Shown here: in pieces, positions 1 to 39,242 of the stretch | Numbering within the stretch: position 1 is the first letter of the stretch | Layout: every line of letters starts with the position of its first letter | DNA from: a virus | Strand: one strand, 5' to 3' | Virus record (IMG/VR): IMGVR_UViG_3300002091_000010 | Span: 1-39,242 of that record | Length of the DNA: 39,242 nt | Translations under genes and position numbers: made by a program | The notes under the pieces: model-generated | The model's database searches: none | What the model saw: the letters and a program-made list of their open reading frames with translations, nothing else | What the model was told of the DNA's origin: nothing

Positions 1-77
1 TGACCCACAACAAGAAAATATGTTTGAAACTTTAACATCCCCTCCTTTAAATGGTTTAGATTCGCTTCTTTATGGAT
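1..77. repeat. Terminal direct repeat, copy 1 (identical to 39166-39242): assembly overlap / circular closure or terminal redundancy
   Basis: Read directly: both ends read tgacccacaacaagaaaatatgtttgaaactttaacatcccctcctttaaatggtttagattcgcttctttatggat. Unique sequence is therefore 39165 nt. Confidence 0.95.
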
Positions 78-97
78 TAGGATTTATAGGTAGATAA
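2..97 (+). CDS. 3' end (31 codons + TAA) of the junction-spanning gene that starts at 37823
   Basis: Frame of the 37823 ORF carried across the 77-nt overlap gives ...DPQQENMFETLTSPPLNGLDSLLYGLGFIGR*. TAA at 95-97 overlaps the next ATG (TAATG). Confidence 0.8.
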   Translation, partial: DPQQENMFETLTSPPLNGLDSLLYGLGFIGR

Positions 98-1857
98 TGG
101 CCATACAAATAGCTACAGCGATTTCTAAAGGTTTTAGCAATTCTCAGATATTGAAGCATATAGCAAAACAATATCCACAATATGCAAACCAAATTAACAA
201 TGCTTTAGCTGTAGGATATACAGCAAATTCAATCGTTAAGCATTTAGCTACTCCAAAAGAAGGTCCACAATTTAAAACAGCTTTCCAAAAATATTCTAAA
301 GGTCGAAGAGAGGGAATAGAGAATAGAGAAAAAGCAGCCTTGGCAGCGATTGGGACTGCCGGAGCTGTAGCAGCAGGTGGAATGGCGTTAATGGGCGGAA
401 CAAATGCTGCTAGAGCTGTACGCCCATCACAAATTCTTGCAGCGCCAGGAAGACAAGCAGCTGGAAATATTGCACCGGGACAACAACCGCCTATTCGAAC
501 ATACAACAGACCGCAGCCACAGCAAAAACAATTGCCACAAACTCCGCCTCCAATAGTAACTCCATATTCGCCAAAACCACCTCAAGGACAACTTCCTCCT
601 CCTCCTCAAGGGCAATTGCCAGCTCCTCCGCCAGGAAAAGGACCGCGTGGACGCCAACCTTCCGGCCCACTAGAGCCTATTGCAACACCTTATGAAGTTG
701 ATCCTCAGCAAAGCTTTAAGCTTGTTAAAAGCTTAGGTGTTGATAAGCAAATAGATCAAGCCATCTCCAGCGGACTTCAAACTCACGTTGTAGCTCAAGT
801 ATTACGCGAAACACTTCCACGTAATAAGACCGCAGTGCTAGAAAAGGCTCCTGGAGGTATTGAAAAGGCTTTAGAAGACTACTCACGTATAAGACAATCC
901 GAATTACAAGCTCAACCAAGAACTGAAGCATTGCAAAAGTTTAATCAAGTTAAAGGCAAGCAACCAACAATTCGTGAGCAAGAACTTGCACGTGTAGCTA
1001 ACTCTGGATTTACTCCTCAACCAGAAGTTGATCAGCCTCAAGTTTCTCCTGAACAAGAAGCCTACGAAGAGCAGATGGCTCCTCCTGGCATGGCATCTCC
1101 TATGCCTCTTGGAAATGTCAATCAGCAGGTGCAACAAGCGGCTAAGGCAGTTAAACACCCATCAGCTGAAGGTAAGTCCCTAGAGAGCAGAAAAGAAAGC
1201 TTCTACGTCCCTAATTATGTTCATCCTGGCGAGTCTAAGGAAGAATTTAATGATAGAAAGATCCTCTATGATGCAATCAATAAGGGAGCTAAAGCCCTTA
1301 TGGAAGGAAAAAGCTTCAGAGACTTTCCGCTTAATCCTATTACAGGTTCAAAAGGATATTCAACGGCAGCCGATGTTCTTAAGTTTATTGCCGGCATCCC
1401 TAACGTTTATGAAGAGCTGCTTGACGACAGTGAGAAAGACGAGATACAACAAGCCGTAGAGGGAGATAGAGACTATTACGGGGCTCATATGACGCCTAAC
1501 CTTATTTGGAATCTCATGCTCTCTGTAGAACCCCGCATCTCTTCTATGATTCCCAAGTCTATCAAGGGAGCCAAGGGTAAGCCGCCGGGCGGAAAGATGG
1601 GAACGACAGAAATGAGACGATTTTTAACCCATGGTGTGTATAATGTTCTTTCCGGCAAGAAGATTTCATCTGAATTAGCGGACAAAATAGGCAAAATCTC
1701 AAGAGCTACCGAAGGCTTAGACGTTATGATAAAAGCTTGTAAAGCTGGAAATGACAAAAAAATGATGGATGAAATGGAAAGACTTGCTACAGATGATGAA
1801 TACTTTATGCAAATTATGAAAGACGAAGCATTAGATATGTTAGGAGCAAGACCGTGA
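97..1857 (+). CDS. Internal virion / ejection protein candidate, 586 aa. Pro/Gln-rich low-complexity tract and an Ala/Gly-rich hydrophobic segment.
   Basis: Long ORF in the late arm between other low-complexity proteins and the fibres. Contains AALAAIGTAGAVAAGGMALMGG followed by the PPQGQLPPPPQGQLPAPPP tract. No enzymatic motif recognised. Confidence 0.6.
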   Translation: MAIQIATAISKGFSNSQILKHIAKQYPQYANQINNALAVGYTANSIVKHLATPKEGPQFKTAFQKYSKGRREGIENREKAALAAIGTAGAVAAGGMALMGGTNAARAVRPSQILAAPGRQAAGNIAPGQQPPIRTYNRPQPQQKQLPQTPPPIVTPYSPKPPQGQLPPPPQGQLPAPPPGKGPRGRQPSGPLEPIATPYEVDPQQSFKLVKSLGVDKQIDQAISSGLQTHVVAQVLRETLPRNKTAVLEKAPGGIEKALEDYSRIRQSELQAQPRTEALQKFNQVKGKQPTIREQELARVANSGFTPQPEVDQPQVSPEQEAYEEQMAPPGMASPMPLGNVNQQVQQAAKAVKHPSAEGKSLESRKESFYVPNYVHPGESKEEFNDRKILYDAINKGAKALMEGKSFRDFPLNPITGSKGYSTAADVLKFIAGIPNVYEELLDDSEKDEIQQAVEGDRDYYGAHMTPNLIWNLMLSVEPRISSMIPKSIKGAKGKPPGGKMGTTEMRRFLTHGVYNVLSGKKISSELADKIGKISRATEGLDVMIKACKAGNDKKMMDEMERLATDDEYFMQIMKDEALDMLGARP

Positions 1858-1991
1858 AAACAGAAGAAGCAATGCGACAACTCATTCGGGAGAAATTTTC
1901 TTCTCTTACAAAAGAAGAGCTAGAAAAAATACTCCGAATGATAGAAAAAGTTGAAGCAAAGCATAAAACTAAGGCTTCCAAGCGTTCTTAG
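1854..1991 (+). CDS. Possible small ORF (45 aa, GTG start overlapping the upstream TGA; alternative ATG at 1872)
   Basis: Hand translation: (M)KTEEAMRQLIREKFSSLTKEELEKILRMIEKVEAKHKTKASKRS*. Overlaps the 3' end of the convergent 1969-2151 gene. Not in the ORF track (<60 aa). Confidence 0.25.
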   Translation: MKTEEAMRQLIREKFSSLTKEELEKILRMIEKVEAKHKTKASKRS

Positions 1992-2151
1992 CGTTTAATG
2001 CTGCTAGTTGTTCTCTAAGTTGGCGAATCTCTTCGTCTTTCAAACCATCCCCAATTCTTTGGATTGCTTGTCTTTCTCCAACCTTGGTTCCTGCATAAAA
2101 TAGGCCGCTTAATACTGCAACCTCAATAACTGTTTCAAAAAAGCTATTCAT
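1969..2151 (-). CDS. Small membrane protein, 60 aa (N-terminal TM helix, charged helical tail)
   Basis: ORF track. VIEVAVLSGLFYAGTKV hydrophobic stretch, then EEIRQLREQLAALNAK. Start overlaps the stop of the upstream RHH ORF (ATGA). Confidence 0.5.
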   Translation of the reverse strand: MNSFFETVIEVAVLSGLFYAGTKVGERQAIQRIGDGLKDEEIRQLREQLAALNAKNAWKP

Positions 2152-2303
2152 TTCCTCTCCTCGTGTATCTCGACAAAGCGTCTTAAAAGTTCCGTGATCT
2201 GTTTAGGAACTGACATGTGTTTTTTAACGCAGATTAACTTGGCTCTTACATAAAGAGCGTCTGGTAATCTTACTTTAACGAGCACGTGTTTGTTTTGTTC
2301 CAT
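2148..2303 (-). CDS. Ribbon-helix-helix (CopG/Arc-like) DNA-binding protein, 51 aa
   Basis: Hand translation of the minus strand: MEQNKHVLVKVRLPDALYVRAKLICVKKHMSVPKQITELLRRFVEIHEERK*. Beta-strand plus two-helix pattern as in CopG/Arc. Below the ORF-track cutoff. Confidence 0.55.
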   Translation of the reverse strand: MEQNKHVLVKVRLPDALYVRAKLICVKKHMSVPKQITELLRRFVEIHEERK

Positions 2304-2318
2304 GGCATTATTGTACCA
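2304..2318 (-). promoter_or_regulatory. Candidate extended -10 promoter (TGgTACAAT) placing the transcription start on the ATG of the RHH gene (leaderless mRNA)
   Basis: Minus strand reads tgTGgTACAATaatgccATG: TACAAT at 2315-2310 and six nt before the ATG at 2303. No Shine-Dalgarno sequence is present. Confidence 0.3.
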
Positions 2319-2410
2319 CAGGTACCATAAATCTGCACGCTGAATGAATTTTTACTATCAACTTAAACTTTTAATTTGTACATTAAGGTCAACTTAACCG
2401 GAGTAATCCA

Positions 2411-3247
2411 ATGTCTGCTTTATCCTTTTCTCAAGGCAATATGAGCTATGTCCAGTCTAATGGATCAGCTCCAAATAGTGTAACTTTTCCATTTGTTGCA
2501 GCAAGAGCTCCTGCTTCAACCGATATCAGATACGAAGTTGGGAAAATGTGGATTAACACAGTTGCACAAAACGTTTATGTTCTAAGCGCGCTTTCATCAT
2601 TTAATGGCGTAACAAGCGCAAGCTGGACATTACTCGGTGCAGCAGCTGGTAACTTAAATACGTTGACAACAGATGACCTTACCGTCGTGACGCCATCGGC
2701 TGGCAACATTAACCTCGCAGGAACAGGAAGCATCGCAACTTCTGGGTCTGGGGCTACAGCAACAATTGGGCTTACAGGTCTTACTAACCATGCCGTACTT
2801 GTTGGTGCAGGAACAGCAACAATTACCAAGCTAGCAGTTGGTTCAACAGGACAAGCTCTTATGGGCGCAACTGGCGCTGATCCAGCATGGTCCGGCTCTC
2901 CTTCCTTCTCAGGCTCAGTAACAGCCGCAACAACACTTACTGCAACACTTGGCGCAATTACTGCAACAAACGGTAACCTTTCATTGGCAACAGCAGGAAA
3001 CAAGATCATTATAGCAACAGGCGCTAACGCATCTGTTGGCACTTCAGCCGCAATGTCCGGAACTCCTGGCGCTGTAACAGTTGCAACAACTGCAAGCTCT
3101 GCAACAGCTAAGATTTTCTACAGCCGTGCAACTACTGGCGGAACACCTGGCAACGTTTCAATTACAGCGCAAGACGGCACAGGGTTTACTCTTACATCTA
3201 CAGGTAACGAAACATCAACTTTTAACTGGTGGATTATCAATGCTTAG
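2411..3247 (+). CDS. Tail fibre-like protein, 278 aa (Ala/Gly/Thr/Ser-rich). N-terminal domain is shared with the 615-aa fibre.
   Basis: GGAG RBS 8 nt upstream. N-terminus ARAPASTDIRYEVGKMWINT...SSFNGVTSASWTLLG aligns with 8143 ORF residues TRAPTSYDTNYPIQKRWFNK...TSFNGVLQATWVEFMG. Carries the fibre motif PSAGNINLAGTGSIATSGSGATATIGL. Confidence 0.7.
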   Translation: MSALSFSQGNMSYVQSNGSAPNSVTFPFVAARAPASTDIRYEVGKMWINTVAQNVYVLSALSSFNGVTSASWTLLGAAAGNLNTLTTDDLTVVTPSAGNINLAGTGSIATSGSGATATIGLTGLTNHAVLVGAGTATITKLAVGSTGQALMGATGADPAWSGSPSFSGSVTAATTLTATLGAITATNGNLSLATAGNKIIIATGANASVGTSAAMSGTPGAVTVATTASSATAKIFYSRATTGGTPGNVSITAQDGTGFTLTSTGNETSTFNWWIINA

Positions 3248-3482
3248 TAACTTATCAAGACTTGAACATAAAATCGGCGATAAAATTTATCATTTTCTCT
3301 GCGATTCAGACTCACCTTTAGAACATGTAAGAGAAGCGCTAATCGCTTACCTCGATTACGTTAATAAAGTAGAAGAGTCGCACAAAGCAATTCTTGAACA
3401 AGCGAGACTTGCTAAAGAAAAAGAAGAAGCCGACAAAGCTGCGGCTTTACCTGTAGAAGTACCCCCATCACCGGAGGCTTAA
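3240..3482 (+). CDS. Hypothetical protein, 80 aa (possible fibre accessory/chaperone)
   Basis: First ATG of the 3081-3482 frame that does not lie inside the upstream fibre gene (8-nt overlap). Helical, charged C-terminus. Confidence 0.45.
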   Translation: MLSNLSRLEHKIGDKIYHFLCDSDSPLEHVREALIAYLDYVNKVEESHKAILEQARLAKEKEEADKAAALPVEVPPSPEA

Positions 3483-3827
3483 ATGTCAGTTTCAAACGTT
3501 GCTTATCCTGAAGTGCTACAGTCTGTAGCTTTTGGAAGCATTACAAGTTCTTACACGGCTATTGGATCGGCAGGATGTGCTAACCAAATTAGAATGTTTC
3601 GTTTGGTTAATGCTACCGATGGAGATGTATTTGTATCTCTTGACGGGGTAAACAATCACTTCTTTTTGCCAGCAAGTTCATTTGTTCTATATGATCTTTG
3701 CACAAATAGAGAACATGCCGCTAGTGTGTTTGTTCTTCCGATGGGTACAAGATTTTACATAAAGTATTCTACTGCTCCATCACAAAAATCGTTCTACGTA
3801 GAAATAATTTACGCTAAAGGTCAGTAA
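3483..3827 (+). CDS. Hypothetical beta-rich virion-associated protein, 114 aa
   Basis: GGAGG RBS. Tightly packed (TAAATG and TAATG junctions) inside the fibre locus. Confidence 0.55.
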   Translation: MSVSNVAYPEVLQSVAFGSITSSYTAIGSAGCANQIRMFRLVNATDGDVFVSLDGVNNHFFLPASSFVLYDLCTNREHAASVFVLPMGTRFYIKYSTAPSQKSFYVEIIYAKGQ

Positions 3828-4723
3828 TGCAAAATGAAAGTTTCGGTAAAGTAGAGAAAGATGCAAGTGAAAGACTTGATCATTTAGAGCAAACGCTACC
3901 TCATCTTGCGAGACTAAATGAGCAGTTATATTTATCTGATTCAGTAAGCAAGCTTAGCAAAGATCTTGAGAAGCTAGCTTTTAGCGAAATAGAGATTAAA
4001 AACAAGTTAGACGAGCTAAAAGATTCGGTTGATTCAGTTGGCAAAAACCATGTCTTTGACCAAGCTTATTTAGCTAATCTCATTGCAGAAGTTAGATCTA
4101 AAGCTGAGCTTAATTCAGCTCAATTGAACCAGATAAACTCTAGCTTAAAGAGCGATATTAGTAGTTTAAACGATCATAAAGATGGATTATACCTCAAAAT
4201 TCAAGAGGTAATAGATTTAATCGACTCTCATCCTAAAGTTGCAAAAGCAAATCTTGCTGTGTCAGCTGTGTCTTTAGATTTAGAAAATACTAAAGCAGAT
4301 GTGGCCTTGTTAGATAAAAAAAGTGATTCTTTATCAGCTTCTTTAACAGCTTATGCCAGCTCAATGTCTGCCATCTATAAAGATAGAGATGCAGACAAAA
4401 CAGAGATAGCAAGCCTAAGACTTCTCGTTGACCATTTGAGATCGGATCTAGATAAATTCAAAAAAGACTCAAGATTTTTGATTTTAGATTCATTAGAACA
4501 ACACAAAGAAGAAGTAAGTAAAAAGTTTGCAAGCCTTCCAGTGCCCGAAAAGGTGCCATTAGACGAAGTAAAAGACGAATTTGATAGAAAACTACAGCCA
4601 GTCTCTTTTGACGCTAAGAATGCCAACCTCCGTTCGTCTAACAACGAAACCAAGATTCTGCTTCTAGAAAAGAAAGTAGAACAACTTTTTCTTTTCAAGA
4701 GCCAATCCGATCTAAATAAGTGA
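3827..4723 (+). CDS. Coiled-coil protein, 298 aa (fibritin/whisker-like or fibre-assembly factor)
   Basis: Heptad-like Leu/Lys/Asp/Ser-rich sequence throughout. Located inside the fibre locus. Confidence 0.55.
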   Translation: MQNESFGKVEKDASERLDHLEQTLPHLARLNEQLYLSDSVSKLSKDLEKLAFSEIEIKNKLDELKDSVDSVGKNHVFDQAYLANLIAEVRSKAELNSAQLNQINSSLKSDISSLNDHKDGLYLKIQEVIDLIDSHPKVAKANLAVSAVSLDLENTKADVALLDKKSDSLSASLTAYASSMSAIYKDRDADKTEIASLRLLVDHLRSDLDKFKKDSRFLILDSLEQHKEEVSKKFASLPVPEKVPLDEVKDEFDRKLQPVSFDAKNANLRSSNNETKILLLEKKVEQLFLFKSQSDLNK

Positions 4724-4729
4724 GGCTAA

Positions 4730-5968
4730 GTGAGCCAAGGCGGAATTTTAACGATATCAGATGCGATATTACCTCCTGACGTACCCACATCATTTGTTGG
4801 AAATACCGGAAGCGGCTCACCTGTAGGAAATGTTTTTGATATTGTTGGCACAGGAACCATATCCACTTCAGTGGTAGGTAACGTGCTTACGATTTCATCG
4901 AGTGGAGGCGGATCTGTAACAAGTGTATCAGGTACACTTGATAGGATCACATCTACTGGCGGAACAACACCTGTAATCGATATAGCTGCTACTTATGTAG
5001 GTCAAACAAGTATTACTACGCTTGGGACTATAGCCACAGGTGTTTGGAATGGGACCGCTGTAGATGCTACGCATGGAGGAACCAATCAAACTACCTATGC
5101 AGCTGGAGACATTCTTTATGCTAGTGCAATAAATACACTTGCTAAGTTGCCAGTTTCTACAGATGGTAAAGTGCTTACGCTTGTATCGGGCTTACCTTCT
5201 TGGCAAACATCAACAGGTGGTGTTACAAGTATCACAGGAACAGCAAATCAGATAGCAGCGTCAAGTCCAACGGGAGCCGTAACATTATCTTTGGTTGGGC
5301 CATATACCCCGACAACGTACACATCGCATGGTGTGTTAATAGGAGCTGCAACTTCTTCTATTGTTGCTACGACAGCCGGCACAGCGGGCTATCTTTTAAA
5401 ATCAGGAGGAGCCAGCGCTGACCCTTCTTTTGCAGCTGCTTCAGCGGTCGGAGCAAGTTTATTTTTACTATCTACTCAAACCGCATCAGCATCAGCTACC
5501 ATAGATTTTACAAATATTCAAGTAGCAACTCCTTTTAGAAAATATCTGTTAATATGGAGAGGTGTATCTCCTACAACGGATGCAGATGTGTTATGGATGC
5601 AATGCTCATCTAATAATGGCGCTTCCTGGATTACGACAACCTACCAAGCCGGATGTAATATTACTCCTTACAATTCATCAGTAACCACAAACACAAGTTC
5701 GACCGCTAATTTTTTGCTATCTACAACTTTAGATTCTGCTTCAGCGGTAAATATGTGTAATGGCTCGTTAATGTTTTTTACACCGGGAGCAAATTATAGC
5801 TACATGAATGGCTCATTTTCTAGTTTTGACAATGCTTTAGGCTCTACTGTGTTTGGAACAATCGGCGGAAGAATTGGGTCAACTGGAATAAATGCTTTAA
5901 GAATGATTATGAGCACGGGCACTATCGCCTTAGGATCATTTACTTTATACGGAATATCAGAAAGCTAA
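4730..5968 (+). CDS. Tail fibre protein, 412 aa (GTG start)
   Basis: GAGG RBS before the GTG. Motifs PVGNVFDIVGTGTISTS and HGGTNQTTYAAGDILYASAINTLAKLPVSTDGKVLT...PSWQ are typical of phage fibre shafts. Confidence 0.7.
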   Translation: MSQGGILTISDAILPPDVPTSFVGNTGSGSPVGNVFDIVGTGTISTSVVGNVLTISSSGGGSVTSVSGTLDRITSTGGTTPVIDIAATYVGQTSITTLGTIATGVWNGTAVDATHGGTNQTTYAAGDILYASAINTLAKLPVSTDGKVLTLVSGLPSWQTSTGGVTSITGTANQIAASSPTGAVTLSLVGPYTPTTYTSHGVLIGAATSSIVATTAGTAGYLLKSGGASADPSFAAASAVGASLFLLSTQTASASATIDFTNIQVATPFRKYLLIWRGVSPTTDADVLWMQCSSNNGASWITTTYQAGCNITPYNSSVTTNTSSTANFLLSTTLDSASAVNMCNGSLMFFTPGANYSYMNGSFSSFDNALGSTVFGTIGGRIGSTGINALRMIMSTGTIALGSFTLYGISES

Positions 5969-5975
5969 GGGTAAT

Positions 5976-7070
5976 ATGACAGTAACTTCAATGATGGGTG
6001 TTTCAACTGTAACTGGAACAGAAACACAAAGCAAAATTGCTAGTGGCGCTTCCGGAACAATATTGCAATCTACCGGCACTACAACTCTTTGTAATTTTAC
6101 AACAGCAGCTTTCCCCGTGACAGCAGGAACTGCAAATAATGTCTTGACTAGTGATGGAGCCAATTGGGTAAGTTTAGCTCCAGCTGCTACAAGTGTTATC
6201 GTTACAACTACTTTTAGCTCTTCAGGAACTTGGACAAAAAATAGTGCTGCAACACAAGTTCTACTTTTAATGTGGAATGGTGGGGGAGGAGGAGGATCAG
6301 GCAGAAGAGCGACATCGACTACATCAGGTGGAGGTGGTGGTGGTAGTAATGGTTTTGGACTATATTGGTTTGGACCATCTGCTTTTTTTAATACTTCTGA
6401 AACAGTAACGATTGGAAATGGTGGTAATGGTGGTACAGCTATTGCCGTAGATAATACAAACGGTAACCCGGGTCAGAACGGAGGCACAACAAGTATTGGA
6501 AATATAACTTGTCCGGTTCCCGCTACATCTTTTGGGGCTGGAGGAACTACCACAACTTCTACTGCTGGGTCTAATAATTTATGGCGTGTAGTTACTTTAA
6601 ATGCGCCTGTTGCTGCTCAAGGGGCAGGAGTTGCCGGAGGCGCTGGTGGTAATACGACAGGAACTAACGCAGCTATTTCGGGAGCGACAACAAATATTCT
6701 ATATATTCCTTCCGGCGGTGGTGGAGGATCGGGAGCCGATTCGGTTACTGCAAGACAAGCTGGTACGGGTGGAAATTTACAAAAAATTGATGCCACAACA
6801 TTAATTTTAGGTGGTACTGGTGGCATAAGATCAGGAACTATTGCAGGAGGACCAGGGAATATCGGAATTGTTACAGGCGGTGTTTTTTCAGGAGGCACAG
6901 GAGGCGGTGGCGGTGGAGGTTCTACTACGGGGACTAACGGAGGAACTGGGGGCGTTGGCGGTGTTCCAGGTGGGGGAGGCGGCGGCGGTGGAGGTTGTAT
7001 AAATGGCGATACTTCAGGGGCAGGCGGCGCCGGGGGTAAAGGGCAAATTATTATCATAGAGTATTCATGA
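5976..7070 (+). CDS. Fibre-like protein with a C-terminal glycine-rich domain, 364 aa
   Basis: N-terminal fibre-like segment (GTILQSTGTTT...NNVLTSDGANWVSL), then TFSSSGTWTKN..LLLMWNGGGGGGSGRR ... GGVPGGGGGGGGG...GKGQIIIIEYS. Matches the phage glycine-rich tail-fibre domain pattern. Confidence 0.7.
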   Translation: MTVTSMMGVSTVTGTETQSKIASGASGTILQSTGTTTLCNFTTAAFPVTAGTANNVLTSDGANWVSLAPAATSVIVTTTFSSSGTWTKNSAATQVLLLMWNGGGGGGSGRRATSTTSGGGGGGSNGFGLYWFGPSAFFNTSETVTIGNGGNGGTAIAVDNTNGNPGQNGGTTSIGNITCPVPATSFGAGGTTTTSTAGSNNLWRVVTLNAPVAAQGAGVAGGAGGNTTGTNAAISGATTNILYIPSGGGGGSGADSVTARQAGTGGNLQKIDATTLILGGTGGIRSGTIAGGPGNIGIVTGGVFSGGTGGGGGGGSTTGTNGGTGGVGGVPGGGGGGGGGCINGDTSGAGGAGGKGQIIIIEYS

Positions 7071-7936
7071 GTAGTATAATTACAACTTTTGATTCTTCTA
7101 CAACATGGACTAAAAACGCCAAAACCATTTACATGCTTATTTTAATTTGGGGAGGTGGTGGTGGAGGTGGGTCAGGCAGAAGAGCGACAACTGCCACATC
7201 AGGTGGAGGATCCGGCGGAGGTTGTGCAAATGGATTTTATTATTATTTTCCAGCCTCTGCATTTGGAAATACAGAAACTGTGACAATAGGACTTGGGGGG
7301 ACTGGAGCGACAGGTATAACAATAGATAACACTAATGGTTCTGTTGGAAATGCTGGAGGTGTTAGTTATTTTGGAAATATTTCCTGTAGTTCATCTATTA
7401 ATCGTGGAGGCGCAGGAATAAATGGAACTGTTGCAGGCGGTGCAGGTACAGTATTTGCCAGAACAATAGATTTACCAATTTCTACATCAGCAACTTCTAT
7501 AGCAGGAGGTTCAGGAAATTTAACAGATGGATCTACAGCAGCAAATCAAAATTTTTTAACAAGTTTATATCAATATGCTTCTTCTGGAGGTGGTGGCGCT
7601 GGAGCTGATTCAACAACAGCACGAACAGGAGGAAACGGTACTGCTATTACAAAACTCGATGGAACAGTTTTAATAGCGGGTGGTGTAGGCGGAGTTTCTA
7701 CAGGCACGATCAATGGTACTAATGGAAATATTGGTATTGTTTCAGATGGTTATTATACTGGAGGCACAGGAGGCGGTGGCGGTGGCGGAATGGTCGCAGG
7801 AACGTCTGGACTAGGCGGCGTAGGTGGAGTCCCTGGAGGTGGTGGCGGTGGTGGAGGCGGTTCTTTAAATGGAACTTTGTCCGGTGCTGGCGGAAATGGT
7901 GGTAAAGGAAGAGTTGTTGTAATAGAATATTTTTGA
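7067..7936 (+). CDS. Stand-alone glycine-rich domain protein, 289 aa (paralogue of 5976-7070 lacking the N-terminal shaft)
   Basis: ATGA-coupled to the upstream gene. TFDSSTTWTKN..ILIWGGGGGGGSGRR ... GGVPGGGGGGGGG...GKGRVVVIEYF. Exact 18-mer and 26-mer DNA matches with the upstream paralogue. Confidence 0.7.
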   Translation: MSSIITTFDSSTTWTKNAKTIYMLILIWGGGGGGGSGRRATTATSGGGSGGGCANGFYYYFPASAFGNTETVTIGLGGTGATGITIDNTNGSVGNAGGVSYFGNISCSSSINRGGAGINGTVAGGAGTVFARTIDLPISTSATSIAGGSGNLTDGSTAANQNFLTSLYQYASSGGGGAGADSTTARTGGNGTAITKLDGTVLIAGGVGGVSTGTINGTNGNIGIVSDGYYTGGTGGGGGGGMVAGTSGLGGVGGVPGGGGGGGGGSLNGTLSGAGGNGGKGRVVVIEYF

Positions 7937-7944
7937 GGTGAAAA

Positions 7945-8121
7945 ATGGTTGGATTTGCAATTGTAGAAAATGAAAGTAAACAAGTAGTCAATGTAATTGA
8001 TTGGGAAGGTGCCGAATGGTTGCCCCCTCGTAATCATTTAGTCATTAAATCAGATGAAGCGAGTATTGGTGATATTTATGATCCATTGACTAAAACATTT
8101 ACTAAACCAGAACAAATCTAG
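7945..8121 (+). CDS. Small conserved-looking phage protein, 58 aa
   Basis: Hand translation: MVGFAIVENESKQVVNVIDWEGAEWLPPRNHLVIKSDEASIGDIYDPLTKTFTKPEQI*. GAGGTG RBS 5 nt upstream. Below the ORF-track cutoff. The pattern (VVNVI.W.....W.PP......IG..YD) recalls small ORFs often found next to fibre genes. Confidence 0.55.
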   Translation: MVGFAIVENESKQVVNVIDWEGAEWLPPRNHLVIKSDEASIGDIYDPLTKTFTKPEQI

Positions 8122-8142
8122 GAGCGGTATACCCGAAAAAAC

Positions 8143-9990
8143 ATGAGCTCAAACCAACAAACGCCTAACAGTTTTTATGTAGTCTCAAATGCTATCTCAT
8201 CGTCAAGCCCTTTTATTGAGGTTTTTGAAACAAGAGCTCCGACCTCCTACGACACTAACTATCCAATCCAAAAGCGTTGGTTTAACAAAACCACAAACTC
8301 GGAATGGATTTTAACAGGTTTCACTAGCTTTAACGGTGTTTTGCAAGCTACATGGGTAGAATTCATGGGAAGTTCTGGAGTTGTAGAGGATTTTGCTGTA
8401 CAAACTGGAACCTCTCCAGTTGTACCATTAGTAAGTACCGTAACTTTTAACGGAGCAGTTGTTCCAGCTGGAACTCATCCAGTACGTACAGATGGCACCG
8501 GGGCTAATACAATGGCTTTAGAAGTTCAGATAAGCCAAGCAATAGCCGCTACAGACGCAACCAAAATAGGCCTTGCAGCATTTGATTCTGCAAGTTTTAC
8601 CGTCGATGCAAATGGCTATGTAAGTTTGGTGGGTGGAAGTGGTGCAGTTATTGAAAAGATTAACTTAGATACTGGGACTTCTCCGATAGTTCCTTCGAGC
8701 GGAGCCATTACCTTGACAGCTGGGACAGTGGCAGCGGGAACACATCCAATTCGAACAGATGGAACAGGTCCTAATACAGCAAAAATTGAGGCTCAATTTA
8801 GCCAAGCAATAGCCGCTACAGACGCCACAAAAGTAGGTCTTTGTAATTTCGATTCAGCACGATTTACTGTGGATGCAAACGGATTTGTCTCTTTGGGTGG
8901 GTCTGGAGTGGTAGAAACTTTGACTGCTGATACAGGTGGTGCATTAGCGCCAACAGCGGGCAACTTTAATATATTTGGGGGAGTTGGCATATCTACTTCC
9001 GGCTCTGGTTCAACTATCACAATAAACAATAAAGGAGCTTCTCCAACATCAGGAGTAGTTAACCTAGGAGTTTCCTATTCCGGCGGGACATTTAAAGTAA
9101 CATCAGCTTCAGGAAGCGCTTTATCAGCAACTAATCCAGGTTATGTCACTTTGCAAGGGAAAACAGCAGGCATAGTTAAGACAGTAGCTGTGACATCTGA
9201 TCAATCTTTTGTGGACGCAACAGGAGCTAGCACTATTAGTGGTAATCTTTTTGGACTAACTACAGGTATAGCTTTTACCCAAGACATTCCATTTTGGATA
9301 TATGCCGTACTTAATGATGCAGAAACAGCAATTTCATTTATGATTAGTCGATATCCAGGTGCAACCGGTTCTCCAGCAGCTGCAAAAATTGGTAAAACAG
9401 GTAGTGCAGTTGCAGATTCACAAGGAAGTTTCTTTGCTTTGAGCAATCCAACTGTAGCTGACTATGAATCTAATCCTTGCCTTAACATTGGATCAATGAG
9501 AATGAGAATGAGTGCTGCCGATGATTGGACAGTGCAAGCATTAGATAATGGAGATGGAATCGGTGAATTTCAGTTATCTAGGGGATTTGTAATGACTACT
9601 GGTCAATTCGGAGCTGCTTCAGGTAAATATTTTTATGATAACGGTGGAACAGCGCCAGCCTTTACATCCACTTCATTTAACTATTATTTCCAAGATTTAA
9701 GTGGGTTTTTTCATTATTTTTTTGAGGGAACGAATGTAAGCACAGCAGGAATTGGAGCAGTTACTCTTTTACTTGCATTGCCTTATATAATAGCAGGCGC
9801 AGTTCATGGAAGCGGATATACAGGGGCAGCGGGAGCCCCAACAGGAACAATTATTCCCAAATTGTTTACAGCATCTACAAATAAAACAGCTTTAGCAGCT
9901 CCGGCGTCTGCTAGATTTTTTCTAAATAATGACTTTACATTAACGACAGATATGAGCATGTGTGGATATATATCAGCCGTTAACTCTTAA
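8143..9990 (+). CDS. Tail fibre / receptor-binding protein, 615 aa, with an internal 89-codon tandem repeat
   Basis: Shares the N-terminal anchor domain with the 2411 ORF. Two 89-aa repeats plus a third degenerate unit. Distinct C-terminal about 300 aa (candidate receptor-binding head). Confidence 0.7.
   Translation: MSSNQQTPNSFYVVSNAISSSSPFIEVFETRAPTSYDTNYPIQKRWFNKTTNSEWILTGFTSFNGVLQATWVEFMGSSGVVEDFAVQTGTSPVVPLVSTVTFNGAVVPAGTHPVRTDGTGANTMALEVQISQAIAATDATKIGLAAFDSASFTVDANGYVSLVGGSGAVIEKINLDTGTSPIVPSSGAITLTAGTVAAGTHPIRTDGTGPNTAKIEAQFSQAIAATDATKVGLCNFDSARFTVDANGFVSLGGSGVVETLTADTGGALAPTAGNFNIFGGVGISTSGSGSTITINNKGASPTSGVVNLGVSYSGGTFKVTSASGSALSATNPGYVTLQGKTAGIVKTVAVTSDQSFVDATGASTISGNLFGLTTGIAFTQDIPFWIYAVLNDAETAISFMISRYPGATGSPAAAKIGKTGSAVADSQGSFFALSNPTVADYESNPCLNIGSMRMRMSAADDWTVQALDNGDGIGEFQLSRGFVMTTGQFGAASGKYFYDNGGTAPAFTSTSFNYYFQDLSGFFHYFFEGTNVSTAGIGAVTLLLALPYIIAGAVHGSGYTGAAGAPTGTIIPKLFTASTNKTALAAPASARFFLNNDFTLTTDMSMCGYISAVNS
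8380..8907 (+). repeat. Tandem in-frame duplication (2 x 267 nt) inside the 615-aa fibre gene
   Basis: Exact 26-mer agccaagcaatagccgctacagacgc at 8533-8558 and 8800-8825 (offset 267 nt). Protein units VVEDFAVQTGTSPVVP...DANGYVSLVGG and VIEKINLDTGTSPIVP...DANGFVSLGG. Confidence 0.85.
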
Positions 9991-10801
9991 GAATTGGATC
10001 GTAAACTTCGTTTAATGGCATTATTGAGTCGATTAAATCTTTCACATCATTATTCCATCGCATTCTTCTGGGAATTTTGACATTAAAGAAAAAGTCCTCG
10101 TCTCTGGTCCAATAATGGTGCATGCGAAAAATAGATCGAGTATTAGACGGGGATTTATAATCATTAATTCTCTCAAAAGCTTCATTTACGGCATAGCCGT
10201 TTAAATATGTAAAATAGTGAGGATTTTGGCAATCTTTTATCATTATAGGCTTAGCTATTGTTTTGATAGACGAATTCCCATGAAAATCATCTTTTGCTCT
10301 CCAAACAAGATGATCAAGCATCTTCTCGCCTTTAGGAATTTTAGAAATATGTGAAGTTCCGTAAAAAGTCCAATTTATAACAACAGCAGAAAAGCTGTCA
10401 TATAGTCTTAATTTATCAATAAGTTTTGAGCCATCAGGGCAAAATATGAATTCATCAGTATCGATAAATGCGCACCATTTAGCCCTTTTTTTGATAGATT
10501 GTGAGCAAATAAAATAAGCGTTGCATTGAATTGCATTCCATTCTTTAGGAGTATTGTATTGATACGGCCAATGAATTAGGTCGACTAAACCAGATTTAAT
10601 ATAAGGATCTAAAATAAGCTCTGGATTATCTTTGCTTAGATTGTCAAATAAATAGAAATGTTGGATGCCTTGTTTTTCATGAAACTCTATCCATTCAGCT
10701 AGAAACCTAGCCTCATCTTGAAAAATAGCACAGACGACAAGATCATATTGATAACTGAATGCCAATAAAGGCCACAGAAGCAAGGCGATTAAATATTTCA
10801 T
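9980..10801 (-). CDS. GT92 (DUF23)-like GT-A glycosyltransferase with an N-terminal signal peptide or membrane anchor, 273 aa
   Basis: MKYLIALLLWPLLAFS leader, then VVCAIFQDEARFLAEWIEFHEKQGIQHFYLFDN...WCAFIDTDEFIF (DxD). This is the pattern I associate with glycosyltransferase family 92. 3' end overlaps the fibre gene by 11 nt. Confidence 0.6.
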   Translation of the reverse strand: MKYLIALLLWPLLAFSYQYDLVVCAIFQDEARFLAEWIEFHEKQGIQHFYLFDNLSKDNPELILDPYIKSGLVDLIHWPYQYNTPKEWNAIQCNAYFICSQSIKKRAKWCAFIDTDEFIFCPDGSKLIDKLRLYDSFSAVVINWTFYGTSHISKIPKGEKMLDHLVWRAKDDFHGNSSIKTIAKPIMIKDCQNPHYFTYLNGYAVNEAFERINDYKSPSNTRSIFRMHHYWTRDEDFFFNVKIPRRMRWNNDVKDLIDSIMPLNEVYDPILKS

Positions 10802-10998
10802 TGAGACTCTCTAAATGTTTCTGTGGTTACTGTTGTAATTGTATAGCTAGAGTGTGACCCCTTTCGCTCAAATTTATCCGTAGTTGGAAGATCCATAACA
10901 ACAACTTTCCTACCAAAAAAGCAGCAGTTGCAAGAATCCCGAACTTTAACGTGTGATTCTGCTCTCATGTGGACGTCTGCTAATATGGGCGTTGTCAT
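10798..10998 (-). CDS. Hypothetical Cys-containing protein, 66 aa, translationally coupled to the GT92-like gene
   Basis: Strong G-rich RBS (aagggggggtatctATG). Stop overlaps the GT92 start (ATGA). CNCC motif. Confidence 0.5.
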   Translation of the reverse strand: MTTPILADVHMRAESHVKVRDSCNCCFFGRKVVVMDLPTTDKFERKGSHSSYTITTVTTETFRESQ

Positions 10999-11059
10999 AG
11001 ATACCCCCCTTTTGACCTAGATTAGTCACAAAGGGGCTTTAATGTAAAACCGCTTTACA

Positions 11060-11260
11060 TTACCAAATTTGCGCGTTCATTGGCAATTCTCTAAGAGTAG
11101 GCCGCACTTCGCCAAGCTCTTGTGATGAGGCTTTGCGCTCAGCTTTAGGCTCGCAAGTTTTAAGATCGCCGTAAGAGTCAACTGTGTAAGTTTGTCCATT
11201 GCTAGTAACGTGAGCATGAATAGAAGCGGAAACAAGCATTGTAGCTAAAATGTATTTCAT
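11060..11260 (-). CDS. Small secreted protein, 66 aa
   Basis: Sec-type leader MKYILATMLVSASIHA, similar to the leader of the GT92-like protein. Weak RBS. Confidence 0.45.
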   Translation of the reverse strand: MKYILATMLVSASIHAHVTSNGQTYTVDSYGDLKTCEPKAERKASSQELGEVRPTLRELPMNAQIW

Positions 11261-11351
11261 AAAATCCTAAAGTTTGGGGGACGATTATCCCTGTGTTGTT
11301 GAATCTTTTGTTCTACGTGGCACGGTGTAAAAAGCCATCTTAAAAAACGTT

Positions 11352-11657
11352 TCATGCAAGCCCCGGAAAAGTAAGTTGATCTTTGGATTCTTTCTTTTTT
11401 CTTCTTTTTTTAGCAGGAAAAACAGGCATAGCAGGGGATAGATCAACAAGGGTAGCTCCGCAATGCTGAATAACAAAACGTTTGAGTTGCATTATTTCCT
11501 CTTGCTGCATAGCGTACATTTTCATGAGGTCGCCATGACGTGCAAACAGGCTTTTTCGAAGATTGTCTTGTGCTTCGGATGTTTTTGCAAGCTCTCGGTA
11601 AATAATGCTAACATCGTCATTTGCTTCAAATAGGGACAGTTGTATTGCGTGCGCCAT
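11352..11657 (-). CDS. Hypothetical early protein, 101 aa (Lys/Arg-rich C-terminus KKRRKKKESK)
   Basis: ORF track. An in-frame stop immediately upstream fixes the start. Competing ORFs 11285-11476 and 11522-11719 overlap it. Confidence 0.45.
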   Translation of the reverse strand: MAHAIQLSLFEANDDVSIIYRELAKTSEAQDNLRKSLFARHGDLMKMYAMQQEEIMQLKRFVIQHCGATLVDLSPAMPVFPAKKRRKKKESKDQLTFPGLA

Positions 11658-11872
11658 GTTCTTCTTCTACTTTTAATATTTTCCATTCTCCAGCCTGTCC
11701 CGGGACAGAAATCCACCATCCAGTAACAATTGGTTGCACGAGTATAGCAGAAGAAACGGATATTTCGGTAGAGCCTTTTTTTAAGGTAACTAACATTCCT
11801 GAATGTCCTTGTAAACTTCTTCTTTTAATTCTTCAGTATTTGTAATCTTTGAAGGTGAATGTTGTATTATTG

Positions 11873-12169
11873 TCATTTAGCCACCTTTTTTTTTGGTTTG
11901 GCTTTAAGGTTTTTTTCTAAATCCTTAATTTTTTTGTCTTGGTTAACAAGAATTGATTGTAGAGCATTAAATTGAGATTCATAGGTCTCAATAAATTGAT
12001 TCATGCGCTTAGTCTTCTCTTCAAGTTGTAACATAAGCTCTTTGATATGAGTACCAAACAAATGATTTTGACTGCATTGTGTCGCACGAAGATGCTCAAT
12101 AGAAGCCCCCCAATTGTAGGGAGCTTCTTTTGTAGCAAAGTAATTTTTAAGATTGTCTAGGAATTTCAT
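11873..12169 (-). CDS. Coiled-coil protein, 98 aa
   Basis: ORF track. Follows RecT in the same operon. Confidence 0.5.
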   Translation of the reverse strand: MKFLDNLKNYFATKEAPYNWGASIEHLRATQCSQNHLFGTHIKELMLQLEEKTKRMNQFIETYESQFNALQSILVNQDKKIKDLEKNLKAKPKKKVAK

Positions 12170-12183
12170 AAATTTTTACCATG

Positions 12184-12990
12184 TTATTGATGTGTTTGAT
12201 TTTTAGCAACCTGCTTTTCGTTCCATGCCATGACGTCTTTGTTTAGCTGTGCTGGCTGTTCTTCGTACCGCTCTAGTACTGTAAGCCATTCCTTTGTCCA
12301 AGCAGCTTCTTTCTTAAGCTTCTTCTTAAAGTGCGCTTTACATACGGTCATGTAGTCCATGTAAAGCTGCTTTACATCATCGTCAAGACCTAGCAAAAGC
12401 ACTTCCTCTTTCGGCTTAAAATTAACAACTTCCTCGATTATTTGCACTTCAGCTTGGTCCATCTCTTCAGAAGTATAGATACCGCTAAGATCTGCCGGGA
12501 ATGCCTTACGTAAAGCTACAGCTTCAGCAACTTTAGCTAGCATCACATGCGGCATCTTCGTCCAGAAGGGATTCGGATACGTTCCGGAGGGTCTAAACTC
12601 ATCCATGTACGCTGTTGCGGCTACATCATGCCATGTGCCATCGACTGTCATCTTTCTAACGTAAGAAGTGGCACTTATGATAATTCCCTTTTCATCGTAT
12701 TCAAATTTAGATTCACGACCAGGTGCATATTTCCCAGTTCTCTCAGCAATGAGACGAAAACCATCAATAGATGTTTGTATCGTTCTAGTAGTTATTCCTG
12801 TTTTATGGTCTTTTCTTGGAATGCTATAGATCTGCTTCATAAAAGGATCAAGCCCTGTGTGCTTGCAAATGTGCATGAACATCTCAAGCTCGGCATCTGT
12901 TGCGCCTTTACATACGGTGTCCTTAAGTAATTGAATTTTCTCCGGTGAGAAGCTTAATCCTTGTGATCTTTTGTCAATTTCTAGTGTCAT
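12184..12990 (-). CDS. recT: RecT-family single-strand annealing recombinase, 268 aa
   Basis: Motifs DPFMKQIYSIPR, TIQTSIDGFRLIAERTGKYAPG and FWTKMPHVMLAKVAEAVALRKAFPADLSGIYTSEEM. Start moved to ATG 12990 (MTLEIDK...) downstream of the track start. Confidence 0.85.
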   Translation of the reverse strand: MTLEIDKRSQGLSFSPEKIQLLKDTVCKGATDAELEMFMHICKHTGLDPFMKQIYSIPRKDHKTGITTRTIQTSIDGFRLIAERTGKYAPGRESKFEYDEKGIIISATSYVRKMTVDGTWHDVAATAYMDEFRPSGTYPNPFWTKMPHVMLAKVAEAVALRKAFPADLSGIYTSEEMDQAEVQIIEEVVNFKPKEEVLLLGLDDDVKQLYMDYMTVCKAHFKKKLKKEAAWTKEWLTVLERYEEQPAQLNKDVMAWNEKQVAKNQTHQ

Positions 12991-13122
12991 TTTCCCTTTT
13001 CCTTGTTTTTTATTTTGTGTTTGTCTAAAACAAAGGTAGCAAATTTTCATAGTTTGCTCCTTTAAGTGTTAAATTTCTTGCAGGCGGCCTAAAAACCGCT
13101 TGTAAGTTTTTTCAAGTCCGAC

Positions 13123-13692
13123 TCAGAAATCTCCCAAGTCAATCGTTTGTTTTGTGTTCTGGAAAAATTCCCGGTACGTTTTAAGCAACCTGAGAAAACC
13201 GTCGAATGCGGCTTCATCATAAAGGTATGAACGCGCAAATTTTCCTTCCTTGCTAAGCTTAACGAATTCGATTGCTTTAATGTCATAACCTTTTTTCCTT
13301 GCCATATGCGCGTAAGCAGATCCTTGGTACTTCCAGGTTTTGCCTTCGTTTGCGCTTGTTTTAAAATCTACTAAAATTAAGTCCCCATTGAGGTCATAAA
13401 TACAGTCGCATTCTCCTGTAATCATGTACTCATCATCATAAAATCTGTCAGGACGTGCGATAAAGCTCTTTCCTTTAGCCCACGCTTCATAGGAGTCAAT
13501 ATACCCATGTAAAGCCAAGGATATATCTCCCGTGGGCAGCCCTTCTTGCATACACTCGATAATTTCATGCACAGCCGTTCCGCGATCACAAGCGGCTTCT
13601 AAAATATCCTTTGGAACTAAACTGATGCCAGAAAAAGGACTTAAAATAGTTGTTACTCTTTCATATAGAGGAAAGGGGAAGTCATCATCCAT
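13123..13692 (-). CDS. PD-(D/E)XK exonuclease (RecE/YqaJ/Cas4-like partner of RecT), 189 aa
   Basis: GTAVHEIIE ... ECDCIYDLNGDLILVDFKT (D..D/ExK core) ... YQGSAYAHM. Start chosen at MDDDFPFP (8-nt overlap with the upstream ORF). Confidence 0.65.
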   Translation of the reverse strand: MDDDFPFPLYERVTTILSPFSGISLVPKDILEAACDRGTAVHEIIECMQEGLPTGDISLALHGYIDSYEAWAKGKSFIARPDRFYDDEYMITGECDCIYDLNGDLILVDFKTSANEGKTWKYQGSAYAHMARKKGYDIKAIEFVKLSKEGKFARSYLYDEAAFDGFLRLLKTYREFFQNTKQTIDLGDF

Positions 13693-14038
13693 AGTTAGCC
13701 TCGTATTCATCTTGTGCGTATTCGTATCTAAAAAGTTTTTGTTGATCGCAAAGATATTCGAAAATACCATCATCGTCTCCACGGATTGCTTTAAGATCGT
13801 CTTCAGTCAAACCACAAACCTCAACGATCATTTCAGCAGAGGAACAGTCAGTTTCTCGGTAAGCTTCAGCAAGAGTTTTAGCAAAGCCTTCAATTAACGC
13901 TGGATTTACATACTCTTCAAGCTTTGAAATAGCTTTAGAATATCTGCGGTCCATTTCATTTTCGATCATCTGTTCTTTAATTAACATGTAATCGTATTCA
14001 TCCATGTATCGGTTCAATTGATAAATATTTCCATCCAT
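13685..14038 (-). CDS. Acidic hypothetical protein, 117 aa (first gene of the leftward early operon)
   Basis: AAGGGA RBS. Diverges from the Cro-like gene. Confidence 0.55.
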   Translation of the reverse strand: MDGNIYQLNRYMDEYDYMLIKEQMIENEMDRRYSKAISKLEEYVNPALIEGFAKTLAEAYRETDCSSAEMIVEVCGLTEDDLKAIRGDDDGIFEYLCDQQKLFRYEYAQDEYEANYG

Positions 14039-14049
14039 TTTATTTTCCC

Positions 14050-14078
14050 TTGACGTTTCCGTCGTTCCCTGTTAACTT
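14050..14078 (+). promoter_or_regulatory. Rightward early promoter candidate (TTGACG - 17 nt - TAACTT)
   Basis: Read in the 88-nt divergent intergenic region upstream of the HTH gene. Confidence 0.4.
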
Positions 14079-14087
14079 GTTGTCTGT

Positions 14088-14116
14088 ATCGTAACATTTA
14101 CAAACATATAAATCAA
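14088..14116 (-). promoter_or_regulatory. Leftward early promoter candidate (TTGATT - 17 nt - TACGAT on the minus strand)
   Basis: Reverse complement of 14088-14116. Back-to-back with the rightward candidate. Confidence 0.4.
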
Positions 14117-14125
14117 GGATATTTC

Positions 14126-14335
14126 ATGGAACTTAAAGAATATTTAACGAAACGCGGCATTTCAAACGCTAAATTTGGTAAGCTTATAGGAGTGTCGGGA
14201 GCATCAATTGGGTTACTGAGCAAACAAAAAAGAGATACCTCTCTAAGAACAGCTTTACGTATTCAGCACGAATCAGAGGGAAAAGTTAAGGTAACGGATT
14301 TAATAGAAGAAAGTGAGTGGAAAATAAACTCTTGA
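14126..14335 (+). CDS. Cro/YdaS-like helix-turn-helix transcriptional regulator, 69 aa
   Basis: GISNAKFGKLIGVSGASIGLLSKQKR (HTH), then ALRIQHESEGKVKVTDL, as in small Cro-type regulators. Sits at the divergent promoter region. Confidence 0.65.
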   Translation: MELKEYLTKRGISNAKFGKLIGVSGASIGLLSKQKRDTSLRTALRIQHESEGKVKVTDLIEESEWKINS

Positions 14336-14375
14336 ATTTTTTGTAAAATAAGTAGAGAGTATGTCGGAAAGAGAG

Positions 14376-14401
14376 GCCTGGAAGATTAGCGTCTTCCAGG
14401 C
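14376..14401. terminator. Perfect 10-bp stem hairpin (GCCTGGAAGA ttagcg TCTTCCAGGC) after the Cro-like gene
   Basis: Read directly. Followed by AAAAAC rather than a T-run, so terminator function is uncertain. Confidence 0.35.
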
Positions 14402-14463
14402 AAAAACAAGGAACACAGGGGTTCCAATTATTGCAAATAGCCTCTTTTTATACAAGAGGTTTT

Positions 14464-14739
14464 ATGCAACAAATTTATCCCCCTTATCAATTTCTTAAAA
14501 GCGTGCTCACAAACTGCTATAAAGCTGGGTTGCTGTATTTGCAGCTTTGGGAGCTAGCCGATGATAACCTACAAGTTAAGTTGAAAAAGAATGACATTAG
14601 AGATCGCCTTCTCACTTCTCCTACTCGTGTGCGTAATGACATTTCTATGTTGGTGCGCGAAGGACTCATCTCCGTCTACGAAACGGCAGACGTCTATAAA
14701 ATCGAACTCGTTGGGTGGGATAATGATGACGAGGAATAA
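14464..14739 (+). CDS. Winged-helix-like DNA-binding protein, 91 aa
   Basis: AAGAGG RBS before ATG 14464 (the track start at 14431 is TTG). RLLTSPTRVRNDISMLVREGLISVYE resembles a recognition helix plus wing. Confidence 0.5.
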   Translation: MQQIYPPYQFLKSVLTNCYKAGLLYLQLWELADDNLQVKLKKNDIRDRLLTSPTRVRNDISMLVREGLISVYETADVYKIELVGWDNDDEE

Positions 14740-15064
14740 GAGCGTTAATGTGTGTTACTGCCGCAAGTGTATTGACCCTTTGCTTAACTATGGCGAGATA
14801 CTCATGAGCTGCTACGAAACGATTTGTGAGTTTTACTCAGGAAATGAATTTGCTTTGCCGATTCAAGAAGCGCAGTGTGGACCTGGAACCATGACGATGG
14901 TAAGATTTTTAGAGCTTAAAGGCTTTGTGACAACTACAGAGCTAACGGAAGATATTTGTATCGTTAAGCCAAATAATCACTCATATAGCAAAAAAGGACA
15001 TCTGTATTGCTGCAATCCAGCGATTCATTGTGCTGATTTTGTTAAGAGTGATATGTTAGATTAG
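14723..15064 (+). CDS. Cys-rich (zinc-binding?) protein, 113 aa
   Basis: CYCRKC ... C..C ... CC....HC. Start set at ATG 14723, which overlaps the upstream stop, instead of 14591. Confidence 0.5.
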   Translation: MMTRNKSVNVCYCRKCIDPLLNYGEILMSCYETICEFYSGNEFALPIQEAQCGPGTMTMVRFLELKGFVTTTELTEDICIVKPNNHSYSKKGHLYCCNPAIHCADFVKSDMLD

Positions 15065-15081
15065 TTGAGAAAAGTTAAAGT

Positions 15082-15103
15082 GCCGCTGCACGGATGCAGC
15101 GGC
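15082..15103 (+). terminator. GC-rich hairpin (GCCGCTGCA cgga TGCAGCGGC), 9-bp stem
   Basis: Read directly, 18 nt after the stop at 15064. No clean T-run follows (GTTAACTTTG). Confidence 0.45.
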
Positions 15104-15115
15104 GTTAACTTTGTC

Positions 15116-15178
15116 CTGATAGGAACAACTATCAGATGAACACACGTGATAATGTCTTCATCTTATAGCTCCTATCAG
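15116..15178. promoter_or_regulatory. CTGATAG/CTATCAG inverted repeat plus a third CTATCAG copy upstream of the replication-initiator gene (operator-like)
   Basis: CTGATAG 15116-15122, CTATCAG 15129-15135, CTATCAG 15172-15178. CACGTG palindrome in between. Confidence 0.35.
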
Positions 15179-15216
15179 TTTTTTGCAATTGAAAGAAAAA
15201 ACTTTATAGGAAATTT

Positions 15217-16191
15217 ATGAAAAAACCATCTGCACAACAACTTCAACTCCTAGATTCAATCACAAATGATAAGGAATTTAATCATGGAGAGAAAAGGCTT
15301 TATAAAGAACTTCTCTTCATTTCGCAAGCTCATGGGTTTTGTTATGGAAGCAATGCTTATTTCGCTAAAAAGTTCGGTGTGGATGTAAGAACTATATCCC
15401 GGTGGTTATCGCATTTAACCAAAAAGGGACTTCTTAAATTAGACATTTCTTATAAGAGAAAATGGAAAAGACATATCTTTGTTAACGAAAAAAGGCTTGA
15501 AGAACCAGTACCAATTTCCGACAAAATAATCGACATTCGAGACTTTTTTGATGAAGAGTCTAAGAAAAGTAGTAGACAACTCGAAAAAGAGGCTTTTGTA
15601 CTCCTAAATTCAAATAAAGAAGTAGTAGACAAAAATGAGGGGGTAGTAGACAAATCTGTCGTACATAAGCGAAGTGCGAACCTAAGTGCTTCTTCTTACG
15701 AAGAAGCGATCACTAGCCCAAAGGTCGCCTCTTTTCAAAAGAAAAGATTTAGAACAATTTGCAAAGAACAAGAAGCCAAGAAAAAAGAAGAGACGGAAGC
15801 GCTCTTTGCTTTTTGCCAATACAAGGGTATTCCATTCGAGCTTGTTCAGCTAAGAATCTGGCATCATAAGTTTGGGTATGATAAACTCAATCGGAACATG
15901 AATCTACTCTTTGAAAAATTTGAGAAAGGCCAAGTCAAGACTCCCGACAAATGGATGGAAGCAGCTCTTCGCGATGATTACGCTTTTGGTTTAGAAAATA
16001 TTGCAGTGAATCGTCAATTTTTCGAGGAAAACTTACCTGAATACATGTCAAAACAGTTCGTAATTACAGAAAAATATGCCACATGCGATGAAAGATCCAT
16101 CGACTTTCAATTTACTCTTAATCCAGCGCTTTTTCAGGAGATGGTTATGAGGTTTTTTGAGACACAACAACAATACGAAGCATACGCTTAA
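15217..16191 (+). CDS. Putative replication initiation protein, 324 aa (N-terminal winged HTH)
   Basis: RLYKELLFISQAHGFCYGSNAYFAKKFGVDVRTISRWLSHLTKKGLLKL is typical of phage/plasmid wHTH initiators. The central linker carries iteron-like DNA repeats. Confidence 0.5.
   Translation: MKKPSAQQLQLLDSITNDKEFNHGEKRLYKELLFISQAHGFCYGSNAYFAKKFGVDVRTISRWLSHLTKKGLLKLDISYKRKWKRHIFVNEKRLEEPVPISDKIIDIRDFFDEESKKSSRQLEKEAFVLLNSNKEVVDKNEGVVDKSVVHKRSANLSASSYEEAITSPKVASFQKKRFRTICKEQEAKKKEETEALFAFCQYKGIPFELVQLRIWHHKFGYDKLNRNMNLLFEKFEKGQVKTPDKWMEAALRDDYAFGLENIAVNRQFFEENLPEYMSKQFVITEKYATCDERSIDFQFTLNPALFQEMVMRFFETQQQYEAYA
15568..15653. repeat. Three direct copies of (A/G)GTAGTAGACAA inside the initiator gene: candidate origin iterons
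   Basis: AGTAGTAGACAA at 15568-15579 and 15621-15632, GGTAGTAGACAA at 15642-15653. An AT-rich stretch lies between them. Confidence 0.5.
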
Positions 16192-16210
16192 CACAAAACA
16201 TGGAAATACT

Positions 16211-16504
16211 ATGAAAAAATTAACAAAAAAACAATTAAGTGAATTTTCAGAAGAAAATACAAAAACTATATTTTCTACTCTTGTAGATGATGCAACCTTT
16301 GAATCAAATGATTTTGAAATTTTAGAAAAAGGAGGGCTTTTTTATCTCAATGAAGAAAGCGGCACATACGGGCCTTACAAAGAAGAAAGAGAAATAATGC
16401 TTCAAAAGCTACAATATTATTATAAAGAAATGGAGCGTAATTATACTTTTTATGCAGAAATGATGAATTTAATTAGAAAATATGACCATCCTGTGTGGGA
16501 ATAA
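16211..16504 (+). CDS. Hypothetical early protein, 97 aa (paralogue of 16710-16970)
   Basis: MKKLTKKQ... with DFEILEKGGLFYLNEESGTYG. Compare WYQILEANGKYYLNEDGKLKG in the paralogue. Confidence 0.55.
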   Translation: MKKLTKKQLSEFSEENTKTIFSTLVDDATFESNDFEILEKGGLFYLNEESGTYGPYKEEREIMLQKLQYYYKEMERNYTFYAEMMNLIRKYDHPVWE

Positions 16505-16505
16505 A

Positions 16506-16697
16506 ATGTACTATCATACTGAAATATACGATTTTTATTGGATTTGCAAAAAATGTGGTGCTCCGAATAAAAATGGGTGTACTGATCCCGATGATTTTTA
16601 TTACTGCACTACATGTAAACAACCAGATTTTATCGGAGAGGAACTAAACAATCCCTACAGCGAAGAAATTACAAAATTTTATCAAAACAAAATCTAA
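16506..16697 (+). CDS. Zinc-ribbon protein, 63 aa (alternative start 16482)
   Basis: CKKCGAP...YYCTTCKQ. ATG 16506 starts 2 nt after the upstream stop. Confidence 0.5.
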   Translation: MYYHTEIYDFYWICKKCGAPNKNGCTDPDDFYYCTTCKQPDFIGEELNNPYSEEITKFYQNKI

Positions 16698-16709
16698 CAA
16701 GGACTCAAA

Positions 16710-16970
16710 ATGAAAAAATTGTCAAAAGAAGATGAAGAAAAAATAGAAAAATTTAATCCTATTTACGAAAGCAATTATGGACATGAATTTAATTGGTATC
16801 AAATTCTAGAGGCAAATGGAAAATATTATCTAAATGAAGATGGTAAACTTAAAGGGGTTTTTGATAGTCAAAAAGAAATATTTATTGCAGTTATAGAAAA
16901 AATGCACGCAGAAATCACAAAATATAGTGAGGTTACGCAAAAAGCTTCTGAAATTTTAAACAGTTTGTAA
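16710..16970 (+). CDS. Hypothetical early protein, 86 aa (paralogue of 16211-16504)
   Basis: AAGGA RBS. Shared MKKL(T/S)K start and ILE..G..YLNE core. Confidence 0.55.
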   Translation: MKKLSKEDEEKIEKFNPIYESNYGHEFNWYQILEANGKYYLNEDGKLKGVFDSQKEIFIAVIEKMHAEITKYSEVTQKASEILNSL

Positions 16971-16979
16971 GGAGGAAGC

Positions 16980-17213
16980 GTGAACGAAGACGAAATGACT
17001 CCAGAATGCGAAGATTTTGTAATTCTCTGCTACAAGCTCAGAAGAAATCTAGATATAATAAACTCTAGTGATTTCAGCCCTAGAGTTTGGGCATCGGTAT
17101 GTACCCAAAAGCTCATTGACATTTGCAAGGATTGCCCAAATCCTGAAAAAGCATTTAATCAACTGATCGTAGGTCTAAACATAAGTTTTGAAGATCAAAC
17201 GGGGATTAAATGA
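16980..17213 (+). CDS. Hypothetical early protein, 77 aa (GTG start)
   Basis: GGAGG RBS. The first 13 nt after the start base (tgaacgaagacga) are identical to the start of the next gene. Confidence 0.5.
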   Translation: MNEDEMTPECEDFVILCYKLRRNLDIINSSDFSPRVWASVCTQKLIDICKDCPNPEKAFNQLIVGLNISFEDQTGIK

Positions 17214-17437
17214 ACGAAGACGATTGGAAGGAGCTTTTTAAGGGTACTAAAAGAAGATGTTTGGGTGAGATGCTTTTGTGGTATGGGGCAAGAGCTATTC
17301 ATCCAGGAATAGAAAAAGAAATAAACGAATTGATAGAGGCTGCTTACGAAATGGGTAGGAAGGCATCAGATTTGACCAGGAACGAAGAAAAACAACACCA
17401 TGAAGGGAATGACCTTCTGAAACAAAAAAACACCTAA
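17210..17437 (+). CDS. Hypothetical early protein, 75 aa
   Basis: ATGA-coupled to the upstream gene. N-terminus MNEDDW versus MNEDEM upstream. Confidence 0.5.
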   Translation: MNEDDWKELFKGTKRRCLGEMLLWYGARAIHPGIEKEINELIEAAYEMGRKASDLTRNEEKQHHEGNDLLKQKNT

Positions 17438-17452
17438 AAAGGCAGGAAAACT

Positions 17453-17812
17453 ATGATTATCACACACTACAAGCAAATTGACGGAAAAGGGGCACTTAAA
17501 GCTTCCTTTAACGTGACGCTACCAAAGTGGAGCAACTTTGAGATAAGAAACTTGACACTTTTCGAAAGCAATGGCAAACGCTTTGTTTCTATGCCATCAC
17601 GTCAATACGATGACCCTCAGGGTAAGAAAAAATACTTTGCGTATTGCGCATTTCCTGACCATGATGTCAACGATAAGTTCAATACAGCGATCTTAGCAGC
17701 TTTAGACCAGCATATAGCACAGTTGCCGCCTGTAGAGAGGGTAACACTGCCTCCAGCTCGAGGAACCTCTCTTGCGTCTGTAAAAGACCTTGACGACGAC
17801 TTACCCTTTTAA
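17453..17812 (+). CDS. SpoVG-like nucleic-acid-binding protein, 119 aa
   Basis: GALKASFNVTL....FEIRNLTLFESNGKRFVSMPSRQY..PQGKKKYF.....D...FNTAILAAL parallels the SpoVG core (..A.ASITLD..FVVHDIRVI.G.NGLFVAMPS.RTPDGEF.DI). Confidence 0.6.
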   Translation: MIITHYKQIDGKGALKASFNVTLPKWSNFEIRNLTLFESNGKRFVSMPSRQYDDPQGKKKYFAYCAFPDHDVNDKFNTAILAALDQHIAQLPPVERVTLPPARGTSLASVKDLDDDLPF

Positions 17813-17832
17813 CCCTTACCTATGGAAAAAAC

Positions 17833-18015
17833 GTGCAACTAATGCTAATATTCCGAAACCAGTCGCAAGTCACCCTCGAGCCAGAGTTCGATGAGGATGA
17901 CATGAAAGCTTTTATTGCAGCTGCAAAAGCTAGAAGGGGAGTAATGCTCGGCAACATCTTTATCGATTTTGCCGAGGTGATTTTTTTCTCTTTAACGGAG
18001 TCGGTTACAGAATGA
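17833..18015 (+). CDS. Hypothetical protein, 60 aa (GTG 17833 or ATG 17842)
   Basis: ORF track only. Confidence 0.35.
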   Translation: MQLMLIFRNQSQVTLEPEFDEDDMKAFIAAAKARRGVMLGNIFIDFAEVIFFSLTESVTE

Positions 18016-18040
18016 CACCTACTGAATTTGATTTGGGAGG

Positions 18041-18493
18041 ATGATGAAAGATAATCTTTTCGGCCAGATAGCCCAATATGTGCTTAATGAGAGAGAATCT
18101 CAGTCTCAATATTTGCCATACAACATGAATTGCGTAGTTGATTGGACGTTGCCAATAGTGACGGTTTCAGAGTCCAACAGCGTAGAGCATTGGCATAAGA
18201 AGGCTGTGCGTCACACGCTGCAAAAGAAATGGATTTGGGCGGAATGGCAAAGCAAAAAACCGCCTGTGATTTTACCATGCCATATTAAAATGACTCGTAT
18301 AGCGTCTAGAAAATTAGACAAAGAAGAAAATCTTCCAATGGCATTTAAATGGATTAAAGACCAAATTGCCGATCTTATCACGCCAGGTCTTGCAGCTGGC
18401 AGAGCCGATGACAATAAGCTGATGAGTTGGGAATATGATCAAGTCAAAGGCAAGCCAAAAGAAAAAGCTATCAGGATTCAAATATTTTGTTGA
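18041..18493 (+). CDS. RusA-like Holliday-junction resolvase candidate, 150 aa
   Basis: LP.VTVSESNSVEHWHKKA...., RKLDKEENL, FKWIKDQIAD and ADDNKL follow the RusA pattern (PS.N...HW, D.DNL, K...D, DD). Confidence 0.5.
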   Translation: MMKDNLFGQIAQYVLNERESQSQYLPYNMNCVVDWTLPIVTVSESNSVEHWHKKAVRHTLQKKWIWAEWQSKKPPVILPCHIKMTRIASRKLDKEENLPMAFKWIKDQIADLITPGLAAGRADDNKLMSWEYDQVKGKPKEKAIRIQIFC

Positions 18494-18537
18494 ATAAAAT
18501 CAGGAAATCCCTCAAAAGTATCTAAACAGGGGATTCT

Positions 18538-18705
18538 ATGACAAAACTTTTACTTATCTCAATCGCTTGCATCAATCTTTTTAGCTGCACACTCAGCTTT
18601 CAAAACGTAATGACTAGCGGAGTTGCGTCAGATGTCGTTGACTCAGATCCTAAGACAGATACAAAGCTAGACACTCAACTAACCGTTCCAGTCAGTCCCT
18701 TGTAA
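18538..18705 (+). CDS. Small lipoprotein, 55 aa (lipobox LFSC)
   Basis: Hand translation: MTKLLLISIACINLFSCTLSFQNVMTSGVASDVVDSDPKTDTKLDTQLTVPVSPL*. AGGGGA RBS. Below the ORF-track cutoff. Confidence 0.55.
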   Translation: MTKLLLISIACINLFSCTLSFQNVMTSGVASDVVDSDPKTDTKLDTQLTVPVSPL

Positions 18706-18731
18706 AGCAGCTGTACATCAAAGGAAAAATA

Positions 18732-18923
18732 ATGGATGAGGAAGTCAGTATCGCGGATGTAAAGCGGGCAATTCAGGTCTACCACGACACCATTCAGCAG
18801 ATAGAAGTCAAACGGCTAGGTCTATGGCATGATGAGATGTATGCTTGGGGAGTCCTTCAAAAAGTTTTGAGTCATAATGTCCCTGTCATGAGGAATTACG
18901 ATGAATGTTATGTGGGCGACTGA
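18732..18923 (+). CDS. Hypothetical protein, 63 aa (last gene of the rightward early operon)
   Basis: AAAGGA RBS. ORF track. Confidence 0.5.
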   Translation: MDEEVSIADVKRAIQVYHDTIQQIEVKRLGLWHDEMYAWGVLQKVLSHNVPVMRNYDECYVGD

Positions 18924-18966
18924 GCGGGATATTCTTGTTTTTACGATCTGTATAGTCATCTTAATA

Positions 18967-18982
18967 TTGATGATATCATCAA
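18967..18982. repeat. Perfect 16-bp palindrome TTGATGATATCATCAA in a convergent intergenic region
   Basis: Read directly. Lies between the ends of the rightward early operon and the helicase/integrase-like/RHH operon. Confidence 0.8.
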
Positions 18983-19081
18983 ATAACGATAAAGGACTTA
19001 GGTGACAAAAACCCCCCGAGCACGATTGCCCAGGGAGCCAAAACAAAGGTCTTCTAAACGTACGCTAAAATCGTACAATTC

Positions 19082-19222
19082 TTAATGTTTTTTTGACACA
19101 TAATTAATGATTGCTTCTTCGACAATCTTTTGAATGGTGACGTTATGCTGTATAGAATGCAAACGCATGAGCTTATGTACTGGTTCAGATAACTTAATCG
19201 TGACGTTTTTTTTGGTTTCCAT
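19082..19222 (-). CDS. Ribbon-helix-helix (CopG-like) protein, 46 aa
   Basis: Hand translation: METKKNVTIKLSEPVHKLMRLHSIQHNVTIQKIVEEAIINYVSKKH*. Starts 4 nt after the integrase-like ORF stop. Confidence 0.55.
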   Translation of the reverse strand: METKKNVTIKLSEPVHKLMRLHSIQHNVTIQKIVEEAIINYVSKKH

Positions 19223-19226
19223 ATTT

Positions 19227-19745
19227 TTAAGCATTCTCAATCCTTTTAACTACTTGTAAAGCCACGTTTTCTATGTTTATGCCTTTTTCCTTAAGAAAGC
19301 CGTAAACAGTTCCCAAATAACGAAATTTTCTTATCACAGTAATCTTTTCAGGTTTTTTTATAATTCCAGTTCCTGATTTTATGTCTCCGCCTTTCTGAAT
19401 ATCTGTAACCAGCAAATCCAAAAAACAGCCATATAACTCATTGAATGTGATAGAATATATGTCCCGATCCAGAAAGCAAGAAAAAGTTTGTTTTAACGAT
19501 CTGACGTCTTGTATTGTTCTTTCACTATGATCGTTCATAGAGTCGATCTTCATATCGATCGCATCATTCAATAAGATAAGTTTTTGTTCCGGTGCATCAA
19601 AAGCTTTCATATTGTCAAAAAGATCTTCTTTATATTTACCCCAGGCTGTAGCAGTTTCTAAATCAGAAAAAGAACATGCGCGTTTAAAGCCAGGTTTTCT
19701 GATTTGCACATGATAGCGATCTTTAATTTTTCGAATTGAGGCCAT
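19227..19745 (-). CDS. Integrase-like protein, 172 aa, with only the N-terminal arm-type and core-binding-like parts. No catalytic domain.
   Basis: MASIRKIKDRYHVQIRKPGFKRACSFSDLETATAWGKYKEDL matches the common N-terminus of tyrosine integrases (MASIRKRG..W...VR..G....SF......A..W). The ORF ends before any R..HxxR..Y region, and no downstream remnant is seen. Confidence 0.55.
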   Translation of the reverse strand: MASIRKIKDRYHVQIRKPGFKRACSFSDLETATAWGKYKEDLFDNMKAFDAPEQKLILLNDAIDMKIDSMNDHSERTIQDVRSLKQTFSCFLDRDIYSITFNELYGCFLDLLVTDIQKGGDIKSGTGIIKKPEKITVIRKFRYLGTVYGFLKEKGINIENVALQVVKRIENA

Positions 19746-21075
19746 ATAAATCCTTTAAGCGGTGTAACCATATTAGAAAGCCAGCTTCCAAAAAAGAAAT
19801 CGGTTTAAAATAGGTAATTTTAAATGTTTTTAACAATTGTTTTTGGAAATGTGTAGCAAAAAGTTCGGAAAGAAAAGGGGAAGAAGAACGCGCTTTTTCA
19901 AATACATTCATTCTTTCTTTTTGTATCGATACGTTATCTAGTGTAATGATTTCTTTATGTTTCCGGTATTCAGATAGTTTTGTGCCCGGAATGTAATCAC
20001 TGGTATCGCTTATATCGCCACCACCCGCGACATTAAAGGTGCAGATCTTATGGGCATTATCAGTAAGCTCATAAAGATAACATAGCTCTTTTCCAGGGTG
20101 CTTTCTAACTCCTCGTCCAATCATTTGGCAATACAAAGACTTAGACTTGGTAGGTCTAGCTATGATAATAGCTTCAATGCTAGGCTCATCAAAGCCTTCC
20201 GTCAAAAGCTGGCAGTTAGTCAAGACTTGTAGTTCACCACTCTTAAAACGGCTTAATATAGCCCTTCTTTGGTCAAAAGACATCGTTCCATCAATTGACG
20301 CAACAGAAACCCCAAGCTCTTTTAAAGAGTCAGCAATTTTATGACTGTGAGCAATGGATAGGCAAAAGATTAAAGTTTTCTTGGCTTTACATTCTTTTAC
20401 AAAGGTTTCTAAGAGAATTCTATTCCTAGATTCATTGTCTAGCATCTTATAAACGATGCCCTTAAACTCAAAAGAGGTGGCATTATGAAGAGAAATATTA
20501 TCTTTAGTCTTGATCCTATATGAAGAGATATCACAGAGATAGCCATCATTAATTAGATCTAAAATGTTCCGATCAAAGCTTAATTCACCAAAAAGAGATA
20601 GAAGAGGCTTACCGTCTGACCTCTCAGGTGTTGCAGTTACTCCTAAAATCTTAACTTCAGGAAAAAATCTTTGATAATTCTCTATGAAACGAGAATAAGT
20701 CCGGCAATGTGCTTTATGAGCTTCATCAAACACTAATAAATCAAATGGATGTTTTTTGGAAAAAGCAAGGAAAGCTTCAGAATTAAGAGAGGCGCCCGCC
20801 ATGATGATTAGTTTAGCGTCTTTCAGTTGCTTGCCTTTAAACTTAGCAAATACCTCACTAGAGTGATAAAAATATGAGGCTGCTTCTCGGCATTGCTCAA
20901 TAAGATCGATTGTAGGACAAACAATTAGTGTTCGTTTAGAATGTTTAGCGGCATGAGATAAGAATATAACAGTCTTACCAGCACCTGTTGGTAGCTGAAT
21001 AAGCTGATTATTGCGTTTTTTAAAAGTTTCTTCAATTGTTTGAAGGCATTCTTGTTGATATTTACGCAGCTTCAT
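19723..21075 (-). CDS. Superfamily 2 DEAD/DEAH-box (ResIII-type) helicase, 450 aa
   Basis: Motif I LPTGAGKT, motif II VFDEAH, motif III VTATPER, C-terminal helicase motifs LTEGFDEP and QMIGRGVR. Confidence 0.85.
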   Translation of the reverse strand: MKLRKYQQECLQTIEETFKKRNNQLIQLPTGAGKTVIFLSHAAKHSKRTLIVCPTIDLIEQCREAASYFYHSSEVFAKFKGKQLKDAKLIIMAGASLNSEAFLAFSKKHPFDLLVFDEAHKAHCRTYSRFIENYQRFFPEVKILGVTATPERSDGKPLLSLFGELSFDRNILDLINDGYLCDISSYRIKTKDNISLHNATSFEFKGIVYKMLDNESRNRILLETFVKECKAKKTLIFCLSIAHSHKIADSLKELGVSVASIDGTMSFDQRRAILSRFKSGELQVLTNCQLLTEGFDEPSIEAIIIARPTKSKSLYCQMIGRGVRKHPGKELCYLYELTDNAHKICTFNVAGGGDISDTSDYIPGTKLSEYRKHKEIITLDNVSIQKERMNVFEKARSSSPFLSELFATHFQKQLLKTFKITYFKPISFLEAGFLIWLHRLKDLYGLNSKN

Positions 21076-21233
21076 TTCTTCACTTCTCGGCTATAATTAA
21101 TCGTCTCAGCCCACTGAAACAGCGTATATTCTTGCATCATCTCGATAAGCTCTTCGTCTGTCGCGTCTCTGTCGTGCTCTAAAAAAAACTTTGCCTCAAG
21201 ATCGGTTTGGTATTCTAGGTATAGGTCGTTCAT
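21072..21233 (-). CDS. Small acidic protein, 53 aa
   Basis: Hand translation: MNDLYLEYQTDLEAKFFLEHDRDATDEELIEMMQEYTLFQWAETINYSREVKK*. ATGA-coupled at both ends. Confidence 0.45.
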   Translation of the reverse strand: MNDLYLEYQTDLEAKFFLEHDRDATDEELIEMMQEYTLFQWAETINYSREVKK

Positions 21234-21445
21234 TTTTTCACATTCTCCAGCACAAAATTATACAGATTGGCTTTATTGCGTCTTTCCTCGACAAGTTCTT
21301 GAGCAATTGAATGGATGTCGTTTGACATATTATCTAGCTTAGATTCAAGCTTGTTTTGCAATAGTACGAACATCCAATAGTTAAATGCACACATGCCGCC
21401 AAGAATAGATACTCCAGCTACAAGGCCTTGATGAAATAGATCCAT
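21230..21445 (-). CDS. Small membrane protein, 71 aa (TM helix plus coiled-coil tail)
   Basis: AAGGAG RBS. GLVAGVSILGGMCAFNYWMFVLL, then a charged helix. Same architecture as the 1969-2151 product. Confidence 0.55.
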   Translation of the reverse strand: MDLFHQGLVAGVSILGGMCAFNYWMFVLLQNKLESKLDNMSNDIHSIAQELVEERRNKANLYNFVLENVKK

Positions 21446-21540
21446 GATATTCTCCTTTTAAGTTACTTTAGACTGTACTGGCTTTACACTGCACGTATCG
21501 GGTTGTCCGACACCGTTACCGGCTTTCCGAGTCTACATAC

Positions 21541-21569
21541 AATATAACATGCGATCTGGTATTTAGCAA
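21541..21569 (-). promoter_or_regulatory. Leftward promoter candidate (TTGCTA - 17 nt - TATATT on the minus strand) for the helicase operon
   Basis: Reverse complement of 21541-21569, about 90 nt upstream of the ATG at 21445. Confidence 0.45.
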
Positions 21570-21769
21570 ACATTTCTTTTCGCTTCTATTAATCAAAATA
21601 ATCACTTAACATAGATGTGTTAAACAAAATAAACCCCACAGGTATGTATGGACAAGAAAATACGAGCTATCGAGAAGACAAACAAACATGAAGGCAAACA
21701 ATTGAAAAGCCTTGAAAAAGCAGACAAAAAACAAGATAAGAAAATGGCTTCTATGAAAAAGAAAGGCTG

Positions 21770-22144
21770 CTAATCCTTACTTTTCAATATTGATGCTATC
21801 AATATCAAAGCGGCGCAGTGATCGTAATTTGATATCGGCGCTGTCATTGCATTAGTCGGTAATCGCTCTATAGACTCAATCATCTCATCTAACATCTTGA
21901 TAAGGTCAGACTTGGTTGGTTTTTCAATGTAAAGCGGCTTTACATCGTCCTTATCTTGAATCTTAGGGATGACTTCATTACCCATATCATCGACGCGTAT
22001 GAAGTTAACCCAATCCATAGCAGCGCATTCCATCTTAGCGCCACCACTTACAGAGATCTCCCCGCATTGACAACTCACATAGTCAAAATCATGGTAACTT
22101 TCGATCGTGGACTGACACTTTTTGCACTTGGCTCTATTTTTCAT
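21770..22144 (-). CDS. Zinc-ribbon protein, 124 aa
   Basis: CKKC...CQCG N-terminal ribbon. Diverges from the small terminase gene. Confidence 0.55.
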   Translation of the reverse strand: MKNRAKCKKCQSTIESYHDFDYVSCQCGEISVSGGAKMECAAMDWVNFIRVDDMGNEVIPKIQDKDDVKPLYIEKPTKSDLIKMLDEMIESIERLPTNAMTAPISNYDHCAALILIASILKSKD

Positions 22145-22204
22145 ATTTATTTCTTGATAGGGTTATGGTAAAACAAGTTAAGACTAACAAACACTAGGAA
22201 AATA

Positions 22205-22645
22205 ATGCCAGCACCAATGGGACATGAGCCATATAACACAGAAGGCGAAGGGGGGCGTCCTATTAAATATGATAAAGAGTTCATCGAAAAAGAAGCGGAA
22301 GCTTTTAAACTATGGATGAAACATCCAGAAAGTCTTTATATTAAATGTTTCGCTTTAGAAAGAGATTATCACCCAAGAAGGCTATCAGAGTTTGCAGATG
22401 TTAATGAAAGGTTTTCGCTAGTCCTAGAGATGGCAAAGGCTTGGCAGGAAGCCAGATTAGTAAAAGGAGGGCTTAAAAATGAGTTCCATGCTGGGTTTAC
22501 TAAGTTTGTAATGAGTAACATTTGCGGATGGTCAGAAAAGACAGAAACAAAGGTAAGCGCAGTTGATCCTAACAACCCAACACAATATTGGGTGCCTGAA
22601 GCTAACGGTAAATCTAAAGAGTTGGTGAATGAGCCTACCGCCTAA
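22205..22645 (+). CDS. terS: Terminase small subunit, 146 aa
   Basis: GGRPIKYDKEFIEKEAEAFKLWM... N-terminal pattern, plus position immediately upstream of and overlapping the large terminase. Confidence 0.65.
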   Translation: MPAPMGHEPYNTEGEGGRPIKYDKEFIEKEAEAFKLWMKHPESLYIKCFALERDYHPRRLSEFADVNERFSLVLEMAKAWQEARLVKGGLKNEFHAGFTKFVMSNICGWSEKTETKVSAVDPNNPTQYWVPEANGKSKELVNEPTA

Positions 22646-24128
22646 TCCATTGCTTGATCCTTACTGGAGAATCAACAACCTTTATCAGATCGTCGATAAG
22701 CAGGGTATTAAGCGTAAATTTAAGCTTAACTGGGCACAAGAGGCGCTATACCAGGACATGTGGTACTGCAATGTTATTCTTAAGGCACGGCAACTCGGAA
22801 TTTCAACATTCCTGTGTTTGCTCTTTCTGGACCGTGCGTTGTTTAATGATAATGTGAGTGCTGGTATCATCGCTCACACATTAGAAGACGCACAACAACT
22901 ATTCAGACGAGTAAAGGTAGCTTATGACAGTCTCCCTAAAGAGATCAAAGATTGCATTTCCGCCGAAAATGATACCAGTAACATGCTCAAGTTTTCGAAT
23001 GGTTCTAGCCTCCGCGTGGGTACAAGTTTGCGTTCTTCGACATTCCAATACCTTCATATCTCTGAATTCGGAAAGATATGTGCCAAATACCCTGATAAAG
23101 CCCAGGAAATCATTACAGGGTCGCTTAATACCGTTGCACCCGGTCAATACGTATTCATTGAGTCTACCGCTGAGGGCCGCGATGGTTATTTTTATGACAT
23201 ATGCAAGAGAGCGCAGCTTGATAAAAACACAGGTAGACAGCTAAGCAAGCTTGACTTTAGATTTCATTTCTATCCCTGGTACAAAGAGCCTAGCTACAGG
23301 ATTGGAAACTCTTTTCCAGTAACGCCAGAAATGCAGGCGTATTTTGATCATTTACACAGTATGGGCATACAAATAGATGATGAACAAAAAGCTTGGTACA
23401 TAGGCCGTGAGCAGACACAGAAAGATGATATGCGACGGGAATATCCATCCACTCCCGAAGAGTCATGGGAAGTAACTAATGAAGGGCTTTATTACTGCAA
23501 GCAGATGACTATGGCGAGGTCTGAAAAGAGAATAGGGTATATCCCTTATGACGATACTATACCCGTATATACGTCCTGGGATTTGGGCTACAATGACAGT
23601 ACTTCTATTTGGTATTTTCAGGTCCATCGTAAAGAAATCAGAGTGATTGATTACGACGAGGGGAGCGGGGAGTCGCTTCAATATTGGCTTGGTGTTGTAA
23701 AATCTAAGCCATATGTTTACGAAAAGCACCTCGCTCCGCACGACATTATGGTGCACGAATATACTTCAGGCATGACAAGGCAGACATCAGCGCGTAAACT
23801 TGGCATTAATCTTATTCCAGTGCCAAAAGTAGCTATTATACCTGGCATTGATGCGGCTCGTAGTATGTTTAATAGATGTTGGTTTGATGAAACAAAATGC
23901 GCGAAAGGTTTGAAGGCGTTAGACAATTACAAAAAGGATTGGGACGATCGTTTAGCTTGCTGGAGATCTCAACCGCTTCATAATTGGGCCTCTCATGGCG
24001 CAGATGCGTTTAGAACGCTAGCTACTGGTTTGCCCTTAATAGAGAACAAACGCACGCTAATAGATGAGCAAAACGACGCAGCTAGAGCTATGGAATTTAG
24101 AGCTAATCGATTTAGTCCTACTCGCTAA
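22629..24128 (+). CDS. terL: Terminase large subunit, 499 aa
   Basis: Walker A-like ILKARQLGISTF, Walker B-like YLHISEFG, nuclease-domain motifs SWDLGYNDS and HGADAFR. Confidence 0.9.
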   Translation: MSLPPNPLLDPYWRINNLYQIVDKQGIKRKFKLNWAQEALYQDMWYCNVILKARQLGISTFLCLLFLDRALFNDNVSAGIIAHTLEDAQQLFRRVKVAYDSLPKEIKDCISAENDTSNMLKFSNGSSLRVGTSLRSSTFQYLHISEFGKICAKYPDKAQEIITGSLNTVAPGQYVFIESTAEGRDGYFYDICKRAQLDKNTGRQLSKLDFRFHFYPWYKEPSYRIGNSFPVTPEMQAYFDHLHSMGIQIDDEQKAWYIGREQTQKDDMRREYPSTPEESWEVTNEGLYYCKQMTMARSEKRIGYIPYDDTIPVYTSWDLGYNDSTSIWYFQVHRKEIRVIDYDEGSGESLQYWLGVVKSKPYVYEKHLAPHDIMVHEYTSGMTRQTSARKLGINLIPVPKVAIIPGIDAARSMFNRCWFDETKCAKGLKALDNYKKDWDDRLACWRSQPLHNWASHGADAFRTLATGLPLIENKRTLIDEQNDAARAMEFRANRFSPTR

Positions 24129-24157
24129 TTGCCTAAATAAAATAATTCCTATATGGT
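24129..24157 (+). promoter_or_regulatory. Promoter candidate upstream of portal (TTGCCT - 17 nt - TATGGT). Contains the AAAATAATTC box.
   Basis: Read directly. The 10-mer aaaataattc (24139-24148) recurs at 28379-28388 upstream of the capsid gene. Confidence 0.35.
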
Positions 24158-24247
24158 TACTCTTTAGAAACGGAGGCAGCCATTTCACTCAATCCCGTCG
24201 CGTGGAATCCATCCAATGAACCCAATGAGGGCAACATCCGCTCATGG

Positions 24248-26338
24248 ATGGATAACCTCTACTCTAAGTTCCAGCCCATCGAACAAGCAAGATGGAACCA
24301 AGCAAACATAGACACCCTCTTCTACGCAGGGGAGCAAAGCTTTGTTAATAGACACTTTAACTTCACGCCTCAAGCTAGTTACCAGCAGTACTATTTCAAT
24401 CTAGTACAACAGCCCGTTAATATGGTGACAGGCTACCAACGTCAGCATCGTAAAAGCATCATGTACCAAGCAGCTGATGGCGCAGATCCTCTAACAACAG
24501 ATCAGTACACACGTTTAATCATGAATGTAGCCCAGAAAGAGGGGATTCATGAGGCTTTTTCTAAGTCATGCGAGTTAAGTGCTGTTGCTGGTATGAATCT
24601 TATGCAGCCCTATTTAGACTATACTGGTGATGATCCTGCTCAAGGCCAACTTAAGGTTAAAGTGTGGGAATACAACAGCTTTATCGTAGATCCATACTTC
24701 CGTCAGCCAGACATGTCCGATGCTCAGTTTGTTTGGTGCCAGGAATACATATCTAAGCAAGAAGCAGAGACAAGATTTCCTGATAAAGTGCAGTCTGTAC
24801 AGCCAATGCAAGGCTCGCCACAACGATATGGCAGGTTCTATTTTCTTCCTGAGAACTACAATATGAGCCGTAATGATCTCATGGTGCTCTCATACGTTTG
24901 GTACAAATGGAAAAAGAAAAAGAAGCGCCTCTATTCACGTAAACGCAACCAATTTTTTGATTTTGCAGGTGGAGATGAGCAACTCGAACAAATTCTTTAT
25001 CATATTGACGATATGGAAGAAGTCACAGTCGAGACGCCGTGCTGGAAGCTTTGTTGTGTTCTTAACGATCAGTTGATGTATCAAGGTGAGAATCCTCTTT
25101 GGGACGGTCCAGAATGCCCTTTTATTCCTAATTACTGGAACTATGACCCGCATATCAGTCAGTACCAGCTTAGATCCCGCTCACTCATTTACCCAATGCG
25201 AGCGCCTCAGTTCCTCGCGAACTTCAAAATCATTAACAACAACGATATCGCTGCGGTAACTATCAACGGAGGCTGGAAACGCAAGATTGGCGCGGTTGCA
25301 AACGAAGACAATCTTAAGAAAGCGGGGAATGGCTACGATGTCATTATCAACGAAGGTTATGAACTCACTGATGTCGAAAAGATTATTCCTTCAGCAGTAC
25401 CAGAATCAGACTTGGCTCTTGCTCAGCAGATGGTTGACCTAATATTTAAAACATCAGGTATTGACCTTGAGAACTGGTCAGGACAGGATGATAAACAGCT
25501 ATCTAGTCTCACACTATTACTTAAGCAAGCAGCTAACTTAATGGTATTCCAGAAGTACTTTGATCAGTGGGACCATGCTTTAAAGCTAGTGGGCGAGCGG
25601 TTACTTCAGATAGCCCTTTACAACTGGAACGCTGAGAAAGTAGCCCTCATGATTGGCGAAGAGCCGTCTCCTCATTTTTACAGCCGTGTGTTTGCAAAAT
25701 ACCAAACAGTTGTTGAAGAAGGCCTTCTCACAGCAACTCAGAAGAACCTTCAAGCACAGCAAATGATGGATATTAATGCCGCATTCGGTCGTGAAGTGCT
25801 ACCTCCATCAATGATCATTAAAGACATGAATATCACCGGCAAAGCAGAGATAATCAAGTTTCTAGAGCAACAAGAGCAGCAAATGCAAGCAATGCAGTCT
25901 GAAGAGATGAATATCAAGCATGCGTTTGAAGAAGCTAAATTGCAAGAAATGATCAGTAAGTCCGCTGCAAACATAGCTACAGCACGTGAAAGACATGGCA
26001 GAGCGGAAGCAGATATCGGCCTATTTGAAGAAAGATTGAGTGAAATTAGTCAGAATAGAGCAATGGCAACTAAAGCAAAAGTTGAAGCTTTAGCTAAACT
26101 TGTTGAGACAATGCATGCATACGGAGAAGTCGAAGCAATGCGTGATATGTCGGCTATTGAGGCTATGGGAGATGATCAGCAAGTAGATGAAGATATAGAG
26201 AAAGCAGACGCTAAACGGTCAGCTCTTGCAAATGAATTTAGGTTATCTATAATGGGTAATCAGCAACAACCGCCTCAAATGGGACAAGAAAGCCCTGAGA
26301 TGGCACAACAAGAGCCTTCGATGGCTCAAATGGGGTAA
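24248..26338 (+). CDS. Portal protein, 696 aa
   Basis: Size and position directly after the large terminase. Gln/Glu-rich helical C-terminus. The frame is open upstream to 24146 (see findings). Confidence 0.7.
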   Translation: MDNLYSKFQPIEQARWNQANIDTLFYAGEQSFVNRHFNFTPQASYQQYYFNLVQQPVNMVTGYQRQHRKSIMYQAADGADPLTTDQYTRLIMNVAQKEGIHEAFSKSCELSAVAGMNLMQPYLDYTGDDPAQGQLKVKVWEYNSFIVDPYFRQPDMSDAQFVWCQEYISKQEAETRFPDKVQSVQPMQGSPQRYGRFYFLPENYNMSRNDLMVLSYVWYKWKKKKKRLYSRKRNQFFDFAGGDEQLEQILYHIDDMEEVTVETPCWKLCCVLNDQLMYQGENPLWDGPECPFIPNYWNYDPHISQYQLRSRSLIYPMRAPQFLANFKIINNNDIAAVTINGGWKRKIGAVANEDNLKKAGNGYDVIINEGYELTDVEKIIPSAVPESDLALAQQMVDLIFKTSGIDLENWSGQDDKQLSSLTLLLKQAANLMVFQKYFDQWDHALKLVGERLLQIALYNWNAEKVALMIGEEPSPHFYSRVFAKYQTVVEEGLLTATQKNLQAQQMMDINAAFGREVLPPSMIIKDMNITGKAEIIKFLEQQEQQMQAMQSEEMNIKHAFEEAKLQEMISKSAANIATARERHGRAEADIGLFEERLSEISQNRAMATKAKVEALAKLVETMHAYGEVEAMRDMSAIEAMGDDQQVDEDIEKADAKRSALANEFRLSIMGNQQQPPQMGQESPEMAQQEPSMAQMG

Positions 26339-26340
26339 AT

Positions 26341-26559
26341 ATGGCAGGTCAAAGAATTGATGACCATTCGTTTTGGGCCGGTGGGAAGTCTGAAGGTTCA
26401 GTATTTCCAAAAGGCGTACATTTAAAAGCTGAAAGCTCAGCTGAAGGCGCTGGGAAAGTTTCTAAGTATGAAGATACAACTGAAGCAATCCGTGGCGTGC
26501 AAAAAGCAGGCGAGAGCAAAGTGAATGCACACAAACAAAAAGACGGTTATTTTCATTAA
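26341..26559 (+). CDS. Small basic protein, 72 aa
   Basis: GGGG RBS. Starts 2 nt after portal. Confidence 0.55.
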   Translation: MAGQRIDDHSFWAGGKSEGSVFPKGVHLKAESSAEGAGKVSKYEDTTEAIRGVQKAGESKVNAHKQKDGYFH

Positions 26560-26561
26560 AT

Positions 26562-26585
26562 ATTAGCGGGGGTGACCTCGCTAAT
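26562..26585 (+). other. RNA hairpin: 10-bp stem with a GTGA (GNRA-type) tetraloop
   Basis: ATTAGCGGGG GTGA CCTCGCTAAT, starting 3 nt after the stop at 26559. A shorter relative, GCGGG GTGA CTCGT, is at 28336-28349. Confidence 0.5.
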
Positions 26586-26596
26586 TTAGGAGCCAT

Positions 26597-26833
26597 ATGT
26601 TTAAAGATCCAATCGCTATTAAGAAACAAGTGCATGAAGATAAGCCAAAAGACGGTAAGAATTCACCTTGGGATTTCAGATGCCCTCAATATGATCAAAG
26701 ATCGAGCGTTTATGTGAGCGCAGGAGTTGATTATGGTTCTGGCCATAAGCAGCCAGTAGGACATTCTGACAATCCAAAGCAATTTGCAGCTACATTACCA
26801 CAGAAATCGAGCGCCAAGCATGAAGCCGCTTAA
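26597..26833 (+). CDS. Small basic protein, 78 aa, with a DYGSGHKQPVG motif
   Basis: AGGAG RBS. ORF track. Confidence 0.55.
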   Translation: MFKDPIAIKKQVHEDKPKDGKNSPWDFRCPQYDQRSSVYVSAGVDYGSGHKQPVGHSDNPKQFAATLPQKSSAKHEAA

Positions 26834-26981
26834 GCAGTCACACACATCAAGTGCTAAAATAGGAATGGGCGATTCGTACGGATCGGGCGTAAAAAACCCA
26901 ATCGGTAAGATTCGCGACATTTCTATGTCTAATCCTGTAAAGAAATCAAAGATTGGAAAGCCTCCAAAATCACTAGCTTAA
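26820..26981 (+). CDS. Small basic protein, 53 aa, with a SYGSGVKNPIG motif
   Basis: Internal ATG of the 26784 ORF. 14-nt overlap with the upstream gene. The motif repeats that of the upstream protein. Confidence 0.45.
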   Translation: MKPLKQSHTSSAKIGMGDSYGSGVKNPIGKIRDISMSNPVKKSKIGKPPKSLA

Positions 26982-27117
26982 AGATTTTTGATAAACATTA
27001 TTTGAATTGTAAAGCAAATACTTTAAAAAAACATAATATATATTATCAGACGTTAATGCCGTTTCTTTCATATTTTTTTGAAGCCATTAAAAATGTTGTG
27101 GGGATAGTTTTATTATA

Positions 27118-27597
27118 TCACGATGGCAATATAAGTCCAAGCTTTTTTGACTTGTGGTCAATTGCCATCCCTCGGTAGATCTTTTCGATCTCTTCATCTG
27201 ACAGATCATCTGGCTCTTTCTCTTCAAGCTTTGCCTTATTAGCTTTGAACATGGCAATACTCCAAGCAGTGATCTCATGCTCTGTGACATTTCCATCCTT
27301 ATATTGGTCCCACATCTCAATAGCTGGGATCATCCATATGATGCGGACTTCATCACTACCGGGATAAGCTTTGAACAGCATTGAATTAGATTGCGCTTGA
27401 GGCTTGGTAAGTCTTGGTTGCCAGATAAGGCGTTTGCTTACTCCGTCCTCATGAGTTCGTGTATGTGCGAAGATATAAAATGGATGGTTGCCAAACGGTC
27501 TTTGATCGATCAGGTTTTGGCAGCATTCTCCTATACTCATCTCTTGCTTCGTAAGATGTTGTAGTCGATCGTGTGCTTCTAGGCGATTAATCTTCAT
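27118..27597 (-). CDS. Hypothetical protein, 159 aa, antisense to the surrounding head genes
   Basis: AAAGGCAAGAG RBS. The clean 480-nt ORF is the only coding option in this interval. No domain recognised. Confidence 0.6.
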   Translation of the reverse strand: MKINRLEAHDRLQHLTKQEMSIGECCQNLIDQRPFGNHPFYIFAHTRTHEDGVSKRLIWQPRLTKPQAQSNSMLFKAYPGSDEVRIIWMIPAIEMWDQYKDGNVTEHEITAWSIAMFKANKAKLEEKEPDDLSDEEIEKIYRGMAIDHKSKKLGLILPS

Positions 27598-27601
27598 ACT
27601 C

Positions 27602-27630
27602 TTGCCTTTAATTAAAGAAATCTTTTAAAT
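27602..27630 (+). promoter_or_regulatory. Promoter candidate upstream of scaffold (TTGCCT - 17 nt - TTAAAT)
   Basis: Read directly in the divergent gap between 27597 and 27674. Confidence 0.4.
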
Positions 27631-27673
27631 GTGGTGTAGTCCATCGCATATCTGCGTCAAAGAAAAGGATACT

Positions 27674-28321
27674 ATGACAGCACCCCAAGAAAATCAAGAA
27701 CAACCTAATAACAAAGAACTTAATTTCCGTTTGCAAGAACGAGCTATGGCGGAAAAATACGAACGCATCTTAGCACAAGAACGTGCTGAGAAAGAGAGAC
27801 TTACACGCGAACTTGAATCAAGGCAAAAAGTTGCTGAGCCTGAAGAAGAAGATACTGATCCTTACGTTGATCACAAGAAACTAGATAAAAAACTTGCACG
27901 TTTTGGCGAAAACACAATGAGACAAACTCAAAGTGAAATTCAAAAAGCTGTTGGTCAAGCTTTGCATGAAGAACGCAAACAAAACTGGATAAAACAAAAT
28001 GGCGATTTTTACGATGTTTTACAACATGCTGAAAAACTGTATCAAAAAGATCCCGAATTGGCAGAATCCATATTAGATATGCCTGAAGGGTTTGAGCGGC
28101 AAAAACTAGTCTACAAAAGCATTAAGGCTCTTGGTGTAGATAAGCCAGCAGCGCCGACACAATCCATACAGAGCAAGGTAGATGCTAACAGGCGCTCCCC
28201 TTACTATCAACCAAGTGGCGTAGGTGCTGCACCTTATGCGTCTCAAAGCGACTATAGCTCATCTGGACAAAAGCAAGCGTATGAGAAAATGCAAGCTCTT
28301 AAGAATGCGTTGAGAATATAG
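27674..28321 (+). CDS. Scaffolding protein candidate, 215 aa
   Basis: Highly charged helical sequence (ERAMAEKYERILAQERAEKERLTRELE...). Position immediately before the major capsid gene. Start at ATG 27674 after AAGGA. Confidence 0.6.
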   Translation: MTAPQENQEQPNNKELNFRLQERAMAEKYERILAQERAEKERLTRELESRQKVAEPEEEDTDPYVDHKKLDKKLARFGENTMRQTQSEIQKAVGQALHEERKQNWIKQNGDFYDVLQHAEKLYQKDPELAESILDMPEGFERQKLVYKSIKALGVDKPAAPTQSIQSKVDANRRSPYYQPSGVGAAPYASQSDYSSSGQKQAYEKMQALKNALRI

Positions 28322-28372
28322 AAGTTTGATAGGTTGCGGGGTGACTCGTCGTGGCTGGAACCCTTGTTATTC

Positions 28373-28400
28373 TTGATTAAAATAATTCTTATGATATATT
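28373..28400 (+). promoter_or_regulatory. Promoter candidate upstream of the major capsid gene (TTGATT - 16 nt - TATATT)
   Basis: Read directly. Overlaps the 13-mer ttatgatatattg (28389-28401), which recurs at 37210-37222. Confidence 0.4.
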
Positions 28401-28540
28401 GAAATTTCGGCTGCTAGCCGTTAATAGCAAATCGCGTACGAGGAATTCGCATCCTCTTCAAGACTGAAAAGAAAACGGACGTAGTAGGACGTCGTCCACC
28501 GATCTTCAAGTCATTTAATGTAAACCAATAGGTTTATCAG

Positions 28541-29515
28541 ATGTCAATGATTACAAATACAAGTAATCTTGGACCCATGATTCTTCAGTCGCTTGCGCCT
28601 GCGATGTTGTATGTTCCAACCCCGACAATGAACTACATCACCGTTTGCGACAAAACTTCTATGCCAGCCAATGGCGGAACAACGATGAGATTCATGAGAC
28701 CAAGAGCGCTCACTCCTCCAACAGTTCAACTCGGTAATGCCGGGATTGATCCACCAGCTCAAGTTCCACAACGTGATATCATCGACGCTCAAATGGCGTT
28801 TTTTGGTACAGGCTGTGTGATTAACGAGCAAGTTATTTTGCAAGACCAAGAAGGCGTTTTGGCATGGGTGTCAGAGCGTTTAGCTGTTGCTATGCGTCAA
28901 GCAGAAGACCTTATCCTTAGAGATTACATCGTCTCTGCAGCTTCAGTCATTATGGCTGGTGGCGGCGGTAACGGCGATAATCCAAGTAACTTGGGTGTGT
29001 CAGATTTTAGCTTAGTTGCTACTACTCTTGATACTAACAATGCCTACAAATTCATGACCGGTATCGAAGGCATGGACCGTTTTGGAACAGGCCCAGTTCG
29101 TTCAGCATATTTTATGCTAGCTAGCACTGAGCTTCAATCAGATTTTGATAGCCTTGTAGGTCAAGGATTCAAGTCTGTTTGGGATTATCCAAGCAATTCA
29201 AGTGCACTTCCTAGCGAAGTCGGTTCGGTGTTTAACATCCGTATCTTGACAAGCTCAGAAGCACCGGTTGCAAGACAAGCGTCTGCTAACTCAAACGACG
29301 TGTATTATAACACTGTTTGCGGTAGACAAGCGATTACGCATATTAATCAAGACGGCTACAGCATGAACTTGATTTATCGTGATCCTTATTTCTCTGGCAT
29401 GCTCGCTCAAAACGCGACATTAGCAGTTAAATTTGCTCAAGCTCAAGCGCTCACGCAAGATACGGCGATCCGTAACTTGCTCTGCACAAGACTTAGCACA
29501 CTCGGAGGGCCATAA
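28541..29515 (+). CDS. Major capsid protein (HK97 fold), 324 aa
   Basis: GGTTMRFMRPRAL...LGNAGIDPP...DIIDAQMAFFGTG resembles the N-arm/E-loop region of HK97-type capsid proteins. Follows the scaffold. Confidence 0.7.
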   Translation: MSMITNTSNLGPMILQSLAPAMLYVPTPTMNYITVCDKTSMPANGGTTMRFMRPRALTPPTVQLGNAGIDPPAQVPQRDIIDAQMAFFGTGCVINEQVILQDQEGVLAWVSERLAVAMRQAEDLILRDYIVSAASVIMAGGGGNGDNPSNLGVSDFSLVATTLDTNNAYKFMTGIEGMDRFGTGPVRSAYFMLASTELQSDFDSLVGQGFKSVWDYPSNSSALPSEVGSVFNIRILTSSEAPVARQASANSNDVYYNTVCGRQAITHINQDGYSMNLIYRDPYFSGMLAQNATLAVKFAQAQALTQDTAIRNLLCTRLSTLGGP

Positions 29516-29517
29516 CC

Positions 29518-30624
29518 ATGACTGAATACTCAAGATTGGCAAAAGGCTATTTCACATCAACAGGCGCTGCAAAGGTTATTAATTTACCTTTTCAACCTGA
29601 CTATGTTGAGATTATTAACTACACGGCTTCAGCTGCATTTACAGATCACAGAGTGCTATCAGCACAATGGGACGTAAACATGGGCCAAGGGTTTGCTATT
29701 ACCCAAGTTAAAAATACTACCTATCAAACAGATAGCGTTGTTTCTAACGGGATTAGCACATTCTCAGCAGGTCTTGCGCTACAATACGGCGCTAGACAGC
29801 AAGTTGTTGGAGCTACGAAAGCAGATCCAATCGTATTTAACGTTACTGCCCACGGTTATTCCGTTGGTGATATCGTCATTTTCGAAGGACTCTATCAGTC
29901 GTCAACTACAGGTATGCCACAAATCTGTGGTATTCCATTTGCAATTACTGCTGTCGGCGATGCGGACCATTTCACTGTAAAGTGGAACGGTAACCAATCA
30001 AACTACACAGCGTTAAGTGGTTCGCCAACTGGTGCTTATGTGAAAAAGGTGCTTTATCCATACCTTTACGCTCCTGGCGTTTCATACGTCGAAGCCATCA
30101 CTACAGGCTCTACGACTACAATCGTTACAACTGCTCCGCATAACTGCGTAGTAGGTCAAGAAGTAGCGTTTCGTATTCCGTCAGCATGGGGTACAACTCA
30201 ATTGAATTCTCTACCTAACGTTGTAATTCCAGGATCTCCGATCTATGGATATGTTGTTAGCGTAACGGATTCAAGAACAGTTGTAGTTAACATCAACTCA
30301 ACAAGCTATTCAGCATACAACAGCAACCAACCAGTTGCTTCTGTATCTGGTCAGCAATTCCCACAAATGGTGGCTGTTGGTGATGTTAATACAGGTGGCG
30401 TTGTTATCTCTTCTGGTTCTGCATTGTATCCACCTCCATCAGTAAATGGAGCCAATACAATAAACGGTCCTGCTATCTCAGGTGCTTTCGTCAACAACAC
30501 CTCACAAGGGTTTGTGATTGGCGCAGGCGTTTGCGTAACAGACACCGCAGCGGTTCTAGTTGGAGCTAATACCAACGTGATTTATTGGAAGGCCTATCTT
30601 CACGATATGAGCTTGCCAGTATAA
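29518..30624 (+). CDS. Capsid-associated (decoration / head-fibre-like) protein, 368 aa, with two small beta-barrel modules
   Basis: GGAGGG RBS. Modules at 29806-30015 and 30091-30318. Followed by the clearest intrinsic terminator in the genome. Confidence 0.6.
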   Translation: MTEYSRLAKGYFTSTGAAKVINLPFQPDYVEIINYTASAAFTDHRVLSAQWDVNMGQGFAITQVKNTTYQTDSVVSNGISTFSAGLALQYGARQQVVGATKADPIVFNVTAHGYSVGDIVIFEGLYQSSTTGMPQICGIPFAITAVGDADHFTVKWNGNQSNYTALSGSPTGAYVKKVLYPYLYAPGVSYVEAITTGSTTTIVTTAPHNCVVGQEVAFRIPSAWGTTQLNSLPNVVIPGSPIYGYVVSVTDSRTVVVNINSTSYSAYNSNQPVASVSGQQFPQMVAVGDVNTGGVVISSGSALYPPPSVNGANTINGPAISGAFVNNTSQGFVIGAGVCVTDTAAVLVGANTNVIYWKAYLHDMSLPV

Positions 30625-30630
30625 ATAAAC

Positions 30631-30659
30631 GAGGGGGGCAAATTGTCCCCCTCCTTTTT
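30631..30659 (+). terminator. Rho-independent terminator (GAGGGGG gcaaattgt CCCCCTC + CTTTTT)
   Basis: Read directly, 7 nt after the stop at 30624. A GGAGG RBS for the next gene follows. Confidence 0.75.
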
Positions 30660-30668
30660 AGGAGGAAA

Positions 30669-31094
30669 ATGTCAGGAACAATCACCGGCCCAATAGCCTA
30701 TTTGAATAACTTGCCAATAGAGTCACAATTTTATGAGCCTTCCAAGTTTAATATCACTGCAATTACGCTCGGGAAAACTACCATCATTACGACTGCCACA
30801 GACAATAATTATGTTGTGGGACAAAATATTCGAACGATCATTCCGTTAAATTACGGCACTTATCAATTAAATGGGCGTCAAGCGCTTGTTGTTTCACTGC
30901 CGGCAGCTGACCAAGTTGAAATAAATATTGATTCAACTCTCTATGATAGTTTTATTTTTAACCCTCCTGGTCAAAAGACTCCAGCTCAAATAATTCCTAT
31001 AGGAGATTTTAACAGCGGAAAAATAAACAATTCGGGTAGAGTAAACACAGGGACCTTTATACCAGGGTCATTCATAAATATCTCACCACTGTAG
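30669..31094 (+). CDS. Short paralogue of the 368-aa protein, 141 aa (one beta-barrel module)
   Basis: Start at the ATG after GGAGG (the track start at 30585 lies across the terminator). PAQIIPIGDFNSGKINNSG versus QFPQMVAVGDVNTGGVVISSG in the upstream protein. Confidence 0.6.
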   Translation: MSGTITGPIAYLNNLPIESQFYEPSKFNITAITLGKTTIITTATDNNYVVGQNIRTIIPLNYGTYQLNGRQALVVSLPAADQVEINIDSTLYDSFIFNPPGQKTPAQIIPIGDFNSGKINNSGRVNTGTFIPGSFINISPL

Positions 31095-31100
31095 GTAAAA

Positions 31101-31682
31101 ATGGCAGAAAAACCAAAAGTTACAAGTTCAGCAGAAAAAGAACTAGACCGCATCGACAAAGATTTTAAAGAATTCGATGACAACGTTAAGAATTTGACTA
31201 TGGACCGTATGAATGCAGTTCCTAAAGCTGAAACAGCGCCTCAAGTGGATAGATCGCAAGCTGAACTTAGGAACACAAAAGATGTTTATCTAAAACCCAA
31301 TCGCACAATTTCTGTAAGAGACAAATTTAACGAAAAGTTTCGCGAATCATGGGAATATGACAAGCAATATGTACAATTTGAAGCAGAAAACCATGAGATT
31401 ATCGGCGAAACTATTGATATTTGGACACGTCCTTACGGTGGTGTAAGTGCTGAATACTGGCAAGTTCCAACAAATAAGCCTGTTTGGGGCCCAAGATACC
31501 TTGCTGAACAAATTAAACGTGCTTCATACCATCGTTTAAAGATGGAACAATCCGTAATTAACAGTAACGATCATGCTGGTTCTTATTATGGCCAAATGGC
31601 CGTAGACACAACTGTGCAGCGTTTGGATGCTAAGCCGGTTGTTAAGAAAACAAGCTTATTTATGGGAGCTAGAAACTTCTAA
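31101..31682 (+). CDS. Virion-associated hypothetical protein, 193 aa
   Basis: ORF track. TAGGTAAAAATG RBS context. Structural-module position. Confidence 0.55.
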   Translation: MAEKPKVTSSAEKELDRIDKDFKEFDDNVKNLTMDRMNAVPKAETAPQVDRSQAELRNTKDVYLKPNRTISVRDKFNEKFRESWEYDKQYVQFEAENHEIIGETIDIWTRPYGGVSAEYWQVPTNKPVWGPRYLAEQIKRASYHRLKMEQSVINSNDHAGSYYGQMAVDTTVQRLDAKPVVKKTSLFMGARNF

Positions 31683-32893
31683 TGAACTTATTGCAGGATT
31701 GCATAACATACGTAAGAAGAATTATAAAAAGCCCTTCAGATGCTTTGATAAGCGATAGTCTCATTATTGATTATATCAATCGGTTTTGGACAATCGACGT
31801 TGACGCTCGTATGCAGTTATTTGATTTAAAAACCAAATACTCATTTCAAACACAACCAGGCGTTGATAAATACAACATGCCTCTTTATGACGTCCAAATT
31901 TCCACGATAGAACCTACAATGCCAAATATAGGTTCGTATCCTGTATATCAAGGGTTTTTAGGTCCGGCTTACGTTAATGGCATTCCTGTAGCATTTCAAA
32001 CGCAAAAAGAATCGTTTTTCAATGCTTTCCCAAATGTTACTCAGTATAACCAAGCTGTTGCGCAAGGCGATGGAGGGAGCTCATATACCTTGCAAGTGCC
32101 TTTGCTTTCCTCCATCTTGCCAACGCCAAATAACCCCCCTTTTAATGCGCTTTTAAGAGGTCATGTAGATATATCCGGTATCGTAGCATTAGGTGCTAAT
32201 CAAGACCCTCCAATTCAAGATTCTGCAAGTGCTGCATCCTCAATTCAAAATGTTCCGGTTACAAGCGTGAGCGCAGCTGTCTTTATCACAAGCATTGACG
32301 CGAATGGCAACAATGTAATTGTGACCGATAGTGGCCAATTTCTAAATACGAATGTCAATTGTGGTCTATTGATGACTCCGGGCAATGCTCCTAACGGAAA
32401 TAGACCATTGACTCCTGATTATTCAGCTACTTCGAATATCGTTAACTACTTAACAGGTGAAATTTACGTTAAATTTCCTGTAAAAATCCCATTAGGTAAC
32501 AACATAAGCGTTCAATGCTACTTCTTTGCAGCAGGACTTCCTAGAGCAATACTTTTTTACAACAACACTCTCACCCTAAGAGTTCCCCCAGCAATGCAAT
32601 ATCTCGTTGAACTAGATGCTTATCTTTCACCTGCGGCGTTTCTTTCTTCTAGCTCAGCTATGCAATTTGGTTACATGACAGAGTATATTGCCCGGGGAGC
32701 TGCAAGAAAAATCTTGTCTGATACTGGAGATCAAGATCAATTTGCTTTTTATGAGCCTCTTTTTAGAGAGCAAGAAAACTTAGTGTGGAAGCGTAGCCAA
32801 AGACAATTTACAGCTACAAGAACACCTACTATTTATAGTCAAGGTCAACAAAATGGTCAAGGTAACAATATTCAAGGCGGAGGCATGTTTTGA
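31682..32893 (+). CDS. Structural protein, 403 aa (possible head-tail adaptor / tubular-protein-A analogue)
   Basis: Positional inference only (between capsid genes and the 1074-aa protein). TAATG coupling. Confidence 0.5.
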   Translation: MNLLQDCITYVRRIIKSPSDALISDSLIIDYINRFWTIDVDARMQLFDLKTKYSFQTQPGVDKYNMPLYDVQISTIEPTMPNIGSYPVYQGFLGPAYVNGIPVAFQTQKESFFNAFPNVTQYNQAVAQGDGGSSYTLQVPLLSSILPTPNNPPFNALLRGHVDISGIVALGANQDPPIQDSASAASSIQNVPVTSVSAAVFITSIDANGNNVIVTDSGQFLNTNVNCGLLMTPGNAPNGNRPLTPDYSATSNIVNYLTGEIYVKFPVKIPLGNNISVQCYFFAAGLPRAILFYNNTLTLRVPPAMQYLVELDAYLSPAAFLSSSSAMQFGYMTEYIARGAARKILSDTGDQDQFAFYEPLFREQENLVWKRSQRQFTATRTPTIYSQGQQNGQGNNIQGGGMF

Positions 32894-33495
32894 CAGCTTT
32901 TACATTTAATGCAGATATTCCAGCATCAACAAACAACCCATCGACAGATCAACCTAAAATGTTGTTAAATAATCAATCCGAGCTAGCTATATGGGGTGTA
33001 GATCATATCACTTTTAATACTGCTGGAAGTGGAACACATGAGCAAACAACATTTTTAAATTATGCAACGCCTGCAACGCCTGCAAATCAAGGCTCCGTTG
33101 CTTATCCAGCTGCCGGAATCGAAGACGCGCAAACAGCGGAATATTTTTTTAAGAACGCAAAAGCAACCTTACCTGTAAGCGCTGTACGCTCATTTGGTTC
33201 TTTTCTTACACCAGCGCCATCCCCTACTTATCCAAAACAAATAACGCCAATTACAGCATTTAATTTAACTGATATTGGCGCTAATCCAACAGGTATTCAG
33301 GAAACAGCTGGACAAACCTATACAATTACGTTGAAAGACGATGTAGTTTTTGGAAATGATATTGTGGTAATTCCTTTTATTAGATCTTCAACGGTAAGCA
33401 TCGTAAATTTTACCTTTACCAATCCAGTGCTAACTATAACTATATCAGCCGGTGTTGGCAATTTAAGAATTGACTTCCTTATACTTCAAATCTAA
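32890..33495 (+). CDS. Structural hypothetical protein, 201 aa (TTG start)
   Basis: GGCGGAGG RBS 9 nt before the TTG at 32890. No ATG until codon 24. Confidence 0.5.
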   Translation: MTAFTFNADIPASTNNPSTDQPKMLLNNQSELAIWGVDHITFNTAGSGTHEQTTFLNYATPATPANQGSVAYPAAGIEDAQTAEYFFKNAKATLPVSAVRSFGSFLTPAPSPTYPKQITPITAFNLTDIGANPTGIQETAGQTYTITLKDDVVFGNDIVVIPFIRSSTVSIVNFTFTNPVLTITISAGVGNLRIDFLILQI

Positions 33496-33501
33496 GGGAA
33501 T

Positions 33502-36500
33502 ATGGCAAATAAAATTGTTGTGGGTCCTATTCAAAGTGGTTTAACAACAAATAGAACCCCTTTTGCCATAGATAATGGCTCTTTTCCCGTCATGCAAAAT
33601 GCTTATCAATGGCGTGGCAGAATAAAGAGAAAAAGGGGAACTGTAGAACTTGGAAGATTGGAACGATATTTTGATTCCACATCAACTTCGTACAATTCAG
33701 GATCGACAACTTTTGCGCTTACCGGTGGTTATGGAAATATTTTAACAGGTTTTAATCTTCAATCTACTGGCAATATCATACCCGGTACGGTGACGATTAA
33801 CAATACCTCTAATGTCCAGGCCTACACAGATCCAGGCTTAGATGGCATTTTAGTAGGTAGTTCAGGCGGTTCGGGAACTATTAACTATAATTCTGGAGAA
33901 GCTTATATTTCCGGAGGTGGTGGCGATAGCATAAACGCTAAATTTAATTATTATCCCGATCTGCCTGTAATGGGAATTGAAGAATTTGTCAAAGATGCAA
34001 CCTCATTTCCAGGAACCATCGCTTTTGATACAAAGTATGCGTACAACATCCTTCAAACCTCACCAAATAATATTTATGACGTCAGCTTTTACAAAAATCC
34101 TCATACTGGAGCGTACACAAACTATGTTCAAAAAACACACCCAACACCAGTAAAATGGAACGGAGAGGACTACCAACAATTTTGGAGTGTAAATTATCAA
34201 GGTTCGATGTGGGCTACCAATGGTATTACCATTCATTTTGATCCTACAAAAATAGGAATGCAATACAAAGCGATCACAACCGTAGACAACATCACTACAA
34301 CAGCCGGAAACCCCCCTAGCACAGCCGATCTTACTATTACAGGGCATGGACTAGTCATCGGCGACTTTGTCTTTATAAACGAGGTGGTTACAACTACTGG
34401 CATAAATCTACAGACAGGATATGTTACGGCTGTCGTTAACGCCAATAAAGTAACGGTAACATTTCCAAATACTGTTATAGCAACAGCTGGAACTGGTGGG
34501 ATAGCACAATATCTAACAAGTACTGCAATAGCTAATAAAGATTGTCTTCGTTGGTATGATGGAGATCCAACGAATGGAAGCGCTACAAATCCTACTTTAA
34601 CAACAGATTTAGGATGGGTTAACTTTTGTCCTCCTATTTCTCAAGATAATTTTAGCGTTTCTAACTTGATAGCACAAAAATATTACCTTGTTGGCGCAAG
34701 GTTAATTATGCCCTTTAAGGATAGATTATTGTTTATCGGTCCTGTGGTACAAACTTCAGCAGCAGGATCTCAAGTTTATTTGCAAGACACTGTTATATTT
34801 AGCCAAAACGGAACCGCTTACTATACATCATCGTTTAAAGGAAATGCAGCTCTTCCCATCACCTTTAACCCTATTCTTGTTCCCATAAATCAAACAGGCA
34901 CTCCTAATTCCTATTGGGAAGACACTACAGGCTTTGGGGGCTATGTACAAGCAGGAATAGACCAGCCTATAACCACTGTAGCATCAAATGAAGACGTTTT
35001 AATAATGGGCCTTCGTAGTGTACAAACTAAATTTGTATACACGGGAAACGATGTTTTACCCTTTAACTTTTTCATTATTAACTCAGAGCTTGGCTCAGAT
35101 AGTTCCTTATCTACGATCAATATGGATGCAGGTGTAATGTCTCGAGGGACTAGAGGTTTTATCATAACTAACCAAGTAAAAGCCGAAAGGATAGATCTTA
35201 GCATTCCTGATAATGTTTTTCAGACAAAATATACCGATAATGGCCTTGAACGAATTACAGCGCAAAGAGACTTTATCAATGAATGGGTATACTTTACTTA
35301 TCCGGCTAATGGAATAGAGTATAAATTTCCGAATACTACCCTTCAATATAATTATAGGGATGATTCTTGGGCAACTTTCATTGAGTCCTACACCACGTAT
35401 GGGAGTTTTTATAAAATTACTGGATATACATGGGCTACTATTAGCGAAGAGTATCCTACATGGGAAGAATGGAACGTGCCTTGGTCTGCTGGGGCTTCAA
35501 CTTTGCTTCAACCTCAAGTAGTTGGTGGAAATCAGCAAGGTTTTATCATTTTAAGAGATCAAGGAACTTCAGAGGCTACCTCTTTGTATGTGGGTAATAT
35601 TTCATTTCCAGCAACCATAACAAATATTTCTCAAGCTAATCCGGCTGTTATAACAGCAAACAATACCTATGTGGTTGGTCAATCTTTGTTAATTTCTGAT
35701 GTGCCGGGAATGACCAAGATTAATGGATTAACTGTAATTATTACCGCTGTTACCCCAACAACAATTACAACCAATATAAATTCATCCGCATTTACCGCCT
35801 ATGGTGTTGGAACAGGATTAGCAACGCCTCCCCCTATTTACTCACCTAATCATAATTTAAACAGTGGCGACTACATTATTATTTCAGGTGCAATTGGCAC
35901 TTGCTCATATCTTGTAAACAACCGAATATTTAGCGTGCAGAACCCATCCACAAATGAGTTTGAGCTAAATCCTCCTATAGATGGAACAGGTACTTTTTAC
36001 GGGAATGCAGAAATTACAAGAATGTATGTCCCTTTTGTTCAATCAAAGCAGTTCACTACATTTTGGATGGATGCAAGAAAAGTTAGAATAGGTGCTCAGC
36101 AATATCTACTTACAAAAACACCTAACTCACAAATTCAGCTGCTTATCTATCTTAGCCAGGATGCAAACAACGCCTATAATAATGGACCTATTTATCCTAG
36201 CCTAAACTCTGAAAATGACTCAATTGTTTACAGCAGCATCCTTTATACATGTCCTGAAAGCACAAATTTAGGTTTGACTCCAGCGAACAACAATTTGCAA
36301 ATGGTAACAGGAATAAATCAATCCCAAATTTGGCATAGACAAAACACAAGCTTAATAGGTGATACTGTTCAAGTTGGATTTACCATGTCTGACGCACAAA
36401 TGAGATCATTCGAAGTAAATCCGGCAACTACAGCTATAACCGGAGCCTCGAAAGCAAATCCGTGCGTACTTACTTGTACAGGGGGATATTCCGCAGATAA

Positions 36501-36726
36501 ATTAATAAAAGTTGTTGGAATTGTCGGCATGACTCAACTTAATGGAAACATTTACAGCGTAATATCTTCAGATGCTACCACCGTTACAATAAATGTTGAC
36601 TCAACAAATTATTCTACTTACATCTCTGGTGGCTATGCTGCAACAGTAGCTCCAGCAAACCAGTTTGCTGAGATAGAGATTCATGGTTTTACTCTAGATA
36701 CTTACCCAAGCATGGTTCTTTCATGA
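33502..36726 (+). CDS. Large beta-rich tail protein, 1074 aa (nozzle / tubular-protein-B analogue) carrying four small beta-barrel modules
   Basis: Largest ORF. AAGGGA RBS. Modules at 34267-34467, 35611-35802, 35833-36003 and 36433-36633. The role is a positional inference. Confidence 0.6.
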   Translation: MANKIVVGPIQSGLTTNRTPFAIDNGSFPVMQNAYQWRGRIKRKRGTVELGRLERYFDSTSTSYNSGSTTFALTGGYGNILTGFNLQSTGNIIPGTVTINNTSNVQAYTDPGLDGILVGSSGGSGTINYNSGEAYISGGGGDSINAKFNYYPDLPVMGIEEFVKDATSFPGTIAFDTKYAYNILQTSPNNIYDVSFYKNPHTGAYTNYVQKTHPTPVKWNGEDYQQFWSVNYQGSMWATNGITIHFDPTKIGMQYKAITTVDNITTTAGNPPSTADLTITGHGLVIGDFVFINEVVTTTGINLQTGYVTAVVNANKVTVTFPNTVIATAGTGGIAQYLTSTAIANKDCLRWYDGDPTNGSATNPTLTTDLGWVNFCPPISQDNFSVSNLIAQKYYLVGARLIMPFKDRLLFIGPVVQTSAAGSQVYLQDTVIFSQNGTAYYTSSFKGNAALPITFNPILVPINQTGTPNSYWEDTTGFGGYVQAGIDQPITTVASNEDVLIMGLRSVQTKFVYTGNDVLPFNFFIINSELGSDSSLSTINMDAGVMSRGTRGFIITNQVKAERIDLSIPDNVFQTKYTDNGLERITAQRDFINEWVYFTYPANGIEYKFPNTTLQYNYRDDSWATFIESYTTYGSFYKITGYTWATISEEYPTWEEWNVPWSAGASTLLQPQVVGGNQQGFIILRDQGTSEATSLYVGNISFPATITNISQANPAVITANNTYVVGQSLLISDVPGMTKINGLTVIITAVTPTTITTNINSSAFTAYGVGTGLATPPPIYSPNHNLNSGDYIIISGAIGTCSYLVNNRIFSVQNPSTNEFELNPPIDGTGTFYGNAEITRMYVPFVQSKQFTTFWMDARKVRIGAQQYLLTKTPNSQIQLLIYLSQDANNAYNNGPIYPSLNSENDSIVYSSILYTCPESTNLGLTPANNNLQMVTGINQSQIWHRQNTSLIGDTVQVGFTMSDAQMRSFEVNPATTAITGASKANPCVLTCTGGYSADKLIKVVGIVGMTQLNGNIYSVISSDATTVTINVDSTNYSTYISGGYAATVAPANQFAEIEIHGFTLDTYPSMVLS

Positions 36727-37208
36727 GCAGTAATATTTCTAATCAAGCAAGTTACGTAAGAACTACAAGGCAATTTCCTGAAGATGACACCAAAAAGCTT
36801 TCCCAAGAGCTAAATAAAGCTTATTTAGATATAGCCAATTCTGTAAATACTAGAACAATTGGTCTTTATACCTATAATCAGCAAGTCGTGACAGGTGAAG
36901 AGTGGTATTTAACGAGCAAAAAACAGCAAACTTTTAGAAAATTGTTTATTTTAAATTCGTCAAGCGTTTCTACGCCAATCGATCATAATATCAAAAACTT
37001 AAGTAATTCAGGCGGGACAACCAGAATACACGGATCATTTTATGATGGAACTTACTATTATCCTTTACCTTACGTAGATGCCGTCTCTGCCACAAATCAA
37101 ATAAAAGTCAAAGTATCAGATACACAAATAATTTTGACAGCAGGAGCCGGGACGCCTCCAACTATTCAATCCGGATATTTGGTAATTGAATGGTTATCTC
37201 AAATTTAG
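36723..37208 (+). CDS. Structural hypothetical protein, 161 aa
   Basis: ATGA-coupled to the 1074-aa gene. Confidence 0.55.
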   Translation: MSSNISNQASYVRTTRQFPEDDTKKLSQELNKAYLDIANSVNTRTIGLYTYNQQVVTGEEWYLTSKKQQTFRKLFILNSSSVSTPIDHNIKNLSNSGGTTRIHGSFYDGTYYYPLPYVDAVSATNQIKVKVSDTQIILTAGAGTPPTIQSGYLVIEWLSQI

Positions 37209-37242
37209 ATTATGATATATTGCAGAAAAGCGAGGTGAAAAA

Positions 37243-37821
37243 ATGAGTTCAATGTCGGGCAATAGAGGTTATGGAGGTGATAGAATCCCTTCAGGATATA
37301 AAGCCGCGCAATTGCAAAATTTTACACCTCAAATGATGGGGCTTTTTGAACAGCTTATGGGGCAATTAGGGCCTGATAGCTATTTGTCAAAACTAGCTGG
37401 CGGAGATGAGCAAGCATATGCAGAAATGGAAGAACCAGCTTTAAGACAGTTTGCAGGGCAACAAGGTTCATTAGCTTCTCGATTCTCAGGCATGGGAACG
37501 GGAGGAAGAAAATCAAGTGGCTTTCAAAACACAGCAAATCAGGCGTCAGCTGATTTTGCAACACAAATGCAAGCTAATCGACATAACATTCGGCAAAAAG
37601 CAATAGGCGATCTTCAAGGATATGGAAGTTCTCTACTGCAACAGCGTCCTTATGATCGTGCTCTTGTACAAAAACAGCCTAAGCCGGGCATGGATTGGGG
37701 AAGTTTAGCGGCTCAAGGTGTAGGAACAGCTGTAGGAGCTTATTTAGGTGGTCCAGCTGGAGCAAAAGCAGGATCGCAAGGCGCAGATCTATTATGGCAA
37801 GCAGCTAATACGGGGGGTTAA
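37243..37821 (+). CDS. Internal virion protein candidate, 192 aa (Gly/Gln-rich, hydrophobic Gly-zipper C-terminus)
   Basis: GAGGTGAAAAAATG RBS. GVGTAVGAYLGGPAGAKAG. Confidence 0.55.
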   Translation: MSSMSGNRGYGGDRIPSGYKAAQLQNFTPQMMGLFEQLMGQLGPDSYLSKLAGGDEQAYAEMEEPALRQFAGQQGSLASRFSGMGTGGRKSSGFQNTANQASADFATQMQANRHNIRQKAIGDLQGYGSSLLQQRPYDRALVQKQPKPGMDWGSLAAQGVGTAVGAYLGGPAGAKAGSQGADLLWQAANTGG

Positions 37822-37822
37822 A

Positions 37823-39242
37823 ATGCCAATACAAGTTATAGAGGGAAGACCTCGCAGAGTTTCAGTAACTGAACAGCTATTGCATGGTGGATTAAGTGGA
37901 GGATTAAATGCGGTTCAGCAGCATCAAGAAAACACCGCGCTAAAAAATCGTGGCATTGACCTTGCTGGCGTGCGTGATCCGAATACTAGACAACAGATTA
38001 TAGCCCAAGAGCTTCAATATGGGCGGAATAGACGAATGGCTGAAGGTTCGCCGTCAATATTAGGTCAGGGAGAAGAAGGTCAAAATCAACCACAGATGGA
38101 CCCAGAGCGCAATAGAGATTTTGTAGAACAAGAAAGACCTCAGAGACAGCCGCTTCCTAAGTTTAATCAGAAGGCGGGTGCTCCTGTCTCAGAAAGAGAA
38201 CAGGGAGAATATTCTAATTTTCCACAAGAAGCTACTACAGGACAAAAAGAGCCTATTAAATCGCCTACACAAATAAAAAAAGAAGCGTTTGATCTTCATA
38301 GACAATCATTAAATACAGCCAATCCAATTTCTCAATCTGATGCGTTAGCTCATTTAGATTCTTTAAATGATCTAAATAGAAAACATAATCAAGATATAGA
38401 AGCCGAAAGAATAATTAGAGAAAACGCGCAAGAAAAATATGGTAATCAAGCAGATATAGCTCTACAAAAGGTTTTAGGGGAAAATCAAATACCTTCCGAT
38501 GAAATGCGAGGAATATTTCAGAAAGAAGCCGAAGAAGCAGCAAAATCCGGAATGAGTGCCGCAGATTTTACAAAACATATGGGAAAAAAAGTAACTCAAT
38601 TTTCTGATATGTTAGATAAAGCCAAAACAAGTCCAAAACCTGAAAGAATTCACAATAAATTTTACAATAAGATTATGGGCAACTCTCGTGACTCCGCTAA
38701 AATGAGAGAAGATATTAAATTTAAAGTACAACCATTATTAGATTTAGGTCTATTTGATGAGGCTAGAAATATTTTAGGAAATGATGTTGGTTATTATCCT
38801 GAGGAAGTAGAAAATATTATATCTTCCTTAGGCGAAAATTCTAAAAAAACAGTGGCAAAACTCCCCGAAATAAAAAAAATTGAACCAAGTTTTGGCCAAA
38901 GAGCTAAACAAATGGGCGGATCACTAGCAGCTTCAGTAATTGGCGGTCCTCTTGCAGGTGCGGCCGCAAACATTTTAGGTGAACCAGATGCATATTACAC
39001 TCCAATGCAAGAAATGGAAATACATGAAAATATTTCTGAAGCGTTAGCTAAGGATCCATCAGCTAATTTAATTTTATTAAGAAAAGCTTATGAAGATAAA
39101 GGTGTAGATTGGAACACTTTTCTTGATGGCGTTAATAAAGCAAGGCAACAAGGTGTTTTTGAACCTGACCCACAACAAGAAAATATGTTTGAAACTTTAA
39201 CATCCCCTCCTTTAAATGGTTTAGATTCGCTTCTTTATGGAT
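37823..39242 (+). CDS. Internal virion / ejection protein candidate. Runs off the window end and continues at 2-97 (479 aa in the circular molecule).
   Basis: ATG at 37823 after GGGGGG. The frame stays open to 39242 and remains in frame through the 77-nt overlap to the TAA at 95-97. Missing from the ORF track because there is no stop inside the window. Confidence 0.7.
   Translation, partial: MPIQVIEGRPRRVSVTEQLLHGGLSGGLNAVQQHQENTALKNRGIDLAGVRDPNTRQQIIAQELQYGRNRRMAEGSPSILGQGEEGQNQPQMDPERNRDFVEQERPQRQPLPKFNQKAGAPVSEREQGEYSNFPQEATTGQKEPIKSPTQIKKEAFDLHRQSLNTANPISQSDALAHLDSLNDLNRKHNQDIEAERIIRENAQEKYGNQADIALQKVLGENQIPSDEMRGIFQKEAEEAAKSGMSAADFTKHMGKKVTQFSDMLDKAKTSPKPERIHNKFYNKIMGNSRDSAKMREDIKFKVQPLLDLGLFDEARNILGNDVGYYPEEVENIISSLGENSKKTVAKLPEIKKIEPSFGQRAKQMGGSLAASVIGGPLAGAAANILGEPDAYYTPMQEMEIHENISEALAKDPSANLILLRKAYEDKGVDWNTFLDGVNKARQQGVFEPDPQQENMFETLTSPPLNGLDSLLYG
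39166..39242. repeat. Terminal direct repeat, copy 2 (identical to 1-77)
   Basis: Read directly. Confidence 0.95.

Follow-up and report, generated by a model that had tools for sequence, protein, structure and literature searches.

The stretch of viral DNA analysed here (the window, 39,242 nucleotides) is the complete genome, of ~39.2 kb, of an uncultured tailed phage with a P22-type portal. As judged from profile and structure-model comparisons, the leftward ORF abutting its fibre genes encodes an intact GT92-family glycosyltransferase with a GT-A fold and a DxD metal-binding motif. The gene is accessory cargo occupying a variable slot at the distal end of a leftward early operon, next to the fibre genes, and the ORF is very likely an exported GT92 accessory gene. 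The features of the region are listed in Table 1. The sequence-level statements of the original prediction (three ORFs, the 11-nt overlap, the ATGA coupling, the leader, the motifs and the DxD) all hold.

Table 1. Features of the GT92 region in the window
Feature	Position	Strand	Remark
615-aa tail-fibre-like ORF	8143-9990	+	Convergent with the GT92 ORF; no Pfam match of its own
GT92 glycosyltransferase gene, 273 aa	9980-10801	-	Final gene of the leftward operon
DxD motif D114-T115-D116, putative GT-A active site	10454-10462	-	Aligns with DVDE of GalS1
Predicted Sec-type signal peptide, possibly a short signal anchor, MKYLIALLLWPLLAFS	10754-10801	-	Codons 1-16
66-aa ORF with CNCC motif	10798-10998	-	ATGA-coupled to GT92
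66-aa orphan ORF, signal-peptide-like start MKYILATMLVSASIHA	11060-11260	-	Read from sequence
32-aa ORF	11257-11355	-	ATGA overlaps; chained to the 66-aa ORF at 11060-11260
101-aa ORF	11352-11657	-	Linked by an ATGA overlap to the 32-aa ORF
Upstream genes of the same leftward unit, including a 98-aa ORF	11873-13782	-	RecT and PD-(D/E)XK nuclease conserved in related phages
RecT	12184-13050	-	PF03837, 94.3 bits
PD-(D/E)XK nuclease	13123-13782	-	PDDEXK_1, 23.7 bits

The GT92 enzyme and its N-terminal leader

The GT92/GT-A identity given in the original prediction was confirmed by both profile and structure-model checks. The 273-aa product matched PF01697 (Glyco_transf_92) with 83.7 bits against a cutoff of 23 bits (E = 2.1e-23), residues 20-237 being aligned to profile positions 2-223 of 249, and it carried the motifs VVCAIFQDEARFLAEWIEFH, HFYLFDN and FIDTDEF. 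A total of 239 homologues were found, and PF01697 was present in all 120 of those listed. The AlphaFold2 model of the protein had a pLDDT of 94.3 and a pTM of 0.90. When this model was searched with Foldseek, ranks 1-4 were taken by GalS1 (8d3z, E = 9.5e-14; query TM 0.60-0.62), with SpsA and further GT-A enzymes ranking next, and the family sequence profile also matched GalS1 in the PDB (E = 6.6e-8). D114, D116 and E117 were invariant in ~100 aligned sequences, including 18 phage, 53 chlamydial, 6 Rickettsiales and 4 leaderless copies. In the same alignment H195 and H229 were invariant in 18 of 18 phage copies, with one chlamydial copy departing at each position, and H41 was invariant in the phage copies and replaced by Tyr in all 6 Rickettsiales copies. 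A histidine catalytic base was reportedly identified in the GalS1 study. The encoded enzyme is probably catalytically active, and by analogy with characterized GT92 members its mechanism would be inverting and UDP-hexose-dependent. No bacterial or phage GT92 enzyme with a characterized activity, donor or acceptor was found in the searched literature. The enzyme is small, is confidently modelled and should lend itself to direct assay.

In profile, GT-A fold and DxD motif the phage enzyme resembles the members of CAZy family GT92 (PF01697), such as the plant beta-1,4-galactan synthases GALS1-3, the Caenorhabditis elegans enzymes GALT-1, GTNT-1, BAH-1 and SRF-2, and Populus GalS1 (8d3t, 8d3z). 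As is predicted for the phage enzyme, the eukaryotic members have an N-terminal hydrophobic segment and a non-cytoplasmic catalytic domain, in the manner of type II Golgi enzymes, and those of nematodes make surface glycans on which the attachment of pathogens and viruses depends (PMC13520123). However, over the aligned structure the phage enzyme shares only ~16-17% identity with GalS1, it is phage-encoded with bacterial nearest relatives, and it consists of a bare 273-aa catalytic domain, without a CBM95 domain or a stem region (PMC11062476). The closest viral structural matches came from amoeba-infecting giant viruses (Indivirus, Terrestrivirus and Sylvanvirus; E = 2.5e-20 to 4.6e-17, TM 0.71-0.74), whose protist-associated ecological setting matches the one proposed for the phage. 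Their GT92 proteins are 21-24% identical to the phage enzyme; at least those of Indivirus (509 aa, with an annotated LicD domain) and Sylvanvirus (961 aa) are larger multidomain proteins, whereas the Terrestrivirus match has 293 aa. Unlike the window phage, giant viruses are eukaryotic viruses, for which a Golgi/ER topology is the norm.

The N-terminal export or anchor signal proposed in the original prediction is consistent with the homologue family. Export and topology were assessed by heuristics, namely hydrophobicity, charge bias and small residues at -3 and -1. The leader has a lysine at position 2, a 13-residue hydrophobic core with a proline, and A-F-S at -3 to -1 before Y17, which is a possible cleavage site. 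A hydrophobic N-terminus (KD of at least 2.0) was found in 111 of 117 homologues; the uncharged N-terminal stretch had a median length of 16 aa, and in none of the 117 was the N-region net negative. The N-flank was more positive than the C-flank in 103/116 and 74/81 sequences, which by the positive-inside rule predicts an N-in, C-out orientation. A Sec-type N-terminal signal is thus predicted to put the catalytic domain outside the cytoplasmic membrane. The copies from Nitrospirota/Troglogloeales MAGs lacked a leader and started right at the catalytic domain, and the leader is therefore a feature of the branch comprising Chlamydiota, Rickettsiales and phages. The cysteines of the GT92 proteins are not conserved in pairs, so the extracytoplasmic location gains no disulfide support.

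Operon structure and distribution of the gene among related phages

Every gene from ~14038 down to 9980 is oriented leftward, those for RecT and the PD-(D/E)XK nuclease among them. The GT92 ORF meets the fibre-like ORF tail-to-tail with an overlap of 11 nt (9980-9990), and at its other end an ATGA overlap at 10798-10801 joins the CNCC ORF to it. The three-gene stretch is part of a larger leftward RecT/exonuclease operon in which GT92 comes last. No terminator was found flanking GT92, and nothing above chance isolates the three-gene stretch; a sigma-70 scan, which may not suit chlamydial promoters, gave 12 promoter-like sites against 12.8 expected. Rather than having a promoter and a terminator of its own in the manner of a moron, the gene is bound to the upstream operon by overlapping stop and start codons. 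Further upstream lies the 101-aa ORF, and the related phage L084 encodes a homologue of its product (40% identity). On the other side, Gly-rich tail-fibre-type proteins precede the 615-aa fibre-like ORF, whose product keeps its N-terminal domain throughout the phage clade and varies at the C-terminus.

The distribution of GT92 is patchy, as it is for morons. Among 20 relatives found via the fibre N-terminal domain, only one carried GT92, and at least 8 of these fibre-anchored loci had both the fibre and the RecT/exonuclease anchors but lacked GT92 in the interval. In all 17 phage loci with the gene, fibre homologues are no more than a few kb away from it, and its orientation varies; in the relatives L084-L086 it stands alone between genes of opposite orientation. 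The same slot in relatives is occupied by other leader-bearing proteins, for example a GDSL/SGNH hydrolase (47.7 bits) and small lipobox proteins.

Cellular homologues and the likely host

The best 80 cellular loci included 51 labelled Chlamydiota and 6 labelled Rickettsiales, and some GT92 homologues were labelled Verrucomicrobia, Nitrospirota or Obscuribacterales. When the best cellular loci were compared with the window, GT92 was the only common gene. In a rough NJ tree without support values, the phage copies were polyphyletic and interleaved with chlamydial copies, and the gene appears to have been repeatedly exchanged with Chlamydiota chromosomes. The tetranucleotide usage of the window correlated best with that of Parachlamydiaceae loci, with r up to 0.94. 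The U-box domain encoded by a relative also counts towards this host link. The original prediction had offered, as the premise of its second reading, an intracellular and eukaryote-associated host, and this premise agrees, by inference, with nearest cellular homologues that belong mostly to Chlamydiota, environmental chlamydiae above all, and Rickettsiaceae. It is somewhat probable that Chlamydiota are both the source of the gene and the hosts of the phage, and the most likely, though unproven, host of the window phage is a protist-dwelling, Parachlamydiaceae-like chlamydia. In one relative that looks integrated (L149), the adjoining flank has 56% GC, is assigned to a 'Candidatus' taxon and has a composition unlike the phage; either this contig is chimeric or the junction speaks for a host outside the chlamydiae.

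The portal had no match among 50,697 GenBank phages, and more than 2,400 portal homologues of the window phage were found. To our knowledge, the established phages of Chlamydiota are only small Microviridae, and no paper on tailed chlamydiaphages or on bacterial GT92 enzymes was found in the searched literature. If the proposed host is the true one, the window would be the complete genome of a member of an abundant clade of tailed phages that infect obligate intracellular bacteria, and these phages would be a gene-flow route between endosymbionts. It is conceivable, if doubtful, that a large, uncultured clade of ~35-42-kb tailed phages of environmental chlamydiae in protists shuttles Sec-exported eukaryote-type enzymes between chlamydial genomes; the cargo would comprise GT92 enzymes as well as the U-box ligases and GDSL hydrolases of relatives. 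In such a shuttle the exported GT92 subfamily would be a class of GT-A enzymes active outside the bacterial cytoplasm, which only the nucleotide sugars supplied by the surrounding eukaryotic cell would make possible.

Possible roles of the predicted exported enzyme

Our preferred reading, to which we give a little less than even confidence, is that GT92 is cargo acquired from the host, and that the enzyme is exported to the envelope, where it alters a surface glycoconjugate such as the phage receptor with eukaryote-derived UDP-sugars. During infection the enzyme would be exported to the periplasm or the outer surface, draw on UDP-sugars originating from the eukaryotic host cell, and add a hexose to an envelope glycoconjugate, for example lipooligosaccharide or an outer-membrane protein. 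The altered phage receptor might then block superinfection or keep progeny from sticking to debris. As a mechanism, this modification of the envelope or receptor is regarded as plausible rather than probable. No recurrent LPS or outer-membrane-protein gene was seen among the neighbours of the chromosomal GT92 copies.

GtrABC glucosylation modules and Oac acetyltransferases of P22- and Sf6-type temperate phages are known as accessory cargo beside tailspike or fibre genes, and the phage GT92 resembles them as fibre-side cargo that plausibly changes the phage's own receptor. Unlike a Gtr module, it has no GtrA flippase, GtrB (GT2) or GT-C partner; the ORFs flanking it had no Pfam, PHROG or NCBIfam match, and no multi-pass membrane protein of GT-C size is encoded among them. 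An exported GT-A enzyme acting alone would also need an extracytoplasmic nucleotide sugar, whereas the Gtr pathway avoids this need via a lipid-linked donor. In a further difference from the Gtr/Oac temperate phages, a Pfam scan of ~30 window ORFs revealed no integrase and the window phage was not seen in integrated form, so seroconversion in the classical temperate-phage sense, which the original prediction had considered, is not supported.

The original prediction had also called an exported GT-A enzyme odd for a phage since nucleotide sugars are cytoplasmic. The objection stands for ordinary bacteria, but it is largely eased here because the nearest homologues occur in obligate intracellular bacteria. 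Uptake of host UDP-glucose is known from Rickettsia prowazekii. The inclusion lumen of Chlamydia trachomatis receives imported UDP-glucose, which a secreted bacterial enzyme uses there (PMC4829429). With the chlamydial glycogen enzymes there is thus a precedent for glycosyltransferase action outside the bacterial cytoplasm, on a nucleotide sugar of host origin (Gehre et al. 2016; PMC4829429), although GlgA of C. trachomatis, unlike the phage GT92, is a type III-secreted GT-B enzyme, neither a Sec-leader GT-A nor phage-borne. The exported GT92 subfamily suggests that glycosylation takes place in the periplasm or further out, fuelled by UDP-sugars of the host cell. The idea would explain why a leader-bearing Golgi-type enzyme is concentrated in Chlamydiota and Rickettsiaceae and is leaderless in free-living-type MAGs.

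The main rival to envelope modification is a secreted effector, which we consider unlikely. After Sec export the enzyme would leave the bacterium via a route such as type II secretion or outer-membrane vesicles and glycosylate a target in the inclusion lumen or membrane or in the protist cytosol, so that the phage would spread a host-manipulation factor instead of a receptor modifier. Such a role would fit the concentration of the leader-bearing branch in obligate intracellular bacteria, the eukaryotic Golgi type of the family with its closest viral structures in GT92 domains of amoeba-infecting giant viruses, and the several chlamydial paralogues (100 copies in 81 loci). A relative of the window phage has a bona fide U-box domain of the eukaryotic E3-ligase type, and the clade therefore carries effector-like cargo. 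On the other hand, the tight linkage to fibre genes points to envelope functions, as does the occupation of the slot in relatives by an exported GDSL hydrolase and by small lipobox proteins, and we know of no glycosylating effector that belongs to GT92. In a check for known effector families, only the GT92 and GT2_4 profiles of Pfam matched the protein, and no Legionella Lgt/SetA, clostridial toxin or NleB appeared in the Foldseek top 50.

Less probable still is a membrane-anchored enzyme facing the cytoplasm, in which the N-terminal helix would serve only as a tether and cytoplasmic nucleotide sugars would be transferred to lipid-linked LOS or glycan precursors or to virion proteins, for example the adjacent fibre. 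Ordinary bacteria have their nucleotide sugars in the cytoplasm, the leaderless members in Nitrospirota MAGs are presumably cytoplasmic, GT92 adjoins the fibre genes, and virion glycosylation by phage-encoded glycosyltransferases is known from mycobacteriophages. However, the charge distribution predicts N-in, C-out in ~90% of the members, the hydrophobic core of ~13 residues with a proline is short for a stable transmembrane helix, and the small residues at -3 and -1 suit a cleavage site. Furthermore, GT92 is distal in an early recombination operon and not in the late structural operon.

That the gene is a neutral passenger, recently picked up from a host chromosome and of no benefit to the phage, is very improbable. 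The presence in 1 of 20 relatives and the polyphyly of the phage copies would agree with it, but none of the 18 phage copies is truncated, and the catalytic residues are invariant in all of them. Pairwise identity among these copies is only 35-54%, yet the leader and the fibre-side position are kept, which implies long retention under selection in several phage lineages.

Hardly credible is the three-gene cassette of the original prediction, with the two 66-aa proteins assisting GT92 as acceptor peptide, chaperone or regulator: the CNCC ORF is ATGA-coupled to GT92 and the ORF at 11060-11260 has a similar MKY leader, but neither has a homologue in the 17 GT92-carrying phage loci, the 20 fibre-anchored loci or the bacterial GT92 loci, the enzyme stands alone between oppositely oriented genes in relatives, and ATGA overlaps occur throughout the operon rather than being particular to this pair. 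Both 66-aa ORFs thus appear strain-specific, with GT92 travelling alone. The ORF at 11060-11260 had no Pfam, PHROG, NCBIfam or PADLOC match. The CNCC ORF is probably a real small gene without a link to GT92 elsewhere; it has a strong Shine-Dalgarno sequence, AAAGGGGGG, 7 nt upstream, and a search of 1.84 billion representatives returned one distant homologue of 64 aa (P0368), which shares its first 27 residues.

Family membership and cellular relatives of the GT92 protein

The original prediction assigned the 273-aa leftward product beside the fibre genes to a GT92-like glycosyltransferase with a GT-A fold, and both the profile search and the structure prediction agreed with this call. The Pfam Glyco_transf_92 model covered residues 20-237 with an E-value of 2.1e-23 (83.7 bits against a cutoff of 23), the second Pfam match being GT2_4, and the DxD motif was located at D114-T-D116 (nt 10454-10462). 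A profile of 24 homologues matched GalS1 (8d3t), a solved GT92 galactan synthase, with an E-value of 6.6e-8, and DTDEF was aligned opposite DVDEY of GalS1. For the AlphaFold2 model (pLDDT 94.3, pTM 0.90), the PDB comparison ranked the four chains of GalS1 first (E = 9.5e-14 to 1.5e-12, TM about 0.6), followed by SpsA and other GT-A enzymes. Among viral proteins, GT92 domains from giant viruses that infect amoebae matched best (E = 2.5e-20, TM 0.73). Residues E36, W37, D58, D114, D116, E117, G148, K180 and Y230 never varied in about 100 aligned sequences; at H195 and H229 one chlamydial copy departs at each, and H41 is replaced by Tyr in six Rickettsiales copies. Those GT92 enzymes that have been characterised are beta-1,4-galactosyltransferases, with a histidine serving as catalytic base in GalS1 (PMC11062476). 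Based on the profile score, the structural matches and the invariant residues, the product is judged to be a genuine GT92 member and is probably active; each of the sequence and model features examined points to membership of this family.

A scan of species-representative genomes gave 356 loci encoding GT92 relatives. The nearest bacterial relatives, proposed earlier as a hint of the host, were mostly chlamydial: among the best 80 of the 356 loci, 51 were labelled Chlamydiota (Parachlamydiaceae, Waddliaceae, Rhabdochlamydiaceae, Simkaniaceae), six Rickettsiales, 12 were unclassified, and a few were labelled Verrucomicrobia, Nitrospirota, Obscuribacterales or Bacteroidales. Some of the 'Verrucomicrobia' labels may stand for Chlamydiota under an older GTDB name. 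Since the bacterial loci have GT92 alone in common with the window, these copies are taken to be chromosomal genes and not prophage remnants; for example, GT92 comes after cbb3 oxidase genes in a Waddliaceae MAG. No dominant recurrent neighbour was found around the chromosomal copies. In six chlamydial GT92 loci there is also a gene for a protein of about 344 aa that has a leader and a GRLGNQL motif; this protein has no Pfam match and looks fucosyltransferase-like. An NDP-sugar 4,6-dehydratase is encoded in five loci, and clusters of GT92 paralogues are common, 81 loci having 100 copies between them. A neighbour-joining tree, drawn without support values, split the phage copies into at least 4-5 groups interleaved with chlamydial copies, a pattern that would fit repeated exchange of GT92 between phage and host. 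The group of the window adjoins Chlamydiae and Parachlamydiaceae sequences in the same unsupported tree.

Coordinates of features in the window and in related loci
Feature	Sequence	Coordinates	Strand	Remarks
278-aa protein	window	2411-3247	+	C-terminal K1-lyase_C chaperone domain
Gly_rich_2-like protein	window	5976-7070	+	17.9 bits, under the 24.3 cutoff; directly precedes the next protein
Gly_rich_2 protein	window	7067-7936	+	34 bits, above the 24.3 cutoff
Fibre-like ORF, 615 aa	window	8143-9990	+	tail-to-tail overlap of 11 nt with GT92 ORF
GT92 candidate ORF	window	9980-10801	-	273 aa; coordinates as first predicted
66-aa ORF, CNCC-containing	window	10798-10998	-	ATGA stop/start overlap with GT92 ORF
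Second 66-aa ORF	window	11060-11260	-	N-terminus MKYILATMLVSASIHA
32-aa ORF	window	11257-11355	-	ATGA-chained member of the leftward run
101-aa ORF	window	11352-11657	-	ATGA-chained to 32-aa ORF
119-aa SpoVG-like protein	window	17453-17812	+	28.0 bits, just under the 29.6 cutoff
P22-type portal	window	24248-26338	+	167.9 bits
1074-aa tail protein	window	33502-36726	+	E1_FCCH 57.8 bits; weak endosialidase beta-barrel match
U-box/RING protein	L149	8631-9482	-	phage relative
U-box/RING protein	L150	538-1422	-	phage relative
GDSL/SGNH hydrolase	L169	13046-13678	-	GT92-less phage relative
ParA/MipZ, HicAB, PemK genes	L085	16809-20846		GT92-carrying phage relative
GRLGNQL protein	L005	3049-4782	-	chlamydial GT92 locus
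GRLGNQL protein	L058	4663-5823	-	chlamydial GT92 locus

The phage clade, its cargo slot and its probable host

With ends that overlap by 77 nt (1-77 and 39166-39242), the window represents a complete assembly of circular type, about 39,165 bp long; a 479-aa gene (from about 37823) runs across the junction and is cut in two by the window ends. At least two independent sequencing runs (SRR5247223, SRR6214541) yielded the same genome in contigs of 39,195 bp, and short matching contigs came from further samples. Besides the P22-type portal, it encodes RecT, a PD-(D/E)XK nuclease, a helicase, an HTH_36 protein, and tail proteins with K1-lyase_C, Gly_rich_2 and E1_FCCH domains; one of the two consecutive Gly_rich_2 proteins (5976-7936) contains long poly-Gly runs. 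No integrase was found among the window ORFs scanned and no tRNA gene in the window. The portal had no match at 1e-10 in 50,697 GenBank phage records and more than 2,400 metagenomic homologues, the best 120 of which were 73-82% identical and in many cases lay on 36-42-kb contigs. This portal clade is abundant and without cultured representative. A nucleotide search of positions 9000-12500 against GenBank phages gave no match, and the GT92 protein gave only 29-31% matches among phages, in cyanophages and one uncultured phage. ParA/MipZ ATPase, HicAB and PemK toxin-antitoxin genes were observed in one GT92-carrying relative (L085), which suggests a plasmid-like prophage lifestyle for part of the clade; genes of this type are absent from the window.

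GT92 was present in 17 related phage loci (L001, L084-L086, L088-L100), where it was never more than a few kb away from fibre homologues and recombination genes. Its orientation varied, being convergent with the last fibre gene in the window, L001, L084 and L085, between fibre genes in L086, and co-directional in L093 and L095-L097. An unbiased sample of relatives was provided by 20 loci anchored on the conserved fibre N-terminal domain. Only one of the 20 carried GT92, and that one was the same contig as L088; at least eight loci had both the fibre and the RecT/exonuclease anchors but lacked GT92 in between. In the GT92-less L169, a leader-bearing GDSL/SGNH hydrolase (47.7 bits against a cutoff of 32.9) occupies the slot behind the last fibre gene; small leader-bearing proteins do so in L158, L161 and L176, and small lipobox proteins in L160 and L171. 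The accessory status proposed for the gene beside the fibre locus was thus borne out by its rarity in the fibre-anchored relatives and by the varying slot contents. GT92 is an accessory gene that was acquired more than once, and the slot beside the receptor-binding genes appears to collect exported cargo. Of the features of a moron, GT92 shows the patchy, accessory presence and lacks a promoter and terminator of its own in this genome.

The GC content of the window is 40%, and its tetranucleotide usage was closest to Parachlamydiaceae loci (r = 0.93-0.94 for the top four), a correlation that partly follows GC content. A U-box/RING domain was detected above the Pfam threshold (32.3 against 21.4 bits) in a phage relative (L149, L150), in a protein of 283-294 aa encoded between terminase and portal, the portal of that relative being 76% identical. 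The U-box is a eukaryote-type E3-ligase module that would be expected in bacteria living inside eukaryotic cells. L149 is part of a 379-kb contig (ERZ25039482 contig_49541) and is flanked by housekeeping genes (TsaD, IscS-like), the TsaD homologues belonging to a 'Candidatus' taxon. However, the flank differs from the phage part in GC content (56% against 39.5%) and in tetranucleotide correlation (r = -0.20 against 0.91), a sharp step in GC from 58% to 38% lies at about 5,900 (contig about 76,000), and no tRNA or integrase was found near this step. L149 was therefore rejected as host evidence, its junction representing either a chimeric (long-read) contig or a genuine, unusual insertion in a 'Candidatus' bacterium of high GC. 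A 113-kb (113,464-bp) JGI contig is also recorded as carrying GT92 and portal proteins identical to those of the window; two exact-match scans of the JGI metagenome collection were empty, and other genes of the phage turned up solely on 39.2-kb or short contigs. A Chlamydiota host is an inference, rated as somewhat more likely than not.

Predicted export and proposed role of the enzyme

An N-terminal export or anchor signal had been predicted, and heuristic measures applied to the homologues agreed with it. A hydrophobic N-terminus (11-residue window, Kyte-Doolittle of at least 2.0) was found in 111 of 117 full-length homologues, with an uncharged stretch of 16 residues (median) preceded by net positive residues in 96 sequences and by net negative residues in none. 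Of the two flanks, the N-terminal one carried more positive charge in 103 of 116 database homologues and in 74 of 81 genomic copies, from which the positive-inside rule predicts an N-in, C-out topology. The window copy has a hydrophobic core of about 13 residues with a proline, followed by A-F-S ahead of Y17, which is more in keeping with a cleavable Sec signal than with a stable anchor. In the annotation by one gene caller, the database protein P0001 (261 aa) begins at an internal TTG; the ATG at 10801 is favoured as the start because the leader is kept at the protein level. The disulfide argument for export was discarded as uninformative, since no paired conservation of cysteine columns was found in the GT92 alignment and no independent support for an extracytoplasmic site came from it. 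The leader is a specific trait of the branch formed by the Chlamydiota, Rickettsiales and phage copies, all of which have one, because copies from Nitrospirota/Troglogloeales MAGs and one labelled 'Verrucomicrobia' (L010, L012, L031, L021) open with the catalytic domain itself. In Obscuribacterales, the copy is a segment of a larger multidomain protein. In Rickettsiaceae copies, the leader is followed by about 40 additional residues.

The GT92 gene encodes a conserved catalytic domain behind a predicted Sec-type leader. The enzyme would work at the surface of the infected cell or in its periplasm and would modify an envelope glycoconjugate, possibly the phage receptor; such a change could cause superinfection exclusion or keep progeny from sticking to debris. 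This role is favoured because of the fibre linkage and the alternative cargo (esterase, lipoproteins), and it can be likened to that of nematode GT92 enzymes, which make surface glycans deciding the attachment of viruses, bacteria and lectins (PMC13520123). The locus is not a Gtr-type seroconversion module. The main alternative is that the enzyme is secreted and serves as an effector in the eukaryotic cell; the U-box cargo of the relative and the eukaryotic character of the GT92 family speak for it. The phage protein belongs to none of the known glycosylating-effector families. The shortness of the hydrophobic core and the bias in charge speak against an anchored enzyme facing the cytoplasm. 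Against a neutral passenger gene, all 18 phage copies keep their catalytic residues intact despite their divergence, and all the positions listed, including H41, H195 and H229, are invariant in them.

Export of a GT-A enzyme had been considered odd since nucleotide sugars are cytoplasmic. Export is also predicted here by the heuristic measures, and the oddness would be lessened for intracellular hosts. Rickettsia prowazekii takes up host UDP-glucose. In C. trachomatis, UDP-glucose enters the inclusion lumen via the host transporter SLC35D2 and is used there by secreted GlgA (PMC4829429), so that by analogy the nucleotide-sugar paradox would be weaker for obligate intracellular bacteria. The taxonomic pattern, with leaders in Chlamydiota and Rickettsiaceae and none in Nitrospirota MAGs, would fit the use of host UDP-sugars, and the logic of an exported phage GT92 is probably tied to a host that lives inside cells. 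A search of the available literature on bacterial or phage GT92 enzymes and on tailed phages of Chlamydiota found no relevant publication; we read the gene as phage accessory cargo for envelope or host interaction, made from an exported Golgi-type GT-A enzyme.

Operon context of GT92

The ORF layout, the ATGA overlap, the 11-nt fibre overlap and the quoted peptide motifs were all as originally described. However, the three leftward genes did not hold up as a self-contained cassette: the ATGA overlaps extend beyond the GT92 pair to a chain of the 101-aa, 32-aa and second 66-aa ORFs, the promoter and terminator scan gave no above-chance signal isolating the three genes (12 promoter-like sites against 12.8 expected), and no homologue of either 66-aa ORF was found across the GT92-carrying phage loci and the fibre-anchored relatives, so that the small ORFs are not co-conserved with GT92. 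Being over 99.7% identical to the window, the strain variants L146 and L147 gave no independent test of the small ORFs. PHROGs, NCBIfam and PADLOC contained no match for GT92 or the small ORFs. A 642-aa match to ORF66a (P0367) was rejected as spurious, being a translated tandem repeat. In a search of 1.84 billion representatives, the CNCC-containing ORF had one 64-aa relative (P0368), which is nearly identical over its first 27 residues (TP[IV]LADVH..DSCNC) and unrelated beyond them. With this relative and a strong Shine-Dalgarno sequence ahead of it, the CNCC-containing ORF is probably a real small gene, and by comparison of the loci it would be no partner of GT92.

All genes from about 14038 to 9980, the PD-(D/E)XK nuclease and RecT included, run leftward. 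Because of this shared direction, the ATGA chain and the lack of an isolating promoter or terminator, GT92 is the distal gene of a leftward early recombination operon. Its last place in an operon of early type (RecT/exonuclease) points to expression at that stage.
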